This document shows, one piece after another, positions 1-64,000 of a stretch of 64,000 nucleotides of DNA (position 1 is the first letter of the stretch; each line of letters opens with the position of its first letter). The position numbers were made by a program, and so were the translations under genes. The DNA lies in contig JADJOZ010000007.1 of assembly GCA_016713525.1 (NCBI GenBank), forward strand, positions 95,033 through 159,032. Reading direction: 5' to 3'. The stretch comes from Bacteroidota bacterium (GTDB lineage Bacteria > Bacteroidota > Bacteroidia > AKYH767-A > OLB10). Below the pieces are notes generated by a model. The model searched no databases. It was given only the letters and a program-made list of their open reading frames with translations, and had not been told where the DNA came from.

Positions 1-158
1 GCGCAAAATCTGTTTACGATTTCCTGATTAAATCTGGAATCACTTCATCCCGATTATCTTACGGAGGATTCGGGCAAACAAAACCGGTTGTTTCGAATGA
101 AAATGAGGAAGGAAGATCTAAAAACAGACGTACTGAGTTTGTAATTATGAATAACTGA
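1..158 (+). CDS. OmpA-family protein, C-terminal fragment (5' end outside window)
   Basis: Frame 3 translates to ...SGITSSRLSYGGFGQTKPV...NRRTEFVIMNN*, the OmpA C-terminal peptidoglycan-binding signature (NRRTEF); stop at 156-158. Confidence 0.55.
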   Translation, partial: AKSVYDFLIKSGITSSRLSYGGFGQTKPVVSNENEEGRSKNRRTEFVIMNN

Positions 159-842
159 TTATTCACCCTTACTTTCGCCACCAAACAGTTTCATCATTTC
201 TTCCTGTGACATAATTTTATAATCAGCAGGAATTTTAAACAAATCTTCTGAAACTTTTTCAGCGGTTACCGATTTTGCAACCAATCGCATTTTCATTCCT
301 GCCTGATCAATTGAAAATTCAAGCGGACAACCATTTAAATCTTTCCATTCAGTCGACATCTGAGCATAAGAACTGATTTTATCTGTAAAGTAAACTTCAA
401 ATGAAGTTCCTGACCCATCGTTTAAAATTGCCTTTTTACAGGTGTATCCGGCAATTTCCTTAACTTCATCAGTAACTGTTACCTGCACCTTTTCCAATTC
501 ACTCTTCTTTTTTGCATCGGCCAGCATTTCATCAGTAGTAACTATCGCCGATTTCGTGCCCATCATATCCATTAATGTAGTTGTATGACCTGTCTTTTTA
601 TCAACTATTGCTGCTGAACTCATCCCCATTCCCATCGATGATTCTGTACGTGAAAATTTCTCATTGAAATAAACAACAGATTCGGTTGGAAGCATTGCAG
701 CCATTTTCGAATCCAATTCCATATCCGGAAAAGTGATTTCATAAACTAGTTTTCCTTCAGAAATTACTTTTTGAGCAAAAACATTACCATTCGCAACTAT
801 CTGAAATGTAATACAGGCAAAATATAAAATGAACTTTTTCAT
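159..842 (-). CDS. secreted/lipoprotein of unknown function (paralog 1 of tandem pair)
   Basis: 227-aa ORF with N-terminal signal peptide; shares K(I/L)VYE(V/I)TF...EIAGY(T/K)CKKA... motifs with the adjacent ORF 894-1589. Confidence 0.5.
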   Translation of the reverse strand: MKKFILYFACITFQIVANGNVFAQKVISEGKLVYEITFPDMELDSKMAAMLPTESVVYFNEKFSRTESSMGMGMSSAAIVDKKTGHTTTLMDMMGTKSAIVTTDEMLADAKKKSELEKVQVTVTDEVKEIAGYTCKKAILNDGSGTSFEVYFTDKISSYAQMSTEWKDLNGCPLEFSIDQAGMKMRLVAKSVTAEKVSEDLFKIPADYKIMSQEEMMKLFGGESKGE

Positions 843-893
843 AAAATGGTTTTAAGAGATTTTCAGTTATGCCATTGCTACTTCCCAATATTG

Positions 894-1589
894 TTACATG
901 GTAAGTTTCATATCTTTTGGATCAGTAAACACTTCATAGCCTTCAGGGACTGTATACAAGGACACATCATTTTTCCCCGCAACAATTTCTTTAGCTTTCA
1001 GATTCATTACCATATCACCAAAACGAATAGAATACTCCATTAACATGCCATCAATATCGCGGAAAGGTGAACTCCAGTTTGGAGATTGCACATTAAAATC
1101 TTCGGTGTAATAAACAGGGTATGAATTGTTGGTACTATCTGTTACCATTGCCTGCTTGCATTTAATGCCGGCAATTTCTTTTGTTTCTCCTGTATGAACC
1201 ACCTTCAATTCAACTCTGTCGGAATAGTTTTGAGCCACCTGATTTTTATCAAGAACCAATGCCATCTTTTTTCCCATAGCTGAAACCAGGGTTGTGTATT
1301 TAAATGCCATTGCATCTGAAATGAGTCGGGTTTCCATCATATTCATCCCCATAGAGATAACAGTACAGGTTTTTCCGCCACTAAAATAGGTTGTAACCTC
1401 GCCGGGAAGTAATGCTTTCATCATCGGATTAATGTCGGCCGATTCGAAAGTTACTTCATATACAATTTTCCCTTCCTCTAAACCCGCATGAAGCCCTGAT
1501 TTACATCCATAAGGAATTAACCCGGAGATCAAAAAAAGTGCTGTGAGCACCAATCCCGTTAACCTGCCTGTATTTTGCTTATTTACCAT
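894..1589 (-). CDS. secreted/lipoprotein of unknown function (paralog 2 of tandem pair)
   Basis: 231-aa ORF with signal peptide; clear paralogy to ORF 159-842 (KIVYEVTF, ETKEIAGIKCKQAMV). Confidence 0.5.
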   Translation of the reverse strand: MVNKQNTGRLTGLVLTALFLISGLIPYGCKSGLHAGLEEGKIVYEVTFESADINPMMKALLPGEVTTYFSGGKTCTVISMGMNMMETRLISDAMAFKYTTLVSAMGKKMALVLDKNQVAQNYSDRVELKVVHTGETKEIAGIKCKQAMVTDSTNNSYPVYYTEDFNVQSPNWSSPFRDIDGMLMEYSIRFGDMVMNLKAKEIVAGKNDVSLYTVPEGYEVFTDPKDMKLTM

Positions 1590-1635
1590 AGCTTTATTAT
1601 TTTCCCTATTACGGGAGATTCAAAATTACAAAATT

Positions 1636-2346
1636 CTAGTCAGTTGTAATCTGTCGCCAAACATTCATAAGAACTTGACTATCAATAACATGCTGACCTT
1701 CAAAAAATACTTCATTGACCCTAAACCCTTTTTGTGACAATTCTTTACTCCGTTCAATTGCCTGAGCTACCGGAATAAACTGGTCATCAGAACTATAAAC
1801 AAAAGTAACAATAGGAAAATTCGAAGCAATGTCAACAATTTCAGATGCCAAATCACCACACCAGGCTACAAAATTTAATGGTTTTACAGTTTTATTGGCA
1901 ATCCATCGGGATGCCGTTGCTACTCCCTGAGAAAACCCCAGAATGTTCACCTTACAGGATGGTTGTCGGATCACATCTAATATGTGCAGATGTAAGTCAT
2001 TTAAATACCTGACATAATCTTCAATATCATCCAAACGGTCATCTTTGGTCATCCATGATGCCACAACATCTCCGGAAAAGCCTTTCCTGTAAAACCGGGA
2101 TAATCCCTCAGGAGCAATGATAATTCTTCCGGGTTGTGCCAATACTTCAAATTCATTGATGAACTCAGATGCTTGCATCCCATATCCATGTAATACATAA
2201 ATTATTTCATTTGTTAATGACTGTAAATCACCCATATAAAAATAGCGGGCTTTCTTTGTAATCAACAGGTTTCCTTTTAGTACAAAATTCATGATACGAA
2301 AATAGTCTCTTTCAATCGTAATTACTATTTTTATTGCCTCAAACAA
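1636..2346 (-). CDS. alpha/beta-hydrolase fold esterase (phospholipase/carboxylesterase family)
   Basis: 236 aa; nucleophile elbow GFSQG; HGYG motif near N-terminus. Confidence 0.6.
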   Translation of the reverse strand: MFEAIKIVITIERDYFRIMNFVLKGNLLITKKARYFYMGDLQSLTNEIIYVLHGYGMQASEFINEFEVLAQPGRIIIAPEGLSRFYRKGFSGDVVASWMTKDDRLDDIEDYVRYLNDLHLHILDVIRQPSCKVNILGFSQGVATASRWIANKTVKPLNFVAWCGDLASEIVDIASNFPIVTFVYSSDDQFIPVAQAIERSKELSQKGFRVNEVFFEGQHVIDSQVLMNVWRQITTD

Positions 2347-4532
2347 TTCTATCCATTATGAAAAATATAAAAATAACCATGCTTTGCGGATTGCTGCTTT
2401 TAACCTCATTTGTTAGCGCTCAAAACAGCCAACTGAAACTGGAAGATATCTGGGCAAGCCGACAATTTACGTCATCGGGATTAGGAGAAGTACGTTCTAT
2501 GAAAGATGGAATTCATTTTACTGAGATGGTGAGCAATGCTGGTATTCAATATATCACCAAATTAGAATTCAAAACCGGTAATACAAAAGATACCATTTGG
2601 AGTTCAGCTTCCGATAAAAGTCAGGAGAAAAAAATGGAGATCAGCAATTACCAATTTAGTGCTGATGAAACCAAACTATTATTAGAAACCGAATCAGAGC
2701 CTATCTATCGGCACTCTACTAAATCTAATAACTATGTATACGACGTTGCTGCAAAAAGCACCGTTGCAGTATCGAAAAACGGGAAACAGCAATATGCAAG
2801 TTTTTCACCTGATGGGAAATCAGTTTGTTTTGTGCGAGACAACAATTTATATTTGGTTAACCTCTCCACAAATCAGGAAACTCAAATTACTTCTGATGGT
2901 AAAAGAAATGAAATTATTAATGGTGCAACTGATTGGGTTTATGAAGAAGAATTTTCATTCGACAAAGGTTTCCAATGGTCACCTGATGGAAAATCAATTG
3001 CCTACTACCGTTTCGATGAATCTGCAGTTAAAGAATTTAATCTAACCTATTATGGTACTCTATATCCTAAAGAAGAAAAATATAAATATCCAAAAGCGGG
3101 TGAAACCAATTCCACAGTCGAAATTTACATCTATAACGTAGCTTCGGGTAAAGCTGTGAAAGCAGATGTTAACAAGGAAGCTGATCAATATATCCCACGT
3201 ATCAAATGGACATCAGATAATTCGAAACTCTGTGTGATGCGTTTGAATCGCTTGCAAAACCTGCTCGAATTATATGCTGTTAATTCATCCACAGGAAAAT
3301 CTGAACTTATGTTCAGCGAATCAAATAAAGCCTATATTGAGATTACGGATCATCTAACTTTCATGAAAAAATCAAATGAATTTATATGGACCAGTACCTT
3401 AGATGGATTTAATCATATTTATCTTTATGATCTCAATGGTAAGTTAAAACAACAAATTACCAAAGGCAAATGGGATGTAACTGACTTCTATGGGTATGAT
3501 GAAGCATCCGGAACATACTATTTTCAGGCAGCTATGAATAGTCCAATGGAAAAGCAAGTTTATGCTGTTTCAAAAGGTGGCACTCCCCGATTAATCAGTC
3601 CTTCAACTGGAACAAGTGATGCTAAATTCAGTGCTAATTTTAAATTCTATTTCATTACGAATTCTAAAATCGATCAGCCTCACATAGTAACATTGCACAT
3701 CTGGAGTGGTAAACAGGTACGAGTAATCAAGGACAACAAGAAAGTTTCTGAATCAATGTCGGGATATAATCTTTCTAAAACTGAATTCTTCAACTTCACT
3801 ACCAGTGAAGGAGTTTCATTGAATGGCTGGATGATAAAGCCTACGGACTTTAATCCGTCGAAAAAATATCCGGTTTTTCAATACATGTATGGTGGACCAA
3901 ACAGTCAAACTGTAAAAAATGAATGGTTAGGTCCCAATTACTTTTGGTTTCAGATGCTTGCTCAAAATGGATACATCATTGTAAGTGTCGATAATAGGGG
4001 AACGGGAGCACGTGGTGAAGCCTTCAATAAATGCATCTATAAACAATTGGGCAAACTCGAAACCATCGATCAGATTGAGGTTGCAAAATGGATGGGCAAA
4101 CAAACTTATGTTGATGCATCCCGAATCGGAGCTTTTGGCTGGAGTTATGGTGGTTACATGACTTCCTTATTAATGACTAAAGGGGCAGATTATTTCAAAG
4201 CCGCCATAGCCGTTGCGCCGGTCACAAACTGGAGATATTACGATACCATCTACACAGAAAGATATCTGCAAACCCCACAGATGAATGCAACAGGATATGA
4301 TGAAAATTCACCTATCAATTTCACTGATAAACTTAAAGGAAATTACCTGCTGATACATGGAACTTCAGATGACAATGTTCACATGCAAAATTCCATGGAA
4401 ATGGTAACTTCACTGGTTAAGGAAAAGAAACAATTCGATTCTTTTTATTATCCAAATAAAGCCCATGGAATTAGTGGAGTACGCTTACATTTGTATCAGA
4501 AAATGACAAATTTTATACTTGAAAAACTATAA
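2334..4532 (+). CDS. dipeptidyl peptidase IV (S9B prolyl oligopeptidase family)
   Basis: 732 aa with signal peptide; DPP IV N-terminal beta-propeller region; catalytic GWSYGGYMT serine motif; C-terminal D/H of triad region. Confidence 0.85.
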   Translation: MPQTILSIMKNIKITMLCGLLLLTSFVSAQNSQLKLEDIWASRQFTSSGLGEVRSMKDGIHFTEMVSNAGIQYITKLEFKTGNTKDTIWSSASDKSQEKKMEISNYQFSADETKLLLETESEPIYRHSTKSNNYVYDVAAKSTVAVSKNGKQQYASFSPDGKSVCFVRDNNLYLVNLSTNQETQITSDGKRNEIINGATDWVYEEEFSFDKGFQWSPDGKSIAYYRFDESAVKEFNLTYYGTLYPKEEKYKYPKAGETNSTVEIYIYNVASGKAVKADVNKEADQYIPRIKWTSDNSKLCVMRLNRLQNLLELYAVNSSTGKSELMFSESNKAYIEITDHLTFMKKSNEFIWTSTLDGFNHIYLYDLNGKLKQQITKGKWDVTDFYGYDEASGTYYFQAAMNSPMEKQVYAVSKGGTPRLISPSTGTSDAKFSANFKFYFITNSKIDQPHIVTLHIWSGKQVRVIKDNKKVSESMSGYNLSKTEFFNFTTSEGVSLNGWMIKPTDFNPSKKYPVFQYMYGGPNSQTVKNEWLGPNYFWFQMLAQNGYIIVSVDNRGTGARGEAFNKCIYKQLGKLETIDQIEVAKWMGKQTYVDASRIGAFGWSYGGYMTSLLMTKGADYFKAAIAVAPVTNWRYYDTIYTERYLQTPQMNATGYDENSPINFTDKLKGNYLLIHGTSDDNVHMQNSMEMVTSLVKEKKQFDSFYYPNKAHGISGVRLHLYQKMTNFILEKL

Positions 4533-4534
4533 GA

Positions 4535-5161
4535 TCAACGTTTGTATTCTTCCTGGAATTCAGTCACCAAAGTGCTCAGCTCATTTACTAAATCAGGATT
4601 TAATTCAAATCCATTAAGATTTAATGTAATTTGTTTTCCGGAATGAAGGAGAAGATGTAGTTTATCTCCGATCAATTTAAATGAATTAATTTCATTCAAT
4701 GGTATTTCAATTTTCCGGTTGAATAGAGATCGTTTAAATGCAACTTTTTTCCGATCTATTTCGAATCCTGTTTTTGCCTTTGATTCAGGAAACATGACTC
4801 CTTTAAAAATCATCACCAATGCTCCTATAAACAACAAATGAGCAGGTTGAAATCCCTTTTCAGGTTTATACATCCAGGCACCCTGAGCAATCAGTAACAT
4901 TCCGGAAAACATCATGGATGTATCGAGTCCCATCCACTTGCCCGAACCGGGACTTTTGTAATCTTTTACAGAACCATAAATAATAACAATTCCAGTAGCT
5001 GCTGTACCTATGCGTAGCAACATTCCTCCTACTGTTTCAGAATTTGCAGAAAGCGCAGTCAAAATCAGCAGGATTGCAGGCGTAACAGCTTGAACCATCA
5101 GACCGAACCGCCTTCTTCGGTTTGGCTTTAATGGCAAATAAACACTTTCGGTTTCACTCAT
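4535..5161 (-). CDS. membrane protein of unknown function
   Basis: 208 aa; several predicted TM helices followed by a soluble C-terminal domain. Confidence 0.45.
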   Translation of the reverse strand: MSETESVYLPLKPNRRRRFGLMVQAVTPAILLILTALSANSETVGGMLLRIGTAATGIVIIYGSVKDYKSPGSGKWMGLDTSMMFSGMLLIAQGAWMYKPEKGFQPAHLLFIGALVMIFKGVMFPESKAKTGFEIDRKKVAFKRSLFNRKIEIPLNEINSFKLIGDKLHLLLHSGKQITLNLNGFELNPDLVNELSTLVTEFQEEYKR

Positions 5162-5203
5162 TTTACTCTCATAATTAATACTTTACAAATAACGGCAAAT
5201 TAA

Positions 5204-5211
5204 CTCTAACT
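5204..5211 (+). promoter_or_regulatory. Bacteroidota sigma-A -7 box (TAACTTTG) upstream of ytxJ
   Basis: Exact TAnnTTTG consensus 8 nt upstream of the ATG at 5219. Confidence 0.3.
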
Positions 5212-5218
5212 TTGCAAC

Positions 5219-5542
5219 ATGAAATGGATTGAAATAAATAACACCAGAGAACTGGAACAATATCTTGAAGCAGACAAAACGAAACCTTTAATCATTTTCA
5301 AACACAGCACTCGATGCAGCGTAAGTCGTATGTCTAAGCAACTTTTCGAAGGGGAATGGAAAAATGATAAAGAAGTTTACCTGATCAATGTTGTTGAAAA
5401 CCGGGAAACAAGCAATTCTGTTGCTTCCAAATTCAAAATTCAACATGAATCACCTCAAATTCTGGTGATTAAGGATGGGAGATGCATTTACAATGCTTCT
5501 CATTCCATGATTGATGCCAATACGGTATCAGGCTATATGTGA
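5219..5542 (+). CDS. ytxJ: bacillithiol-system thioredoxin-like protein YtxJ (DUF2847)
   Basis: 107 aa; single Cys in TRCSVS (TCPIS-like) context; size and adjacency to bshC. Confidence 0.55.
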   Translation: MKWIEINNTRELEQYLEADKTKPLIIFKHSTRCSVSRMSKQLFEGEWKNDKEVYLINVVENRETSNSVASKFKIQHESPQILVIKDGRCIYNASHSMIDANTVSGYM

Positions 5543-5544
5543 TT

Positions 5545-7086
5545 TCAGAACCACCGCGATGCTTTCTTTCTTCGTGTGGAACTAACTCCCAACACCCCTA
5601 ATAAACCGCGTGTTAACTCCCTGGCAACTGTTCTCATTACTTGTCTTCCCACGGTGCTGTCAACTGCCTCTCCAATAACCGATTTTTCTCCTTTCGAAGT
5701 TTTCTTTCCTGAAGTTTCATCTGTTTGCTTTCCGGGAGTTACTGAAATTTTTTCCGACAACATTTCGTAAGCACTATCACGGTCAATTTCCTCATTATAT
5801 TTCTTCACAAGCGCCGAAGAAGATATTAATTCATTAATCTCATTCTCACTTAATATATCCATCCTTGATGAAGGTGCACAAAGTAATGTATGCACTAATG
5901 GAGTAGGCACTCCTTTTTCACTAAGTGCAGTAACCAGAGCCTCTCCTATCCCAAGATGTGTCAGCAAATCTTCGGTTTTATAAAAATCGGAAAGCGGGTA
6001 ATTCTCAGCAACCGACTTTATTGTTTTTCTGTCTTTTGCAGTGAATGCACGCAAGGAATGTTGAATCTTGAGACCTAGCTGCGCCAAAACCGAATCGGGA
6101 ACATCGGTAGGTTGTTGCGTACAAAAAAATACACCTACACCTTTCGATCTGATAAGTTTTATGATGGTTTCAATCTGATCCAATAATGCATTGGAAGCTT
6201 CATTAAAAATTAAATGTGCCTCATCAATAAATATGGCCAACTTTGGTTGTTCAACATCACCTTCTTCAGGAAATGTAGCATAGATTTCAGCAAGCAGACT
6301 TAATATAAAGGTCGAGAACAATTTCGGCTTATCCTGAATGTCAGTCAATCTGATAATATTAAGAGTACCTCTCCCCTTCTCATCAATTCTAGTCAGATCA
6401 TCAGGATCAAACGAACGCTCGCCAAAAAATACTTCCGCACCCTGTTGTTCAATTTCAATTATTTTTCTGATGATGGTAGATGTTGATGCGGAACTGATTC
6501 TTCCATATTCTTTTTCAATTTCTACCTTACCTTCATTGGTCAAAAATTGCAGTGCCTTCTTAAAATCCTTAAGATCCAGCAATGGCAATTCATTATCATC
6601 GCAATATTTAAACACCAATGATACCACTCCACCCTGCGTGTCATTTAATTCAAGGATTTTGGAAAACAAAACAGGTCCGAATTCAGAAACTGTTGCTCTT
6701 AGTCTTGCACCTTTTTCATTAGAGATGGTCAGGAATTCGACAGGAAATGATTCTGGTAACCAGGGCATTCCAATTTTCTGGTGGCGTTCATCGATTTTAG
6801 GATTAGGTTCTCCGGAGGCTGCCACACCACTCAAATCACCCTTTATATCCATTAATAAACAGGGCACTCCTTTTCGGGAAAGCGCTTCAACTAAACCCTG
6901 TAATGTTTTTGTCTTTCCGGTTCCGGTCGCTCCGGCAATCAGTCCATGACGGTTTAAAGTTTTAAGAGGAATTTTAACATGAACACCGGGAACCGATTCA
7001 CCATTTAAGACACCACCTCCTAAAACAATATAATCTCCTTTACAAGTATAACCGGCATTTACCGATTCTATAAATTTATCTTTCAT
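5545..7086 (-). CDS. DUF853 (YjgR/HerA-like) P-loop ATPase
   Basis: 513 aa; Walker A GATGTGKT; FIDEAHLIF Walker B-like region. Confidence 0.7.
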   Translation of the reverse strand: MKDKFIESVNAGYTCKGDYIVLGGGVLNGESVPGVHVKIPLKTLNRHGLIAGATGTGKTKTLQGLVEALSRKGVPCLLMDIKGDLSGVAASGEPNPKIDERHQKIGMPWLPESFPVEFLTISNEKGARLRATVSEFGPVLFSKILELNDTQGGVVSLVFKYCDDNELPLLDLKDFKKALQFLTNEGKVEIEKEYGRISSASTSTIIRKIIEIEQQGAEVFFGERSFDPDDLTRIDEKGRGTLNIIRLTDIQDKPKLFSTFILSLLAEIYATFPEEGDVEQPKLAIFIDEAHLIFNEASNALLDQIETIIKLIRSKGVGVFFCTQQPTDVPDSVLAQLGLKIQHSLRAFTAKDRKTIKSVAENYPLSDFYKTEDLLTHLGIGEALVTALSEKGVPTPLVHTLLCAPSSRMDILSENEINELISSSALVKKYNEEIDRDSAYEMLSEKISVTPGKQTDETSGKKTSKGEKSVIGEAVDSTVGRQVMRTVARELTRGLLGVLGVSSTRRKKASRWF

Positions 7087-7119
7087 AATTAGATGCGATT
7101 TGATTTACGGACTGCTTGC

Positions 7120-8739
7120 TTATTCTTCATCAGTAATTATTAGAAACTCTTTCCTGAATGGATCAGTATGCTGGTACAATTCTATGATAAATGAATTGCC
7201 ATACAATTGAAAAAAAGGCAATCCATTTTCATGTCTTTCCTGAAGTCCATTGCCCGGAAATAATTTTTCCTTCACCGATTTCAACTGATTAACTATGGTT
7301 TCATTTTTCTTCTTAAGAGATCGTCTTGCCTTCTCTTCTAAAGTTTGTATAGCCTTAACTGTTTTTTGTTTTTCCGCTTCAACTGCCGGAACTAATGTTG
7401 CGTCTACCTGCTTATAATTCCCGCTAAGTTCTTCAAACAACTTTAAGATACCCGCCTGCACATGATCGGTATGCAATGGAACTTCGGTACTGTTTTCAAT
7501 AAGATCAAACAGCAACGAATCCGTACTTTTAAAAAGGTCATTTGGTTTTAATCCGATTTTTCTAATTTTAGATAATGTTGAACTGTCTATCACCATCATG
7601 CAATTACGAAGCATCAATACCGGAAACGAAATGTTGAATTTTTCGAACATCAATTTGTACTGCAGCCAGTAGTTCAATTCACCGGGACCGCCAATGTAAG
7701 AAAGGTTCGGCAAGATCTTTTCCTGATACAATGGTCGCATGACCACGTTCGGGCTGAATTTTTGCGGTGCTGCATGTAACGCTTCTCTCAGTTCAGCTTC
7801 AGAAAAACTAATATCACCATTTAGAACCTGAAATGTTCCATTCTCTGACTTCACGATTCGCTCTCGTAAATTGTTGTCGAGATAAAACAAATTTATTTCT
7901 CTGGGTTGAACCTGAACTTTATATTTCAACTGCAGTTGTGCAGAAGTTGACATCACAGCATGGTAAGCAGTGCTTTCAAATATATCCTGCTCCATTTCAG
8001 GAACAAAAAGTTGTTTCAAATCAGGATCATCACCATCAATAATTATCAGTCCGAATGAACCAAAAAGATGATGCATAATTTTCCTTGTAGCCTCTGCCAA
8101 ATTCTGCGATTCTGCATATGCCTTTTCAAAATATTCAAGCATTTCAACAGAATCTCTGAAAACCGCTTTTAGCTCTGAAGCAATTTGCTCAATTCCGTTA
8201 GTGGAAAGTCTGCCGGCAGCACCTTTTGCAGGATAATTCCATTCATATTCTTTTCCAAAACCATGCAGATGATCAATTTCTTCAAAATCGTGATCTTCCG
8301 AAGCCATCCAAAAAACAGGTATGACATTCTTGTCCTGATATTTTTCATTCAGAGAATCTGCCAGTTTTATAGTGGTTAAAATTTTATAAAGAGAATATAA
8401 TGGTCCTGTAAATATATTCAACTGATGGCCCGTGGTAACGGTAAATGTGTTTTCAGAACTTAAGGAATCAATGGCACTTGACGTAATTTTACCGGCATCT
8501 GTATTACTGCCCAACAGATTTTTATATTGATTGTGAAGTGCCTTAACCAATACATCGCGATTACATTCAAATTGCTTTCGTTGATCAAATATTTTGTCAA
8601 ATGAAGCAATTTCAGGAGGCAAATTATAAAAAGGTTTCAATTTGGAATCACCCAACAAATAATCACTTACCAGTGATGAAAACTGATGGGTTTCCTGAAA
8701 TGATATAACCTGATTTTTCATGAGCCTGATTTGGCTCAA
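7120..8739 (-). CDS. bshC: bacillithiol biosynthesis cysteine-adding enzyme BshC
   Basis: 539 aa (typical BshC length); N-terminal ...FSSLVSDYLLGD...FY... pattern; C-terminal coiled-coil region. Confidence 0.65.
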   Translation of the reverse strand: MSQIRLMKNQVISFQETHQFSSLVSDYLLGDSKLKPFYNLPPEIASFDKIFDQRKQFECNRDVLVKALHNQYKNLLGSNTDAGKITSSAIDSLSSENTFTVTTGHQLNIFTGPLYSLYKILTTIKLADSLNEKYQDKNVIPVFWMASEDHDFEEIDHLHGFGKEYEWNYPAKGAAGRLSTNGIEQIASELKAVFRDSVEMLEYFEKAYAESQNLAEATRKIMHHLFGSFGLIIIDGDDPDLKQLFVPEMEQDIFESTAYHAVMSTSAQLQLKYKVQVQPREINLFYLDNNLRERIVKSENGTFQVLNGDISFSEAELREALHAAPQKFSPNVVMRPLYQEKILPNLSYIGGPGELNYWLQYKLMFEKFNISFPVLMLRNCMMVIDSSTLSKIRKIGLKPNDLFKSTDSLLFDLIENSTEVPLHTDHVQAGILKLFEELSGNYKQVDATLVPAVEAEKQKTVKAIQTLEEKARRSLKKKNETIVNQLKSVKEKLFPGNGLQERHENGLPFFQLYGNSFIIELYQHTDPFRKEFLIITDEE

Positions 8740-8779
8740 AGATACTACTTATCCTTGCTTTTCACAGTTTCAGACACTG

Positions 8780-9487
8780 TCATGATACTTTGGGTGCCAT
8801 TTTTTGCCTGTACTTTCTGATCCAGAAAATCAGCAAAGGGGTGCCAACAAATGTAGGCCACAACCAGCTGATCACAGCCGGTAAAAACTGCATATTTACT
8901 GCCGAAAAAGCTGAAACGGTTGCAATATATGCTCCCACGATCACCGACATGTGATGAAACATCCAATTCTTGATATGATAACCAGCTATCGTAAATGATT
9001 TAATATCAGTATAAACGGAACGTGAACCAATAAGTCCAAAGACTACTGAAATGTAACCAAATGGTTCTGAGACATTTTTTGATAAAAGCAGCAACCCAAA
9101 ACCAATTAAAGCCAGGGCAAATATTCCCGAAACTGAAACCAGTATCCAATCAATTAATTTGACATCTGCTATCGAATTTATTTTCTTTCGATATAATGCT
9201 CTGTATCCTGAAGCTGCCAGGTAAAAACTAAAAACTGCAACTAATGCCAGAAACACAGTCGATTTTATAAAGGTCATTACCAGTGCTGAGATGGCTACTA
9301 CAGTCATACTCCAAAAGAAAATCTTACCCCAAAGTCTGTGAGCATTGCCACCCTTCTTAACTACCATAGCAACCGGCGCAACTACTAAAGCCAGAAAACC
9401 GGCAACGATGTGCAAATACAACCAATATTTGAAACTATTTTCCATAATGTGTTTTTGTTTGATGTGACAAATATATAGCATCATCAA
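8780..9487 (-). CDS. polytopic membrane protein of unknown function
   Basis: 235 aa, about 6 TM helices; likely start at internal MENSFKYW. Confidence 0.45.
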   Translation of the reverse strand: MMMLYICHIKQKHIMENSFKYWLYLHIVAGFLALVVAPVAMVVKKGGNAHRLWGKIFFWSMTVVAISALVMTFIKSTVFLALVAVFSFYLAASGYRALYRKKINSIADVKLIDWILVSVSGIFALALIGFGLLLLSKNVSEPFGYISVVFGLIGSRSVYTDIKSFTIAGYHIKNWMFHHMSVIVGAYIATVSAFSAVNMQFLPAVISWLWPTFVGTPLLIFWIRKYRQKMAPKVS

Positions 9488-9558
9488 TCAGGAAATTTCA
9501 CAATGGTATGTATATCAGTATTTTGGGATGAATGGGAGCCAATTTTGGGATAAATGGC

Positions 9559-10464
9559 TCACCGGCCATGAATCCGGGACAAAAGGGACTTTACAGTTGT
9601 TGAGGCACGACGGGAAACCGGAACAGATTCTTCAACATGATCAAAAATTAAGCGGTACCCCTGGCTACTACCAGAAACATTTTTAACATTCCGGATATTA
9701 ACCAAAAAAGCCCGGTGAACTCTGACTACAAATTCAGAGGTATTCATTTCTTCCAAACGCTTGAGTGAACTTCTCAGCAATGCTCGTCTGACAATATTAT
9801 TTTCAATATAAATGATATCTGAATAATTATCGGCAGATTCTGCAAACAGGAACTGATCAGGTGCAAGCAACAGTTCATCTTTACCATTTTCAGAACTAAA
9901 AATCAGTTGGTCATTTTCGAAAGGATCAACCAAAGGGGCTTCCAGATCTTTGTTAATAGATTCAACAACCTTGAGATTCTTATGCAATAAACGGATTCGC
10001 GTTAAAAGCGTAATTATCGTAACCGGGAAAATTGCAACCAATATGGTATATAACTGAAAAGTTAGCAACATGGTTCCACTGATGCCGGTAAAGCCTAAAA
10101 AACTGCTGTAAAAAAGATTCCCTAATCCAATAAGAACAATTGTGATCACTGACCAGATTATATTTTTACCCACGGTCCACTCGCGATCATCAAAAATATT
10201 CGGGAAGGCGGGAATAATTACAAAATCGGCGATTAGAATTACCAAAAATGTGACGGTTCCATATCCAATGAAAACCGGTATTACTTTGTACCAGGGCCAG
10301 TTTAATTCTGACAAACCGAATGGACGAAAAATAGTAAGGAAGAAAACCACAAACAAACTTATCAGTAAACCAGTTCTCAGATGCCTGTTGCGGTCATCCT
10401 CGAGTGGGTATGGATCACGGAATATTTGAGTAAACTTCTGCAAGATGTTCATTGGTAATATCAA
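9559..10464 (-). CDS. membrane-anchored LytTR-family DNA-binding protein
   Basis: N-terminal 4-5 TM helices; C-terminal LytTR motif VVRVHRAFLVNIRNV; probable ATG start at 10452. Confidence 0.6.
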   Translation of the reverse strand: MILPMNILQKFTQIFRDPYPLEDDRNRHLRTGLLISLFVVFFLTIFRPFGLSELNWPWYKVIPVFIGYGTVTFLVILIADFVIIPAFPNIFDDREWTVGKNIIWSVITIVLIGLGNLFYSSFLGFTGISGTMLLTFQLYTILVAIFPVTIITLLTRIRLLHKNLKVVESINKDLEAPLVDPFENDQLIFSSENGKDELLLAPDQFLFAESADNYSDIIYIENNIVRRALLRSSLKRLEEMNTSEFVVRVHRAFLVNIRNVKNVSGSSQGYRLIFDHVEESVPVSRRASTTVKSLLSRIHGR

Positions 10465-11770
10465 AATGGTACAGCGAAAAGATCAAACTCTCCGGCAGAT
10501 GTTATTTTACAATTCACAAATGACCCGACCCGCAAATAAGTGTCTTTGGCTTCAATCAACACTTCATTATCTACTTCCGGAGAATCGGCTTCCGAACGGC
10601 CAATATAATACATTCCCTCTTTTCTGTCAATAAGGACTTTTCTATTCTTCCCACTTTTGCTTCATTTATTTCTGCTGAAATTTCCTGTTGAAGTGCCATA
10701 ACCGCAGCAACACGATCCTGCTTAACTTCTTCAGGTACATCATCAATTAATGAATAGGCATGGGTATTTTCTTCATGGGAATAAGTGAAAATTCCAAGGC
10801 GATCGAACCGTGCTTCCTTAATGAATTGCAACATTTCCTGATGATCCTGTTCTGTTTCACCCGGATATCCGGCTATCATGGTTGTTCTGATAGTAATACC
10901 CGGCACTTTTTCACGAATCCGAGTAAGCAATTCATAGGTTTTTTTACGGGTAGTTCCCCGTCGCATTGACTTCAGCATGGCATCACTGATATGTTGCAAT
11001 GGAATATCCAGATATTTACAAATGGTAGGTTCTTCCCGCATAACATCCAGAATATCTTCCGGGAATCCTGATGGAAATGCATAATGTAAGCGAATCCATT
11101 CAATTCCCTCCACTTTTGCAAGTGCACGCATAAGATCTGCCAACTTACGGTCTTTATAAATATCAAGACCATAATAGGTCGAATCCTGAGCTATCAGCAA
11201 CAATTCCTTGGTTCCTTTGGCAGCAAGTTCCGTCGCTTCAGCAACCAGTTTTTCAATTGGTTTTGAAATGTGGTTCCCACGCATCAAAGGAATTGCACAA
11301 AAGGAACAGGGACGATCACAGCCTTCAGAAATTTTGAGATATGCAAAATGCCGCGGTGTCGTAAGCATTCTTTCACCAACAAGTTCATTCTTATAATCTG
11401 CACCTAATGTATTCAGTAAAAGCGGTAAATCACGGGTTCCGAAAAAGTGATCTACATTGGGAATTTCCTTTTCCAGATCCGGCTTATACCGTTCAGATAA
11501 ACAACCGGTAACAATAAGTTTATCTATTTTACCTGCAGCTTTTTCTTTGGCAAAATGCAAAATAGTATCAATCGATTCCTGCTTTGCGTTATCGATAAAT
11601 CCACAGGTATTAATAATAACAATATCGGAAGCCATAGTCTTACTCTCATGCACTGCTTCAATATCATTTGCAAGTAATTGTCCCATGAGAACTTCAGAAT
11701 CCACAACATTCTTGGAACAACCAAGTGTTATAACATTTACACGATTATTTTTTGTCGATTTTGTTCTCAC
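10461..11770 (-). CDS. rimO: ribosomal protein S12 methylthiotransferase RimO, with apparent 1-nt frameshift near 10638-10641
   Basis: N-terminal MTTase domain; radical-SAM CSFCAIP; TRAM domain (KVLIDRKEGMYYIGRSEADSPEVDNEVLIE...FDLFAVPF*) continues in the -1 frame after an A4 run. Confidence 0.8.
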
Positions 11771-11779
11771 AATTAGCTT

Positions 11780-12307
11780 TTAATAGAATGCATTAAAATT
11801 AGATTTGTCATATTGTATTCTGACTTCTGCCGGAAGCATTGGATTAATGAAATTAAAAATCAAATCAGAATACCTCACCCAGCAATTTTCCGTGCGATAC
11901 CACATCTGCTTATTTTTTCTTGAAAGATGAATTTCCATCAACCGGGGATAGTATGATTTATGATCGTAATCCACAGGATTAAAATCGTTCCGGTATAGAT
12001 CATCCAAAGAGTCGAGTGGAAATGCATTTAAGAATTTGCGAAGTGTATTCTTTTCTTTTTTAGTGAGAGACCTTGCCAGATATTTCACCGGTGTTCTGCC
12101 AAAATCACCAACACCCAAAATACTAAGAGAATCATTCAGTATCTGGTACTCAATTTTATTATTGTAAATAGCTGCATTATCAGTTATTTTAATCGAATAG
12201 CCAAATGGTTGTGCCGATAGATGCTGCAGATTTAAGACAAAAAGTAAACCAACCAACAGGAACGGGTAAAAACAGAATCCATGGTAAGTGAATGAGGTGA
12301 GTTTCAT
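11780..12307 (-). CDS. secreted protein of unknown function
   Basis: 175 aa with signal peptide. Confidence 0.4.
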   Translation of the reverse strand: MKLTSFTYHGFCFYPFLLVGLLFVLNLQHLSAQPFGYSIKITDNAAIYNNKIEYQILNDSLSILGVGDFGRTPVKYLARSLTKKEKNTLRKFLNAFPLDSLDDLYRNDFNPVDYDHKSYYPRLMEIHLSRKNKQMWYRTENCWVRYSDLIFNFINPMLPAEVRIQYDKSNFNAFY

Positions 12308-12338
12308 AGCCGCAGCAGGTCGATTAATTTTTCACAGA

Positions 12339-13297
12339 TTAAACATCTTCTTTAAAAAGTGAATCTACAAATTCCGCACGGTCAAATGTCTGCAGATCTT
12401 CCATTTTTTCTCCTACACCAATATACTTTACAGGAATTTTAAACTGATCGGAAACACCAATCACCACACCACCTTTAGCAGTACCATCAAGTTTTGTCAA
12501 TGCCAAAGCATTAACTTCTGTAGCGGCGGTGAATTGTTTAGCTTGCTCAATTGCGTTCTGACCGGTGGATGCATCCAGAACAAGCAATACTTCATGTGGT
12601 GCTTCCGGAACTACCTTCTGCATAACACGCTTGATCTTTGAAAGTTCATTCATCAGATTAATCTTATTATGCAAACGACCGGCAGTATCAATAATACAAA
12701 CATCCACATCCTGCGCAACAGCAGCCTGTACCGTATCGAAAGCAACAGAGGCAGGATCGGCACCCATTCCCTGACTGACAATTGGAACGTCGACTCGATT
12801 CGACCATATGGTAAGCTGATCAACTGCAGCTGCACGGAAAGTATCAGCAGCACCTAAAAGAACCTTCTTTCCTTCTTTTTTAAATTGATATGCAAGCTTA
12901 CCTATTGTGGTAGTTTTTCCTACTCCGTTTACGCCAACAACCATTATTACATAAGGCTTTGGTACGGGACCGGTATTGGTAATCTTACCAAAAGCTTTTT
13001 CGTTTTCAGTCAATAAATCGGTAATCTCTTCCCTAAGTAACCGGTTTAATTCAGATGTACTTATAAACTTATCACGGGCTACACGTTTCTGCAATCTGTC
13101 AATAACCTTCAAAGTGGTTGTTACCCCAACATCAGAAGATAATAAAATTTCTTCAATGCTATCCAAAACATCATCATCAACAGTTGATTTCCCAATAACT
13201 GCTTTGGTGAGACGCGAAAAACACTTTCACGGGTTTTAGATAAACCCTGATCTAAATCTTCTTTCTTGCCTTTTTTAAAGAAATCGAATAATCCCAT
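12339..13297 (-). CDS. ftsY: signal recognition particle receptor FtsY, with apparent 1-nt frameshift near 13217-13221
   Basis: NG domain GVNGVGKTTTIGKLA, DTAGR; N-terminus MGLFDFFKKGKKEDLDQGLSKTRESVF is in another frame and joins at an A5/T5 homopolymer. Confidence 0.8.
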
Positions 13298-13320
13298 GAA
13301 TTATCAGGTTTAGAAATAAA

Positions 13321-13356
13321 TAAAAAAAAGCTTCCTTCATTATTGAAAGAAGCTCT
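13321..13356 (-). terminator. rho-independent terminator downstream of the DUF4295 gene
   Basis: Minus-strand hairpin AGCTTCTTTCAATAATGAAGGAAGCT followed by T8. Confidence 0.45.
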
Positions 13357-13376
13357 AACCATTTAAGAAGATATTA

Positions 13377-13532
13377 TTACTTATCTTTCAAAAAATCTTT
13401 GATGTGATCGTTATGCACGACCTCTTCTTTAAAGGTATAGCCCCCGCTTACAGGTGACTTTACCATTTTTATAACTTTGGAAAATTCTTTTCCTTTTCCA
13501 GTCTTTAGTGTTGCAACTACTTTCTTTGCCAT
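13377..13532 (-). CDS. DUF4295 family small protein
   Basis: 51 aa MAKKVVATLKTGKGKEFSKVIKMVKSPVSGGYTFKEEVVHNDHIKDFLKDK; conserved position between rpmG and ftsY in Bacteroidota. Confidence 0.6.
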   Translation of the reverse strand: MAKKVVATLKTGKGKEFSKVIKMVKSPVSGGYTFKEEVVHNDHIKDFLKDK

Positions 13533-13552
13533 GTCCTTTAAAAGTTAATGGA

Positions 13553-13734
13553 TTACTTGATTTCTTTATGAACTGTTACTTTCTTAAGAATTGGATTGAA
13601 TTTTTTCAATTCTAACCTTTCTGAAGTGTTCTTCTTGTTTTCGTGGTAATGTAGCGAGATGTTCCAGGCATGCCACTGGTCTTATGCTCCGTGCATTCCA
13701 TTATAACCTGGATTCTGTTACCTTTCTTTGCCAT
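13553..13734 (-). CDS. rpmG: 50S ribosomal protein L33, with apparent 1-nt frameshift (A4 run near 13638-13641)
   Basis: Translation [32 protein letters not shown]|[28 protein letters not shown] needs one extra A; span is 182 nt, not 183. Confidence 0.7.
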
Positions 13735-13806
13735 CTTGAATAGTGGTTTTTATTTAGAGCCTGCAAAGATATAACGAACCAACGAAAAAGACAAATATCC
13801 CGGCAA

Positions 13807-15234
13807 TTATTTAATCTGGTCAAAAAGCGTTTGTTGTTGCATCAAATCCTCTAATGCCTCAATGGTTTTAGGTAATGCATCCGACATTACAAATGGCTGA
13901 CTTTCAGTTATTAACACATCATCTTCGATCCGTACTCCTATATTCCACCATTTTTTATCACAATCAGAACCTTCCGGAATATAGATTCCAGGCTCAACTG
14001 TTATGACCATTCCCGGTTCCAATTGACCATATAAACCGGGATCATGCACTTCTAAACCGAGATAATGAGATGTTCCATGATTGAAATAAGTTCCTGATTG
14101 TTCCGGTTTGGAAATGATTCCCAGTTTCACCAGACCTTTTGCAATTACATCTTTGGCAGCCTGATTGGGGTCATTAAACCTATTTCCTTTGACTGCTTTT
14201 TCGATTCCGGCCAATTGAGCTTCCAACACCAGATTATAGATTGCTTTTTGTTCTTCCGAAAATGTGCCATCTACAGGAACGGTCCGTGTTACATCAGCGG
14301 TATAGCCATGATACTCGGCTCCCATATCCATTAATAACATATCGTTTGGCTCAAGTACTTTCCTGTTGGTGACATAATGCAGCACACAGGAATTAATTCC
14401 CGATCCTGAAATAGAGCCATATCCCGGATACTCGGAACCCATATGTTTAAAATAGAATTCGACGATTGCCTGTGCCTGATATTCAGTCATGCCGGGTTTG
14501 CATGCTTTAATAGCTTCCGACAATCCCTGCAAAGTAATATCAACTGCTTTTTGCATTAATACTATTTCCTCAGGAGTTTTAATCTGACGAAGAGAAGCCA
14601 ACGCATTCATTAAACTGCCAGCAGCAAATTCTTTTCCCGCTTCCTGCAAAGTTTCTTTCAGAAGTGAAGCCATTGTATTCAGCGATCCGCTCGCTCCACT
14701 TTTTTCTCTTATATCCGTGGGATATTTAACCAACACTTTATTGAAAGTCTCAACCGGAGGAGGACTATCTTTCCATTGCTTTCCCGAAACAACAGTTTTG
14801 AATTGCAGCTTTTCTTTAACCCCCTCTATTCCTAATCGTCGGCCATTCCAAACTTCTTTCTTAAGGTCTCTGTCCTGAACGTAAATTAACTCATCAATCA
14901 TTGCTCCCTTGAACGATACAGGTTCACTAAAAATAAACAACACAGAATTTGGCTCAAGCAATCCTGTCAGATAACAGAAATCGGGATCCTGGGAGTATTG
15001 AAAATCGACATCATTGGAGCGGTTTCGAATGGGATTGGCAAAAATGACCGCACAGGTTGAAGGGCCCAACTTTTTTCGTAACAAATCTCTTCGTTGCTGA
15101 TGAAATGACGGTGGCAGCTGATCGGTGTCGTAAAAGTTCTGCTGAGCAGATATTGACCCAATTCCGCAAAATAACAAAAGGATCAAAATAGCAGGTATTT
15201 TAAATATACCAAATGCTATTTTGATCCCTTTCAT
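13807..15234 (-). CDS. pepP: Xaa-Pro aminopeptidase (M24B, aminopeptidase P) with signal peptide
   Basis: 475 aa; AMP_N domain plus M24 fold with metal ligands DMG...HGTSHYLGLEVHD...E..; N-terminal signal sequence. Confidence 0.75.
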   Translation of the reverse strand: MKGIKIAFGIFKIPAILILLLFCGIGSISAQQNFYDTDQLPPSFHQQRRDLLRKKLGPSTCAVIFANPIRNRSNDVDFQYSQDPDFCYLTGLLEPNSVLFIFSEPVSFKGAMIDELIYVQDRDLKKEVWNGRRLGIEGVKEKLQFKTVVSGKQWKDSPPPVETFNKVLVKYPTDIREKSGASGSLNTMASLLKETLQEAGKEFAAGSLMNALASLRQIKTPEEIVLMQKAVDITLQGLSEAIKACKPGMTEYQAQAIVEFYFKHMGSEYPGYGSISGSGINSCVLHYVTNRKVLEPNDMLLMDMGAEYHGYTADVTRTVPVDGTFSEEQKAIYNLVLEAQLAGIEKAVKGNRFNDPNQAAKDVIAKGLVKLGIISKPEQSGTYFNHGTSHYLGLEVHDPGLYGQLEPGMVITVEPGIYIPEGSDCDKKWWNIGVRIEDDVLITESQPFVMSDALPKTIEALEDLMQQQTLFDQIK

Positions 15235-15251
15235 ATGGAATCTTTTTAAGA

Positions 15252-15485
15252 TCAGAGTTTACCGGTTTTCAGCACCTGATTGATACAAGCTGAAATACCT
15301 TTCTTATTGATTGTACGCAAAGCAGATGTAGATACTTTTAAAGTGATCCATTCTCCTGTTTCAGGAAGAAAGAATTTTTTCATCTGCAAATTCGGATTGA
15401 ATCTGCGCTTTGTTTTCTTATTGGAGAAGGAAACATTATTTCCTACAATCGACTTTTTTCCTGTTAAATCGCAAATCCTTGACAT
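15252..15485 (-). CDS. rpmB: 50S ribosomal protein L28
   Basis: 77 aa MSRICDLTGKK...SFSNKKTKRRFNPNLQ. Confidence 0.85.
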   Translation of the reverse strand: MSRICDLTGKKSIVGNNVSFSNKKTKRRFNPNLQMKKFFLPETGEWITLKVSTSALRTINKKGISACINQVLKTGKL

Positions 15486-15563
15486 GACGCTAATTATTAA
15501 ATTCTGAATAAGGAGCGCAAAGATACAATTTTTGATTTCTTATTCCAAACGGTTTTTAAATAT

Positions 15564-16842
15564 TTAATCTGCAAGTCCTAAAATTTCTTTTCGAAGCATT
15601 GAAAAAGCCGAAATTGCAGTGATCTGAATATTCCGCAACCGATCATTTCCAAATTGAAATTTCTTGGCTATCAATACATTGGGGCCTGCCAAGCCAATCC
15701 ATACGGTTCCTACCGGTTTTTCGGCTGTACCTCCTCCGGGACCGGCAATTCCTGTAGTTGATATAGCCCAGGTTGAACCCAAAGTACTTCGGACTCCTTC
15801 AGCCATTGCCTTGGCAACCTCCTCGCTAACAGCACCCTTCTCTGCAATTACGGCTGGCGAAACACCTAAAAACCGGGTCTTAACTTCATTGGCATACGAA
15901 ATGGTTGAGCCAATATAATAAGTAGAGCTTCCGGGGACTGAAGTTATTAAATGAGAAACATACCCACCGGTGCAACTCTCGGCAACTGCCAGTGTTTGAT
16001 TTTTCTCTATCAATAATTTGCCAACTATTTTCTCCGGAGTATCGTCATTGTATCCATATATATACTTCCCAATCAACAATTTAGCTTTTTCCACCTCTTC
16101 CATTAACTGAACTTCAAGGGTGTCATTTGATTGATAACAACTCAGACGTAATCTGACCATGCCGGTTGAAGGCAGATAAGCCAATTTAAAATATGGAGGT
16201 AATCGTGTTTCCCATGGTTCCAGTAAATCCGAAAAAAGATTCGCCTACTCCTGTGGTAATAATTGTTTGGTGACTGACTTTAGGCAATTTAAACAACAAC
16301 GAAAGTTTAGGAATCACTACTTCATCCATCATAGCCTTCATTTCGTAAGGTACTCCGGGCATGGAGACAATTACTTTGCCTTCAAAATCGAACCACATTC
16401 CGGGTGCTGTTCCATTCTTGTTATAAACGGGTGTACAATTTGCTGGTATTTCAGCTTGTTTGCGATTGGTTTCTGTTAATTCCCGTCCCCGAGATTTGAA
16501 GTAAACTGATAAATCGTGCACCACTTTTGCATCTTCAATCAGAGTAGTATTAAAAAAACGACAAAGAGTATCTTTCGTCAGGTCATCTTTGGTGGGTCCC
16601 AAACCGCCAGTAATCAATACAATAGCTGATCGGTTCAAAGCTGCCTTTAACTCTTTTGTAATATGCTCAGGATCATCACTTACAGAAGTCATTTGTTTAA
16701 CCCGGATGCCGGCTTCATTCAAACGCGTTGCCATCCAGGCCGAGTTCGTATCTATTACTTGTCCGATGAGAAGTTCATCGCCGATGGTTATAATTTCACA
16801 ATTCATAATGCAAAGATGCACAAGTCCTGAATAAATTGGCAA
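15564..16842 (-). CDS. cinA: competence/damage-inducible protein CinA, with apparent 1-nt frameshift near 16232-16237
   Basis: N-terminal MoCF-binding domain (ITIGDELLIGQVIDTNS) and C-terminal CinA domain (LAVAESCTGGY); ...TTGVGESF continues as FSDLLEPWETRLPPYFKLAYLPSTGMV in the +1 frame after a T6 run. Confidence 0.75.
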
Positions 16843-16903
16843 AGGATTTGTAATCGGGTTCGGGTACTTGTAAATTTAACCCCTGAAAACACTCTCTTTA
16901 ATT

Positions 16904-17626
16904 ATGAAAAATTCCCTTAAAATAGCGCTATTCCTTATTATTGGTCTGGTTACCAATGCTTCTGCTCAAGTAAACATTAACAATGTACTCAATTCAGCTA
17001 ACTCGATTTTAGGAGGTGGCCTTTCAAACGATAAAATTGTAAATGGCTTGAAAGAGGCGCTTTCTGTAGGTTCCAAAAATTCAACAGAGAAAGCTTCCAA
17101 AACAGATGGGTTTTATAAAAATCCTTTGATTAAAATACCTTTTCCAAAGGAAGCAAAGCAGATGGAATCAACTTTGAAATCGTTAGGTATGCAAAAACAG
17201 GTTGAATCGTTTGTTATGACCATGAACAGAGCGGCTGAAGATGCTTCAAAAAAAGCAGCTCCTATTTTTATAAATGCCATCACCAAAATGAGCATCAAAG
17301 ATGGAGTAAACATTTTGCGAGGTAATGATAACGCAGCTACTGAATTTTTAAAATCAAGCACTTCTTCTCCTCTTAAAGCAGAATTTAAACCTGTTGTAAA
17401 AACATCTTTGCAGAAAGTTCAAATCACTAAATACTGGACTCCTTTGGTAAAGACTTACAACAGAGTTCCAATGGTTAAGAAAATGAATCCTGATTTGGAT
17501 GATTATGTAACAACACTTGCCATTGATGGTTTATTCAAATTAATTGCTGCAGAAGAGCTGAAAATTAGAAAAGATCCGAAAGCGCGTGTTTCGGATCTTT
17601 TGAAAGAAGTTTTTGGTAAGAAGTAA
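16904..17626 (+). CDS. secreted protein of unknown function (DUF4197-like)
   Basis: 240 aa with signal peptide; Lys-rich, predicted helical. Confidence 0.4.
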   Translation: MKNSLKIALFLIIGLVTNASAQVNINNVLNSANSILGGGLSNDKIVNGLKEALSVGSKNSTEKASKTDGFYKNPLIKIPFPKEAKQMESTLKSLGMQKQVESFVMTMNRAAEDASKKAAPIFINAITKMSIKDGVNILRGNDNAATEFLKSSTSSPLKAEFKPVVKTSLQKVQITKYWTPLVKTYNRVPMVKKMNPDLDDYVTTLAIDGLFKLIAAEELKIRKDPKARVSDLLKEVFGKK

Positions 17627-17630
17627 TATA

Positions 17631-18518
17631 TTAGAAGGTAACCGTAATTTTATCTGGATCAACTTCTGCCGGGTGAACACTCAGCACGGGAATTCTTGAA
17701 TTATTCACAACTTTAGTTGCATATGTTCCGAGCAAAAATCCGGTAATGGATGGCTCTTGTTCAGTCATTATAACCAGCAAGTCGGCATCGGCTTCTTCTG
17801 CAGCTTTCATAGTCATCCCTGACAAATCATTCCCTTCCAGGAATCGGGTATCATAACTCAAATCTTGTTGCACAATATATTCTTCAACCTGCTCGATCTT
17901 TATTTTGAATTTGCGAATGAGATCTGCATTTGAAAAGTTTATTAGACCAACAACGTGGATATGAGCCCCATAAAAACGGGCAATTGCAACGGCAAAAGGA
18001 ACTTTCTGTCTTGATTCGTTCGACTCATCAATTGGAAGCACAATTTTTTTGAATCCAATTCCTTTGGCATGTGTTTGTACTGAAATTACAGGACACGGGG
18101 CTTCCTGAACAACTCTGGAAGTATTGGTTCCAACAGTAAATTTCTGGTATCCACTTGAACCGTGAGTTCCCATAACAATGATATCGGCATCAATTTCTTT
18201 GGCTACCTGACAAATTTTCTTGTAAATCCGTCCAACTTCCGTCCTTATGGAAAGCGTGATTCCGGCTTTCATATGGAGATCGTGAGCCAGTTGATCCAGT
18301 TTTTCATTGGTAGCGGTTTCGATTTTCTTTTCGAATCCACTCAATGCATGACTGATTGCGGAAGTAAATGATACGGTTTCTACAATATGAAGCAGGGTAA
18401 TTTCAGCCTTCATAAGTTTAGCCATGAATACTGCATGTTCCAGACTCAGATCTGCAGTTTCGGAGAAATCGTACGGAATGAGTATTTTTTTGATAAAATC
18501 GTCTTGGTGTGTGCTCAT
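17631..18518 (-). CDS. tandem-domain universal stress protein (UspA family)
   Basis: 295 aa; two USP domains, each ending in G..G(S/A)..G.....GS motifs (VMGTHGSSGYQKFTVGTNTSRVV). Confidence 0.7.
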   Translation of the reverse strand: MSTHQDDFIKKILIPYDFSETADLSLEHAVFMAKLMKAEITLLHIVETVSFTSAISHALSGFEKKIETATNEKLDQLAHDLHMKAGITLSIRTEVGRIYKKICQVAKEIDADIIVMGTHGSSGYQKFTVGTNTSRVVQEAPCPVISVQTHAKGIGFKKIVLPIDESNESRQKVPFAVAIARFYGAHIHVVGLINFSNADLIRKFKIKIEQVEEYIVQQDLSYDTRFLEGNDLSGMTMKAAEEADADLLVIMTEQEPSITGFLLGTYATKVVNNSRIPVLSVHPAEVDPDKITVTF

Positions 18519-18549
18519 GGTTATATTTTTAAGGTAAGACGTTAAATTT

Positions 18550-19431
18550 CTATTGAAGAACGTATGTGGTAGTATCTTTTTTTGGCGGTGGTCTGATCGA
18601 GAGAACGGGTATTTCTGACTTATTTATAATTTCCTGTGGTGCCGAAGATATAAACATATCTGTAAAACCAACCTCCTGCTGAGTCATTATCATAATCAGG
18701 CCAGCTTCAACACGGTTTGCGGTCGCAATGATTTCCTCGGCAACATCTGATCCTGAAACAACCTCGGATGTACATTTGATACCACCTTCTTCAATAAATT
18801 CCTGTACCTGATTCATTTGACGGGTAAGTTTATTAGTAAGAAACTCATCCTCACTTTCCAAAATTGTTACAATATGAATAATTGACCCAAACATGGTTGC
18901 AAGCTCAATAGCCTTGTCTACTTTTTCTTTGGTCTCTTTGGTAAGATCCAAAGGTAGCAGAATATGTCTGCATCCGAAACGATGTTCCTTGCCTTTAATT
19001 GTAATTACTGGACATTCTGACTCTCTGACGACACGCGAAGCATTCGAACCAAGAATTTTCTTCTTTAACCCCACAGCCCCCATGGTACCCATCACAATAA
19101 AAGCAGCATTCAGATCTTTGGCGGCTTCAACTATCTCGTCATAAATCTTCCCTGTTCGGGTAACTACGTTCACTTTTACTCCGGCTTCCGATTGCACTTT
19201 TTCAGCTAACTCTTTAAGCCTTAAGCCAATATCATCACGCAAGTGCGTTTCATAATTATGTTTGGCAGAAACAATATCCTGAAAAGGCTTGAGGAAATCT
19301 TCATCAATCACATTCAATAGCGTAATTTCCGATTTCGTTAAACGAGCCAGATTGAAGGATTGCCTCAGGGCAATCATGGATTGTTCACCAAAATCAATAG
19401 GAATTACAATTTGCTTTACTTCGGTACTCAT
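18550..19431 (-). CDS. tandem-domain universal stress protein (UspA family)
   Basis: 293 aa; paralog of the previous ORF (VMGTMGAVGLKKKILGSNASRVV). Confidence 0.7.
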   Translation of the reverse strand: MSTEVKQIVIPIDFGEQSMIALRQSFNLARLTKSEITLLNVIDEDFLKPFQDIVSAKHNYETHLRDDIGLRLKELAEKVQSEAGVKVNVVTRTGKIYDEIVEAAKDLNAAFIVMGTMGAVGLKKKILGSNASRVVRESECPVITIKGKEHRFGCRHILLPLDLTKETKEKVDKAIELATMFGSIIHIVTILESEDEFLTNKLTRQMNQVQEFIEEGGIKCTSEVVSGSDVAEEIIATANRVEAGLIMIMTQQEVGFTDMFISSAPQEIINKSEIPVLSIRPPPKKDTTTYVLQ

Positions 19432-19440
19432 AAATTTCAG

Positions 19441-19448
19441 TTAAATTT
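19441..19448 (+). promoter_or_regulatory. Bacteroidota -7 box TAAATTTG upstream of the nucleoside phosphorylase gene
   Basis: TAnnTTTG match 30 nt upstream of the ATG at 19479. Confidence 0.3.
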
Positions 19449-19478
19449 GTTGTTCACAAAATTATACTTTCCGCAGTT

Positions 19479-20354
19479 ATGAAACAAATTCCTGAGTCAG
19501 AACTCATTCTAAATAAAGATGGAAGTGTTTACCACCTGAATCTTCACCCTGAAGATATTTCCGACCTGATAATCAATGTGGGCGACCCCGATCGGGTCTC
19601 AAAAGTGAGTGGTTTCTTTGATTCTGTTGAAGTTAAAAAGCAAAAACGGGAATTTGTAACTCACACCGGTTTTTACAACAAACGCAGAATCACTGTTTTG
19701 TCGACCGGAATTGGAACCGACAACATAGATATAGTTTACAATGAACTCGATGCCTTAGTTAATATTGATCTGAAAACCAGAGAGATAAAAGACAAGTTAA
19801 GCAGTTTAAACCTGGTCCGGATCGGAACATCCGGGGCCTTACAGGAAAATATTCCTGTGGATAGTTTTGTATGTTCCTCGTTTGGTTTGGGGCTCGATGG
19901 TTTGCTTAACTTCTACAACATGCCGGCAACTGATGAAGAATCCGAAATATTGGAGGCTTTCAACAATCACTACCCAACAGAGGGAAGACTACCTGCCTCC
20001 TATCTTACTAAATCACCCGGCAACCTGTTCGAAATACTGTCTCCGGGTATGCACTCCGGAATTACAGCATCGTGTTCCGGATTTTACGGACCTCAGGGAA
20101 GAGAATTACGCCTTACTCCCTATCGGCCAGACATTGTAGAAAGATTGAATGCATTTAACTTCAAAAACCATCTGATCACCAACTTTGAAATGGAAACGGG
20201 GGCCATGTATGGATTGGCAAGAATGCTTGGGCATCACTGCTGCTCGGTGAATGTTATTGTTGCCAATCGTTTGGCTCAAATGTATTCTAAAGATGCAGAA
20301 ACTTCCATGATGAAATTAATTGAACAGACACTTCAAAAGCTCACAACCAGTTGA
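19479..20354 (+). CDS. nucleoside phosphorylase (PNP/UDP family 1)
   Basis: 291 aa; GDPDRV phosphate-binding motif; family-1 phosphorylase topology. Confidence 0.55.
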   Translation: MKQIPESELILNKDGSVYHLNLHPEDISDLIINVGDPDRVSKVSGFFDSVEVKKQKREFVTHTGFYNKRRITVLSTGIGTDNIDIVYNELDALVNIDLKTREIKDKLSSLNLVRIGTSGALQENIPVDSFVCSSFGLGLDGLLNFYNMPATDEESEILEAFNNHYPTEGRLPASYLTKSPGNLFEILSPGMHSGITASCSGFYGPQGRELRLTPYRPDIVERLNAFNFKNHLITNFEMETGAMYGLARMLGHHCCSVNVIVANRLAQMYSKDAETSMMKLIEQTLQKLTTS

Positions 20355-20396
20355 AATAAAAAAAGGTTACTCATTTTGTGAGCAACCTTTTTTTTA
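20355..20396. terminator. bidirectional rho-independent terminator between convergent genes
   Basis: A-run, then AGGTTACTCA-TTTTG-TGAGCAACCT hairpin, then T7. Confidence 0.55.
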
Positions 20397-20410
20397 TAAT
20401 TATTTTTAGC

Positions 20411-23400
20411 TTATAGTTTCACAATTCTTTCTCGATATACTCCTGAAAGTGTTGAAATTTCCATCATGTAAGTACCTTCAGCAATGTCATCTCCGATATT
20501 AATTTTAGTGATTCCATTCGAAGCAAATCCCTCGCCGGCCTTTTGACTGAAAATTAATTTTCCGGCAGCATCAAATACGGATACTTTTTCTACCACATCA
20601 TTAGCATCTGTGGTTGAAAGATTTATGATGTCACCTCTGAACGGATTAGGGAACAAGGAAACTACACCTGCTTTAATAAATGATACTACTTTAATTTCAC
20701 TGTGACTGGTTCTGCCATCAAAATCGGTTTGACGAAGACGATAATAGTTCACTCCACTATTTGGTTGTTCATCATAAGCAGTATAATTGCTTACTGATGT
20801 GGTCGTACCATTTCCATCCACTGTTAGCAAATCATTAAATTCAAAACCATTTCGGCTTCTTTCAACAGTAAAATAATCATTGTTTATTTCTGATGCAGTT
20901 ATCCAGTCGAGTTTAACAACTCCGGATTGAGCTTTAGCATCAAAAGAGAGTAATTCAACAGGTAAAGGAGAAGATTGAGAAGATAGTGTCCACCAGTTAT
21001 TCAATGAGGTTTGTGTCCCTGCCAAGGTGGTATTAATAGTTGGATTCGATTGTACACCTGCAGGTGGAAACCAGCCAAGAGAAACAGGTTCCCAAAGCTG
21101 AGCACGGGGATTAACAATTCCTCCGCGTTCTGCATTTGTCATTGAGAAAGTAAGATTTGAAGTAACATTACCCGGAACAACAATTCTCCAGAATCTGTCA
21201 ACAGTATTGGCACTATTGTCGGCACCACCAAAATCTCTGACATGTGTAACGGTTGGAGGCAATGGTGAATTATCAACTGCAGAATGATAAGTTGCAATCA
21301 TAACATCACCTGAGCTTCCGGAAACCGGTTGATAGGTAAAAGGAATATACTCTGCATCGTTATAACCAAATGGGATTACAAAACTTCCTGCAGTTGTTAT
21401 ATTCCATCTGATTGCACCGCTACCGTCTTCTGTTTCACTTCTGATGTAACCATCATTTCTTGTAATGGTAGCTCCATTTTCGAGGTTCAGAATATGTCCA
21501 CCACCTGCAGTATTATGATCATTATCAAGATTCAACTCACCATCAGTAACCACAAGACCAGTACGAATATTAACATCATCATTTTCAGGATATGCAAATT
21601 CTATATCCGGAGTACCCTGGAAATTGATGTCAAGATAACCATATTCATGATCAACAGTGGTGGCAATTCCCATTCCTGCTGATGTTATTATTTGATTATC
21701 TAAGCCATTATATTCTACAGTACTATTAGCATCAAGGTAAAAATTCATTCTGTAATCGCCACTTATTTGAGGACGAATAGCCGAACTCCCTGTTGCAAAA
21801 GAATATAGTCCGTTTGGATGACCTGTAGGCAACCGCCCACCACTATTTACATTTACTTTTGCATAGTATAAAGGCTGTTCTCTGGCTGCAATCATATTGG
21901 TACCCAAATTCAGAGTTCCATCGATATTAAGTGTTGTGTGATAATTTATATTTGCACTTGCATGTGAAGCAATAGTAAAATCGAAAGCTGATGCAGCAAA
22001 ATCAACAATTGTGTTTGCAGTTATTAACTGTTTTACTTGTTGAACATCATAAAGTGGTGATGTTCGGGTAACATTAATAGTACCTGGCCGATCATACCTG
22101 ATCAGTCCATATATCGTTCTGGTTGTTAAATGAGCGCGATGCGCAAACACTGTATTATTTCCGATTAAAACATCACTACCTTTAAAAATCAACTCGTGAA
22201 CCGCAGTGCTCAGGTAACAAGAATCAAAACAAAATGTGGAATTTTCAAATGAAGCATTCCCATTAACAGTTAATTTAATCTGATCTGCTGTTGCAGTATT
22301 GCTTTTATTATAAAGTACAGCTACACTATTTAATAAATTATAATTCCCGGCAACATCAATATTTGAAACTCCGGTATTCCATTTACACACTGAAAATCCT
22401 CCTGTTTGGTCAAAATCTCCTTGAATACTCCAGTTTGAAATTCCTTTTTGGGTTGATAAACTTATACTTCCATCTGCTATCAAAATTGAACCACCAATAG
22501 TTCCAGTTATATCATGTCCACGGGAAGAGGCTATTTCATAACCATTAAATCGTGTTTTCCCGCCAAGAATATTGATATTATTTCCGATTGAAATAATTTC
22601 TTCACCACTCGACATGGAGGTGACAAAAAGTCCTTTATTATGCCCGGAAACAATTAAGTTTCCACCCACAGTAAGGTTAAGCCTGGCGGTGTTATAACCT
22701 GCTCTTGAAATTAAATACACAACTTGTAATGAATCAGAAAATGAAATCACAAAGTCATTAGTCACAGTTACATCAATTATTCTTGAATCACTGATTTCAC
22801 CACGATGCAAATAGAATTTACTATTTGTGATAAATAAATCTGAACATGAAAGTGAAGCGTCCCCATTATTACCTGTGGTTCCATTGTTCATGGCACCGAA
22901 TGTGGAATTATTGATGTTGATTACTTCGGTTACATTTAAATCGATGGAACCATATCCTCTCGACTGATAGAAGGAACCGGCATTAACGGATAAACTACCA
23001 TTTATTCCGATGTTAACATTTCCAAATGCTTCTGAATGTCGTTGTCCATAAAATATGGAAGTGGCTCCATTTTGAGTGAAGTTTCTTCCAACCTGCATAT
23101 TTAAACCACCAGCAGTTGTACTTACATACAATTGGGCGTCTGTAATATTCAGATCATTTGTTACTGTTAAATAGGTGTCATTGTAATTGGTATCACAATA
23201 AGCGATGTAACAACGGGTTGTTGCTCCCAACAAAGTCATGTCACCATTAATGGTAACCTGAGCAATACCTAAAGTTCCATAGCTACCCATGAAATAAACA
23301 TTACGTGAATTATCAATAGTAAGACTTCCTGAGTTAAATGTGACATCCCCGTCAAATCTGTCTTTCAAAGTTACCAGAGCAGGATTTCCTGAAATCGTGG

Positions 23401-24733
23401 ATGTTCCTGTAATATTGAATGAAATTGGCCCAACAGCATTTTTATACGCTTCAAAAATACTTCCGTTAACCGAAAAATTTCCGTTTACAAAAATACTGGC
23501 AGAACCCGTATCGGCAACCGATTGACCAAGAACCATGCTAAAGCGGTGTTCGAAATGCAAATCTCCATTTACCGTCCAGATCAAATCTCCCATAGAACGA
23601 AACATGATGTATGACGAATTTGAATTGGTGCTGACATCTGAAAAACTACCAGTTTGTAATGTGAGATCACGAGCTGTTCCTGTACTGACAACTATTCTTC
23701 CTGATCCATCAACAACCACATCATTTAAAATTAAAGAAGTCGACATACCGGTACCATCATCAAAAACAACAGTTCCTGAAGATATTGTTAAGTCGCCTAA
23801 AATTCTGTCAGGAGCAAACAAACCATCCTGTTGCCAGCTTCCAACAGCGTTAAAAATCAAATTTCCAAATTTCCCGCTAACTAACGCACCTAATGGTACA
23901 TTATAATTGTACCATTTTTTCAAAATCATAGTTGAAGTTGGACTAATACTTTCAACTCCGGCAAAGATTCCTGTAGAGGCATCTGTTGTATTGTTATGGG
24001 TATATGTTCCTGATCCAGCAATTTGAAAAACTCCGGATACACCAATACTTTTATCTGTAATAAGGTTACCATTATTATTAATGGTTAAATTCACCAGATT
24101 GACACTAAAATCAGCAATCACCTGATGATTGATTGTAACATTGTCACTACAGCTCGGAATTATACCTCCGGCCCATATTGAAGCATCAGACCAATTTCCG
24201 TCTGCAATTGTTGTATAAGCAGCACCATTTCCTGTCGAGAAAAAACTTCCATGCAATATTCCCGATCCGGGAGCATTTCCTGTAATTGTTGCTGTTCCTC
24301 CAGTTAAGGTTCTGTAGAGATTCCCTGTCTGGTTGGGACCTGTTCCCCGAACTTCAATATTTCTGATTCGGAAATAATCAAGTGCATTAACATTACCAAC
24401 ATTCAGCGTCACGGTGATAGTTGATGCAGTAACACTAATTGATGCAAAACTAATGTCTGCTCCAGATGCAATTGAAATATTTCCAACTCCTGGTTTGAAT
24501 TCAAATCCAAGCGGCGCTGTTAATATAAAGGTGCTACCTGCCTGAATTGGGAAATCATTATTCAAAGTTTCGGCAATAGTTATATTACCAATAATAGCAT
24601 AAGGGCCGGGGGAAATTGACAAACAATTACCTCCGGTAGCGGGGGTGACGGTAACATTGGCTTTTGAAACAGTTACCATAATAAATGATAACAAAATCAA
24701 TAATCCCGGTAATTTGAGTTTTAACTTTTTCAT
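20411..24733 (-). CDS. giant T9SS-secreted surface protein A (beta-helix-like repeats plus type A C-terminal sorting domain)
   Basis: ORF runs to 24862, but the signal peptide MKKLKLKLPGLLILLSFIMVTVSKA starts at 24733; N/G/T/S-rich repeats; GNWSDASIWAGGIIPS motif; C-terminal about 80-aa T9SS sorting domain ending ...ISTLSGVYRERIVKL. Confidence 0.7.
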   Translation of the reverse strand: MKKLKLKLPGLLILLSFIMVTVSKANVTVTPATGGNCLSISPGPYAIIGNITIAETLNNDFPIQAGSTFILTAPLGFEFKPGVGNISIASGADISFASISVTASTITVTLNVGNVNALDYFRIRNIEVRGTGPNQTGNLYRTLTGGTATITGNAPGSGILHGSFFSTGNGAAYTTIADGNWSDASIWAGGIIPSCSDNVTINHQVIADFSVNLVNLTINNNGNLITDKSIGVSGVFQIAGSGTYTHNNTTDASTGIFAGVESISPTSTMILKKWYNYNVPLGALVSGKFGNLIFNAVGSWQQDGLFAPDRILGDLTISSGTVVFDDGTGMSTSLILNDVVVDGSGRIVVSTGTARDLTLQTGSFSDVSTNSNSSYIMFRSMGDLIWTVNGDLHFEHRFSMVLGQSVADTGSASIFVNGNFSVNGSIFEAYKNAVGPISFNITGTSTISGNPALVTLKDRFDGDVTFNSGSLTIDNSRNVYFMGSYGTLGIAQVTINGDMTLLGATTRCYIAYCDTNYNDTYLTVTNDLNITDAQLYVSTTAGGLNMQVGRNFTQNGATSIFYGQRHSEAFGNVNIGINGSLSVNAGSFYQSRGYGSIDLNVTEVININNSTFGAMNNGTTGNNGDASLSCSDLFITNSKFYLHRGEISDSRIIDVTVTNDFVISFSDSLQVVYLISRAGYNTARLNLTVGGNLIVSGHNKGLFVTSMSSGEEIISIGNNINILGGKTRFNGYEIASSRGHDITGTIGGSILIADGSISLSTQKGISNWSIQGDFDQTGGFSVCKWNTGVSNIDVAGNYNLLNSVAVLYNKSNTATADQIKLTVNGNASFENSTFCFDSCYLSTAVHELIFKGSDVLIGNNTVFAHRAHLTTRTIYGLIRYDRPGTINVTRTSPLYDVQQVKQLITANTIVDFAASAFDFTIASHASANINYHTTLNIDGTLNLGTNMIAAREQPLYYAKVNVNSGGRLPTGHPNGLYSFATGSSAIRPQISGDYRMNFYLDANSTVEYNGLDNQIITSAGMGIATTVDHEYGYLDINFQGTPDIEFAYPENDDVNIRTGLVVTDGELNLDNDHNTAGGGHILNLENGATITRNDGYIRSETEDGSGAIRWNITTAGSFVIPFGYNDAEYIPFTYQPVSGSSGDVMIATYHSAVDNSPLPPTVTHVRDFGGADNSANTVDRFWRIVVPGNVTSNLTFSMTNAERGGIVNPRAQLWEPVSLGWFPPAGVQSNPTINTTLAGTQTSLNNWWTLSSQSSPLPVELLSFDAKAQSGVVKLDWITASEINNDYFTVERSRNGFEFNDLLTVDGNGTTTSVSNYTAYDEQPNSGVNYYRLRQTDFDGRTSHSEIKVVSFIKAGVVSLFPNPFRGDIINLSTTDANDVVEKVSVFDAAGKLIFSQKAGEGFASNGITKINIGDDIAEGTYMMEISTLSGVYRERIVKL

Positions 24734-25263
24734 ATCAATGTGGCTGGCACAGCCATTTTTTTCGAGTACAAACGGTTCAACTAGGTGCACATTTATACCA
24801 TTGATGTACTCAAAAGATTGAACATTTTTTAGCAAAACCTTACAATATAATTTCAACCTCAAAATTGATTAAAATATTGCATCTCATTGATTATATGTGA
24901 TTTACAAAATTCTAAAGTGCTCCTTTCTGATCAAAAATGACTTAAAAGTCACTGGTTTGAAAAACAAAGCGCTCAAATGACTTTTGAACAGCCTATCCGA
25001 CTAGTTAAAATGGAATCGTATTGTTGAAAATGTAAGGCATTTACAGATAAAAACAAATTTATAGATTATAACTATATAATATTCAATATATTGTAAATCC
25101 AGACATCAAAATCCAAGCGATTAATTTCTGTAATAAAAGTGAGCATTTTGGTGAACATTCTCGGCTTGAATGATGTATACAGGTTCATCTTTCAATAAAA
25201 AAAAGAGACCGAACACGACACTTTAAGTTAAGAGACTACATATAATATTAATCTGCCCGGATT

Positions 25264-28200
25264 ATGAATCGATTCTGCCCAATCGTATCATTATCATCAT
25301 TAGTGATGATTTTGTTGCTCATTTTTTCACCAACTGCACATGCGGCGGTAACAGTTACACCTGCGTCTTCCGGATCCTGTTTAAACCTGTCACCAGGGGC
25401 ATATCTTGCCATTGGAGATATTGTTATTCAGGAAAATAATAATGGTGATTTTAGCTCCGCCGGAGGTAGTCGTACATTAATTTTATCGGCACCAGCAAAC
25501 TTTCAATTCCAGGCAGGCGTTGGTAATGTAACATATCAGGCAGGTAGAAACATAACTGCCGCAAGTATTGCGGTTGCAGCCGGAACAATTACAGTAACTT
25601 ATACATGTAGCAACACAAATCGTAGCGACCGGATGACCATTTCAGGGATTATGGCTCGAGCAACCGCTGTACCTGCATCCGGAAATATTGTAAGAACAGG
25701 TGGTACAGGAACCATCAATGGAGATGCAACAGGAGGCGGTGTTAACCATGGTACTTTAACAGCCTTTGCCGGTGGAGCTACACGTACATCTATTGCAGCA
25801 GGAAACTGGTCATCTCCCGGAACCTGGTCGGGTGGCAATGTTCCAAATTGCAATGACAATGCCGTCATTAACCACAATGTAACAGGCGACATGAGTACCA
25901 AATTAAACAATCTCACAATAAACACTGGTGGTACATTAACTTCAAACAGTTCTATAACTGTTACAGGAACATTTACCATAGCCGGTACCGGAACATACAT
26001 TCACAATAATAATGCGAATGCTGCAATTGGTATATTTTCAGGAACTGAAAGTTTTTCAACAACCAGCACCATAGAAATGCGTGATTGGTATAATACAAAT
26101 ATCCCACTTGCCACAAATGTTTCAGGAGATTTTGGCCACATCATTTTTGATGAAGGAAGTGGAAGTACCTGGAATCAAGATGGTCTATTTTCCCCCCACC
26201 GTATTAAAGGAAATCTGACAATCAGATCAGGAGGGATTTTAATGGACGATGGTACAGGAATGACTACTACTCTTACCCTTCAGGATGTTTTGCTGGAAGG
26301 AAGTGGTGCATTACGAATTGCTGAAGGCAATGACAGAAATCTGACCTTAGTAACAAACAATTATTCCGACAGCAGAACTTCAGGAAGTGTTTTTTATTCC
26401 GGAATTCAATTCGACTGCTCAGGCAGTGTAAGCTGGACAGCCAATGGAGATGTCCTTATTGAAGCATCGTGGAGCTACTATGAAGGCAGTGCTGGTACCG
26501 GTAATTCTGTGATTACCATAAATGGTGATTTAACAATTGATGCGGGGGCATTCGACTTCAATCGAAATGTGGATGCATCGCTTACAGTAGTCGTTAATGG
26601 AAACACCTATGTGAATAATAATACTACATGGGTTCGCTTTCTCGACAGATACGATGAAGATATAAGTTTTACTACAACGAATATGTATGTATATGGAGGA
26701 GCAAACAATACTTTTCATGGAGGTACAAATCCTACCGGCGATGCCATATTTAATATTACAAATGATTTGATTGTAACCGGTGGATCTACTGTAGCCACTT
26801 TTGTTAGCAGTACTAGTAACACAGCAACTTCAACATTAAATGTTGGAAGAGATATTTTGCTGACAGATGGAGACATCAGAGTTTCAAACACCAATTCAAC
26901 CACAACAATTAATGTAAGCAGAAATATTGTTCTTACGGGATCAAATAGTGATTTTTATGGACAAATTTACAGTTCAGGTAACAAACTCACAGATTTAAAT
27001 GTTACCGGCAATATTGAACTCAACAATGGCGACTTCTATATTTCTCTTGGATTAGGAAATGTAACATGTGATATTGTAGAAAACCTTGATATCAATAATG
27101 GTAGATTTTTTGCAATCAACAATACAGCTGCGGCAAATAATGGTCTTGTTACATTTTCATGCAATGACCTCGACTTCGATGGAGGAATATTCCATCTTTT
27201 CAATGGTAGAATTAATGACGGAAAAACAATAACTGCTACAATTAATGGCAACCTTGATATAAACTTCCTGAACATTGCTGATCTGGTAACTTTCATTGGT
27301 TTAACAGGGACAAATAACCCATTACTTGATCTGAATATCTCTGGAAATATGATCGTTAACGGAAACTTTCCGGGCTCCTATTTTATGAGCAGTTCTTCAT
27401 CAGGAAATGAAACAGTTGATATTGGAGGAAACCTGACAGTAAATGCAGGAGATGTGTTTTTTGTAGGTAATGAATCAGGATTGACAGCCAGTCATAACAT
27501 AACCACCAACATAACTGGTGACATAAATATTACCGGTGGCAATACCCGTCTTTCAACAGGAACAGGTACAGCAGATATTGATGTGGATGGATCTGTTTCC
27601 ATTTCAAATGGAACACTTTCATTGAAATATGATGCAGGTGTTGCTACTCTGAATGTTTTGGGAAGCTATACTCAAAGCGGGGGAACTTTCAACTTACACT
27701 CCAGGAATGCAACAACCGCTGACAACAATATCGTTAATGTATTTGGTAATTTCCTAATGAGCAATGGAACTTTCCGATTCGATAACTTTGCTTCAGGAGC
27801 GGGATTAGCTGAACATAGCTTATTCTTGTATGGCACATCTTTCACACTTGATGGAAATGCTTCAATTATTCATGCAAATGACCTGACCACCAACTACATT
27901 TTTGGTCAAATATATTTTAGCTATCCCGGAACCATGGATTACTTGCGTTACAGCAATACCAATTCTATTAATCATGTTCGTTACACGGTTCAACCTTCCA
28001 CTACACTGGATGCAACCAGCAGCACTTTCCCATTACAAATAACTTCCGTTGATAACAGCACACCTGCAAATCATTTCGCACTTACTGTGAACGGAACCAT
28101 TGATATGGGAAATCAAATCATTCAAGCACGACAATCAGGTTCTCATTATTCAAGGGTTATTGTTGCTGCAGGAGGACGATACAGATTAAGTCACACCGGA

Positions 28201-29601
28201 GGATTATATTCTGGAAATGCATTAACAGCATCTTCAATTGATGGATTTATTAACGGAAATAACCGTGTAAACTATCAGCTCAATATAAGTTCAATCGTTG
28301 AATATTATGGAACTTCAAATATTCCAATCACTGGAATCCCAAATGGAGTTGCCACTGGAAATAATCAAAAATATGGTTTTCTTGAAATAAACTTTACCGG
28401 AGTGGCAGGTTCAACCTGGGTTTATCCGGAAGCTAATAATGAAGTTTATGTTCGATCAGGACTTCTGCTTACTGCAGGTGAATTTAATCTCGATAATGAC
28501 CACAATACAGCAACCGGGGGACGAGCAATTACAATTGAAAACAATGCTACTATCTCACGTACTTCAGGTTTTATCCGTAGTGAAACCGAAGATGGTTCAG
28601 GAATTGTTCAGTGGGATATAAATAGCAATGGAAGCTATGTTGTTCCTTTGGGCTATGATGCTATGACCTACATTCCATTTACATATCAGCAAACTGCCGG
28701 AGCATCAGGCATTGTTTCTTTTGGAACTTATCGTTCAGCAGCAGACAACACCCCTTTCCCTCCAACAGTATCACATGTAAGAGATCTTTCAGGCACTGAT
28801 AATAGTGCTAGTACTATAGACCGGTTCTGGAAACTAACCCAAGCAGGAGCAGGAACAGCAACTTTAACCTTCTCTTATGCTGCTGCAGAAGATCCGGGTA
28901 TATTAAGTCCGAGGGCTCAACTCTGGGAACCGGTTTCACTCGGATGGTTTCCGGCTACTGCAGGACAATCCAATCCAACAGCAACAACTACTGCTGTCCC
29001 TACAATTACTACGTTAAATACCTGGTGGACTCTTGCTGCGGCAGCTTCTCCTCTTCCAATCGAATTACTTTCATTTGAAGCAATTAAATCAGGCAATAAT
29101 GTGGATTTAATCTGGCGAACTGCAAGTGAAATAAATAATGATTTCTTCACTATTCAAAAAAGTAAGAATGGTTATGAATTTGAAGACATTGCCACTGTTG
29201 ATGGTGCTGGCAACAGCACATCGGTAACAAATTACAAAATTACTGATACCAAACCTTACAATGGAATTAACTATTACAGACTGATGCAAACCGATTTTGA
29301 CGGCAAGTTCACTTATAGTGAAATCAGAAGCATTTTCTTCGGTACTAAAGGTGCGATCTCGGTATTCCCGAATCCTGCTCCACAAAATAACCAAATTCAG
29401 ATTGCAATTCCAAATGAAGGAGAGTATACAATGAATATTACTGATGCAAGTGGCAGAATAATTCAATATGAAAAAATTCATGCGACTGCAAATAATCAGA
29501 TAGTACCGATAAATCTGAATGCAACTCTCAGCTCGGGAATATATCAGATTGGAATACAAAATGAAAATGAAAATTACAACTCCAAATTAATAATTCGGTA
29601 A
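25264..29601 (+). CDS. giant T9SS-secreted surface protein B (paralog of A, divergently transcribed)
   Basis: 1445 aa; signal peptide; same architecture as A (AAVTVTPASSGSCLNLSPG vs ANVTVTPATGGNCLSISPG; GNWSSPGTWSGGNVPN; LPIELLSF...); T9SS C-terminal sorting domain. Confidence 0.7.
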   Translation: MNRFCPIVSLSSLVMILLLIFSPTAHAAVTVTPASSGSCLNLSPGAYLAIGDIVIQENNNGDFSSAGGSRTLILSAPANFQFQAGVGNVTYQAGRNITAASIAVAAGTITVTYTCSNTNRSDRMTISGIMARATAVPASGNIVRTGGTGTINGDATGGGVNHGTLTAFAGGATRTSIAAGNWSSPGTWSGGNVPNCNDNAVINHNVTGDMSTKLNNLTINTGGTLTSNSSITVTGTFTIAGTGTYIHNNNANAAIGIFSGTESFSTTSTIEMRDWYNTNIPLATNVSGDFGHIIFDEGSGSTWNQDGLFSPHRIKGNLTIRSGGILMDDGTGMTTTLTLQDVLLEGSGALRIAEGNDRNLTLVTNNYSDSRTSGSVFYSGIQFDCSGSVSWTANGDVLIEASWSYYEGSAGTGNSVITINGDLTIDAGAFDFNRNVDASLTVVVNGNTYVNNNTTWVRFLDRYDEDISFTTTNMYVYGGANNTFHGGTNPTGDAIFNITNDLIVTGGSTVATFVSSTSNTATSTLNVGRDILLTDGDIRVSNTNSTTTINVSRNIVLTGSNSDFYGQIYSSGNKLTDLNVTGNIELNNGDFYISLGLGNVTCDIVENLDINNGRFFAINNTAAANNGLVTFSCNDLDFDGGIFHLFNGRINDGKTITATINGNLDINFLNIADLVTFIGLTGTNNPLLDLNISGNMIVNGNFPGSYFMSSSSSGNETVDIGGNLTVNAGDVFFVGNESGLTASHNITTNITGDINITGGNTRLSTGTGTADIDVDGSVSISNGTLSLKYDAGVATLNVLGSYTQSGGTFNLHSRNATTADNNIVNVFGNFLMSNGTFRFDNFASGAGLAEHSLFLYGTSFTLDGNASIIHANDLTTNYIFGQIYFSYPGTMDYLRYSNTNSINHVRYTVQPSTTLDATSSTFPLQITSVDNSTPANHFALTVNGTIDMGNQIIQARQSGSHYSRVIVAAGGRYRLSHTGGLYSGNALTASSIDGFINGNNRVNYQLNISSIVEYYGTSNIPITGIPNGVATGNNQKYGFLEINFTGVAGSTWVYPEANNEVYVRSGLLLTAGEFNLDNDHNTATGGRAITIENNATISRTSGFIRSETEDGSGIVQWDINSNGSYVVPLGYDAMTYIPFTYQQTAGASGIVSFGTYRSAADNTPFPPTVSHVRDLSGTDNSASTIDRFWKLTQAGAGTATLTFSYAAAEDPGILSPRAQLWEPVSLGWFPATAGQSNPTATTTAVPTITTLNTWWTLAAAASPLPIELLSFEAIKSGNNVDLIWRTASEINNDFFTIQKSKNGYEFEDIATVDGAGNSTSVTNYKITDTKPYNGINYYRLMQTDFDGKFTYSEIRSIFFGTKGAISVFPNPAPQNNQIQIAIPNEGEYTMNITDASGRIIQYEKIHATANNQIVPINLNATLSSGIYQIGIQNENENYNSKLIIR

Positions 29602-29606
29602 GAACT

Positions 29607-29896
29607 GTTGTCAGCACTGCCCTGCTGATAGCTTTCTTCCGGATTGATGTTACCATGTGAACAGTGAAGTAAAGGGTCGGCACTGCCCGGCCGGCCCTTC
29701 TTTTAAAATTAAAATTGACTTAGCATTATCAGTAAATAAAGAGGCTATCACTGCCCTGATAGCCTCTCTTTTCACAAATTAAAACTGAATCCAAATAAAT
29801 TTAGAGACTATCTCTGCCCGGATAGTCTCTCTTTTCAATCTTTAAATAATATTCACAAAATAAGCCAAACTACCACTGCCCTGTTGGTCTGGCTTA
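29607..29896 (+). repeat. array of five stem-loops with invariant CUGCCC loop and co-varying stems (3' region of giant gene B)
   Basis: Hairpins at about 29607-29632, 29674-29697, 29740-29767, 29803-29830 and 29863-29894. Loops are CTGCCC, ACTGCCCG, CTGCCC, (T)CTGCCC(G) and CTGCCC. Stems of 8-13 bp differ in sequence; hairpins 3 and 4 are homologous, with compensatory G-C to A-T changes. Confidence 0.5.
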
Positions 29897-29930
29897 AAAA
29901 AAAGGGGAGAATGTTCAATTCTCCCCTTTC
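29896..29930 (-). terminator. rho-independent terminator of the M20 peptidase gene (bidirectional in form)
   Basis: GGGGAGAAT-GTTCA-ATTCTCCCC hairpin flanked by A8 on the plus strand (T8 after the hairpin on the minus strand). Confidence 0.6.
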
Positions 29931-29947
29931 AATTAATCAATGAAGAT

Positions 29948-31322
29948 TTATTTTTTCATCAATTCAGCATAATTCTTAAAAAAGTGTGGAATAGTTTCAA
30001 TACCCTTCATAAAATTGAATATTCCATAATGTTCATTCGGACTGTGAATATCATCGGAATTTAGTCCGAATCCCAAAAGAACTGACTTCAGTCCTAATTC
30101 TCTTTCAAACAAAGCCACAATTGGAATAGAGCCACCTTCTCTTGTTGGAATTGGTTTCTTACCAAATGTAGTTTCCATTGCTGCACTTGCAGCCTTATAA
30201 GCAACGGAATCAGTAGGAGTTACAACTGGTTCGCCTCCATGGTGTGGTGTAACTTTAACTTTAACCGATTTAGGGGCAATTTTTTCAAAATGCTTCTGAA
30301 ATAAGGCAGTTATTTTTTCAGAAGTCTGGTTTGGAACTAAACGCATTGAAATTTTAGCAAAAGCTTTAGAAGGTAACACAGTTTTCGCACCTTCTCCGAT
30401 ATAACCACCCCAAATGCCATTCAACTCGAAACTCGGACGAATAGATGTTCTTTCATTGGTAGTAAATCCTGATTCTCCATGCACATCATTAATCTGCAGG
30501 TCTTTCATGTAGGCATCCTGACTAAATGGTGCTTTGGCCATTTCATTTCGTTCTTCAGCACTTATTTCAACAACATCATCATAAAAGCCTGGTATAGTGA
30601 TATGATTAGTTTCATCTTTGGTAGCGGCGATCATCTCACCTAAAATCTGGATCGGATTTGCAACTGCTCCACCATAAACTCCGGAATGTAAATCACGATT
30701 TGGTCCTGTAACTTCTACTTCAACATAAGAAAGTCCACGTAAGCCAACAGTTATGGATGGGACATCATTTGCGATCATTGAAGTGTCTGATATCAATATC
30801 ACATCAGCTTTTAAACGGGCTTTGTTATTTTTTACAAATTCACCCAAATTCACCGAACCTACTTCTTCTTCACCTTCAATCAGGAATTTTATATTACAAG
30901 GCAGTGACTGATTTTTCATCATGCTTTCAAAAGCTTTCCATATGCATGAAAACCTGTCCCTTATCGTCACAGGATCCACGCGCATATATTTTCTCATCCT
31001 TTATTATCGGCTCGAAGGGTGGTGAATGCCATAAATCCAATGGATCGGCAGGCTGTACATCATAATGACCATAAACCAAAACTGTTGGCAATGATTCATC
31101 AATAATTTTCTCACCATATACTATTGGATGTCCTTTCGTCTGACAAATTTCAACTTTATCGGCTCCGGCAGTAATCAGATTGTCACTAATAAAAGAGGCA
31201 GCTTTCTGCACATGATCTTTATACTTTGAATCTGCACTTACCGAGGGTATTCTGAGTAAATCGAATAATTCCTTTAAGAACTGATCTTTATGGGTTGCAA
31301 TGTAATTCTGAACTTTTTCCAT
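29948..31322 (-). CDS. M20 family dipeptidase, with apparent 1-nt indel near 30937-30940
   Basis: N-part ...IYARGSCDDKGQVFMHM and C-part KAFESMM...EGEEEVGS... join to the M20 consensus MH(V/M)KA(L/F)E; two ORFs overlap in different frames. Confidence 0.7.
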
Positions 31323-31348
31323 AATAAAATTATTTTAAAATTTTAATT

Positions 31349-32223
31349 TTAAGTTGCTGCAATTTCAGCTTCACGGTTAATTTTCTTTACCAGTCCCTGC
31401 AATACTTTGCCAGGCCCCACTTCAACAAAAGTTTTGCACCGTGTTCAATCATATTCTGAATGGTTTGTGTCCATCGGACCGGTGCTGTTAATTGATCCAC
31501 TAAATTTTTGCGTATGATGTTTGGATCACCTGAAGGCATTGCATTCACATTTTGAAAAACAGGACAAACCGGATTATTGAAACTTGTAGCATCAATAGCA
31601 GCTGCAAGTTTCATGCGGGCAGGCTCCATTATGGGCGAGTGAAATGCACCACCGACATTTAAGAGTAAAGCCCGTTTAGCACCTGCTGCTGTTAGTTTTT
31701 CGCATGCAGTTTTTACTCCTTCAATTGTTCCGGAAATTACTATTTGTCCCGGACAGTTATAATTTGCCGGAACAACCACATCATTAATGGAAGCGCAAAT
31801 ATCTTCAATAATTTTATCGTCAAGATCAAGAATAGCAGCCATGGTTGAAGGGTTCGCCTGACAAGCTTCCTGCATCGCATTTGCGCGTGCAATAACTAAC
31901 CGGAGTGCATCTTCAAACTCAAGTGTTTTGTTGGCTACAAGTGCCGAGAATTCACCCAGTGAATGACCTGCTACCATATCAGGTTTAAAAGCATTTCCTA
32001 AATGTTTGGCAGCAATAACTGAATGAATAAAGATGGCAGGTTGTGTGACATTTGTCTGTTTCAAATCTTCATCAGTACCGGAAAACATCAAATCCGTGAT
32101 TCTGAATCCCAAAATTTCATTGGCACGTTCAAACAATGATTTTGATGCATCGGAATTATCATAGAGCTCTTTGCCCATTCCTACAAATTGCGACCCCTGA
32201 CCGGGGAACAAGTATGCTTTCAT
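31349..32223 (-). CDS. fabD: malonyl-CoA:ACP transacylase FabD, with apparent 1-nt frameshift near 31428-31432
   Basis: GQGSQ, GHSLGEF active-site motif; C-terminus KTFVEVGPGKVLQGLVKKI is in the -1 frame after an A4 run. Confidence 0.75.
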
Positions 32224-32287
32224 AATATCAGAAATTTTGCACGATTTTAATCAAAACTGTGCTCATTTCAAAGCAACTTACTCAACT

Positions 32288-32905
32288 TCACACAAAACGT
32301 TTGCCAATCAGGCTGATAAATTCACTCCGGGTTTTCTCATTTTCAAATTCTCCAGTAAATGCTGATGTTGTGGTAATTGAATTTTGTTTCTGAATTCCAC
32401 GCATTTGCATGCATAAATGGTGTGCTTCAATTACTACGGCTACGCCAAGAGGTTTTAAAGTATTATCAATACAATCACGTATTTGTGTTGTAAGTCGCTC
32501 CTGCACCTGAAGTCTTCTTGAATAGGCATCTACCACTCGGGGAATTTTGCTCAAACCTACAATGTGTTTATCGGGAATGTAGGCCACATGTGCTTTACCA
32601 AAAAATGGTAATAAGTGATGTTCACACATCGAATAAATCTCAATATCTTTTACGATCACCATTTGCTGGTAATCTTCCCGGAATTTCGCAGACAGGAGTA
32701 TTTTTTCAGGATCAAGATCATACCCATGTGTGAGGAATTGCATCGCTTTTGCAACACGTTCAGGTGTTTTTAATAAACCCTCCCGCTTCGGATCTTCCCC
32801 TAATTCTTTTAATACAGTTAAATAGGCAGCCGAAAGGGCTTCTACTCTCTTTTGATTATAATGGTCGATCTTGGTGTATCCGTCGTTGTTGTTATCGTAA
32901 TTCAT
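32288..32905 (-). CDS. folE: GTP cyclohydrolase I
   Basis: 205 aa; conserved ...[17 protein letters not shown]..., CEHH zinc site. Confidence 0.85.
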
Positions 32906-32929
32906 TCTGTAAAATGTAATTTCTGTATC

Positions 32930-33346
32930 TTATAATGTTCCGAAATATTCAACAAAATTATTTTCTGTTTCATACAATTTAATACTGTGCAAATGGCCCC
33001 CGGCATCTGAAATATCACCTGCTAATTGCTCCCAGATGGCTTGTGCTAAAACCTCGGTTGAAGGCATTTTTCCCTTCATAAAATCAACATCTAGATTAAT
33101 ATTTTTATGATCAAGTTTGTTGATGACTTTTTCCCTGATTCATGCTGATAATTTCTTCAAATCCATACCAACGCCGGTAACAGGATCAGGATTCCCTTTC
33201 ACAGTCACATAAAGCTCATAGTTATGTCCATGCCAGTTAGGATTAGAACATTTACCAAAAACTTCCATATTTTTTTCATCACTCCAACTGGCAATGTGCA
33301 ATTTGTGTGCTGCATTAAAGCGTTCTTTGCGTGTAACGAATACCAT
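32930..33346 (-). CDS. 6-pyruvoyl-tetrahydropterin synthase/QueD-like protein interrupted by an in-frame TGA (33140-33142)
   Basis: N-part ...CSNPNWHGHNYEL...GMDLKKLSA*, then in-frame IREKVINKLDHKNINLDVDFMKGKMPSTE...LYETENNFVEYFG; the stop aligns with a Leu in homologs. Confidence 0.65.
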
Positions 33347-33469
33347 TCAATAAAAGGATTTTAATTGTGCTGAAAATTGTAGTATTTTGCGGTTATCAAG
33401 CAAAGGTATGAAATCAATGACTCTTATAACATTTCTGCCCCCTTCACTGTTCTATCAAAAAGCAAATAA

Positions 33470-34161
33470 ATGTTAAAAATTTTAATTGTTGCTGCAACGG
33501 AGCGGGAATCTGCCTTTCTGATTTCAAAAAAAATTAAGAATTCAACCCCTCAGTTAATCACCGTTACTACTAATCCATTAATTCAGGTTGATTTACTTAT
33601 CACAGGACCCGGTATGGTGGCAACCACTTTTGCAATGACAAAAACGCTGGAAAACAATGATTATCAACTCACTATAAATATTGGCATTTGCGGTTCACTC
33701 GATAAAAAATTGCAACCTGTAAGACTGGTCAATATTGCCACCGATCAATTTGGGGATTTTGGAGCAGAAGATGATAAAGAATTTCTACCTGCATTCAATA
33801 TCGGACTCCTTCCAAATCAAAAGGGAATTCAAAAGAGCGGGGAATTAAAATCAACTAACAAATTTAAAATCAGCAGTTTAAAGGCTATTCCACAACGAAA
33901 AGGAATTACAGTACAAAAAGTGCACGGTTCTGCAAAAAGTGCCAGAGAAGCTTTTGACCGGTATGGTCCGGTGATGGAAACCATGGAAGGAGCGGCCTTT
34001 TTTATGTAGCAAACCAATATAGGATTCAATCACTTCAAATACGTGCTATTTCTAATATGGTAGAAAAGCGGAATCGCAAATCCTGGAAAATTGACGAAGC
34101 TATTGATGCTTTGTCGGGATATATCTCTTTGCTTTTGTTGGAATTACAATCTCATAAATGA
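33470..34161 (+). CDS. mqnB: futalosine hydrolase MqnB-like (MTA/SAH nucleosidase family), with apparent 1-nt frameshift near 33998-34003
   Basis: LITGPGMVATT..ETMEGAAFF, then YVANQYRIQSLQIRAISNMV... in the +1 frame after a T6 run; joined length 230 aa. Confidence 0.55.
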
Positions 34162-34177
34162 AAATTGCCGGCTCCTT

Positions 34178-34831
34178 ATGAAACAAAAAGAAGTCATTCC
34201 AATTCCGCCATTGCATGTCAGGAAATTGCTCGAATCGGGCGAAGGTGATCAATTGGATTACAAGAAAGAAGTAAACAGTGAACATAAAATAGCCAAGACG
34301 ATGGTATCATTTGCCAATCACAAAGGCGGACGGCTTTTAATAGGAGTTAATGATAACCGTACTATTCATGGAATTGCCGTTGAAGAGGAGAAATTTATGC
34401 TCGAAAAAGCAGCAGGATTTTATTGCAAACCTCCCATTGATATCGAAATAACAACCTGGAAAATCGGCAAAAGGAACATTTTGGAGGTTATAATCCCTAA
34501 AGGTGACAACAAACCTTACTATGCTTTGGCTGAAGATGACAAATGGTGGGCATATATCAGGGTAAAGGATCAGTCACTATTGGCGAGCAAAGTTGTATTG
34601 GATGTGCTGAAAAAAGAAGGCGATGGCAGTGATACTTTAGTAGCGTTTTCAAGCAAAGAAAAAGCATTACTCGATTATTTAAATGAACATCCGAAGATTA
34701 CCTTAAATCAATATTGCAAACTGATCAATATTTCACGAAGAAGAGCTACTGTTATACTGGTAAATCTGATAAGAATGGGTGTTATAAGGGCGCATGCACA
34801 TGAAACACCTGAATTTTATACATTAAGTTGA
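34178..34831 (+). CDS. AlbA_2 (Schlafen-like divergent AAA) domain protein with C-terminal winged HTH
   Basis: LLESGEGDQLDYKKEV...VSFANHKGGRLLIGVNDNRTIHGI motif; the ORF-track start at 34091 overlaps mqnB and is probably spurious. Confidence 0.5.
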   Translation: MKQKEVIPIPPLHVRKLLESGEGDQLDYKKEVNSEHKIAKTMVSFANHKGGRLLIGVNDNRTIHGIAVEEEKFMLEKAAGFYCKPPIDIEITTWKIGKRNILEVIIPKGDNKPYYALAEDDKWWAYIRVKDQSLLASKVVLDVLKKEGDGSDTLVAFSSKEKALLDYLNEHPKITLNQYCKLINISRRRATVILVNLIRMGVIRAHAHETPEFYTLS

Positions 34832-34871
34832 GAAATCTCATATGAAATGAGAACAGTTTTGTGTACATTTG

Positions 34872-34879
34872 ATCAGTAT
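34872..34879 (+). promoter_or_regulatory. -7 box TACATTTG upstream of the ytxH-like gene
   Basis: TAnnTTTG match 38 nt upstream of the ATG at 34917. Confidence 0.3.
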
Positions 34880-34916
34880 TGTGAGAATAATATTCAATTA
34901 GTAAAGAAAGGTTATA

Positions 34917-35114
34917 ATGGGAAATAATTCTAAAATCCTCCTGGCATTGTTAGCCGGAGCAGCCGCCGGAGTAGCAATTGGTATTCTGATTGCACCTGAA
35001 AAAGGGTCTGAAAGCAGAAAAAAAATCACAGATACAGCAAAAAAACTTGCTGATACTTTATTGACAAAAGCAGAAGAAACATTGGATGAGATGGCCGGTA
35101 ACACTAAAGTCTGA
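34917..35114 (+). CDS. YtxH-like small membrane-anchored stress protein
   Basis: 65 aa; N-terminal TM LLALLAGAAAGVAIGILIAP, then a charged helix. Confidence 0.45.
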   Translation: MGNNSKILLALLAGAAAGVAIGILIAPEKGSESRKKITDTAKKLADTLLTKAEETLDEMAGNTKV

Positions 35115-35125
35115 TTTGAATATTT

Positions 35126-35487
35126 ATGGAAAATATTAAACCTGTAATAGAAAATATTGCTGATGACATTAAGGATTATGTTGAAACCAGCATAACTTTA
35201 TACAAACATCAGGCAACACAAAAGGTGCAGAAGTTGCATCGGAAGCGATTATTAATCTGCTGATAGCATTCTTCATTGGAACCGCTCTGCTGTTTGGTAG
35301 TATTGCCTGCTCACTATATTTATCGGAATTACTGGGTCACCCCTATTCCGGATTTCTTATTATGACAGGTTTTTACGCATTACTGGGTTTTATTGTTATT
35401 TTAACCAAAGATAAGTGGTTAAAAAACCGGATGGTTGACAGCTTTATTAAATCAATTTATAAGGATCAGCATGAAATCAAAAATTGA
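35126..35487 (+). CDS. phage-holin-family (DUF1469-like) membrane protein, with apparent frameshift near 35217-35224
   Basis: MENIKPVIENIADDIKDYVETSITLYKHQATQK, then GAEVASEAIINLLIAFFIGTALLFG...two TM helices in the +1 frame after an A4 run. Confidence 0.45.
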
Positions 35488-35899
35488 TTCATTAGCAACT
35501 TTACAGCTTGAAATTGAACGGTTGAAAAGTCTGAAGGCCACAAAAGACATTCAGCTTAAACAATCGTTTCAAAATCTTTCGAATGAATTAAAACCTGTCA
35601 ATCTGATCAGGAGCACTTTTAGTTCTATTACAAAAGACAGTGAATTAAAAACTCAGATCCAGTCAAAAGGTTTGGAAGCTGCTTTAGGATTTATTGTCAC
35701 TAATCTGCTGTTTAAAAATGCTAATCCTGTTATACGAACAGCTGCCACACTATTCGGAACCACATTTGCTTCCAAACTATTTGGTGAAGATTCAGGAAAT
35801 ATAATTTCCCGAATAAAAACTCTTTACCAAAAGATTAAAGAAAAAACGCCGGTTGAAGAAAATAAACCATTTGATGAAGGAGATATTTATAAAAGTTAA
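35471..35899 (+). CDS. coiled-coil protein of unknown function
   Basis: Likely start MKSKIDSLATLQLEIERLKS; the ORF-track start at 35435 overlaps the previous gene. Confidence 0.4.
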   Translation: MKSKIDSLATLQLEIERLKSLKATKDIQLKQSFQNLSNELKPVNLIRSTFSSITKDSELKTQIQSKGLEAALGFIVTNLLFKNANPVIRTAATLFGTTFASKLFGEDSGNIISRIKTLYQKIKEKTPVEENKPFDEGDIYKS

Positions 35900-35903
35900 C
35901 TAA

Positions 35904-37763
35904 TTAGTTTATCACCAATTTAGCTATTTTCCGATTACCTGATTGAATAATATTAACCAGGTAAATTCCTTTTGACAAGCCAGACCCATCAATAACAAAT
36001 GTATTGGTAGTTCCTGTTAGAGAAGCTTGGTAACAAATTCTTCCTTTCATATCAATTACTTCTATACTTGAAACTGTTCCTTTTGAAGCATCCCAGGTTA
36101 TCATGGTTTTTCCGGATGCAGGATTTGGAGAAATAGTAATCCCGCTATTAATATCCAATTCGGAAAGGGACAAACAGTCATCCACAATTACAGAAACATC
36201 ATATGGAATAATACATCCGTTTCCTGCATCGTAAGTATAAGTTATAACGTGAGTACCTACCCCTGCATTTCCGGGTTGGAAAGAATTACCGGTGACACCT
36301 GCTCCGGAAAATGAACCTCCTAAAGGCGTTCCTGACAAATTAACTGATGAACCATTCACACAAATTATCTGTGGCAATCCACTAAAGAACACATTAGGGG
36401 AGGGATTTAGAATAAGTGTAACGGTATCTGAATAATTGATGCATCCGGAACCATTAGTTACCCTTACATGATAATTCCCGGATACTGTTGTGTTATAAGT
36501 TGCGGTTGCAGCTAAAGGCAAGGGAGCTCCATTCTGAAACCATTGGTATGAAAATCCGGGGAAGAAAGGGGTTTTTAAGGAATAAGATGATGTACAGGAT
36601 GTAATCGTATCTTCAACAGATATAAATGCCGTTGGGAGACATGAAGCATCTGAAAGTTTCAGTACACCACTGGTGTTCTTTCCAATATATAATTCTCCAT
36701 ACCTGTCCTGGCCAAATGTGGTGTATTCATAAAGTGTTGCACCACCTAAGGAATTATGCACGAAAGTACCATTTCCTGCAGGTGTGAGTGTTTGAATTTC
36801 ACCGCTACAATAATCTGCAAAAAAGTACTTTCCAAACCATGCAGCATATTGCGGACCACGGTAAACATAGCCACCGGTTACTGCGCAAGGAGGAAAGTGA
36901 CCATATGTATAAACAGGTTCAGTGAGTGCTGAGGCAGGGAGGCAACCAACAGTATCAAAAACTGTAACACCTTCATAACATCTCCATCCATAATTCTCAC
37001 CGCCGGAACTCGATGCAGGCTGGAAATTAATTTCTTCCCAAAGATTTTGACCAACATCACCAATCCAGAAGTCACCTGTTATTTTATCGAATGAAACTCT
37101 CCATGGATTTCTTACACCAACAGCCCATATATGCGGATTTGCCACAGAAGATCCATAATATGGGTTGCTTCCGGGAATACTATAACCTGAAGGAGTATTA
37201 ACATCAATACGCAAAATTTTTCCTAGTAAAAGCTGCTTGTTCTGTGCCCTGTTTCCGGGATCTCCTCCTGCACCACCATCGCCTAGAGCAATATACAGGT
37301 AACCATCGGGACCAAAATGCATGGAACCACCATTATGATTTGGATAAGGTTGAGCAACTGTAAATAAAATTTCTTCATTCAATGAATCGGCCACATCGGG
37401 ATTACCGGCACTAACCTGAAAACGGGATACAACAGTGGTTCCGATGAGGTTTGTATAATTAACATAAAACCGTCCATCACTGGCATAAGTCGGGCTAAAT
37501 GCCAAACCCAACAACCCCTGCTCCGATGTATTATCATTTACCTTAGATGTTATACTTAGAAAAGGAGTTGGAAGTAAATTGCCCGACAAATCGGAAATCC
37601 GGATTCTACCTTCCTGTTCTACTATGAAAAGCCGGTCATCACCAACATTAGTAATATCAGTTACTTTGTTAACTGCATTGACAAATGGAGTAAGTGTCAA
37701 CTGAGCTTTTACAATGCAAAATGACATCAGGATAAGTAACAGCGAGAAATATAATTTTTTCAT
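35904..37763 (-). CDS. PQQ-dependent sugar (glucose/sorbosone) dehydrogenase with PKD-like domain and T9SS C-terminal sorting domain
   Basis: GSDH signature ...LGLAFSP...GRFYVNYT...PNHNGGSMHFGPDGYLYIALGDGGAGGDPGNRAQN...GKILRIDV; signal peptide; C-terminal ...GIYLVNIIQSGNRKIAKLVIN. Confidence 0.7.
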   Translation of the reverse strand: MKKLYFSLLLILMSFCIVKAQLTLTPFVNAVNKVTDITNVGDDRLFIVEQEGRIRISDLSGNLLPTPFLSITSKVNDNTSEQGLLGLAFSPTYASDGRFYVNYTNLIGTTVVSRFQVSAGNPDVADSLNEEILFTVAQPYPNHNGGSMHFGPDGYLYIALGDGGAGGDPGNRAQNKQLLLGKILRIDVNTPSGYSIPGSNPYYGSSVANPHIWAVGVRNPWRVSFDKITGDFWIGDVGQNLWEEINFQPASSSGGENYGWRCYEGVTVFDTVGCLPASALTEPVYTYGHFPPCAVTGGYVYRGPQYAAWFGKYFFADYCSGEIQTLTPAGNGTFVHNSLGGATLYEYTTFGQDRYGELYIGKNTSGVLKLSDASCLPTAFISVEDTITSCTSSYSLKTPFFPGFSYQWFQNGAPLPLAATATYNTTVSGNYHVRVTNGSGCINYSDTVTLILNPSPNVFFSGLPQIICVNGSSVNLSGTPLGGSFSGAGVTGNSFQPGNAGVGTHVITYTYDAGNGCIIPYDVSVIVDDCLSLSELDINSGITISPNPASGKTMITWDASKGTVSSIEVIDMKGRICYQASLTGTTNTFVIDGSGLSKGIYLVNIIQSGNRKIAKLVIN

Positions 37764-37841
37764 GAATTCAGAGTTTATTTCACAAAATTACGAATTCAAT
37801 TTTTTAAATAGGGGAATGGTATCAATTTTACTTACACCTTA

Positions 37842-37883
37842 CAAAAAAAGGCCGGGCTGCAGAAATTAATCTGCAGCCCGGCC
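37842..37883 (-). terminator. rho-independent terminator of hup
   Basis: Perfect 13-bp stem GGCCGGGCTGCAG/CTGCAGCCCGGCC with an 8-nt loop, preceded on the plus strand by A7 (T7 after the hairpin on the minus strand). Confidence 0.65.
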
Positions 37884-37897
37884 TGAAATTACTTAGC

Positions 37898-38170
37898 TTA
37901 CTTAACTTTTGATGAAAGTTCAGCTCCAGCTTTAAATTTAGCTACTTTTTTAGCAGCAATTTTAATTTCTTTTCCAGTTTGTGGGTTACGACCCGTACGT
38001 GCAGCCCTTTTGGCAACTGAGAAAGTACCAAAACCAACTAAAGTAACTTTGTCTCCTTTTTTAAGAGTCTTAGCAGTTACATTCAGGAAAGCTTCAAGTG
38101 CTCTCTGAGCATCTGCTTTCGTGATTTTTGCTTCTGATGCCATAGCATCAACTAATTCACCTTTGTTCAT
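37898..38170 (-). CDS. hup: HU family DNA-binding protein
   Basis: 90 aa [12 protein letters not shown]...[20 protein letters not shown]. Confidence 0.85.
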
Positions 38171-38437
38171 TTTAATAGTTTTTAATGGTTAGTAATTGAA
38201 CACAACGAAAGTATACGAAAGTCAGTCATAGTGCAACTTTGCTGAGTATAAATACCCTGAATTGTTGATAAATAGGGGCTTTTGTTGAAAACTCAATACT
38301 CAAACTCGCTCACAGAGCAGGTTACAGCAGTTTTAAATTAAAAATAAAACAACATATCTATAGATTGTGTGGTGCAGTCAAAACATTTCTATGAACACAT
38401 TACATGCAAACCACTTAAGTTGATTGCACCCAGCAAA

Positions 38438-40518
38438 TCAGTAGGCAAGTACTTTAGCAATCATTGCAGCAACCTTTTCAGCATTTGGAATCATTGTAAA
38501 TTCAAGAACTGAATTCAATGGAATGGCAGGTAAATTTTCAGAACCTATCACATCTACAGGTGCATCCAGGTGACGGAAACATTTGGAGGAAATTCTTCCT
38601 GCCAATGCCTGTGCAAAAGAATTATTTACCGGTTCTTCAGTAACAACCAAACAACGATTATTGCGGACAACCGATTCAAATATAAGATCTTCATCAATCG
38701 GATGAATTGTTCTTAAATCAATAATTTCAACTCTGCCAGGAAATTGTTTGGCAGCATTTTTTGCCCAATAAACACCCATCCCATAAGTAATAATGCTCAA
38801 TGTAGTGTGTTTACTTTCGATATCAGATTCCTGAACAATTCTTCCCTTGCCAAAAGGAATTATATAATTTTCATCCGGTTCAATGGTCTTAGCGTCTTCC
38901 GTACCTTTTATTTTTGACCAGTATAAACCTTTGTGTTCAAAAATTACTACCGGATTGGGGTCATAATAAGCAGCCTTTAACAAACCTTTTAAATCAGCTC
39001 CTGTAGAAGGATATGCAATTTTCACGCCCCGTATATTCGCTACTACACTTTCAACACTTGAAGAATGATAAGGACCGCCGCTTCCATAAGCACCAATAGG
39101 CACCCTGATAATGCAACTAACCGGCCATTTACCATTCGACAAATAACAAGATCGACTGACTTCTGTAAACAATTGATTTAGTCCTGGCCAGATATAATCT
39201 GCAAACTGAACCTCTACTATTGGCTTGCAACCGGCAGCCGACATCCCAACGGTACTTCCTATAATAAATGCTTCCTGTATTGGAGTATTAAATACTCTGT
39301 CGTCACCAAATTTTTGTGCCAGTGTTGCGGCTTCTCTGAAAACTCCGCCTAACCTTCTTCCAACATCCTGACCATATAAAAGGCATTCTTTATGTTTGGT
39401 CATTAATTCCTGGACAGCAAAAGTGCGCAATCCACCATCACAGTTTTTTCTTTACCTGCCGGCTCCCTCTCCCCTTTTTCTTCTGTTACAGGAGTGGGTG
39501 CAAAATCATGGAGATACAAATCTTCCGGCCTGGGGTCTTCCGCAGCCATGGCTTTGTTATAATCTATCTGAACTGTTGCATCACAGTTACTGATTATCTG
39601 ATCTAGTTGATCAGAAGAAAATCCGAAGTCAATTAATTGATTTCGAAATTTAGGGTAAGGATCACGTTTTTGTTGTTCTTCCAGATCATCTCTATACCAT
39701 TCCTTCCGAACACCGGAAGTATGATGATTTAACAATGGCACTTTTGCATGAATAAGGAACGGACGTCTTTCTGTCCGCACTTTTGAAAATACTTCCCGAA
39801 CAGTTTGATACGAAGTAATAAAATCCGTTCCATCAATAGACCTTACCTCAAGTCCTTTAAATCCTTCGGCATATTCTGAAGCATCCATTGCTCTGATTTC
39901 ACGGGCATGAGCAGAAATGTCCCATTCATTATCCTGTACCAAATAAACTATTGGCAACTTTTTCAACACTGCCATCTGAAAAGCTTCTGCTACTTCACCT
40001 TCAGTGACAGAAGCATCACCCAATGAACAAACTACAAGAGGTGCATTTCCTGTTTCAGCAACTGCTAATCCCTGTTTTTCAAGATACTGAATTCCCATCG
40101 CCACACCAGTTGCGGGAATTGCCTGCATTCCTGTTGCTGATGATTGCATTGGAATTTTAGGCATTCCAGGACGATTCAAACTCGGATGACTATAATATAA
40201 CCTGCCACCACTAAAAGGATCGTCTCGCTTCGCCATTAATTGAAGCATTAATTCATATGGCTGCATTCCAATAGACAACAAAATACTGTCGTCGCGGTAA
40301 TATGCAGAAAGAAAATCCTGCTCTCCCAACTGCAAACCAAGTGCTATTTGAATTGCTTCATGTCCCCGTGAAGTTGCATGTACATATTTACTGGTAAAGG
40401 CACTATTTGCCTCGTATATTGCAGACATTGCCTTTGCTGTTCCCATAAGTCTGAATGCATTCAGCAAAATGGCTTCAGAAATTTCGGTAGCGGCGGCAGC
40501 TTCTTTGATATTATTCAT
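38438..40518 (-). CDS. 2-oxoacid dehydrogenase E1 component, alpha (TPP-binding) plus beta (transketolase-like); probably a fused alpha-beta gene with a 1-nt homopolymer frameshift near 39444-39449
   Basis: Alpha ORF 39403-40518 and beta ORF 38438-39430 overlap by 28 nt; ...EKGEREPAGKEK continues as NCDGGLRTFAVQELMT in the -1 frame after a T6/A6 run. Confidence 0.6.
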
Positions 40519-40544
40519 AGCAGCAAAGGTAATAAATTAGGCGT

Positions 40545-41975
40545 TCAGGGCATCTGTTGAGGGATGTCAGCATTGCGATAAATTAACTTTCTATCCGACA
40601 CTCTGGTGAGCCCCATGAAACCTGTCGATAACTCCATATCTATTGACAAAAATTCCTTATCTGCCAATTCAAGACCAAAAGCGTTGAACTTTAATACTTT
40701 AGGGTAATTCATCAAATATGAATTATCGACACGATACTCATAAATGAGAACTTTATTCCGGGGATCTTTTAAAATAGAATAATCGATGATTTTGGCATTC
40801 ACGACCCGGGTATCCACCACAATTTGTTGATCCAAAAACAACACAATTGCCAATGCAGGCACGGTAACTCCCAGAAGTCCAAAAAGCATGAGATGCCTGA
40901 ATAGAAAAATGCCTTTGGAATAAAAGTATTTCCTGAATCCGGTCACTATGGCAACACCTGTCACAATAAAGCAGATAAAAAAATAGTCAGGGAACAAAAA
41001 CCATTCAGAAACATGATATACATAAGTTAATCCTAAAAAGATGCCACCAAGAATATAATAGAAACTCCAGTGATTAGTGTCGTACTTATAGTTTTTCCTG
41101 ACTTTGGCAGGGAAAGAAACCCGGGAATGATCATTGTTTACCGACTGAATAAAATCCTGCTCCAATCTAAAATCATTTGATTTATTTAGTGGATTCAAAT
41201 TGAGCAGGAAGCACAGATGATTAAATATATCAGGCAATTCTTTTTGAAAGTCTGCTGCTGCTTCAAAAAAATGTTCCACACAAACTGCAAAAAATTCTTC
41301 AATATTAGTTGCTGCGTATGGTCTCAGGAATGAGGATTCACCATTTTGTAATCTGGAAAATTCAGGAAGGGCAATTTCTTCCCAGCTATCTACATAATTG
41401 GCAAAACGTTGATCGAAATCGTTGCCATATTTAAGTTGAATACGAAGTGCATGAGCCATTTCATGCAGACCCAGATTATACTTATCTTTATCATCAGCGA
41501 AACCTTCCATAAAATCTTTCCAGGAAAGAAATAAAACACCGGAAGTGGAAGCACCTCCTTTCAGATATCTGTCGTGCATTTTGGAATAAAACGATTCCGG
41601 AAATATGCGAATAGTTTTATAATGATTGAACCCGGAAGTATTGAAACCAAATGAAATTTGTGCAGCAGTTCCCGCAATGGCAACATGCATTTCTTCTGTT
41701 ACCTCTAATCCTTCTCTGCCCTCTAAACTTTTGGAATAAATAAATTCAAAACATTTCTCAATCATTCGAACTTTGCCTGCTTCTGACAAGTTTCGGTAAA
41801 AAGAATTATGTTTTTCAAGGTTTGCCCCTATTTCTCTAAATTCGGCATTTTTATATGGCCTGAATAACAAAAGCAGCCAGACTTTAATTTTTGATGATGA
41901 CATTTGATTGACAAAAACCATCAGCAGTAAAAATACCAGAACAATTGCGATCAGAAACGGACCTGATAAATTCAT
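40545..41975 (-). CDS. MtfA-like (M90) zinc peptidase domain fused to a C-terminal polytopic membrane domain
   Basis: HEMAHAL HExxH motif in the N-terminal soluble domain; about 5 TM helices in the C-terminal third. Confidence 0.45.
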   Translation of the reverse strand: MNLSGPFLIAIVLVFLLLMVFVNQMSSSKIKVWLLLLFRPYKNAEFREIGANLEKHNSFYRNLSEAGKVRMIEKCFEFIYSKSLEGREGLEVTEEMHVAIAGTAAQISFGFNTSGFNHYKTIRIFPESFYSKMHDRYLKGGASTSGVLFLSWKDFMEGFADDKDKYNLGLHEMAHALRIQLKYGNDFDQRFANYVDSWEEIALPEFSRLQNGESSFLRPYAATNIEEFFAVCVEHFFEAAADFQKELPDIFNHLCFLLNLNPLNKSNDFRLEQDFIQSVNNDHSRVSFPAKVRKNYKYDTNHWSFYYILGGIFLGLTYVYHVSEWFLFPDYFFICFIVTGVAIVTGFRKYFYSKGIFLFRHLMLFGLLGVTVPALAIVLFLDQQIVVDTRVVNAKIIDYSILKDPRNKVLIYEYRVDNSYLMNYPKVLKFNAFGLELADKEFLSIDMELSTGFMGLTRVSDRKLIYRNADIPQQMP

Positions 41976-41999
41976 GAAGTTATTCTGTAAACCGGTGAA

Positions 42000-42767
42000 C
42001 TACCTGGCTCCGGACTTGAAACCGGAAATTGCAGATCTCGTGTATTCTGACAATACCAGAGTGCCACTCATTTCTGCACGTTCAACCAATAAGGAATCCC
42101 AATGCTCGGTACCTTTCCAGAAAACCTGTTTAAGAGCAGCCATTGCTTCGGGACTGCTGGCTGAAAGTTTAGATGCCAGTTCATCAACAGCCTTGTCAAG
42201 TTCATCGATGGTGTTAAAAACATCCGCATATAATCCTTTTTCGCGTGCCCATGCAGCTGACTGCCATGCGGTGGCATTTATTGACAAAGAAGTGAATGCT
42301 GCCGTTCCAACTTTACGTTCTACGGCAGGTCCAACCACAAATGGTCCAATGCCAACAGCTAACTCAGAAAGTTTCACAGAAGCGCTTTCATGAGCAAGCG
42401 TATAATCTGCAGCAGAAGCTAATCCAACTCCTCCACCAACTGCTTTGCCCTGTACTCGTGCAATTACAAATTTAGGAGCCTTTCTGATAGCATTAATAAC
42501 CATGGCAAAACCGGAAAAAAATTGTCTGCCTTCATCAAAACTATTTATTGACATAAGTTCATCAAAGGATGCACCAGCACAAAATGCTTTTTCACCACCG
42601 CTTCGCAGAACAATAACATTCACCAAAGAATTATTTCCTGCATTCGTAATAGCTGTTGCAAGACCTCTTAACAATTCTCCAGGTAAAGAATTACTTTGAG
42701 GATGAAAAAAAGTAATTGTTGCAATTCCGCTATTGATAGCTGTTTGAATTGTTCCTTCGTTCAACAT
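42000..42767 (-). CDS. enoyl-CoA hydratase/isomerase family protein (PaaF/PaaG-like)
   Basis: 255 aa; crotonase fold with FCAGA...VNGFALGGG-type motifs (KAFCAGASFDEL, AVGGGVGLA). Confidence 0.7.
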   Translation of the reverse strand: MLNEGTIQTAINSGIATITFFHPQSNSLPGELLRGLATAITNAGNNSLVNVIVLRSGGEKAFCAGASFDELMSINSFDEGRQFFSGFAMVINAIRKAPKFVIARVQGKAVGGGVGLASAADYTLAHESASVKLSELAVGIGPFVVGPAVERKVGTAAFTSLSINATAWQSAAWAREKGLYADVFNTIDELDKAVDELASKLSASSPEAMAALKQVFWKGTEHWDSLLVERAEMSGTLVLSEYTRSAISGFKSGAR

Positions 42768-42797
42768 AGAAACTTAATTAAATAGTATAAAATAATT

Positions 42798-43391
42798 TTA
42801 TTTTCCCAGCACCCTTTGTTTCTCCAATAAAAATTCAGCTTCAGAAAGCAGTCCTTTTTCTTTTAAGGCTCCCAGTCGTTCCAGGTGCTGCAACTTATCT
42901 TCGAATGTTCCAAAATTTATCGCACCGGAAGATGGTTGACCGGCTTCGTTTGTTGTGTCAGATGCAGGAGCATTTTTCTTTTTTCCAATTCTTTTCAAAA
43001 AATAAAACAGTGTCACTAATAACAGAACAGCAACCAGTGAATTAAAAACGATCAATATCCGGTTACTTTGATTTAATTTCAGGTTCTCACCTTTGAAAGA
43101 ATTGATATTTGCTTCGAGTTTTTTCCTGTAATCATCTATTCTGATTACCTGATCACGAAGATCGGCACTGGTCAATTTTTCAATTTTAAAAAGTGAATCC
43201 AACTGAATGCTCCCGGCTTCTAATTGCGCAATTTTTAATTCAAGACTGTCAATTATTTTCTGAGAACTTTCCGATCGGCCCACTATATTTTTTGTCGGCT
43301 TCGCTACAGGTTTTACCTGAGCAAAGCCGTTGCCGGCTACTGACAAAATCAGCAGACAGATACCCAAATATAACCTATACATTTTCATCAT
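42798..43391 (-). CDS. membrane protein with coiled coil and C-terminal SHOCT domain
   Basis: Signal/TM at N-terminus, coiled-coil region, second TM, C-terminal LGALKEKGLLSEAEFLLEKQRVLGK. Confidence 0.45.
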   Translation of the reverse strand: MMKMYRLYLGICLLILSVAGNGFAQVKPVAKPTKNIVGRSESSQKIIDSLELKIAQLEAGSIQLDSLFKIEKLTSADLRDQVIRIDDYRKKLEANINSFKGENLKLNQSNRILIVFNSLVAVLLLVTLFYFLKRIGKKKNAPASDTTNEAGQPSSGAINFGTFEDKLQHLERLGALKEKGLLSEAEFLLEKQRVLGK

Positions 43392-43404
43392 TCCTTTCTA
43401 ATTT

Positions 43405-45449
43405 TTATATATCTTCTTTTCTTTCTACCAGGGTAAGAACTGTTTCAGTGGCAACAGTTTCTCCTTTTTGATTTTTCACTTCCACGTCCCATTCTACAAC
43501 ACCCTGCGGAATTTGTCCTTCTCTTTTTTCTTTCTTTGTTTTCCGTTTACAGGTAAGTCGCACAGAAATGGTATCTCCAACATATACAGGTTGTGTAAAT
43601 CGCAGGCTGTCTAAACCATAATTGGCAAGAACCGGTCCTTTTTTAGGATCGACAAATAATCCTGCTGCAGCAGAAATTATAAAATACCCGTGGGCAACTC
43701 TTTTTTCGAATACAGAACCTTCCAGCGATGTTTCATCTGTATGCGCATAAAAGAAATCACCGCTGATACCGGCAAAGTTTACGATATCGGCTTCGGTAAC
43801 GGTTCGGCGATGCGTAAACAAGGTATCCCCGATTTGAATTTCTTCAAAATATTTTCTGAAAGGATGAATCACATCTTCTTTTACTTCTGATCCCCTTATA
43901 AATTCTTTACAAATAGATGTAAGTGTAGTTGGAGAACCCTGCACTGCTGTGCGCTGCATATAATGTTTCACACCTCTGATTCCGCCCATTTCTTCTCCTC
44001 CACCTGCTCTTCCCGGTCCACCATGAACGAGATGTCCCAGAGGTGAACCATGCCCTGTAGATTCTGCTGCACTGGCTTCATTAACTACCATCAGACGGCC
44101 ATGCCAGGCAGCTGTTCCCATAACAATTTCGCGGGCAAAGTTATTGTCGGCTGAAAATACTGATCCAACCAAACTACCCTTACCTTTTCTGGCTAGTTCA
44201 ATGGCATCATCTGTGTTTTTGTATCCCATTATAGTACTAACCGGGCCAAATGCTTCAATGTCGTGTGGTCCGTTATTTTTTATTCCATCCTTACAATGTA
44301 GCAACATCGCCGGCATAAAAGCTCCGGTTGCTTTATCAGCACCGGTCACTTCAAAGTCATTGATATTTCCATAAGCAACTTCACAACTCTTCAACAATTC
44401 GGCTAATTTAGTTTTCACTTCAGCAACCTGTCCGTTACTTGCCAAAGGTCCCATTTTAACACCTTCAACAGCCGGATTGCCCAATTTTACAGCAGCCAGT
44501 TTCAACTTTAATTCAGAAACTACTGCATCAGTGAGATGATCGGGAACTAAAATACGACGGATGGCAGTACATTTCTGGCCTGCTTTAACTGTCATTTCTC
44601 TGGTAACCTCACGAATAAATAATCCAAATTCAGCAGAACCCGGTGTTGCTTCGGGACCGAGCATAGAAAAATTCAATGAATCGGCTTCCATATTGAAACG
44701 AACCGAATTTTCAATAATAGCTGGATGTTGTTTCAGCATTCTGCCTGTGGATGCAGAACCGGTAAATGTAACTACATCCTGAAGTGTAACGTGATCGAGA
44801 ATATCACCTGCTCCACCGCAAATTAATTGCAAGGCACCTGGTGGTAAAATTCCGAATTGATAATTTCACGAACCATCAGTTCTGTGAGGTATGAAGTTAC
44901 AGTTGCCGGTTTAATTATGGCAGGCACTCCGGCTAAAAATGTTGGAGCAATCTTCTCCAGCATCCCCCAACAGGGGAAATTATATGCATTGATATGAATG
45001 GCTACACCATGAAGTGGTACACAAATGTGATGCCCCAGGAAAGTTCCGTTTTTAGAAATTTGCTCCGGATTACCTTCCACTAAAAAAGTTTCATCCGGCA
45101 ATTCGCGGCGCCCTTTACTGGCAAATACAAACATAGTTCCGATACCTCCATCGATATCTATCCAGGAATCAATTTTTGTAGCACCGGTAGCTGCTGACAA
45201 TTCATAAAAAAGAGCTTTTTTATCATTCAGAAACATGGCCAGTTTCTTAAGCATAAGTGCACGTTCATGAAACGTCATTTTGCGCAATGCAGGACCGCCA
45301 ACATTTCTGGCATATTCAAGCATCGACTTAAAATCCACACCTTCTGAACCTGCAATTGCGATTTGTGTTCCGGTTACAGCATTAAAAAGCGGGGTTCCGT
45401 TTCCCGTTCCTGCGACCCATTCGCCGGCAACATAACTTTTTAGTTTCAT
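43405..45449 (-). CDS. paaZ: bifunctional PaaZ (aldehyde dehydrogenase plus MaoC hot-dog hydratase), with apparent 1-nt frameshift near 44846-44849
   Basis: N-terminal ALDH fragment (208 aa) and 475-aa remainder (ALDH core plus C-terminal MaoC) join as ...REIINSEF|LPPGALQLICGGAGDIL after a T4 run. Confidence 0.75.
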
Positions 45450-45546
45450 AAATATATTGTGATGATGTTACAAATATAAGACAGTTTTAATGTTACCAAA
45501 AGTCGTTCAGAGCATTGAAAACACTAAGTTTTGAACACCCTATGAC

Positions 45547-46137
45547 TCAGGCATTACTTTTCCAGGGAGCGTAACCGGAATCCTGAATTTTCAGACCTTC
45601 CGGAACAGTTCGCAATGGCTCACATGGTTCCAGTGTATTTTGAAGATCAGCAGGCAGTTGCTGATAAATTTTTGTTCCTTCACTTTTCCAGGCTATCATT
45701 TCATCTGATGCGTCCTTAATTATTTTAAAAGGATTACCAACCACAACCTTTCTTTCAGCAATGATAGCATCGGCAGGAATGAAGGTAAGTGCACCTATGA
45801 TAGTATGATCTCCGATCACTGCCCGATCCATAATTACTGCATTCATTCCTACGAGTACATTTTTGCCGATTGTGGCCCCATGAATTATGGCTCCATGACC
45901 AATGTGGGCATCCTGCATCAAGCGCACTGTAACACCCGGAAACATGTGAATGGTACAATTTTCCTGGACATTACATCCATCCTCAATTATAATCTGGCCC
46001 CAATCGCCACGAATAGCAGCACCGGGACCTATATAAACATTTTTGCCAATTATTACATTACCCGTGACGGCCGCCTGTGGGTGCACAAAGGAACTTTCAT
46101 GTACTACAGGCTGGTATCCATTAAATTTATAAATCAT
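45547..46137 (-). CDS. paaY: hexapeptide-repeat gamma-carbonic-anhydrase-like protein (PaaY-like)
   Basis: 196 aa left-handed beta-helix repeats; located inside the paa cluster. Confidence 0.6.
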   Translation of the reverse strand: MIYKFNGYQPVVHESSFVHPQAAVTGNVIIGKNVYIGPGAAIRGDWGQIIIEDGCNVQENCTIHMFPGVTVRLMQDAHIGHGAIIHGATIGKNVLVGMNAVIMDRAVIGDHTIIGALTFIPADAIIAERKVVVGNPFKIIKDASDEMIAWKSEGTKIYQQLPADLQNTLEPCEPLRTVPEGLKIQDSGYAPWKSNA

Positions 46138-46146
46138 GGCAATTAT

Positions 46147-47352
46147 TTAAACGCGTTCAATAATCATTGCATAACCCTGTCCAACGCCAATGCACATAGT
46201 ACAAAGGGCGTATCGGCCTCCGTTTTTTTGAAGTTCTCTGGCGGCTGTCAGCACGAGACGGGCACCCGACATCCCCAGTGGGTGACCAATAGCAATTGCC
46301 CCACCATTTGGATTTATGCGGGCATCATCATCTTTCAATCCCCACTCACGAATGCATGCCAGTCCCTGAGCAGCAAATGCTTCATTCAATTCAATTACTG
46401 AAATATCATTAAATGTTAATCCAGCTTTGCGAAGTGCTTCATTGGCGGCAGGAACCGGACCAATTCCCATATATTTTGGCTCCACACCAGCAACAGCTGA
46501 AGAGATTACTTTAGCAATTGGTTTCAGATGATTTTCAGCAACAGCTTTTGCTGAAGCTAGCAGGATTACTGCTGCTCCATCATTAATTCCTGAGGCATTT
46601 CCGGCAGTTACAGTTCCACCTTCCCGGAATGCCGCTTTCAGGTTTGACAGCACTTCCAGCGTAGTTCCCGGTTTCAGGTATTCATCTTTATCAACGATTA
46701 TAGGATCACCTTTTTTCTGAGGTATAATAACGGGTGTGATTTCTTCAACGAACCTGCCTGATGATTGTGCAGCTGCAGCTTTTTGCTGTGAACGAAGAGC
46801 GAAATTATCCTGATCAACTCTATTGATATTATATTTTTCGGCAACATTTTCAGCGGTTTCACCCATGCTGTCGGTTCCATACAATTTTTTCATGGCAGGA
46901 TTCACAAACCGCCATCCTATGCTGGTATCAAACACTTGCACATCTCTGGAAAAGGGAGTTGTTGCTTTAGCCATAACAAAGGGAGCACGAGTCATACTTT
47001 CAACCCCGCCAGCAAGGAAAAGATCGCCATCACCGGATTTGATATTCCTGGCAGCATTGGCTATTGCGGCCATACCGGAAGCACATAAAATATTAACAGT
47101 TTCAGCAGGAACAGATAGTGGTAAACCACTCAGTAAGCCAGCCATTCTGGCTACATTTCGGTTGTCTTCGCCGGCCTGATTTGCACATCCGAAAATTACT
47201 TCATTTATATTTTTAGGATCAACCCCTGGATTCCGTTTCAGTAATGCTGCAATTACAGTGGCAGCAAGGTCATCCGGTCTGACCTGAGCAAGTTTACCTC
47301 CAAAACTACCTACCGGAGTTCTGATTCCATCAACAATAAATGCGTTTTCCAT
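46147..47352 (-). CDS. paaJ: 3-oxoadipyl-CoA/3-oxo-5,6-dehydrosuberyl-CoA thiolase
   Basis: 401 aa thiolase with catalytic Cys (NILCASGM), NGGAIAIGHPLG, CIGVGQG. Confidence 0.8.
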   Translation of the reverse strand: MENAFIVDGIRTPVGSFGGKLAQVRPDDLAATVIAALLKRNPGVDPKNINEVIFGCANQAGEDNRNVARMAGLLSGLPLSVPAETVNILCASGMAAIANAARNIKSGDGDLFLAGGVESMTRAPFVMAKATTPFSRDVQVFDTSIGWRFVNPAMKKLYGTDSMGETAENVAEKYNINRVDQDNFALRSQQKAAAAQSSGRFVEEITPVIIPQKKGDPIIVDKDEYLKPGTTLEVLSNLKAAFREGGTVTAGNASGINDGAAVILLASAKAVAENHLKPIAKVISSAVAGVEPKYMGIGPVPAANEALRKAGLTFNDISVIELNEAFAAQGLACIREWGLKDDDARINPNGGAIAIGHPLGMSGARLVLTAARELQKNGGRYALCTMCIGVGQGYAMIIERV

Positions 47353-47382
47353 TAGCTGTTATTAAAGGCACGAAGGTAAGAA

Positions 47383-47814
47383 TCATTCCTCGTCGGGGAA
47401 CCATTTTTCACTTTTCCGGAACACAATTCCTTTAAAAACTGCTACGGGTTTTTCGTCCTGATTTGTTACCGAAATATTATAAATTCCAGTGCGGTTGGTT
47501 ATGTTTACCTCTTTAGCAATCGCATAAAGAAGATCGTTTTCTCTGACTGGAGCCAGAAAAGAAATGTTTGCATCCAGAACAAGACTTTTCTTATTCCTTG
47601 AATTCGCAGCAAATGCTAAAGCACTGTCTGCCAACGCAAAAGCAATTCCACCATGGGCTATTCCGAATCCGTTAAGCATGTCTTTTTTTACCACCATTCT
47701 TAGTTTGCATGTACCTTCAGCAACTTCTAATACTTCGATACCAAGCCATTGACTGAAGAAATCATTATTCATCATTTCCTGCACAACAGATTTCGGAATT
47801 GTTAACTTTTTCAA
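47383..47814 (-). CDS. paaI: hydroxyphenylacetyl-CoA thioesterase PaaI (hot-dog fold)
   Basis: 143 aa; PaaI/YbgC-type hot-dog; conserved HGG(I/V)..ALAD motif. Confidence 0.7.
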   Translation of the reverse strand: MKKLTIPKSVVQEMMNNDFFSQWLGIEVLEVAEGTCKLRMVVKKDMLNGFGIAHGGIAFALADSALAFAANSRNKKSLVLDANISFLAPVRENDLLYAIAKEVNITNRTGIYNISVTNQDEKPVAVFKGIVFRKSEKWFPDEE

Positions 47815-48064
47815 AATATTTTAGTTTTTTTTTTGTTTTTGTAAAAATAAGTATAATTTTGTCGTCACATAATCATTGGCATACCCCCCCTTTGCCATTC
47901 AGGAAATCACCAAACTAGCCGGTGCATCCTAAGTGTTTATGTAGGTTCAATACATTATAGTTATTTATTAAATCGTTGATTATTAAGCTATTGCAGCGAT
48001 ATACTTGTGCTGCTGTACTTATTTCGACGCCCTTATAAAACACACAACCTAAAAAACTAAGCTT

Positions 48065-49384
48065 ATGGTACTGCAGGACGCGAAGAGCAAGCATGAACAG
48101 ATTATGGAGATTACAAATCAGAATGTAATCACTTCCAAAGAGTTAGGAATAATTCACCTATCTGACGAGAACGAATTATTGGATGGCCGGCATATCAGAA
48201 TCAGAGGAAAAGAAACGATCAATTTCGGAACGTGCGGATACATGGGACTTGAAATGGATGATCGTTTGAAGGCAGGAGTTATTGATGCCGTCCAGAAGTA
48301 CGGAACTGCATTTGCTTCTACCCGTGTTTATGTGAATGTGAAGCTTTACGCAGAAATGGAAGAGCTTTTGAGAAAAATGTTCAACAAGCCTGTGATGTTG
48401 CTAGCAAATGTTACCCTTTCACATGTTTCCAATATTCCAATTTTAGTTAACGATAATGATGCTGTTATATTAGATACTCAGGTTCATGACAGCGTTCAAA
48501 CAGCAGTTCAATTATTAAAGGCACGTAATGTAAGAATTGAGGTTATCCGCCATAACAGAATGGATCATCTTGAAGAGAAAATAAATGAACTTAAAGGACA
48601 GTACAAGAAAATCTGGTACATGGCCGATGGAGTTTATTCCATGTTCGGCGATTGTGCTCCAATGACTGATATCTACTCATTACTTGATAAGTACGAACAA
48701 TTCAATCTGTATATTGATGATACACATGGTATGAGTTGGACGGGACCAAATGGTACCGGATATGTAATGAGTGCCGTTCCATATTTCCATGACAAGATGA
48801 TTTTGGTTACATCTTTGAACAAGGCATTTGGTGCAGCAGGCGGAATAACCGTATTCCCTAACGAAAAAATACACGAATTTGCCAGAAACTGCAGTAAGCC
48901 ATTCATTTTCTCAGGACCAATTCAACCTCCAATGCTGGGTGCATGTATTGCTTCGGCAAAAATTCACCTTACTCCTGAAATTACAACTATGCAAAAGCAG
49001 TTGAATGACAGAGTAAACTATGTAAATAGCCTTTGTAAAGAATATGAATTGCCTTTAATGTGGGAAAACAATACACCTATATTCTTTATCGGCGTATCTA
49101 AACCTATGGTTGCCTTTAGCATGGTTAAGCGATTGATGAACAGAGGATTCCTGTTTAATCTTTCTGTATTCCCAAGTGTTGCTATTAATAATGCGGGACT
49201 CAGATTGCCGATCAGCAGAAATCATACTTTCGAAGATCTGAAAGGACTTATTTCAAACATAGCTGAAGAACTCCCTGATGCATTCAAGGAATCAAACATT
49301 ACTGCGAAAGAAGTCTATCGTGCATTCAAAAAGCCTTACCCATATCAGAAAAAACAGCCTGATATAAGATTTGAACTTCCATAA
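48065..49384 (+). CDS. alpha-oxoamine synthase family PLP-dependent acyltransferase (AONS/serine palmitoyltransferase-like)
   Basis: 439 aa; class I/II aminotransferase fold with PLP lysine in TSLNKAFGAAGG. Confidence 0.65.
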   Translation: MVLQDAKSKHEQIMEITNQNVITSKELGIIHLSDENELLDGRHIRIRGKETINFGTCGYMGLEMDDRLKAGVIDAVQKYGTAFASTRVYVNVKLYAEMEELLRKMFNKPVMLLANVTLSHVSNIPILVNDNDAVILDTQVHDSVQTAVQLLKARNVRIEVIRHNRMDHLEEKINELKGQYKKIWYMADGVYSMFGDCAPMTDIYSLLDKYEQFNLYIDDTHGMSWTGPNGTGYVMSAVPYFHDKMILVTSLNKAFGAAGGITVFPNEKIHEFARNCSKPFIFSGPIQPPMLGACIASAKIHLTPEITTMQKQLNDRVNYVNSLCKEYELPLMWENNTPIFFIGVSKPMVAFSMVKRLMNRGFLFNLSVFPSVAINNAGLRLPISRNHTFEDLKGLISNIAEELPDAFKESNITAKEVYRAFKKPYPYQKKQPDIRFELP

Positions 49385-49412
49385 AAAAACCGCCTTAAGG
49401 GCGGTTTTTTTA
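49383..49412. terminator. bidirectional rho-independent terminator
   Basis: A7-CCGCC-TTAAG-GGCGG-T7 between the convergent genes at 49384 and 49410. Confidence 0.7.
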
Positions 49413-49838
49413 TGGAAGTTCGGTCAAGCTCCAGAAGCCATTTAGTACCGAGACGGCATCTACGTAGCTTTCCAGACTTAAAGGTTTAACAATATAACCG
49501 GCAACATTCTGACCATATGCCTCAATGCGATCGCGGTCATCATTAGATGTTGACATTACATACACCGAAATAGGTTTCAACTCTTCATCGGCACGTAATT
49601 CTTTTAAGAATTCGTGTCCGTTCATTTGAGGCATGTTTAAGTCAAGTAAAATGATACTTGGACGAGGTGTAATCTTTTCAAAACCATTGGTTCCCCGCAA
49701 CATATCCAATGCCATAAGTCCATTCTTTGCCTGATACAATTTGTAATTCAAATCGGTCTTTTTCAGGGCCCTTTGCATGACCATGGCGTCCACTTCGTCA
49801 TCCTCAACATGGAGGATATTTACCGTCTTCGTTGACAT
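49410..49838 (-). CDS. single-domain response regulator (CheY-like receiver)
   Basis: 142 aa; DD...D phospho-acceptor (ILLDLNMP), T/S and K motifs. Confidence 0.75.
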   Translation of the reverse strand: MSTKTVNILHVEDDEVDAMVMQRALKKTDLNYKLYQAKNGLMALDMLRGTNGFEKITPRPSIILLDLNMPQMNGHEFLKELRADEELKPISVYVMSTSNDDRDRIEAYGQNVAGYIVKPLSLESYVDAVSVLNGFWSLTELP

Positions 49839-49855
49839 AATTTCGCTTCAGTATT

Positions 49856-49868
49856 TGTGTGTGTGTGT
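49856..49868. repeat. (GT)6 dinucleotide microsatellite in the divergent promoter region between the receiver and sensor kinase genes
   Basis: tttgtgtgtgtgtgtttt. Confidence 0.4.
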
Positions 49869-50026
49869 TTTAATAAATTAAAGATAGCAAAAATCCTTTT
49901 ATCGTTTAAACTTATACGCATCCATTTTAAAAAGTTTTAAACCACTAATTGTTTATTGTACAGGGAAAACCCTTGGTTAATAACATTTTGATGTAACCCA
50001 ACCATATACCTGACGTTAAATGCCTT

Positions 50027-51750
50027 ATGTTTGGGAAGCTTATAAGAAAAATCAGAAAAGTCCTTTCCTGGGGTATTTACAAAAGTATTCCGGAAGACGA
50101 TCTACTTGAAAGACAACGATATAAGTTGTTTTTTACATTTTCAATTACCTGTTTTCTGCTTTGTTTTGCGGAGTCGTTTCATGCGATGTCGTTTGACACC
50201 GGAAACAACATATTAGGTGCTGGTTTACAGACATTTGCAGCCATATTTTTAGTTAATTACACCTGGTTGCAGCGCCACAAACAACTTCGCATTTCGTACA
50301 TGGTTTGTTTGGCAACTGCATTTGCATGTGTACACTTGTTCAACTACTATTATGGTGGAATCAGAAATGCAGGGAACTTTTACTACCTGTTCATGATTAT
50401 TGCCACTGTTATTTTATTAGGCAACAAACAAGGTTGGATCATGTTGGGCCTATCGGTCATCAACATGGTTTACTTCTATTTTATTAGTGACAATCCGGAA
50501 TTGGTAAGTAATGTATTAGCTGCAAACCCTTCCGACTTAAATCAGGATTTCCTTTTCTCAACAGTGATGGCTGTGATTGCAATTGCAGCATTGAGCAACA
50601 GTTTGGGAAGCTCTAAGAATATTGTCATCGAAAAAATAAGAGAATCGCAGGAAATTCTGGCTATTAAAAATAAGGAATTGCAAAAGCTATCATTAGTTGC
50701 AAGCAAAACCGATTCGGCAGTTATTATAACGAACAGCAATTTTGAAATAAACTGGGTTAATGATGCATTCCAAAGATTGAGTGGATACGAGCTTTCAGAA
50801 ATAGCCGGTAAATCATCACAAGACTTATTGCATGGTACAGCTACTGATTTTGCAACAATTCAATTTATGCATCAGCGATTGAATGCTAAAGAAACTTTTG
50901 TTGGTGAACTCGAGCAATATCATAAAAACGGATCCACTTTCTGGAGCCAGGTTTCAATAACTCCAATTGTAGACCCTGCTGGTGAAATTGTAGAATTTAT
51001 TACCCTTCAGGATGATATCACCGAAAGGAAAATTGCAGAAAATAAAATCAGAGATTATCTGAAAGATCTTGAAAAACAAACAAAGAACTGGATGAATTTG
51101 CATATGTGGTTTCACATGATCTGAAGGCTCCTTTGCATGCAATTTCAAATCTTACCGGATGGATTGAAGAGGACATGAAAGGCAAGTTTTCGGATGAAAC
51201 CAGCTCCAACTTTAACATCATCAAAAGTCGTGTTGCAAGAATGGAAGATCTGATTAACGGACTGTTGGAATTTGCAAGGGCCAATCATAAAAAGGAGAAA
51301 AAGCGATAGTTGATTTAAATGAATTTATAAATGAAGTCATTGAGTTTTGTTGGCAGTACCTCGAATTGCTCTATAGCAATTCATGGTAAACTTCCTGTGC
51401 TGTTCGGTGACAAAATAAAATTCCAGCAAATATTTGCCAATCTTATTGGCAATGCCATTAAATATAACGACAAACCAGAAATCAATATTCAGATCTCAGC
51501 TGAAGAAAAAGAACACGACTGGTTAATCGTTGTGAAAGATAATGGCCCGGGTATTGATTCCCGTTTTTACGAGAAAATATTTGTGATTTTCCAGACATTA
51601 AACCCACGTGATACAGTTGAAAGTACCGGTGTTGGCTTGGCTATTGTTAAGAAAATAATTGAAGAAGAAGGTGGAGAAATCTGGGTTGAATCAGAACTGA
51701 AGAAAGGTTCAGAATTCAAATTCACCTGGCCAAAAGTAGCAAAAACCTGA
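50027..51750 (+). CDS. membrane sensor histidine kinase 1 (multi-TM sensor, PAS, HisKA, HATPase_c), broken by three 1-nt frameshifts
   Basis: Three ORFs (50027-51124, 51106-51309, 51331-51750) rejoin as ...KQTK|ELDEFAYVVSHDLKAPL..., ...ANHKK|GEKAIVDLNEFINEVIEF|VGSTSNCSIAIHGKLPV... at homopolymers 51082-51084, 51288-51292 and 51345-51348; N, G1 and G2 boxes present. Confidence 0.65.
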
Positions 51751-51794
51751 AGCTTATCAATTTAACGGTGCAATGACTTACTACCAATAAAATT

Positions 51795-53549
51795 ATGTTC
51801 AAGCAACTTTTAAAACAAATCACAAAAGGAGGAATATATCAGGCCATACCATCTGATAATATTCTGGAACGTCAGCGTTACACCCTTTTTAGCGTGTTTA
51901 CCTTTCTGGGAGCACTTTTATTATTGGCATTTACGATCGAAGAATACTCAATAAGTTCACTGGATGAGGCTCAAACTATATTATTTCTGGCTATTGCTTC
52001 TACACTGATCATCAATTACGTGGGTTTACAATTCCATCGTATCCCTGCAGTTGCCTATAGTATCAGTATCATTGCCGGTCTGGCATTGATTCATTGTGCA
52101 ACCTACTACTCAGGTGGGGTAAAAAACCCCGATTTTTTCTACATGGGATCAATTATCTTATACTCTTATATAGTGCTTGAAAATAAAGGGGGACGAATCA
52201 CACTTTGGCTTTCGGTCGCAAACATCATTTATTTTTATGCTTTAACCGACTTCACTGATCCGGGGATATACATTTCCCAACAATTGGATGATAGAGGAAT
52301 TGACGGCAAACACCTCTACACAGCAATAACAAGTATGTTCCTGATGACTTCTTTGAGTACCTACCTGGCATATTCAAAGAATGCTGTTATTCGAAGGATT
52401 GAAGATTCAAAAGCAGTTCTGGAAAAGAAAAATGAAGAATTACAGGAATTATCATTGGTGGCTAGTGAAACCGTTAACTCCGTAATTATTACCGATAAGT
52501 TTGGAAAAGTAGAATGGGTGAATGATGGATTCACCAGATTGACAGGCTATTCTTCTGAAGAAATTACAGGACAACCGAATTGCGATATGCTTTTTGGAAA
52601 TAAAAGTGACATACTTATCAGACAACAGTTAGCTGATTTAAACTTTGATGGAAACAATTTTAATGCTGAGATCATAAAGTATCGCAAAAACGGCGAAATG
52701 ATATGGGTTCAGGAAAATGTTACCAGAATAATTGATGAAACCGATCAGCTTACCAAATATATCTTCATTGAAAGCGATATCTCCGAAAGAAAGAAATCGG
52801 AGGAAAAGATGGCTGAATATCTGAAGAATCTTGAAAAAACAAATAAGGAACTTGATAAGTTTGCTTATGTTGTTTCTCACGATCTGAAGGCACCACTCAG
52901 AGCTATTGGAAATTTAACAGGATGGATCGAAGAAGATGCAGGACATTTACTTCCGGGTGAAGTCAGGAAAAATTTCAATTTAATAAAAGAACGAGTTGGC
53001 AGAATGGAGAATCTGATCAATGGTATTCTTGACTACTCCAATGCTGCAAAAAGAAATGATCAGTTTGAATTGTTCGACACAGGAACAATCGTTAAAGAAG
53101 CCGTAGAATTTCTAGGCCATAAGTCTTAGGTTAATTTCCAGGTACAAGATAAACTCCCTATGGTTTTGGCTGACAAAGTTAAAGTGCAGCAGGTTTTTAT
53201 GAACCTTATCGGGAATGCAATTAAATTTAATACCAAAGCCGACAAGCAGGTTAAAATTACATTTACTGAAACCGGACCATTTTATCAGTTCAGTATCAAA
53301 GACAACGGACCTGGAATTGACCCGCGTTTCCATGATAAGATTTTTGTGATATTCCAAACCATCAATACCCGTGATGAATTTGAAAGTACCGGTGTTGGTC
53401 TGGCAATTGTCAAAAAAATTATAGAAGAACAAGGTGGGCGCATCTGGGTAGAATCGCACGCCGGCAATGGAGCAACATTTCATTTTACCTGGCCGAAATA
53501 CCATGAGAACGCACAAATAAAAAGTGAACAATACGCTAAAGCAATATAA
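51795..53549 (+). CDS. membrane sensor histidine kinase 2 (paralog of kinase 1), interrupted by an in-frame TAG at 53127-53129
   Basis: ORFs 51795-53129 and 53160-53549 are in the same frame; intervening codons VNFQVQDKLP are typical kinase sequence; same domain order as kinase 1. Confidence 0.65.
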
Positions 53550-53559
53550 CAATTGAGGT

Positions 53560-53832
53560 ATGAGAAACGAAAAGAAAATAGCTGTAATAATGGAGCAGGT
53601 TAAGGAACTCACTGCACACATGGCACCTGCAGAAAAAGAATCCTTCCGTGACGAATTGCTGGCCTGGTTGCTGTTTGGCGAAATCGGAACTGCAAAAGAA
53701 ATTCAAACCAATGCTCCTTCCGGAATGCGTGGATTGACAGAAAAAGAAAAAGAAATGATCAAACAGCTTGCTGAAAGAACTGAGGCACTCTACAAAATAA
53801 GTCGCAGGATTGAAGACAGCGACTGTGATTAA
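53560..53832 (+). CDS. small protein of unknown function
   Basis: 90-aa ORF directly after kinase 2; overlaps the 3' end of convergent paaH. Confidence 0.3.
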   Translation: MRNEKKIAVIMEQVKELTAHMAPAEKESFRDELLAWLLFGEIGTAKEIQTNAPSGMRGLTEKEKEMIKQLAERTEALYKISRRIEDSDCD

Positions 53833-55000
53833 TCGTTGAAGAACTTAGATTTTTCAGCTGCCATTTTTTCAATAGCAATGAAGGCCTGTACCTGTCTTCC
53901 TGGTAGTCGGTTTGCAGGGAATTTAAAACTGACAGAACTTTGTCAACTCCCATTTCATCAGCCCATTTTAACAATCCTTTAGGATAATTCACACCTTTCA
54001 TCATAGATGTTTCTATGTCTGATGCTGTTGCTATCTTCAGGTAAAGTGCATCGACAGCTTCATTAATAAGCATTACCAATACTCGTGTAAAAATTGCTTT
54101 TCCTAAATATTCATTTTTCACAGGCTCTGGAACTGAACTATCAGGTCCATAATTATAATAGCCTCTCCCCGACTTCCTGCCAAACAATCCTGCTTCGTAA
54201 AGACGTTTTTGAGTTAATGAGGGTCTGTATCGTGGATCATAAAAAAATTGTTCCCAAACGGTTTCTGTAACTTTATAATTGATATCGTTTCCAATAAAGT
54301 CCATGAGTTCAAAAGGTCCCATTTTAAATCCTCCAAACTCTTTCATTGCCCAATCAATTGTGGCGAAGTCTGCAATACCCTCTTCATAAATCCGGATTGC
54401 TTCCCCATAGAATGGTCGGGCAATACGATTTACAATAAAACCCGGAGTATCTTTAGCCAGCACTGTAATTTTACCCCACGAATCAATCATTGCTCTGGCC
54501 TGGCTCACAGTATTTTCATCTGTGGTGAAAGCAGGAATGATTTCAACAAGTGGCATCAGATTGGCAGGATTAAAAAAGTGAATCCCTAAAACCCGTCCAC
54601 GATTTTGGCAGGCTGATGCTACCGACACCACCGATAATGAAGATGTATTGGTTGCAAGTATGCAGGATGGCTCAACTACGGCTTCAATACTTTTAAAAAG
54701 ACTTTTTTTAATATCAATATTTTCAATGATTGCTTCAATAATCAATCTGCAAGTCGAGAATCCCGCCACAGAATCTATTGTTTTAATTCTGTCCAAAATC
54801 AGTTTTCCTGCATCATCTGTAAGTTTGCCTTTTGCAACTGATTTAGTTAAAATATCGTTAATTGAAGAAACTGCTTTGTCGAGAGCCAGCGGGTTGGCAT
54901 CAAAAATTAATACATGATGGCCGGCTGAAGCAGCAACAAGTGCTATTCCACTACCCATGGCACCCGATCCCGCAACACCAATTATCCCTTTATTGCTCAT
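53759..55000 (-). CDS. paaH: 3-hydroxyacyl-CoA dehydrogenase (PaaH-like, with extra C-terminal domain)
   Basis: 413 aa; N-terminal Rossmann GVAGSGAMGSGIA; 3HCDH C-terminal domain. Confidence 0.75.
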   Translation of the reverse strand: MSNKGIIGVAGSGAMGSGIALVAASAGHHVLIFDANPLALDKAVSSINDILTKSVAKGKLTDDAGKLILDRIKTIDSVAGFSTCRLIIEAIIENIDIKKSLFKSIEAVVEPSCILATNTSSLSVVSVASACQNRGRVLGIHFFNPANLMPLVEIIPAFTTDENTVSQARAMIDSWGKITVLAKDTPGFIVNRIARPFYGEAIRIYEEGIADFATIDWAMKEFGGFKMGPFELMDFIGNDINYKVTETVWEQFFYDPRYRPSLTQKRLYEAGLFGRKSGRGYYNYGPDSSVPEPVKNEYLGKAIFTRVLVMLINEAVDALYLKIATASDIETSMMKGVNYPKGLLKWADEMGVDKVLSVLNSLQTDYQEDRYRPSLLLKKWQLKNLSSSTINHSRCLQSCDLFCRVPQFFQQAV

Positions 55001-55003
55001 AAT

Positions 55004-55777
55004 TTATTCTCCTTTAAACAAAGGAGTACGTTTTTCTAAAAATGCATTTACACCTTCTTTATAATCATAAGTTGCTGCCGATTTGGTTTGTAAATCCTCT
55101 TCCACATCCAACTGATCATCGAGATTATTGAACATCGACAAATTGAGCGCCCTTTTTGTATAACCTAATCCACGGGTTGGCATCTTAGCAAGTTGACGTG
55201 CAATTTTAAGAGATTCGTCCTGCAATTGATCATCGGCGCAAACCCGATATATCATACCCATTGCTAAGGCATCCTGAGCCTTAACTTTATCACCTAACAT
55301 CATTAATGCAGTCGCCCTTTGCAAACCTATTAAGCGGGGCAGAAAAAAAGTTCCACCACTGTCAGGTATTAATCCGATTTTGCTAAAAGCCTGAATGAAT
55401 GAGGCCGATTCAGCAGCAAAAACAATATCACAGGCAATTGCAATATTTGCGCCCGCTCCGGCAGCTACTCCGTTTACTGCACAAACAATAGGTTTTTCAA
55501 TTCCCCGCAAACGGGCAATTATTGGATTATAATGGTCCTTAACGATATCTTGCAAGCTTGGCCCATCTGTAGCAATTGCTTCAGCCAAATCCTGACCTGC
55601 ACAAAAAGCTCTTCCCATTCCTGTGATGTGAACCGCCCTGATCTGAGGATCTTTATCGCATTGATCCAAAACCTTTTGAAATGCTAATGCCATTTCCTTG
55701 TTGAAGCTATTCAATACATCAGGTCTGTTTAATCTGATTTGAGCTACGTTTTCTGAAATTTCAAATTGTATAGTCAT
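55004..55777 (-). CDS. enoyl-CoA hydratase/isomerase (PaaG-like)
   Basis: 257 aa crotonase fold (RAFCAGQDL, AVNGVAAGAGANIA). Confidence 0.7.
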   Translation of the reverse strand: MTIQFEISENVAQIRLNRPDVLNSFNKEMALAFQKVLDQCDKDPQIRAVHITGMGRAFCAGQDLAEAIATDGPSLQDIVKDHYNPIIARLRGIEKPIVCAVNGVAAGAGANIAIACDIVFAAESASFIQAFSKIGLIPDSGGTFFLPRLIGLQRATALMMLGDKVKAQDALAMGMIYRVCADDQLQDESLKIARQLAKMPTRGLGYTKRALNLSMFNNLDDQLDVEEDLQTKSAATYDYKEGVNAFLEKRTPLFKGE

Positions 55778-55887
55778 ATATCTTTTAATTGCGGCTAAAA
55801 TTAAAACAAAAGTTGCAATTCCAACCTGTATTTATCTAATCAATTAATTAACAAAAAGCTAAGATAATTACTAAAAAAACCATCCAA

Positions 55888-56412
55888 TCAATGGCATTTA
55901 AACTCTTCAAATGGTTGATGGCAATTATCGCAATAATGAAGTGCCTTGCACGCGGTAGAACCAAATGCGCTTGTTAATCGGGTATTCACAGCTCCGCAAA
56001 ATGGACAGGCCACAGCTTTGTTTTTCCCGGTGAGAATGGCCTTCAAGTGTTCTTCAGTAGATTGTGATGGAGGAGCGATACCGTATTTCCTCAATTTTTC
56101 TCTGCCAAGTTCTGAAATCCAGTCGGTGGTCCATGCCGGAGACATGACCATTCTAACTTTAAAATTTTGGATTCCATTCTCGACTAAGACTTCTGCAATA
56201 TTTTCTTCGATGGCTTTCATCGCCGGACAACCTGTGAAAGTTGGTGTGATTTTTATTTCATATGTTCCATCAATCAAGGCAACATCCCTTAAAATACCTA
56301 AATCGGCAATCGTAAGCACAGGAACTTCAGGGTCCTGAACCTGGGTAAGAAGGTTGCGAATGTGGGAAATATCAGAGGTGTCAGTCATGGGAAGGACTGA
56401 TTTTACAACCAT
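55888..56412 (-). CDS. paaD: phenylacetyl-CoA epoxidase subunit PaaD
   Basis: 174 aa; C-terminal Cys cluster CPFCGAVN...CKALHYCDNCHQPFEEFKCH. Confidence 0.8.
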   Translation of the reverse strand: MVVKSVLPMTDTSDISHIRNLLTQVQDPEVPVLTIADLGILRDVALIDGTYEIKITPTFTGCPAMKAIEENIAEVLVENGIQNFKVRMVMSPAWTTDWISELGREKLRKYGIAPPSQSTEEHLKAILTGKNKAVACPFCGAVNTRLTSAFGSTACKALHYCDNCHQPFEEFKCH

Positions 56413-57179
56413 TCAGCATCAGGGTATGCCCGGGGCAGAAATTGCATTTCAGCCAGAATATAACCCAAATATTCGGTATGATTTCCTTTTCTGCTACCGG
56501 TACGCATTGCACTGTTTACCTGTGGTATTACAAGTCCTGCTTTTACCATGGTCAATTGAACCGTTTCATTCCAAAGGGCACGAATCGCATTCAGGTCGGG
56601 TGCAATATTCTGACCAACAAGCAACGCATCAACTTCGTCACCATTGAAAAAATCATCAACATAAATCAATAAATCGTTAATCGATTGCTGAACTTTTTCA
56701 TGACTTTCTGTTGTCCCATCGCCTAAACGGATGAGCCAGTCACTGCTATGTCGAACATGGTACGCTACTTCTTTTACAGATTTAGCAGCAATAGCAGCCA
56801 GTTCTGCATCAGCACTTTTAGACAAAGCGCTATATAAAGGGAAATTATAAACACTGACTAAAAACTGTCTGACCATGGTATCTCCGAAATCACCATTTGG
56901 TTGTTCAGCCATCAGCAAATTACGGAACTGTCTGGCATCTCTGTGATAGGCTAATGTATCTTCGTTTCTTCCTTTACCTTCAATTTTGCCGGCATAATCG
57001 AGGAGTAATCTAGCCTGACCGATATGATCGAGTGAAATATTTGTCAATGCAATATCCTCTTCCAGAATTGGAGCATGTCCACACCATTCAGCAATCCGGT
57101 GTCCGAGAATCAATGATGTGTCACCCAGTCGGAGAAGGTATTCAAACAGGGCATTATTTTTTTCTAAGTTAGTATTCAT
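56403..57179 (-). CDS. paaC: phenylacetyl-CoA epoxidase subunit PaaC
   Basis: 258 aa ferritin-like; gene order paaA-B-C-D. Confidence 0.8.
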   Translation of the reverse strand: MNTNLEKNNALFEYLLRLGDTSLILGHRIAEWCGHAPILEEDIALTNISLDHIGQARLLLDYAGKIEGKGRNEDTLAYHRDARQFRNLLMAEQPNGDFGDTMVRQFLVSVYNFPLYSALSKSADAELAAIAAKSVKEVAYHVRHSSDWLIRLGDGTTESHEKVQQSINDLLIYVDDFFNGDEVDALLVGQNIAPDLNAIRALWNETVQLTMVKAGLVIPQVNSAMRTGSRKGNHTEYLGYILAEMQFLPRAYPDAEWL

Positions 57180-57192
57180 GATAATAAGCAGA

Positions 57193-57498
57193 TCAGGAAG
57201 TCCATTTTACTCCATCCGGAGTTTTATAAAAATTTGGGTGACGGTATAATTTGTCATTTGCAGGATCAAAGAATGAACCGACATCTTCAGGTGTTGAAGA
57301 AACCATGCATTCAGAGGGTACAACCCAAATACTTACGGCTTCATTTCTTCTGCTGTAAACATCTCTGGCATTCAGGAGAGCCATTTCTGCATCAGGAGCC
57401 CTGAGACTTCCAGCATGTTCGTGAGGTAAACCAGATTTTTTCTGAGTAAAAACTTCCCACAATTTCCATTGATTGGTGGGTATATTTGATTCTGACAT
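57193..57498 (-). CDS. paaB: phenylacetyl-CoA epoxidase subunit PaaB
   Basis: 101 aa; conserved WEVF...RRNEAVSIWVVP. Confidence 0.85.
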   Translation of the reverse strand: MSESNIPTNQWKLWEVFTQKKSGLPHEHAGSLRAPDAEMALLNARDVYSRRNEAVSIWVVPSECMVSSTPEDVGSFFDPANDKLYRHPNFYKTPDGVKWTS

Positions 57499-57556
57499 AA
57501 TGATAAATTTAACGGTGCAAGGTGTTAAAGGATTTCTGACAAAAAAATGACTGATA

Positions 57557-58510
57557 TCAGTTCATATGTTTTTTTGCATATGCTTCAGCAGCATCTCTGA
57601 CCCATTTTCCATCGGCATCTGCTTTTACTCTGGCGCGCAAACGTTCTCTGTTACAGGGACCATTTCCACTAACTACATTTTTAAATTCCTGCCAGTCAAT
57701 TTCACCATGTTCATAATGGCGGGTAGTTTCGTTGAATTTCAATTTTGGATCAGGAATTACTAATCCGATTGCCTCTGCCTGAGGTACAGTTCTATCTATA
57801 AATCGTTGTCTTAAATCGTCATTTGAATACAACTTAACCTTCCAGCGCATGAGTTCAGCACTATTTGGAGAGTCGGTATCGGAAGGGCCAAACATCATCA
57901 GTGCAGGCCACCAAAACCTGTTCATGGAATCCTGAGCCATTTCCTGTTGTTCTTTGGTACCACGCATCATGTAAGCCAACATCTGATAGCCTTGTTTATG
58001 ATGGAAATTTTCTTCTTTACAAATTCTTATCATCGCTCTTGAATAAGGACCATAAGAGCATTTTGCGAGTGCTGTTTGATTAACAATTGCAGCACCATCT
58101 ACCAACCAGCCTATTGCACCGATATCGGCCCAATTTAATGTTGGATAATTAAAAATCGATGAGTATTTCGCTTTGCCGGTATGGAGCTGATCTATCATCT
58201 CTCCCCGATCGATTCCCAGTGTTTCAGCAGCACTGTAGATATAAAGTCCGTGACCACCTTCATCCTGAACCTTAGCAAGTAAAATTGCTTTTCTGGCTAA
58301 GGAAGGTGCTCTGGTAATCCAATTTCCTTCAGGAAGCATTCCAACAACCTCTGAATGAGCATGTTGTGACATCATCCGAATCAATTGTTTCCGATATCTC
58401 TCAGGCATCCAGTCTTTAGGTTCTATCACTTCTCCCCTGTCAATTTTTGCCTGGAATTCCAATTCTCTTTCAGTATCTGTAGCTATCATAATCAAACCAT
58501 TTAATGACAC
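57557..58510 (-). CDS. paaA: phenylacetyl-CoA epoxidase catalytic subunit PaaA
   Basis: 317 aa di-iron ferritin-like oxygenase; E..H motifs ([18 protein letters not shown]). Confidence 0.85.
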
Positions 58511-58565
58511 AAAATTACCACTTTAATACGATGAAATAATGATTTTTATCAATTTCCTCTTGCAC

Positions 58566-58584
58566 GTGATTTTAATGAAATCAC
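58566..58584. promoter_or_regulatory. palindromic candidate operator GTGATTTTAATGAAATCAC upstream of paaA
   Basis: Perfect 7-bp inverted repeat with 5-bp spacer, 56-74 bp upstream of the paaA start codon. Confidence 0.35.
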
Positions 58585-58814
58585 TCATGTTTTAGCCTTA
58601 ATATATCATAAACTATTCACAATAAAACATATCTAATTGAATTTCAATCATCTTAATTAAAAATAGTTGATACTGAAAATCGCAAACGATAGTCTCCACA
58701 ACCTGTTTGGAGTAAAGATTTTTTCTATCTTTGCCGACTAATTTCATGGAGCACGCCTTCATTCGTGCCTAATCACCTGAAATTCAATTCAATAGGAATC
58801 CATATCAACAAATT

Positions 58815-59609
58815 ATGTTCATAATAAAATCATCTCTTGTCAAACAAAAAATGAGCTATTTTAGTTTTCTCCTTTTTGTTTTGATATCATTCTCTTCTTG
58901 CCTAAGCAGAAAGCATTATGATTATTTTCAGAAAGATACTGAAGCAAGAAAAAACATGGATACTTTGTCTATGCCTGATGAGTTTGAACCAAAAATTGAA
59001 GCAAATGACATCCTTGCAATTCATATTTCCAGCATAAATGCGGAAGCCGCCAGTTTTTTTAATCCGGCTCAGGCAAACGCAGGAGAAGCGGGAACAGAAA
59101 TGACGAATTATCTGGTTGATTTAAAAGGAGAGATTGAAATACCTTTGGTTGGGAAGTTAAAAGTACAAGGTCAATCAACCCGTGAAGTAAGAGAAGTATT
59201 GCGTCAAAAACTAGAAAAATATCTGCAGGATCCGTCTGTGAGGATCTATCTGGAATCTTTCAAAGTGACCTTATTGGGCGAAATAAAACTACCTGGAGTT
59301 TATCAGGTGAAAAATGAAAAGCTAACCTTAACAGATGCACTTGGACTAGCCGGAGATATGACAATATTTGGCGATAGAAAAGCAGTGATGGTAATCAGAA
59401 ATGTTAAGGGACAAAAAGTATTCTCAACACTGGATCTTACAACACGTGACATATTTCAATCTGATTTTTATTATTTAAGACCCGGAGATGTAGTTTATGT
59501 GCCAGCTGGAAAAGGAAGAATTGCAACTGCCGATACGTTTTATAGAATTGCCCCTCTGGTAATTAGTGTATTATCGCTGATTGCAATTTTAACAATAAGA
59601 GTAAATTAA
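58815..59609 (+). CDS. polysaccharide export outer-membrane protein (Wza-like, SLBB domain)
   Basis: 264 aa; probable lipoprotein signal (start likely at internal MSYFSF...FSSC); polysaccharide-export and SLBB motifs. Confidence 0.7.
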   Translation: MFIIKSSLVKQKMSYFSFLLFVLISFSSCLSRKHYDYFQKDTEARKNMDTLSMPDEFEPKIEANDILAIHISSINAEAASFFNPAQANAGEAGTEMTNYLVDLKGEIEIPLVGKLKVQGQSTREVREVLRQKLEKYLQDPSVRIYLESFKVTLLGEIKLPGVYQVKNEKLTLTDALGLAGDMTIFGDRKAVMVIRNVKGQKVFSTLDLTTRDIFQSDFYYLRPGDVVYVPAGKGRIATADTFYRIAPLVISVLSLIAILTIRVN

Positions 59610-59626
59610 TAACCATTTTCCGGAAA

Positions 59627-62041
59627 ATGACTACTGATAACCAACCAGACCAAAGACTTCAGGATGAGAAGCGCTTTAATTTTAAATATTTCTTCTATAG
59701 AAATGTACTGAAATATTGGTATTTATATGTATTAAGTATGATTTTGGCGATAGTTGCCGGATACTATCACAATTGGTACACAACTCCTATTTACTCTACT
59801 TCTTGTACAATACTTATTAAGGATGATAAAAGAACCGCTCCTGGTCAGGATCTCCTTACGCAATTAAATTCATTCGATAATCAGGGAGGCATTGATAATG
59901 ATGTGGAACTGATCAAGTCGAGATCAATTATCGGAAAAACTTTAAGAAGGCTTGATTTTGATGTAACTTATTTGCTTCGGGGCAATGTAAAAAAATCGGA
60001 ATTATATCTTCAGTCACCTATTAAATTAATTGCAGATTCCATTTCTTTCAGGATTTACGAAAAACACATTGAAATTACTGTAATTGATGACAAAACATAT
60101 GAGATCAGTTATCATCTGAATGACGACAATTCATATACCGAAAAATATAAATTCGGACAGATTGTTTCCAATCATTTCGGAAGATTTTCATTAGAAAAAA
60201 CCGATAAATTCAGAGATGCCTCTTTCAGGGATGCAAATTATGAAAAGCGAAATTTCATTGTAATACTTCATAATTTCGACAATTTAGTTGATAAGTACAC
60301 CAAGGGACTTGATATTCAATTTGTCTCTAAGAAGGCCACTGTTTTGCAATTGTCTTATAATGATCCTGTCCCTCAGAAAGCCGGAGATTTTCTGAATACA
60401 TTGCTGGAAGTTTATATTCAGAGCGGAATTGATCAAAAAAATGAAAACGCAACAAGTTCATTAAAGTTTATAGATGAACAGTTAGATAAAATAACTTCAG
60501 ATCTTAAATCTTCGGAAGAAGATCTTGAAATGTTTAAAACCGAAAAAGGAATTACAGATTTAGGAACAGAAGCACAATCATTTCTCGGGAGTGTAAAAGT
60601 TTATGATGAGAAAATTTCAGAAATAGATATTCAATTATCTTTTTTGAGATATCTGGAAGAATATATTCTTAAGGATAAAGATCTCGATAAAATTTCCCCT
60701 TCTTCACTTGGCATTGCGGATCCACTGCTGACTAAACTCATTACCTCATTAAGCGACCTGCAAATGCAACGTAAGGGGCAGTTAAATTCAACTCAACCCG
60801 ACAATCCAATTATTGTTTCTTTAAACATTCAGATTCAAAATACAAAACAGGATTTATTAGAAAATGTCCGTTCCATTAAGAATGGTCTGGAAGCATCAAA
60901 AGAACAGGCTTCAATTCAATTATCAAGAATTCAGGGCAAAATTAAAACGGTGCCAAAAACACAAAGAGCTTTGGTTGGTATGGAAAGGCAGGCATCAATC
61001 AGAGAGGGGCTTTACAATTACCTTCTTCAAAAAAAGGCAGAAACAGCGATTTTATTAGCTTCAACAAATTCTGACAACCGAATTGTTGATAAAGCACGTG
61101 CTTCCTATAAGCCTATCAAACCAGTTCCAAATCAAACATATTCATTTGCAATTCTATTAGGTTTGTTAATTCCGGCCATTTTTGTGTTTGTTAAGGAAGC
61201 TCTGAATGATAAAATTAAAGATGGGTCTGATCTGGAGAATAATACTTCAATCCCTGTACTTGGTCTGGTAGGTTATAATGAAGATCATGACAATCAAATT
61301 GTAGCTTCAAAACCGGATTCTTTCATTGCAGAGTCTTTCAGGTCCATTCGTACCAATTTACAATATTATCCACAAAAGTCAAATTGTCGAAAAATACTTG
61401 TAACCTCTTCAATCAGTTCGGAAGGAAAGAGTTTTTGTGCAGCCAACTTATCGGCCATATATGCCATATCCGGTAAAAAGGTGGTGTTGGTCGGAGGAGA
61501 TTTAAGGAAACCTAAAAAGAATCAGGAGTTCAACTTGCCTTCAAATGCCGGTATATCCAATTATCTGATCGGAGTTTCCGATATTGAAGGAATCATTCAG
61601 CATTCTTCTTCAGTTCCAAATCTGGATATTATACTTTCAGGTCCGAAACCACCTAATCCATCAGAATTAATTTTAAGTTCTAAGATGGATGACTTCTTTA
61701 GTTATCTTGAATCTAAGTATGAAGTTATAATTATTGACTCTCCTCCTATCGGTGTTGTAACTGACGGAATGTTATTGAGCAAGTATGTAGATAATACCAT
61801 ATACGTTGTAAGGCAAAATGTGACCCGAAAACAACATATTGAATTTATTAACAGCCTCTATAAAGATTCCAAACTCCCTAAACTAAGTTTAATATTTAAT
61901 GCTGTCAGAACCGGCCCACTGAATTCTGGTTATGGTTACGGATATGGTTATGGATATGGTTATGGATACGGTTATGGTTATGGTTATTATGAAGATGACA
62001 ATGCCAGTGGTCGTAAAAAAAGAAAGTCCAAACAATCTTAA
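59627..62041 (+). CDS. polysaccharide co-polymerase / BY-kinase tyrosine autokinase (Wzc-like) with (GY)10 C-terminal tail
   Basis: 804 aa; N-terminal TM, periplasmic Wzz region, second TM, C-terminal P-loop (SSISSEGKS Walker A; VIIIDSPP Walker B) and Tyr-rich tail. Confidence 0.75.
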   Translation: MTTDNQPDQRLQDEKRFNFKYFFYRNVLKYWYLYVLSMILAIVAGYYHNWYTTPIYSTSCTILIKDDKRTAPGQDLLTQLNSFDNQGGIDNDVELIKSRSIIGKTLRRLDFDVTYLLRGNVKKSELYLQSPIKLIADSISFRIYEKHIEITVIDDKTYEISYHLNDDNSYTEKYKFGQIVSNHFGRFSLEKTDKFRDASFRDANYEKRNFIVILHNFDNLVDKYTKGLDIQFVSKKATVLQLSYNDPVPQKAGDFLNTLLEVYIQSGIDQKNENATSSLKFIDEQLDKITSDLKSSEEDLEMFKTEKGITDLGTEAQSFLGSVKVYDEKISEIDIQLSFLRYLEEYILKDKDLDKISPSSLGIADPLLTKLITSLSDLQMQRKGQLNSTQPDNPIIVSLNIQIQNTKQDLLENVRSIKNGLEASKEQASIQLSRIQGKIKTVPKTQRALVGMERQASIREGLYNYLLQKKAETAILLASTNSDNRIVDKARASYKPIKPVPNQTYSFAILLGLLIPAIFVFVKEALNDKIKDGSDLENNTSIPVLGLVGYNEDHDNQIVASKPDSFIAESFRSIRTNLQYYPQKSNCRKILVTSSISSEGKSFCAANLSAIYAISGKKVVLVGGDLRKPKKNQEFNLPSNAGISNYLIGVSDIEGIIQHSSSVPNLDIILSGPKPPNPSELILSSKMDDFFSYLESKYEVIIIDSPPIGVVTDGMLLSKYVDNTIYVVRQNVTRKQHIEFINSLYKDSKLPKLSLIFNAVRTGPLNSGYGYGYGYGYGYGYGYGYGYYEDDNASGRKKRKSKQS
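61928..61990 (+). repeat. imperfect hexanucleotide (GGNTAY)10 repeat encoding the (GY)10Y tail of the BY-kinase
   Basis: ggt tat ggt tac gga tat ggt tat gga tat ggt tat gga tac ggt tat ggt tat ggt tat tat. Confidence 0.6.
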
Positions 62042-62303
62042 CTGACAAAAAAAATAATCTAACATCTGTTATTGGTTTAACAGATGTAAACCAGTACTGA
62101 CAGCAGAGCAATTAATATATAGATTAACTCCATCGTTCTTCCTCTATAATTACTGAAAATCAGTTTTCAAAAATTATTTTTGTTTTGCAACTGAATTATT
62201 TATCAAATTTAAATGAAAATTAATTTAAACACGGTAAACCAAAAGTAATGCATCAGGGGAAATAAAAGTAACTTCACTTTAGCATAGACCTAGAATCCAG
62301 GTT

Positions 62304-63230
62304 ATGAGTTCTTCCCAATTTCATACTAAACTTGCTAAATACATTAATACCGGTTGTATTGATCGAACCGACCTTTTCCTTTCTCTGGCAAAACCCAATT
62401 TACCCTTTTATAAAAATGCAGGGGAAATAATAAAAATGTGGGGCAATAGTGAAGACAGAGTAATTGGTAAATCCCTGAATTTTACCTGCAACAAATATAC
62501 CGGGGAAAATAAAAAAGTGAAAGAAATGATGCAATATATCAATCAGGAACTTTCTGATGAGTTATTCGGTGCATATGTTCACGGGAGTTTAGCCACAAAC
62601 GACAGTATTTCATATAGTGACTTTGACGGATTGATTATTCTCAAAAATGAAGTAATGCGTGACAGAAAAAAATTAATAAATACTGCTATTAAACTCAGTA
62701 AAGCGTATTCTATTATGATTTCTATGGATGCATTGCAACATCATGGCTGGTTTGTATTAACAGAAAAAGACTGTAAAAACTGGCCGGTAACATATTTCCC
62801 ACCTGTACTTTTTGATTATTCTAAATCATTATTGAACTCAGGAAAAAACATTGAAATAACCTATCTGACTTCTGATACCAACAATAAAAATTCTTTGAAC
62901 AGGTTATGCAATTCTATTATCCGACATCTTTCGAAGAATGCTATTCCGGAAAATAGTTTTCAACTTAAAAGTATTCTAAGTGAGTATATGTTGATGCCTT
63001 CACTATATTTACAATACAAAAATGGAACCGGTATTTATAAAAAATATAGTTTCGAAGAAGCCTCGAAAGATTTTAAGTCTGAAGATTGGCGAATTATGAA
63101 TGAAGTTTCCGATATAAGAACTAAATGGAAATTAAACTCAGGCCTGACTTTAACCGATTACCCTAAAATTATTACTCCATGGGTTAAAAAAGCCAAATTA
63201 AACATAGTAGCAAAGTGCCTGATGAACTAA
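62304..63230 (+). CDS. Pol-beta-superfamily nucleotidyltransferase-fold protein (LinB/ANT-like minimal NTase plus helical domain)
   Basis: 308 aa; AYVHGSLATNDSISYSDFDGLIIL fits hG[GS]-x9-12-D-x-D; very AT-rich. Confidence 0.45.
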   Translation: MSSSQFHTKLAKYINTGCIDRTDLFLSLAKPNLPFYKNAGEIIKMWGNSEDRVIGKSLNFTCNKYTGENKKVKEMMQYINQELSDELFGAYVHGSLATNDSISYSDFDGLIILKNEVMRDRKKLINTAIKLSKAYSIMISMDALQHHGWFVLTEKDCKNWPVTYFPPVLFDYSKSLLNSGKNIEITYLTSDTNNKNSLNRLCNSIIRHLSKNAIPENSFQLKSILSEYMLMPSLYLQYKNGTGIYKKYSFEEASKDFKSEDWRIMNEVSDIRTKWKLNSGLTLTDYPKIITPWVKKAKLNIVAKCLMN

Positions 63231-63300
63231 TGCAAAAACTTGATTCCGAATTTATTGCCAGAATGATTAAATTGACAAATTTAATACGGAATAAAATTTT

Positions 63301-64000
63301 ATGAGTTTTAATTATATCGATATTCCAAAAGAGATTGAATTAGATTCATACGAAACAGCTATTAATATGATGGCTGAAAAATTAATGAACACCGGTAAAG
63401 TTAAATGTGTTTATCAAATTGGAGGAGTTTCTTCACCAGGAATTTCCGACATTGATTTATATGTCATTTTTAATAACGATTGTGAATATAAGGTCAATCC
63501 CGTAAATAACCTGAACACACCAGACAATTACCTTTTTACCCATAACTTATTCGGAACATCAGAGTCTAGTGCCGTCCATTTAGAACAATACACATTCTTT
63601 GGAAATTACAAATTGATTGCCGGCTCTCCTGTTGCAATGAATAATTACTTTGCCAACGATTCAGACCAAACAATTCTGAAGCGACAGATTGCCCTGGAAT
63701 ATCTGATTAAAGCCTGGTTTAGCATTCACATCAACATTACTTATAAAAATATCAAATTACGCAGTTTACTATTGCATTCAAAGGCCATTCTATATGATCT
63801 TGATTTTTTAAGTGTAAAAAATGGTGGATTATTTGAATGTATAAATGATCTATTGGAAATCAGGAAAAATTACTTTACAAAAAATCCTGATTTAAATCAT
63901 CTAGATAAACTATGCAACAAATATAAAGATGAATTAAAAAAAGAAATTGTAGCAGGAATAGAATCTCATAAATTCTACATAGCTGCTTCAGGTAATACTG
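63301..64000 (+). CDS. second nucleotidyltransferase-fold protein (3' end beyond window)
   Basis: Open frame from the ATG at 63301 to the window end with no stops; YQIGGVSSPGISDIDLYVIF NTase motif. Confidence 0.4.
   Translation, partial: MSFNYIDIPKEIELDSYETAINMMAEKLMNTGKVKCVYQIGGVSSPGISDIDLYVIFNNDCEYKVNPVNNLNTPDNYLFTHNLFGTSESSAVHLEQYTFFGNYKLIAGSPVAMNNYFANDSDQTILKRQIALEYLIKAWFSIHINITYKNIKLRSLLLHSKAILYDLDFLSVKNGGLFECINDLLEIRKNYFTKNPDLNHLDKLCNKYKDELKKEIVAGIESHKFYIAASGNT

Follow-up and report, generated by a model that had tools for sequence, protein, structure and literature searches.

Two large divergent genes and their spacer

The window, a stretch of 64,000 nucleotides, derives from an uncultured wastewater Bacteroidia bacterium and carries two giant genes, here called A and B, which lie back to back on either side of an intergenic spacer. 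The features of the locus, with positions counted within the window, are the following.

20411 to 24733, minus strand: gene A, 1440 aa, with orthologs of 51-75% identity in eight other loci
24734 to 25263: spacer of 530 bp between the start codons of A and B, its centre unconserved
24740 to 24763, plus strand: hairpin GTGGCTGGCACAGCCAT with a T run behind it, at a distance of 7 nt from the A start codon
24775 to 24805, minus strand: A-proximal conserved block, 42-72 nt upstream of the A ATG, holding GGTATAAATGTGCACCTAGTTGAAC on A's strand
24838 to 24844, minus strand (CCTTACA on the plus strand): TGTAAGG motif, found 105-148 nt upstream of each A-type gene of the divergent pairs
25031 to 25037, plus strand: a further TGTAAGG motif in the orientation of B, whose ATG follows about 233 nt downstream
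25172 to 25263, plus strand: B-proximal conserved region, with GATGTATACAGGTTCATCTTTCAAT (25172-25196) and TTAAGTTAAGAGACTACATATAATATTAATCTGCCCGGATT (25223-25263)
25264 to 29601, plus strand: gene B, 1445 aa, of the same architecture as A
29607 to 29632, plus strand: terminator-like hairpin, 6 nt past the B stop codon

The list of open reading frames gives gene A as 20411 to 24862 on the minus strand, starting from a TTG. We place its start at 24733, which yields the 1440-aa product, because the ATG of the signal peptide, read from the sequence, sits there, in agreement with the gene call in locus L001; the window and L001 are collinear and 99.55% identical. The coordinates of both genes and of the spacer, as well as the divergent layout, had been given correctly by an earlier sequence-only reading, and its estimate by eye of 35-45% identity between the two proteins encloses the BLASTP value of 41% (1444 columns, 19 gaps, E = 0). 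A and B are thus collinear paralogs, 48-56% identical in their terminal domains and 31% identical in the middle of the predicted solenoid, where only 6 gaps occur across 655 residues. Protein B matches a database entry named 'T9SS type A sorting domain-containing protein' (P0001) at an identity that rounds to 100%. The GC content of the spacer is 30% (161 G+C), lower than the roughly 38% of the window. At 35904-37763 the window carries a third gene for type A cargo.

Domain architecture and predicted fold

Both proteins show the same order of parts: a putative signal peptide, a cohesin-like N-domain and a G8-like cap, then a beta-solenoid and a conserved beta-sandwich region, and last an FN3-like domain before the T9SS type A C-terminal domain. 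The sorting domain, already proposed from the letters alone, exceeds the curated cut-offs (23 bits for TIGR04183 and 27 for PF18962) in A at residues 1360-1439 (33.6 and 27.7 bits) and in B at residues 1367-1445 (39.9 and 33.9 bits). The putative signal peptides, as judged by reading the sequence, are MKKLKLKLPGLLILLSFIMVTVSKA, cut before N, and MNRFCPIVSLSSLVMILLLIFSPTAHA, cut before A, each showing a basic n-region, then a hydrophobic core and a cleavage site of the AxA type (SKA/N and AHA/A). Asparagine, glycine, threonine and serine together make up 40-43% of residues, in line with the earlier description of the repeats as rich in these four, and the GNWSxxxxWxGGxxP motif is real, with G180, W182, W188 and P194 invariant across 50 homologs. 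This motif marks the start of the helix and can be aligned to the first half of PF10162, the G8 model, known from the G8-capped beta-helix proteins PKHD1, CEMIP and TMEM2. B matches that model weakly at residues 187-256 (17.5 bits, E = 0.0038, profile positions 1-67 of 124 only), below the gathering threshold of 22.9 bits, and A gave no match to it in the Pfam profile search; among distant homologs P0047 passes at 25.6 bits and P0050 reaches 22.5. Moreover, a protein annotated as 'G8 domain-containing protein' (P0065) has residues 180-260 and 1067-1445 in common with the family. A relationship to G8 proteins is plausible from these alignments, with A and B by themselves falling below the membership threshold.

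The family is uncharacterised, and about 90% of each protein lies outside curated domain models, around 1300 of the 1445 residues being without a match to any Pfam or NCBIfam model. Three parts, namely the N-domain and residues 1058-1262 and 1263-1445, are each found in other T9SS cargo with different cores, and such a sharing of modules is typical for surface proteins. Like characterised type A cargo, for example the gingipains, A and B combine a C-terminal domain of about 75 aa above the cut-offs, a putative Sec signal and a large, modular, all-beta passenger in a Bacteroidia host; in contrast to such cargo, their passenger matches none that has been characterised.

Structure prediction, which the sequence-only reading had named as a check on its beta-helix proposal, gave a confident all-beta solenoid for B. 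The AlphaFold2 model of residues 25-1010 has a pLDDT of 91.9 and a pTM of 0.78, with about 78 short strands over some 780 residues (170-960), and a second model of B has a pLDDT of 88.2. The coil motif [IVLF]x[G..][ND..][ILMVFY]x[ILV..]xx[GNAD] is present in 12 copies in A and 15 in B, mostly 24-30 residues apart, vs 2.5 +/- 1.5 copies in shuffled sequences. In Foldseek searches the solenoid matched solved beta-solenoids weakly, every match having E > 1e-3, the best being 3p4g (probability 0.97, TM 0.42-0.47), and a weak likeness to phage-encoded parallel beta-helix proteins was also seen. The model, the periodic motif and these weak matches agree with the beta-helix proposal and support the prediction of a beta-solenoid core in A and B, with stacked coils of regular period. 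For the N-domain the matches were to cohesin 2xdh, to the CLIPPER adhesin domain 9ifr and to pilin and adhesin beta-sandwiches, all weak and sub-threshold (E > 1e-3), and likenesses to FN3 tandems and to PorU of the T9SS were seen in the C-terminal segment.

The best solved matches to the solenoid come from fibrillar adhesins whose stalk is a beta-solenoid (region IV of MpAFP/MpIBP, 3p4g) and from autotransporter passengers such as IgA1 protease (3h09), at very low TM-scores, and the plan is one that A and B are predicted to share: a distal binding-type beta-sandwich, a long solenoid and a cell-proximal anchor. The differences lie in the secretion route (T1SS and T5SS vs T9SS in A and B), in the calcium-binding repeat motif, which A and B lack, and in the coil number, which in A and B is fixed and not variable. 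We consider that A and B are probably surface-anchored adhesins or glycan binders.

Nevertheless, family length is strict (1431-1456 aa over 39-85% identity) and a set of polar residues is invariant, clustered at two places, the first coils and residues 1060-1260 (Y245, H247, N249, E262, D328, R1105, S1106, E1107, D1186, R1187 and Q1219), a combination that is atypical for a plain adhesin stalk and that an enzyme or a defined assembly would fit equally well. A and B could be considered as secreted or surface polysaccharide-degrading enzymes, built on a G8-capped parallel beta-helix and differing in substrate specificity, in the manner of lyases, glycosidases and the CEMIP/TMEM2 hyaluronidases. 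The G8-like start of the helix, which passes the model threshold in P0047 and stays beneath it in B, would agree with this, as would the clustering of the polar residues, a length constraint that suits a defined catalytic fold, and the presence of depolymerase-type proteins among the phage beta-helix matches. However, no catalytic beta-helix family was matched at E <= 1 in Pfam, NCBIfam or PDB sequences, the matches to GH87 and pectate lyase have probabilities of at most 0.07, and no polysaccharide-utilisation genes (SusC/D) adjoin the pair, so that we regard an enzymatic role as unlikely.

Conserved elements of the spacer

Conservation in the spacer is confined to about 100-130 bp beside each start codon, and the central 300 bp or so cannot be aligned even where the B proteins are 83-85% identical. 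This pattern points to two separate proximal promoters, which A and B appear to use, as far as can be judged from the alignments, and it makes the single shared control region of the sequence-only reading doubtful. On the A side, the block at 24775-24805 is probably the core promoter or leader of the gene, and the TGTAAGG motif is present in each of the eight distinct upstream regions of A-type genes that were compared; in L018 it stands upstream of both genes. The B-oriented copy at 25031 is the sole conserved word of the unalignable centre and is shared only with the close relatives L005, L008 and L078; upstream of B in general, the TGTAAG word varies in position or is absent. The sequence TAATCTGCCC, immediately 5' of the B ATG, is kept in five of eight species. 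The hairpin at 24740-24763 is terminator-like on the plus strand and falls within the A leader on the minus strand; its stem is kept and its loop varied in L005, L008 and L078, and a search for a consensus structure across nine leaders found none. The canonical Bacteroidetes -7 word TAnnTTTG has one copy in the spacer, at 25054-25061 on the minus strand, about 320 nt from the A ATG, and in the window it is no more frequent than expected by chance.

Age of the pair and interpretation of its layout

A and B form separate clades, with one member of each in L002. The divergent pair recurs in at least nine other MAGs (loci L002, L005, L006, L007, L008, L009, L010, L018 with L021, and L078-80), with a spacer of 483-571 bp and the same flanking genes. 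The split between A and B is older than at least nine species-level lineages, and the duplication is ancient. Both genes are under purifying selection, with dN/dS between orthologs of 0.11-0.15 for A and 0.06-0.07 for B, and the evolutionary rate of A is about double that of B. The sequence-only reading had taken the distance between the paralogs as a sign of antigenic or functional diversification; the antigenic part finds no support in these low ratios and in the age of the split, whereas long divergence is compatible with the functional part.

The reading we favour, and hold to be rather probable, is that A and B are products of an ancient inverted duplication of one large T9SS cargo gene, both kept as distinct, sub-functionalised surface proteins. 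A and B would each have a proximal promoter of their own within the spacer, and the divergent layout would be a legacy of the duplication that persists with the surrounding synteny and has no role as a switch. Each protein would be exported by Sec via its signal peptide and guided by its type A C-terminal domain through the T9SS across the outer membrane, where, by analogy with characterised type A cargo, this domain would be removed and the protein linked to a surface glycolipid. One report describes T9SS cargo as secreted and surface-anchored, presumably by C-terminal glycosylation (PMC11969387). The machinery of the system (PorK/L/M/N, Sov/SprA, PorU, PorV) was not found within the 64-kb window, and the case for a host able to secrete by this route is drawn from its phylum and from further cargo genes, with indirect support from the third type A cargo gene of the window and from SprB/CHU_C genes beside related loci. 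From this proposed route we infer the anchoring of the proteins and their orientation on the cell: the FN3-like and beta-sandwich modules of the C-terminal part would be membrane-proximal, a rigid solenoid, with about 26 coils and an extent of some 12 nm, would point away from the cell, and the G8-like cap with the cohesin-like N-domain would form the distal tip and bind a ligand there, for which a polysaccharide or the surface of another cell in the sludge floc is the most plausible candidate. If A and B are abundant on floc-forming or filamentous sludge bacteria, they would be candidate mediators of adhesion in activated sludge, between cells or between cells and EPS.

It could also be considered that A and B are obligate partners, standing side by side in a length-matched heteromeric surface fibre or lattice, with divergent promoters that serve co-regulation; both would therefore be made at once. 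Such a partnership would explain the frozen coil number (near-equal lengths and few gaps in a solenoid of low identity), the retention of duplicates on two independent occasions, since at least nine further lineages retain the pair and a sister clade has retained a duplicate of its own, and the similar upstream words, GTATAAA-type blocks and TGTAAG, which are gene-oriented on both sides. If this holds, the T9SS of uncultured sludge Bacteroidia would build a surface structure of a new type. Yet in L011 A stands alone between PNP and M20, in SJ183 and BCD two family members sit on separate contigs, A and B evolve at the unequal rates given above, and between L005 and L078 divergence is likewise unequal (A 97%, B 92% identical), all of which leads us to consider an obligate partnership improbable.

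Finally, the head-to-head layout had been read as a sign of phase-variable or mutually exclusive expression, in which an element of the shared spacer flips or slips and the cell makes either A or B. The long AT-rich spacer, of similar length across many species, the TGTAAG words in opposite orientations at 24838 and 25031 and the A8 run at 25197-25204 would suit such a switch, but nothing else in the nucleotide record supports it. Invertons carry inverted repeats at both ends (10.1101/2023.10.25.564076) and their inversion is mediated by an enzyme (PMC10028968), as these sources describe them. The locus resembles Bacteroidales invertons in its presumed surface-exposed products, its Bacteroidota host and an AT-rich intergenic region long enough to hold both promoters, and differs from them in lacking flanking inverted repeats, a nearby recombinase and, in the assemblies compared, orientation variants. 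In the window spacer the best inverted pairs are 10-15 nt long, 80-100% complementary and unconserved, no conserved near-perfect flanking repeats occur in the eight orthologous spacers, and A and B share no long identical inverted segment that could offer a route to inversion or gene conversion. The scanned ORFs of the window and the gene tables for L001-L004 and L078-L081 include no recombinase or integrase; one acting from a distant site is possible. The only homopolymer runs of the spacer are the A8 run, which is interrupted in L005, L008 and L078, and a T7 run at 24757-24763. For a close relative, three metagenome assemblies from JGI and three contigs from Logan showed a single orientation, at the resolution of consensus assemblies, which do not reveal minority ones. 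The contigs break recurrently 100 nt upstream of B, at the position of a C/A SNP, which accounts for the breaks in the metagenome assemblies. Furthermore, the divergent layout is dispensable, because the sister clade has its duplicate as a tandem copy and in one genome A stands at the locus without B. A switch between A and B is therefore very improbable, and an old, stable pair under purifying selection indicates that head-to-head surface paralogs do not by themselves signal phase variation.

Core relatives of the family fall into about 100 clusters at 50% identity among 1.84 billion representatives, almost all from uncultured Bacteroidia of wastewater, lake and soil metagenomes.

The A/B gene pair and the age of its duplication

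An ORF scan of the window found two very long ORFs pointing apart, here called gene A and gene B, and the coordinates, identity estimate and head-to-head layout proposed in the sequence-only reading all proved correct. The encoded proteins are paralogous, with 41% identity over 1444 aligned columns and 19 gaps (BLASTP).

20411-24733, minus strand: gene A, 1440 aa, start at the signal-peptide ATG 24733
24734-25263: spacer between the two start codons, 530 bp, 30% GC compared with ~38% for the window
25264-29601, plus strand: gene B, 1445 aa

The minus-strand ORF listing begins at TTG 24862, and the signal peptide in its translation begins at ATG 24733 (MKKLKLKLPGLLILLSFIMVTVSKA). Since the signal peptide from this ATG is typical and the deposited assembly GCA_016716985.1 also starts gene A there (1440 aa), we take gene A as 20411-24733. 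The contig of that assembly (JADJUR010000002.1, annotated as a Bacteroidetes MAG) is 99.55% identical to the window, with 100 substitutions and 16 single-base indels over 24.3 kb. The 90%-identity cluster of B carries only the name 'T9SS type A sorting domain-containing protein', and a literature search found no paper on either the assembly or the family.

We found ~45 full-length homologs of 1431-1456 aa. When B170-1262 was searched exhaustively against 1.84 billion representatives, 105 proteins reached E <= 1e-30 and 545 reached E <= 1e-3. In a neighbour-joining tree, A and the homologs P0037, P0041, P0045, P0020 and P0036 form one clade (the A clade) and B and P0002-P0016 another (the B clade), a split matched by BLAST scores. 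When 77 related loci were searched for the family by tblastn, the same divergent pair, A on the minus and B on the plus strand, was detected in L002 (= L016), L005, L006, L007, L008, L009 and L010, and also in L018 (where the B gene runs on into L021) and L078-80. The orthologous spacers of these pairs measure 483-571 bp at 24-32% GC, and the flanks are syntenic, with CinA, DUF4197, Usp, Usp and a phosphorylase gene (PNP) on one side and an M20 peptidase gene, an acyltransferase, GTP cyclohydrolase and further genes on the other. Because pair and flanking synteny recur together across species, the A/B duplication is older than all these species, and the divergent layout has been conserved as strongly as its neighbourhood. 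In the window the pair is flanked by tandem universal-stress-protein paralogs (17631-19431) and by two PNP_UDP_1 phosphorylase genes (19479-20354 and 33470-34009), a flank that is syntenic in all related loci.

At the same time, the divergent layout is dispensable. A third clade has its own duplicate, both copies being B-like by BLAST scores: here too the site is flanked by PNP, and in L003 (5495-14341) and L004 (476-9322) it carries two members in tandem on one strand with 180 bp between them. The tandem copies of this sister clade resemble one another more than they do A or B, and this points to an independent duplication. Furthermore, L011 (DASUFP010000030.1, 3647-9996) has a lone A-type gene between PNP and M20, the B gene being missing from an otherwise syntenic locus, and the MAGs SJ183 and BCD have their family members on different contigs. 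The conserved pairing is a tidy evolutionary observation, with nothing mechanistically surprising in it.

Predicted architecture and export of A and B

The only domain to pass curated Pfam and NCBIfam thresholds in both A and B is the T9SS type A C-terminal sorting domain (CTD), so their proposed status as T9SS cargo holds, and by sequence the pair appears to belong to the type A cargo class. Besides the CTD, searches for a function with Pfam, NCBIfam and PDB profiles yielded only weak matches to G8 and to CBM77, the latter probably spurious. Apart from the CTD no curated family was matched, and the A/B passenger is uncharacterised. The G8 match (B residues 187-256) is below threshold; among six diverse family members scanned with Pfam, the distant member P0047 passes it. 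G8-capped beta-helices are plausible distant relatives of A and B, neither of which reaches the G8 threshold. The GNWSxxxxWxGGxxP motif, noticed earlier in both genes, is borne out by four residues (G180, W182, W188 and P194) that are invariant in a 50-sequence alignment.

AlphaFold2 models of B, built with a 56-sequence alignment, are confident for both segments (B25-1010, pLDDT 91.9, pTM 0.78; B960-1445, pLDDT 88.2). The ~145 N-terminal residues form a beta-sandwich in the model. The solved structures nearest to it are cohesins, a fibrillar adhesin's CLIPPER domain, and pilins and adhesins of Gram-positive bacteria, and every one of these matches is weak (E > 1e-3). Residues ~170-1000 consist entirely of short strands, ~78 in 780 residues, and a coil motif with a spacing of 24-30 residues is present 12 times in A and 15 times in B compared with 2.5 +/- 1.5 in shuffles; the predicted structure and this periodicity uphold the suggested beta-helix, and we accept a beta-solenoid as the modelled fold. 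Its best solved match is the MpAFP ice adhesin beta-solenoid 3p4g (probability 0.97, TM 0.42-0.47); matches to phage 'parallel beta-helix repeat' and tail-fibre proteins are long but loose. The C-terminal segment, which structurally matches FN3 tandems and PorU, is laid out in the model as follows.

Start of B960-1445: last solenoid coils
B ~1060-1262: beta-sandwich region
Next, at SPLP: short low-confidence linker between the beta-sandwich region and the FN3-like domain
B 1263-1362: FN3-like domain, then the CTD

The protein is modular: the N-domain is found again in other proteins (three copies in homolog P0046), the 1058-1262 and 1263-1445 modules are joined to many unrelated T9SS cargo cores, and numerous proteins of ~450-530 aa contain the 1060-1262 module too.

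By the route known from other type A cargo, A and B would be exported by Sec and then, directed by the CTD, translocated across the outer membrane by the T9SS; the CTD would then be removed and the proteins attached to the cell surface. For such cargo, secretion and anchoring, presumably via C-terminal glycosylation, are described in PMC11969387. The FN3-like and beta-sandwich modules would then sit at the membrane, with the solenoid, its G8-like cap and the cohesin-like tip directed outward. We estimate that the solenoid may have ~26 coils at ~30 residues per coil, or ~12 nm at 4.8 Å per coil. The overall plan, as modelled, would be that of a fibrillar adhesin; an enzymatic or defined-assembly role would also be compatible with the fixed length and with the polar residues that are invariant at either end of the solenoid.

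Selection on the two proteins and control of their expression

The sequence-only reading had also suggested antigenic diversification, to which neither the substitution rates nor the regional pattern of identity points. Between orthologs in four close genomes, A gave a dN/dS (Nei-Gojobori) of 0.11-0.15 and B one of 0.06-0.07, ratios that are rough since dS (1.2-1.8) is near saturation, and no 150-codon window exceeded 0.17. Amino-acid changes are about twice as many in A as in B, most of the excess falling within residues 450-900 of the solenoid. How far A and B are identical depends on the part of the protein:

N-domain: 48%
Cap and first coils: 54%
Mid-solenoid: 31%, with only 6 gaps in 655 residues
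Helix end plus C-domain: 55%
FN3-like domain: 56%
CTD: 25%

These sequence comparisons indicate that A and B are two distinct proteins under long-standing purifying selection. Between loci L005 and L078, A is 97% identical (dS 0.24) and B only 92% (dS 0.55), the reverse of the order seen with the window, where A diverges faster than B. The two genes thus seem to differ in history, possibly through recombination within the locus.

Conservation of the spacer is limited to the ~100-130 bp adjoining each gene, and its centre is unalignable even where the B proteins are 83-85% identical. The elements found are:

24775-24805: conserved block, A-proximal
105-148 nt upstream of every A-type gene in divergent pairs: TGTAAG word
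25031-25037, B-oriented: second TGTAAGG, in close relatives only
25172-25196: conserved block upstream of B
25223-25263: conserved block upstream of B, with TAATCTGCCC immediately before the ATG in 5/8 species

The A-proximal and B-proximal blocks have in common a GTATAAA-like core, each in the orientation of its own gene, which suggests similar promoters and, in turn, co-expression rather than reciprocity. We infer two separate proximal promoters and a dispensable AT-rich centre. The Bacteroidetes -7 consensus TAnnTTTG was uninformative, since its count in the window is near expectation (83 observed and 79 expected, with 1 in the spacer), and a sigma-70 scan did no better than shuffles. A GC-rich hairpin with a T run lies on the opposite strand at 24740-24763, 7 nt from the start codon of A, and in three close relatives its stem is kept and its loop varies. 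It may act as a leader structure of A or terminate an antisense transcript; RNAalifold gave no consensus structure from nine leaders, whose alignment is poor. An Rfam search of the spacer found no RNA element, giving at E <= 1 a single chance match of 17.9 bits.

The head-to-head layout had been read as a sign of mutually exclusive or phase-variable expression, and on every testable count the locus falls short of an inverton or a slipped-strand locus. When inverted repeats were sought as the mark of an invertible promoter, the best in the window's spacer were imperfect and 10-15 nt long, no long inverted identity was found between genes A and B, and no conserved or near-perfect flanking repeats appeared across eight orthologous spacers. 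No recombinase was seen among the window ORFs scanned or in the gene tables of related loci, relatives do not conserve the A8 run (25197-25204), and the spacer structure of a close relative is identical in three JGI assemblies. Three Logan contigs of this relative share a start point exactly 100 nt upstream of B, where the alignment has a C/A strain SNP; this rules out the breaks as an inversion signal and marks them as an assembly-graph bubble, not a structural variant.

Other features of the window

Three genes that are intact in the deposited assembly are each represented in the window by two overlapping ORFs, which could reflect frameshift errors or a close strain variant: the M20 peptidase (29948-31322), an E1 dehydrogenase/transketolase (38438-40518) and a PaaZ-like Aldedh-MaoC gene (43405-45449). 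The window also holds:

159-1589, minus strand: two adjacent ~230-aa paralogs with DUF4412 / PNGase_F-II_N-like matches
35904-37763, minus strand: third gene for T9SS type A cargo, its product a fusion of glucose/sorbosone dehydrogenase (GSDH) with Por_Secre_tail (49.7 bits)
42000-58510, minus strand: phenylacetate catabolism cluster (PaaA/C-type subunits, PaaD, enoyl-CoA hydratases, 3-hydroxyacyl-CoA dehydrogenase, thiolase, PaaZ-like), interrupted by an aminotransferase and two plus-strand PAS-domain paralogs (50027-51124; 51795-53129, with HisKA)
58815-62041, plus strand: polysaccharide export pair, one gene Wza-like (Poly_export + SLBB), the other Wzc-like (Wzz + GNVR + AAA), bordering a stretch of low GC (31-34% from 60 kb onward)

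Follow-up and report, generated by a model that had tools for sequence, protein, structure and literature searches.

Hairpins presenting the same six-base loop, CUGCCC, at both ends of a single mRNA constitute a real element under selection, which is previously undescribed and narrowly distributed. The mRNA is that of gene B (25264-29601, + strand), which encodes a secreted surface protein of 1445 aa and bears all the CUGCCC hairpins of the window, i.e., of the whole 64 kb stretch of DNA that was analyzed (G+C content 38%). The distribution and conservation of the hairpins suggest a lineage-restricted control element that is read by a putative factor. A first-pass annotation of the same DNA had recorded the hairpins that follow the gene; the two hairpins at its start codon and the resemblance of three of the downstream ones to terminators are additions to that record. 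Below, handles of the L004 type denote related lineages, and identities refer to protein, relative to the window.

Hairpins at the two ends of gene B

The gene B protein carries a signal peptide (MNRFCPIV...AHA) and a type IX secretion C-terminal sorting domain (Por_Secre_tail, E = 3.9e-08); identical proteins (MBK9046462.1 and other records) originate from several activated-sludge Bacteroidota genome bins. Divergently oriented upstream of the gene is gene A, a paralog of about 1440 aa, while a convergent M20 peptidase gene lies downstream. The total number of CTGCCC copies in the window is ordinary (16 vs 14.5 expected); however, 7 of the 11 copies on the + strand fall into two short stretches at opposite ends of gene B, and the extended apex CACTGCCCKG occurs four times, compared to an expectation of 0.08.

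The five CTGCCC-loop hairpins noted earlier downstream of gene B are confirmed as stable folds between 29596 and 29896, and their stems differ as had been quoted. The hexamer starts on the + strand at 29617, 29683, 29751, 29814, and 29876, with a spacing of 66, 68, 63, and 62 nt, and every one of these copies forms a hairpin apex in the minimum-free-energy fold of the whole spacer (-116.6 kcal/mol, z = -9.7, 0 of 100 shuffles as good). When folded singly, the hairpins reach -12.5 to -20.8 kcal/mol, with z-scores from -2.9 to -5.7. The first one (hp1, 29596-29641, + strand; -20.8 kcal/mol, z = -5.5) is long and imperfect, with the CUGCCC loop at 29617-29622 and the gene B stop codon (29599-29601) within its lower stem; in its orthologs from L001 and L004 both the lower and the upper parts of the stem are changed. 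It has GTCRGCACTGCCCKGC in the apex flanks in common with the second hairpin (hp2, 29672-29699, + strand; -18.8 kcal/mol), which consists of a G+C-rich stem of 10 bp with the apex A-CUGCCC-G, followed by CUUCUUUU, and whose orthologs in L001 and L004 differ by G-C to G-U replacements at different pairs.

The remaining three hairpins, hp3, hp4, and hp5, are tandem units of 63 nt. Both hp3 (29740-29767, + strand; -17.3 kcal/mol, z = -5.7) and hp4 (29803-29830, + strand; -14.9 kcal/mol) comprise an 11-bp stem with a CUGCCC loop followed by CUCUUUUC. The earlier claim that these two are duplicated, with compensatory changes, holds: their 51-nt units are 80% identical, and hp4 departs from hp3 by two compensated pair changes (G-C to A-U and A-U to U-G). 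An ortholog of hp3 is found in L004 and missing in L001, while hp4 has orthologs in both. The fifth hairpin (hp5, 29861-29896, + strand; -12.5 kcal/mol), with an imperfect stem containing two mismatches and a CUGCCC loop, is a diverged third copy of the hp3/hp4 unit present in this species only. A sixth hairpin (29900-29930, minus strand; -18.4 kcal/mol) had correctly been assigned to the convergent M20 peptidase gene as its terminator: a 13-bp stem with the loop GTTCA/TGAAC precedes eight U, its position is conserved in L001 and L004, and it stands outside the CUGCCC family.

Judged by sequence, hp2, hp3, and hp4 also look like intrinsic terminators, as each is followed by a U-rich tract. A terminator scan flags hp1 and hp4; hp2 and hp3, with four U in the first eight bases, fall just short of the terminator rule, and hp5 is devoid of a U-tract. 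Orthologous copies possess longer U-tracts, e.g., GCUUUUUUUUU in L001. The last three hairpins of the array may lie beyond the real end of the transcript.

Several short similarities were observed in and around the array. A block between hp1 and hp2 (ACCATRTGAACAGTGAAGYAAA, 29648-29670) is conserved in the window, L001, and L004, and absent from L006; the other spacers between hairpins are barely alignable. The CAGTG within this block is complementary to the CACTG of the hairpin apices. Fourteen nucleotides of the gene B 5' UTR (AAGTTAAGAGACTA, window 25224-25242) recur unchanged in L001 (L001 8491-8508), where they make up the left flank and arm of the hp4-type hairpin. Within the window itself, the same 5' UTR segment and hp4 (29799-29813) have AGAGACTA in common, with CTGCCCGGAT next in both, and a similar resemblance between the two ends exists in the own sequence of L006 (TGAGTTA / TGAGTAA).

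At the start codon, the hexamer occurs twice. The upstream hairpin (5'a, 25249-25264, + strand) is weak (-2.8 kcal/mol) and can be drawn as UAAUCU-GCCC-GGAUUA or as a UAAU/AUUA stem with the loop CUGCCCGG. Its CTGCCC (25253-25258) is located 6-11 nt upstream of the ATG, whose A is the last base of the 3' arm of the hairpin. L001, L004, L006, L129, and L130 likewise have a CTGCCC shortly before the ATG, while L128 and L131 have none; the stems around it differ (UAUAUAAU/AUUAUAUA in L129, AUAUC/GAUAU in L130).

The second hairpin (5'b, 25264-25291, + strand; -5.4 kcal/mol, z = -2.7) is formed by codons 1-9. Its lower stem pairs the AUG with a CAU, and its upper stem (CGAUU/AAUCG) presents CUGCCC at 25275-25280, i.e., at +12 to +17. 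This upper hairpin (CGAUU-CUGCCC-RAUCG) spans about codons 3-8, and 5'b is part of the minimum-free-energy fold in all seven orthologs folded. At the DNA level, it reads CGA TTC TGC CCR ATC G in eight lineages, down to 46% protein identity, while the rest of the signal peptide is not conserved across the orthologs sharing it. The codons CGA, TTC, TGC, and ATC are fixed though non-preferred, which has a joint probability of about 0.005 under local codon usage. Part of the conservation of this loop could act at the protein level, because the loop also codes for Phe-Cys-Pro. The loops of 5'a and of the 3' hairpins are non-coding and therefore cannot be explained by protein coding.

Phyletic distribution and constraint on the loop

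The lineages examined differ in which of the two ends carries the hexamer. The window, with both 5' hairpins and five hairpins at the 3' end, is most similar to its close relatives L004 (84%) and L001 (85%), which possess both 5' hairpins with CUGCCC loops and, respectively, four and three CUGCCC hairpins after the gene. In L006 (61%) both 5' hairpins are again accompanied by a 3' array, here of two CUGCCC hairpins with quite different stems and then a plain terminator. The deep lineages L128, L131, L130, and L129 (51-46%) have kept 5'b, and two of them (L129 and L130) also have the upstream CTGCCC hairpin with new stems. On the 3' side, L128 and L129 show only a plain terminator, and L130 and L131 contain no CTGCCC within the approximately 70 nt between the stop codon and the end of their contigs. 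Four further lineages, L005, L007, L157, and L158, have kept the 5'b stem and its pairing with the AUG, with a U-A to A-U flip in L005 and L007, and have no 3' array; their loops (CUUACC, UUUACC, GAAUCA, and CAGCCA) are all different. CUGCCC is also missing from the 5' end in P0012 and L134.

In the neighbor-joining tree, the array-bearing lineages form one clade, and the three included lineages with drifted loops (L158 was left off the tree) form its sister clade; lineages with CUGCCC only at the 5' end branch deeper. It follows from this topology that the 5'-end CUGCCC is ancestral and was given up in the sister clade, which amounts to one event on the tree. The 5' copies are thus the older, core part of the element, with 5'b as its ancestral core, and the 3' arrays are a later gain limited to the clade of the window (2-5 copies). 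Sequence comparison further suggests that the 3' hairpins may have been seeded through copying of the gene B 5' leader; the arrays then grew by tandem duplication. A metagenome search for relatives of gene B added a single locus with hairpins, strain L132 (99.7% identical), which differs from the window at 33 positions over 10.3 kb, none of them in the hairpins; none of the other 24 loci had hairpins.

The constraint on the family was assessed with an ungapped alignment of 20 hairpins from eight lineages (14 from the 3' end and 6 distinct copies of 5'b). The six loop bases are the sole invariant columns, and all 20 hairpins have CUGCCC. Across the 10-bp stem, 86.8% of the cells are paired, compared to 56.8% in shuffles (0 of 500 reach the observed value) and 20-45% with slid partners. 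Changes on both sides are found at each of the 10 stem pairs, although the hairpins are partly paralogs and the lineages are related, so that these counts do not represent independent events. Double changes separate hp3 from hp4 and also the L006 hairpins from either of their possible counterparts in the window. A conserved loop on co-varying stems is supported as the mark of a selected RNA structure, as had been proposed for the 3' array, and the orthologs strengthen this view. On the kept stem of L005, L007, L157, and L158, which are devoid of a 3' array, the loop has drifted; constraint on the loop is thus restricted to lineages that use the motif. No other single argument that something reads the loop is as strong as its invariance in deep lineages, set against the four different loops of one shallower clade.

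Candidate modes of action

The reading that we favor, with about even confidence, is that the gene B mRNA carries the CUGCCC hairpins as cis-acting RNA sites, recognized via the loop by a putative trans-acting factor, likeliest a sequence-specific RNA-binding protein. The existence of this factor, its protein nature, and the direction of its effect are what we infer. The core pair of sites brackets the start codon and would act as a translational operator: the bound factor would clamp two marginal hairpins (-2.8 and -5.4 kcal/mol) holding the AUG, and initiation would be blocked. In the clade of the window, the loop would have been copied into the 3' UTR onto long stable stems and then amplified to 2-5 copies per mRNA. 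These copies potentially serve as high-affinity auxiliary sites on the same mRNA, which could concentrate the factor locally, buffer it for the weak pair at the start codon, or shield the 3' end. Protection of the 3' end had been suggested previously as an explanation of the array; it is retained here as a possible role, but on its own it leaves the invariant loop and the start-codon copies unexplained.

A more elaborate version is put forward only tentatively. It envisages a Bacteroidota circuit in which a loop-specific RNA-binding factor shuts the start codon via the CUGCCC pair, the 3' UTR of the same mRNA provides a high-affinity decoy or landing array, and translation is set by the ratio of factor to mRNA. 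Such a circuit, which would combine the logic of iron-responsive elements (IRE) and of CsrB on one bacterial transcript and be of a kind undescribed in the phylum, is regarded as rather doubtful. CsrB-like titration of a loop-specific binder is possible, and is made somewhat more plausible by the two target-like sites at the start codon. Sites seen on only one gene would be unusual for a dedicated regulator. The products of the small open reading frames of the window, such as L28, HU, and a response regulator, include no RRM, KH, or CsrA protein. RbpB, the only tested RRM protein of Bacteroides, bound GUAGGAUA and not a C/U-rich motif (bioRxiv 10.1101/2021.04.27.441718).

Two other ideas were dropped. 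Long-range pairing between the 5' UTR and the 3' UTR was no better than in shuffles (fraction of shuffles as good 0.05-0.49). Mimicry of an anticodon loop was considered as CUGCC corresponds to positions 32-36 of the tRNA-Gly(GCC) loop, but the hairpin loops have 6 or 8 bases, not 7.

The reader of the loops might instead be another RNA that exposes GGGCAG, e.g., in a hairpin loop of its own, and engages them by six-base kissing, so that the start codon is blocked and the 3' copies are targets or decoys. An invariant loop on free stems fits base pairing as well as it fits recognition by a protein, and five of the six loop bases are G or C, which, extrapolating from known kissing complexes, would be enough for a stable loop-loop contact. 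An RNA partner would also be in keeping with one survey reporting that Bacteroidetes largely lack the RNA chaperones CsrA, Hfq, and ProQ (bioRxiv 10.1101/2021.04.27.441718). However, we consider it unlikely, as the 64 kb window contains no GGGCAG in a hairpin (the five + strand copies have flanking stems of at most 3 bp), no GGGCAG is conserved within gene B or its flanks in the orthologs, and Rfam gave no candidate small RNA.

Similarly improbable is that the 3' hairpins are a stack of tandemly duplicated intrinsic terminators, which would insulate a strongly expressed gene of 4.3 kb from the convergent peptidase gene and protect its 3' end. The U-rich tracts after hp2-hp4, the flagging of hp1 and hp4, and the stronger tails of the orthologs are what such a stack would produce, as are the 63-nt tandem units of hp3-hp5 and the apex flanks shared by hp1 and hp2. 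On this explanation, the common loop would be inherited with the duplicated unit, and the 5' copies would be unrelated products of coding constraint and chance. However, terminator loops normally vary freely, but here the loop is the sole invariant part, and the stems have turned over almost wholly, also between orthologous copies. Moreover, hp1 and hp5 have no proper U-tract, and the hexamer is also present in two start-codon hairpins, one of them non-coding, and is kept in lineages without a 3' array. The other terminators of the window use other loops; in the strong ones, these are unrelated to CUGCCC. The statement in the first-pass annotation that the hairpins are not simple terminators finds support in the invariant loop and the start-codon copies, with the reservation that hp2-hp4 are also terminator-like.

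Finally, a DNA-level element, i.e., a REP- or MITE-like palindromic repeat family (as had been suggested earlier) or hairpin sites of a recombinase or transposase, is highly improbable. In its favor, the units are palindromic and tandemly duplicated, and the recurrence of AAGTTAAGAGACTA (14 nt of the window 5' UTR) before the hp4-type hairpin of L001 points to sequence copied between the gene ends. However, no further copy was detected on either strand of the 64 kb window or in 298 kb of related loci, and the stems, which carry the identity of REP families, lack conservation. Every copy belongs to the sense strand of a single gene, one of them lies within codons conserved across lineages at 46% identity, and two pattern scans of viral contigs revealed no such hairpins.

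The searches behind this assessment covered several collections. A covariance model (R1), applied to the 64 kb window with filters off, recovered six known copies only (24.9-37.6 bits), the next match being at 14.9 bits, and in the 298 kb of related loci it returned only copies already known. A dispersed repeat is not supported in the DNA sampled (64 kb window and 298 kb of related loci). A pattern scan of a genome collection for tandem CACTGCCCKG yielded no paired CTGCCC hairpins among the matches listed, which were mostly chance matches or coding repeats of high-G+C genomes. In viral contigs, scanning with the tandem pattern and with the 5'b 16-mer gave no arrays and chance single matches of 18-23 bits. 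There were no matches to Rfam release 15 at gathering thresholds in the whole window, and under permissive settings 29500-30000 and 25180-25340 showed nothing beyond sub-threshold chance matches, mostly to generic terminator shapes. The order gene A, gene B, M20 peptidase, FabD, and FolE is kept in all fetched loci reaching past gene B; as lineages that have the hairpins do not differ in this order from those that lack them, the element is not a mobile cassette.

The cis-acting sites favored here resemble several known systems in part; in their proposed working, they come closest to CsrA sites combined with a CsrB-type decoy or to IRE hairpins employed at both mRNA ends. Targets of CsrA/RsmA and the decoy RNAs CsrB/RsmZ likewise expose a short motif in the loops of hairpins whose stems vary, and a pair of sites surrounds the translation start of the target; a row of many hairpins spaced by about 60 nt could, as in CsrB/RsmZ, soak up a binder. 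However, the loops of the CsrA/RsmA system contain a GGA core (ANGGA), whereas all 20 hairpins here have CUGCCC, and CsrB/RsmZ are separate small RNAs, whereas the present row is part of the 3' UTR of the very mRNA that is targeted, with one target gene seen. The likeness to the IRE/IRP system of animals is one of logic only: a hexaloop hairpin at the 5' end of an mRNA blocks translation, while five in tandem in a 3' UTR control stability. The IRE is defined by a CAGUGN loop and a bulged C five pairs below it, whereas the CUGCCC hairpins have another loop and no conserved bulge; besides, the 5' and 3' uses are on different mRNAs in animals and on one mRNA here. ANTAR target RNAs consist of two small adjacent hairpins with six-base loops, and can overlap a terminator or, in actinobacteria, a translation start. 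Of the present hairpins, 5'b has a clean hexaloop, 5'a a loop of 4 or 8 bases, and the 3' hairpins are 62-68 nt apart, not adjacent; furthermore, the first and fourth loop bases, which must be A and G in ANTAR targets, are both C here. The sequence-defining features of the CsrA, IRE, and ANTAR families are missing, and CUGCCC is therefore a new motif and no member of these.

In the operators of the MS2/PP7 coat proteins, a small hairpin likewise encloses or abuts the start codon, and the protein stops translation by reading the loop sequence, not the stem; here, in contrast, the gene is cellular, the loop is another one, there are two hairpins with extra 3' copies, and the binder is putative. 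With their G+C-containing stems, the U-rich tracts behind these, and their stacking ahead of a convergent gene, hp2-hp4 are reminiscent of tandem intrinsic terminators, which, however, have no conserved loop and no counterparts at the start codon of their gene. REPs have a conserved stem with GTAG or CGTC tags, whereas the stems of the CUGCCC hairpins vary at all 10 pairs. No paper found in the literature ties a CUGCCC loop to a bacterial regulator.

To our knowledge, few cis-acting RNA control elements have been described in Bacteroidetes. It is unusual in bacteria for a site at the start codon of an mRNA to recur in its tandem 3' terminators; if the favored reading is true, this arrangement exemplifies bacterial control of a single secreted surface protein of very large size. 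As a bait, a six-base loop on any stem is well defined, and the sister clade with drifted loops offers a natural control; together, they could help to find a new RNA-binding regulator in Bacteroidota. The reach of the element may be narrow, comprising one gene family of uncultured activated-sludge bacteria.

Further observations on the locus

Genes A (20411-24733) and B (25264-29601) are divergently transcribed paralogs of approximately 40-45% identity. The pair is retained with the same neighbors in every examined lineage with enough flanking sequence, including L128, L129, L130, and L131, and within it the hairpin motif is confined to gene B. The listed open reading frame of gene A starts at a TTG (24862, minus strand); its likely true start is the ATG at 24733 (MKKLKLKLPGL...), in agreement with its relatives. 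A small hairpin, TGGCTG-TGC-CAGCCA (24740-24756, + strand), is located 8 nt upstream of this likely start. Read on the + strand, it is followed by seven T in a terminator-like manner, and it recurs in L001 and L004 with different loops. In 8 of the 10 lineages checked, the approximately 520 nt preceding gene B do not contain the standard Bacteroidota promoter motif TAnnTTTG; in the remaining two, it is placed far upstream (-384 and -345).

Relative to L132, a metagenome strain with 99.7% identity, the window shows an insertion of 1 nt at 30938 and a deletion of 1 nt at 31431, the latter in the FabD gene. The insertion splits the M20 peptidase gene into open reading frames of 349 and 131 aa, while the orthologs have 457 aa. 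The PTPS gene of the window (33140-33346) is also truncated, with 68 aa vs approximately 137 aa. The disruptions of the M20 peptidase, FabD, and PTPS genes look like assembly indel errors rather than true pseudogenes.

Elsewhere in the window, a perfect 25-bp hairpin with a 3-base loop (TTGAACTTCCATAAAAAAACCGCCT-TAA-..., 49371-49423) is flanked by convergent genes, one of them coding for a response-regulator receiver protein; its length is unusual for a bidirectional terminator. Near the 3' end of an open reading frame of 804 aa (59627-62041), tandem TATGGTTA-like repeats (61930-61995) would encode a Gly-Tyr repeat tail.
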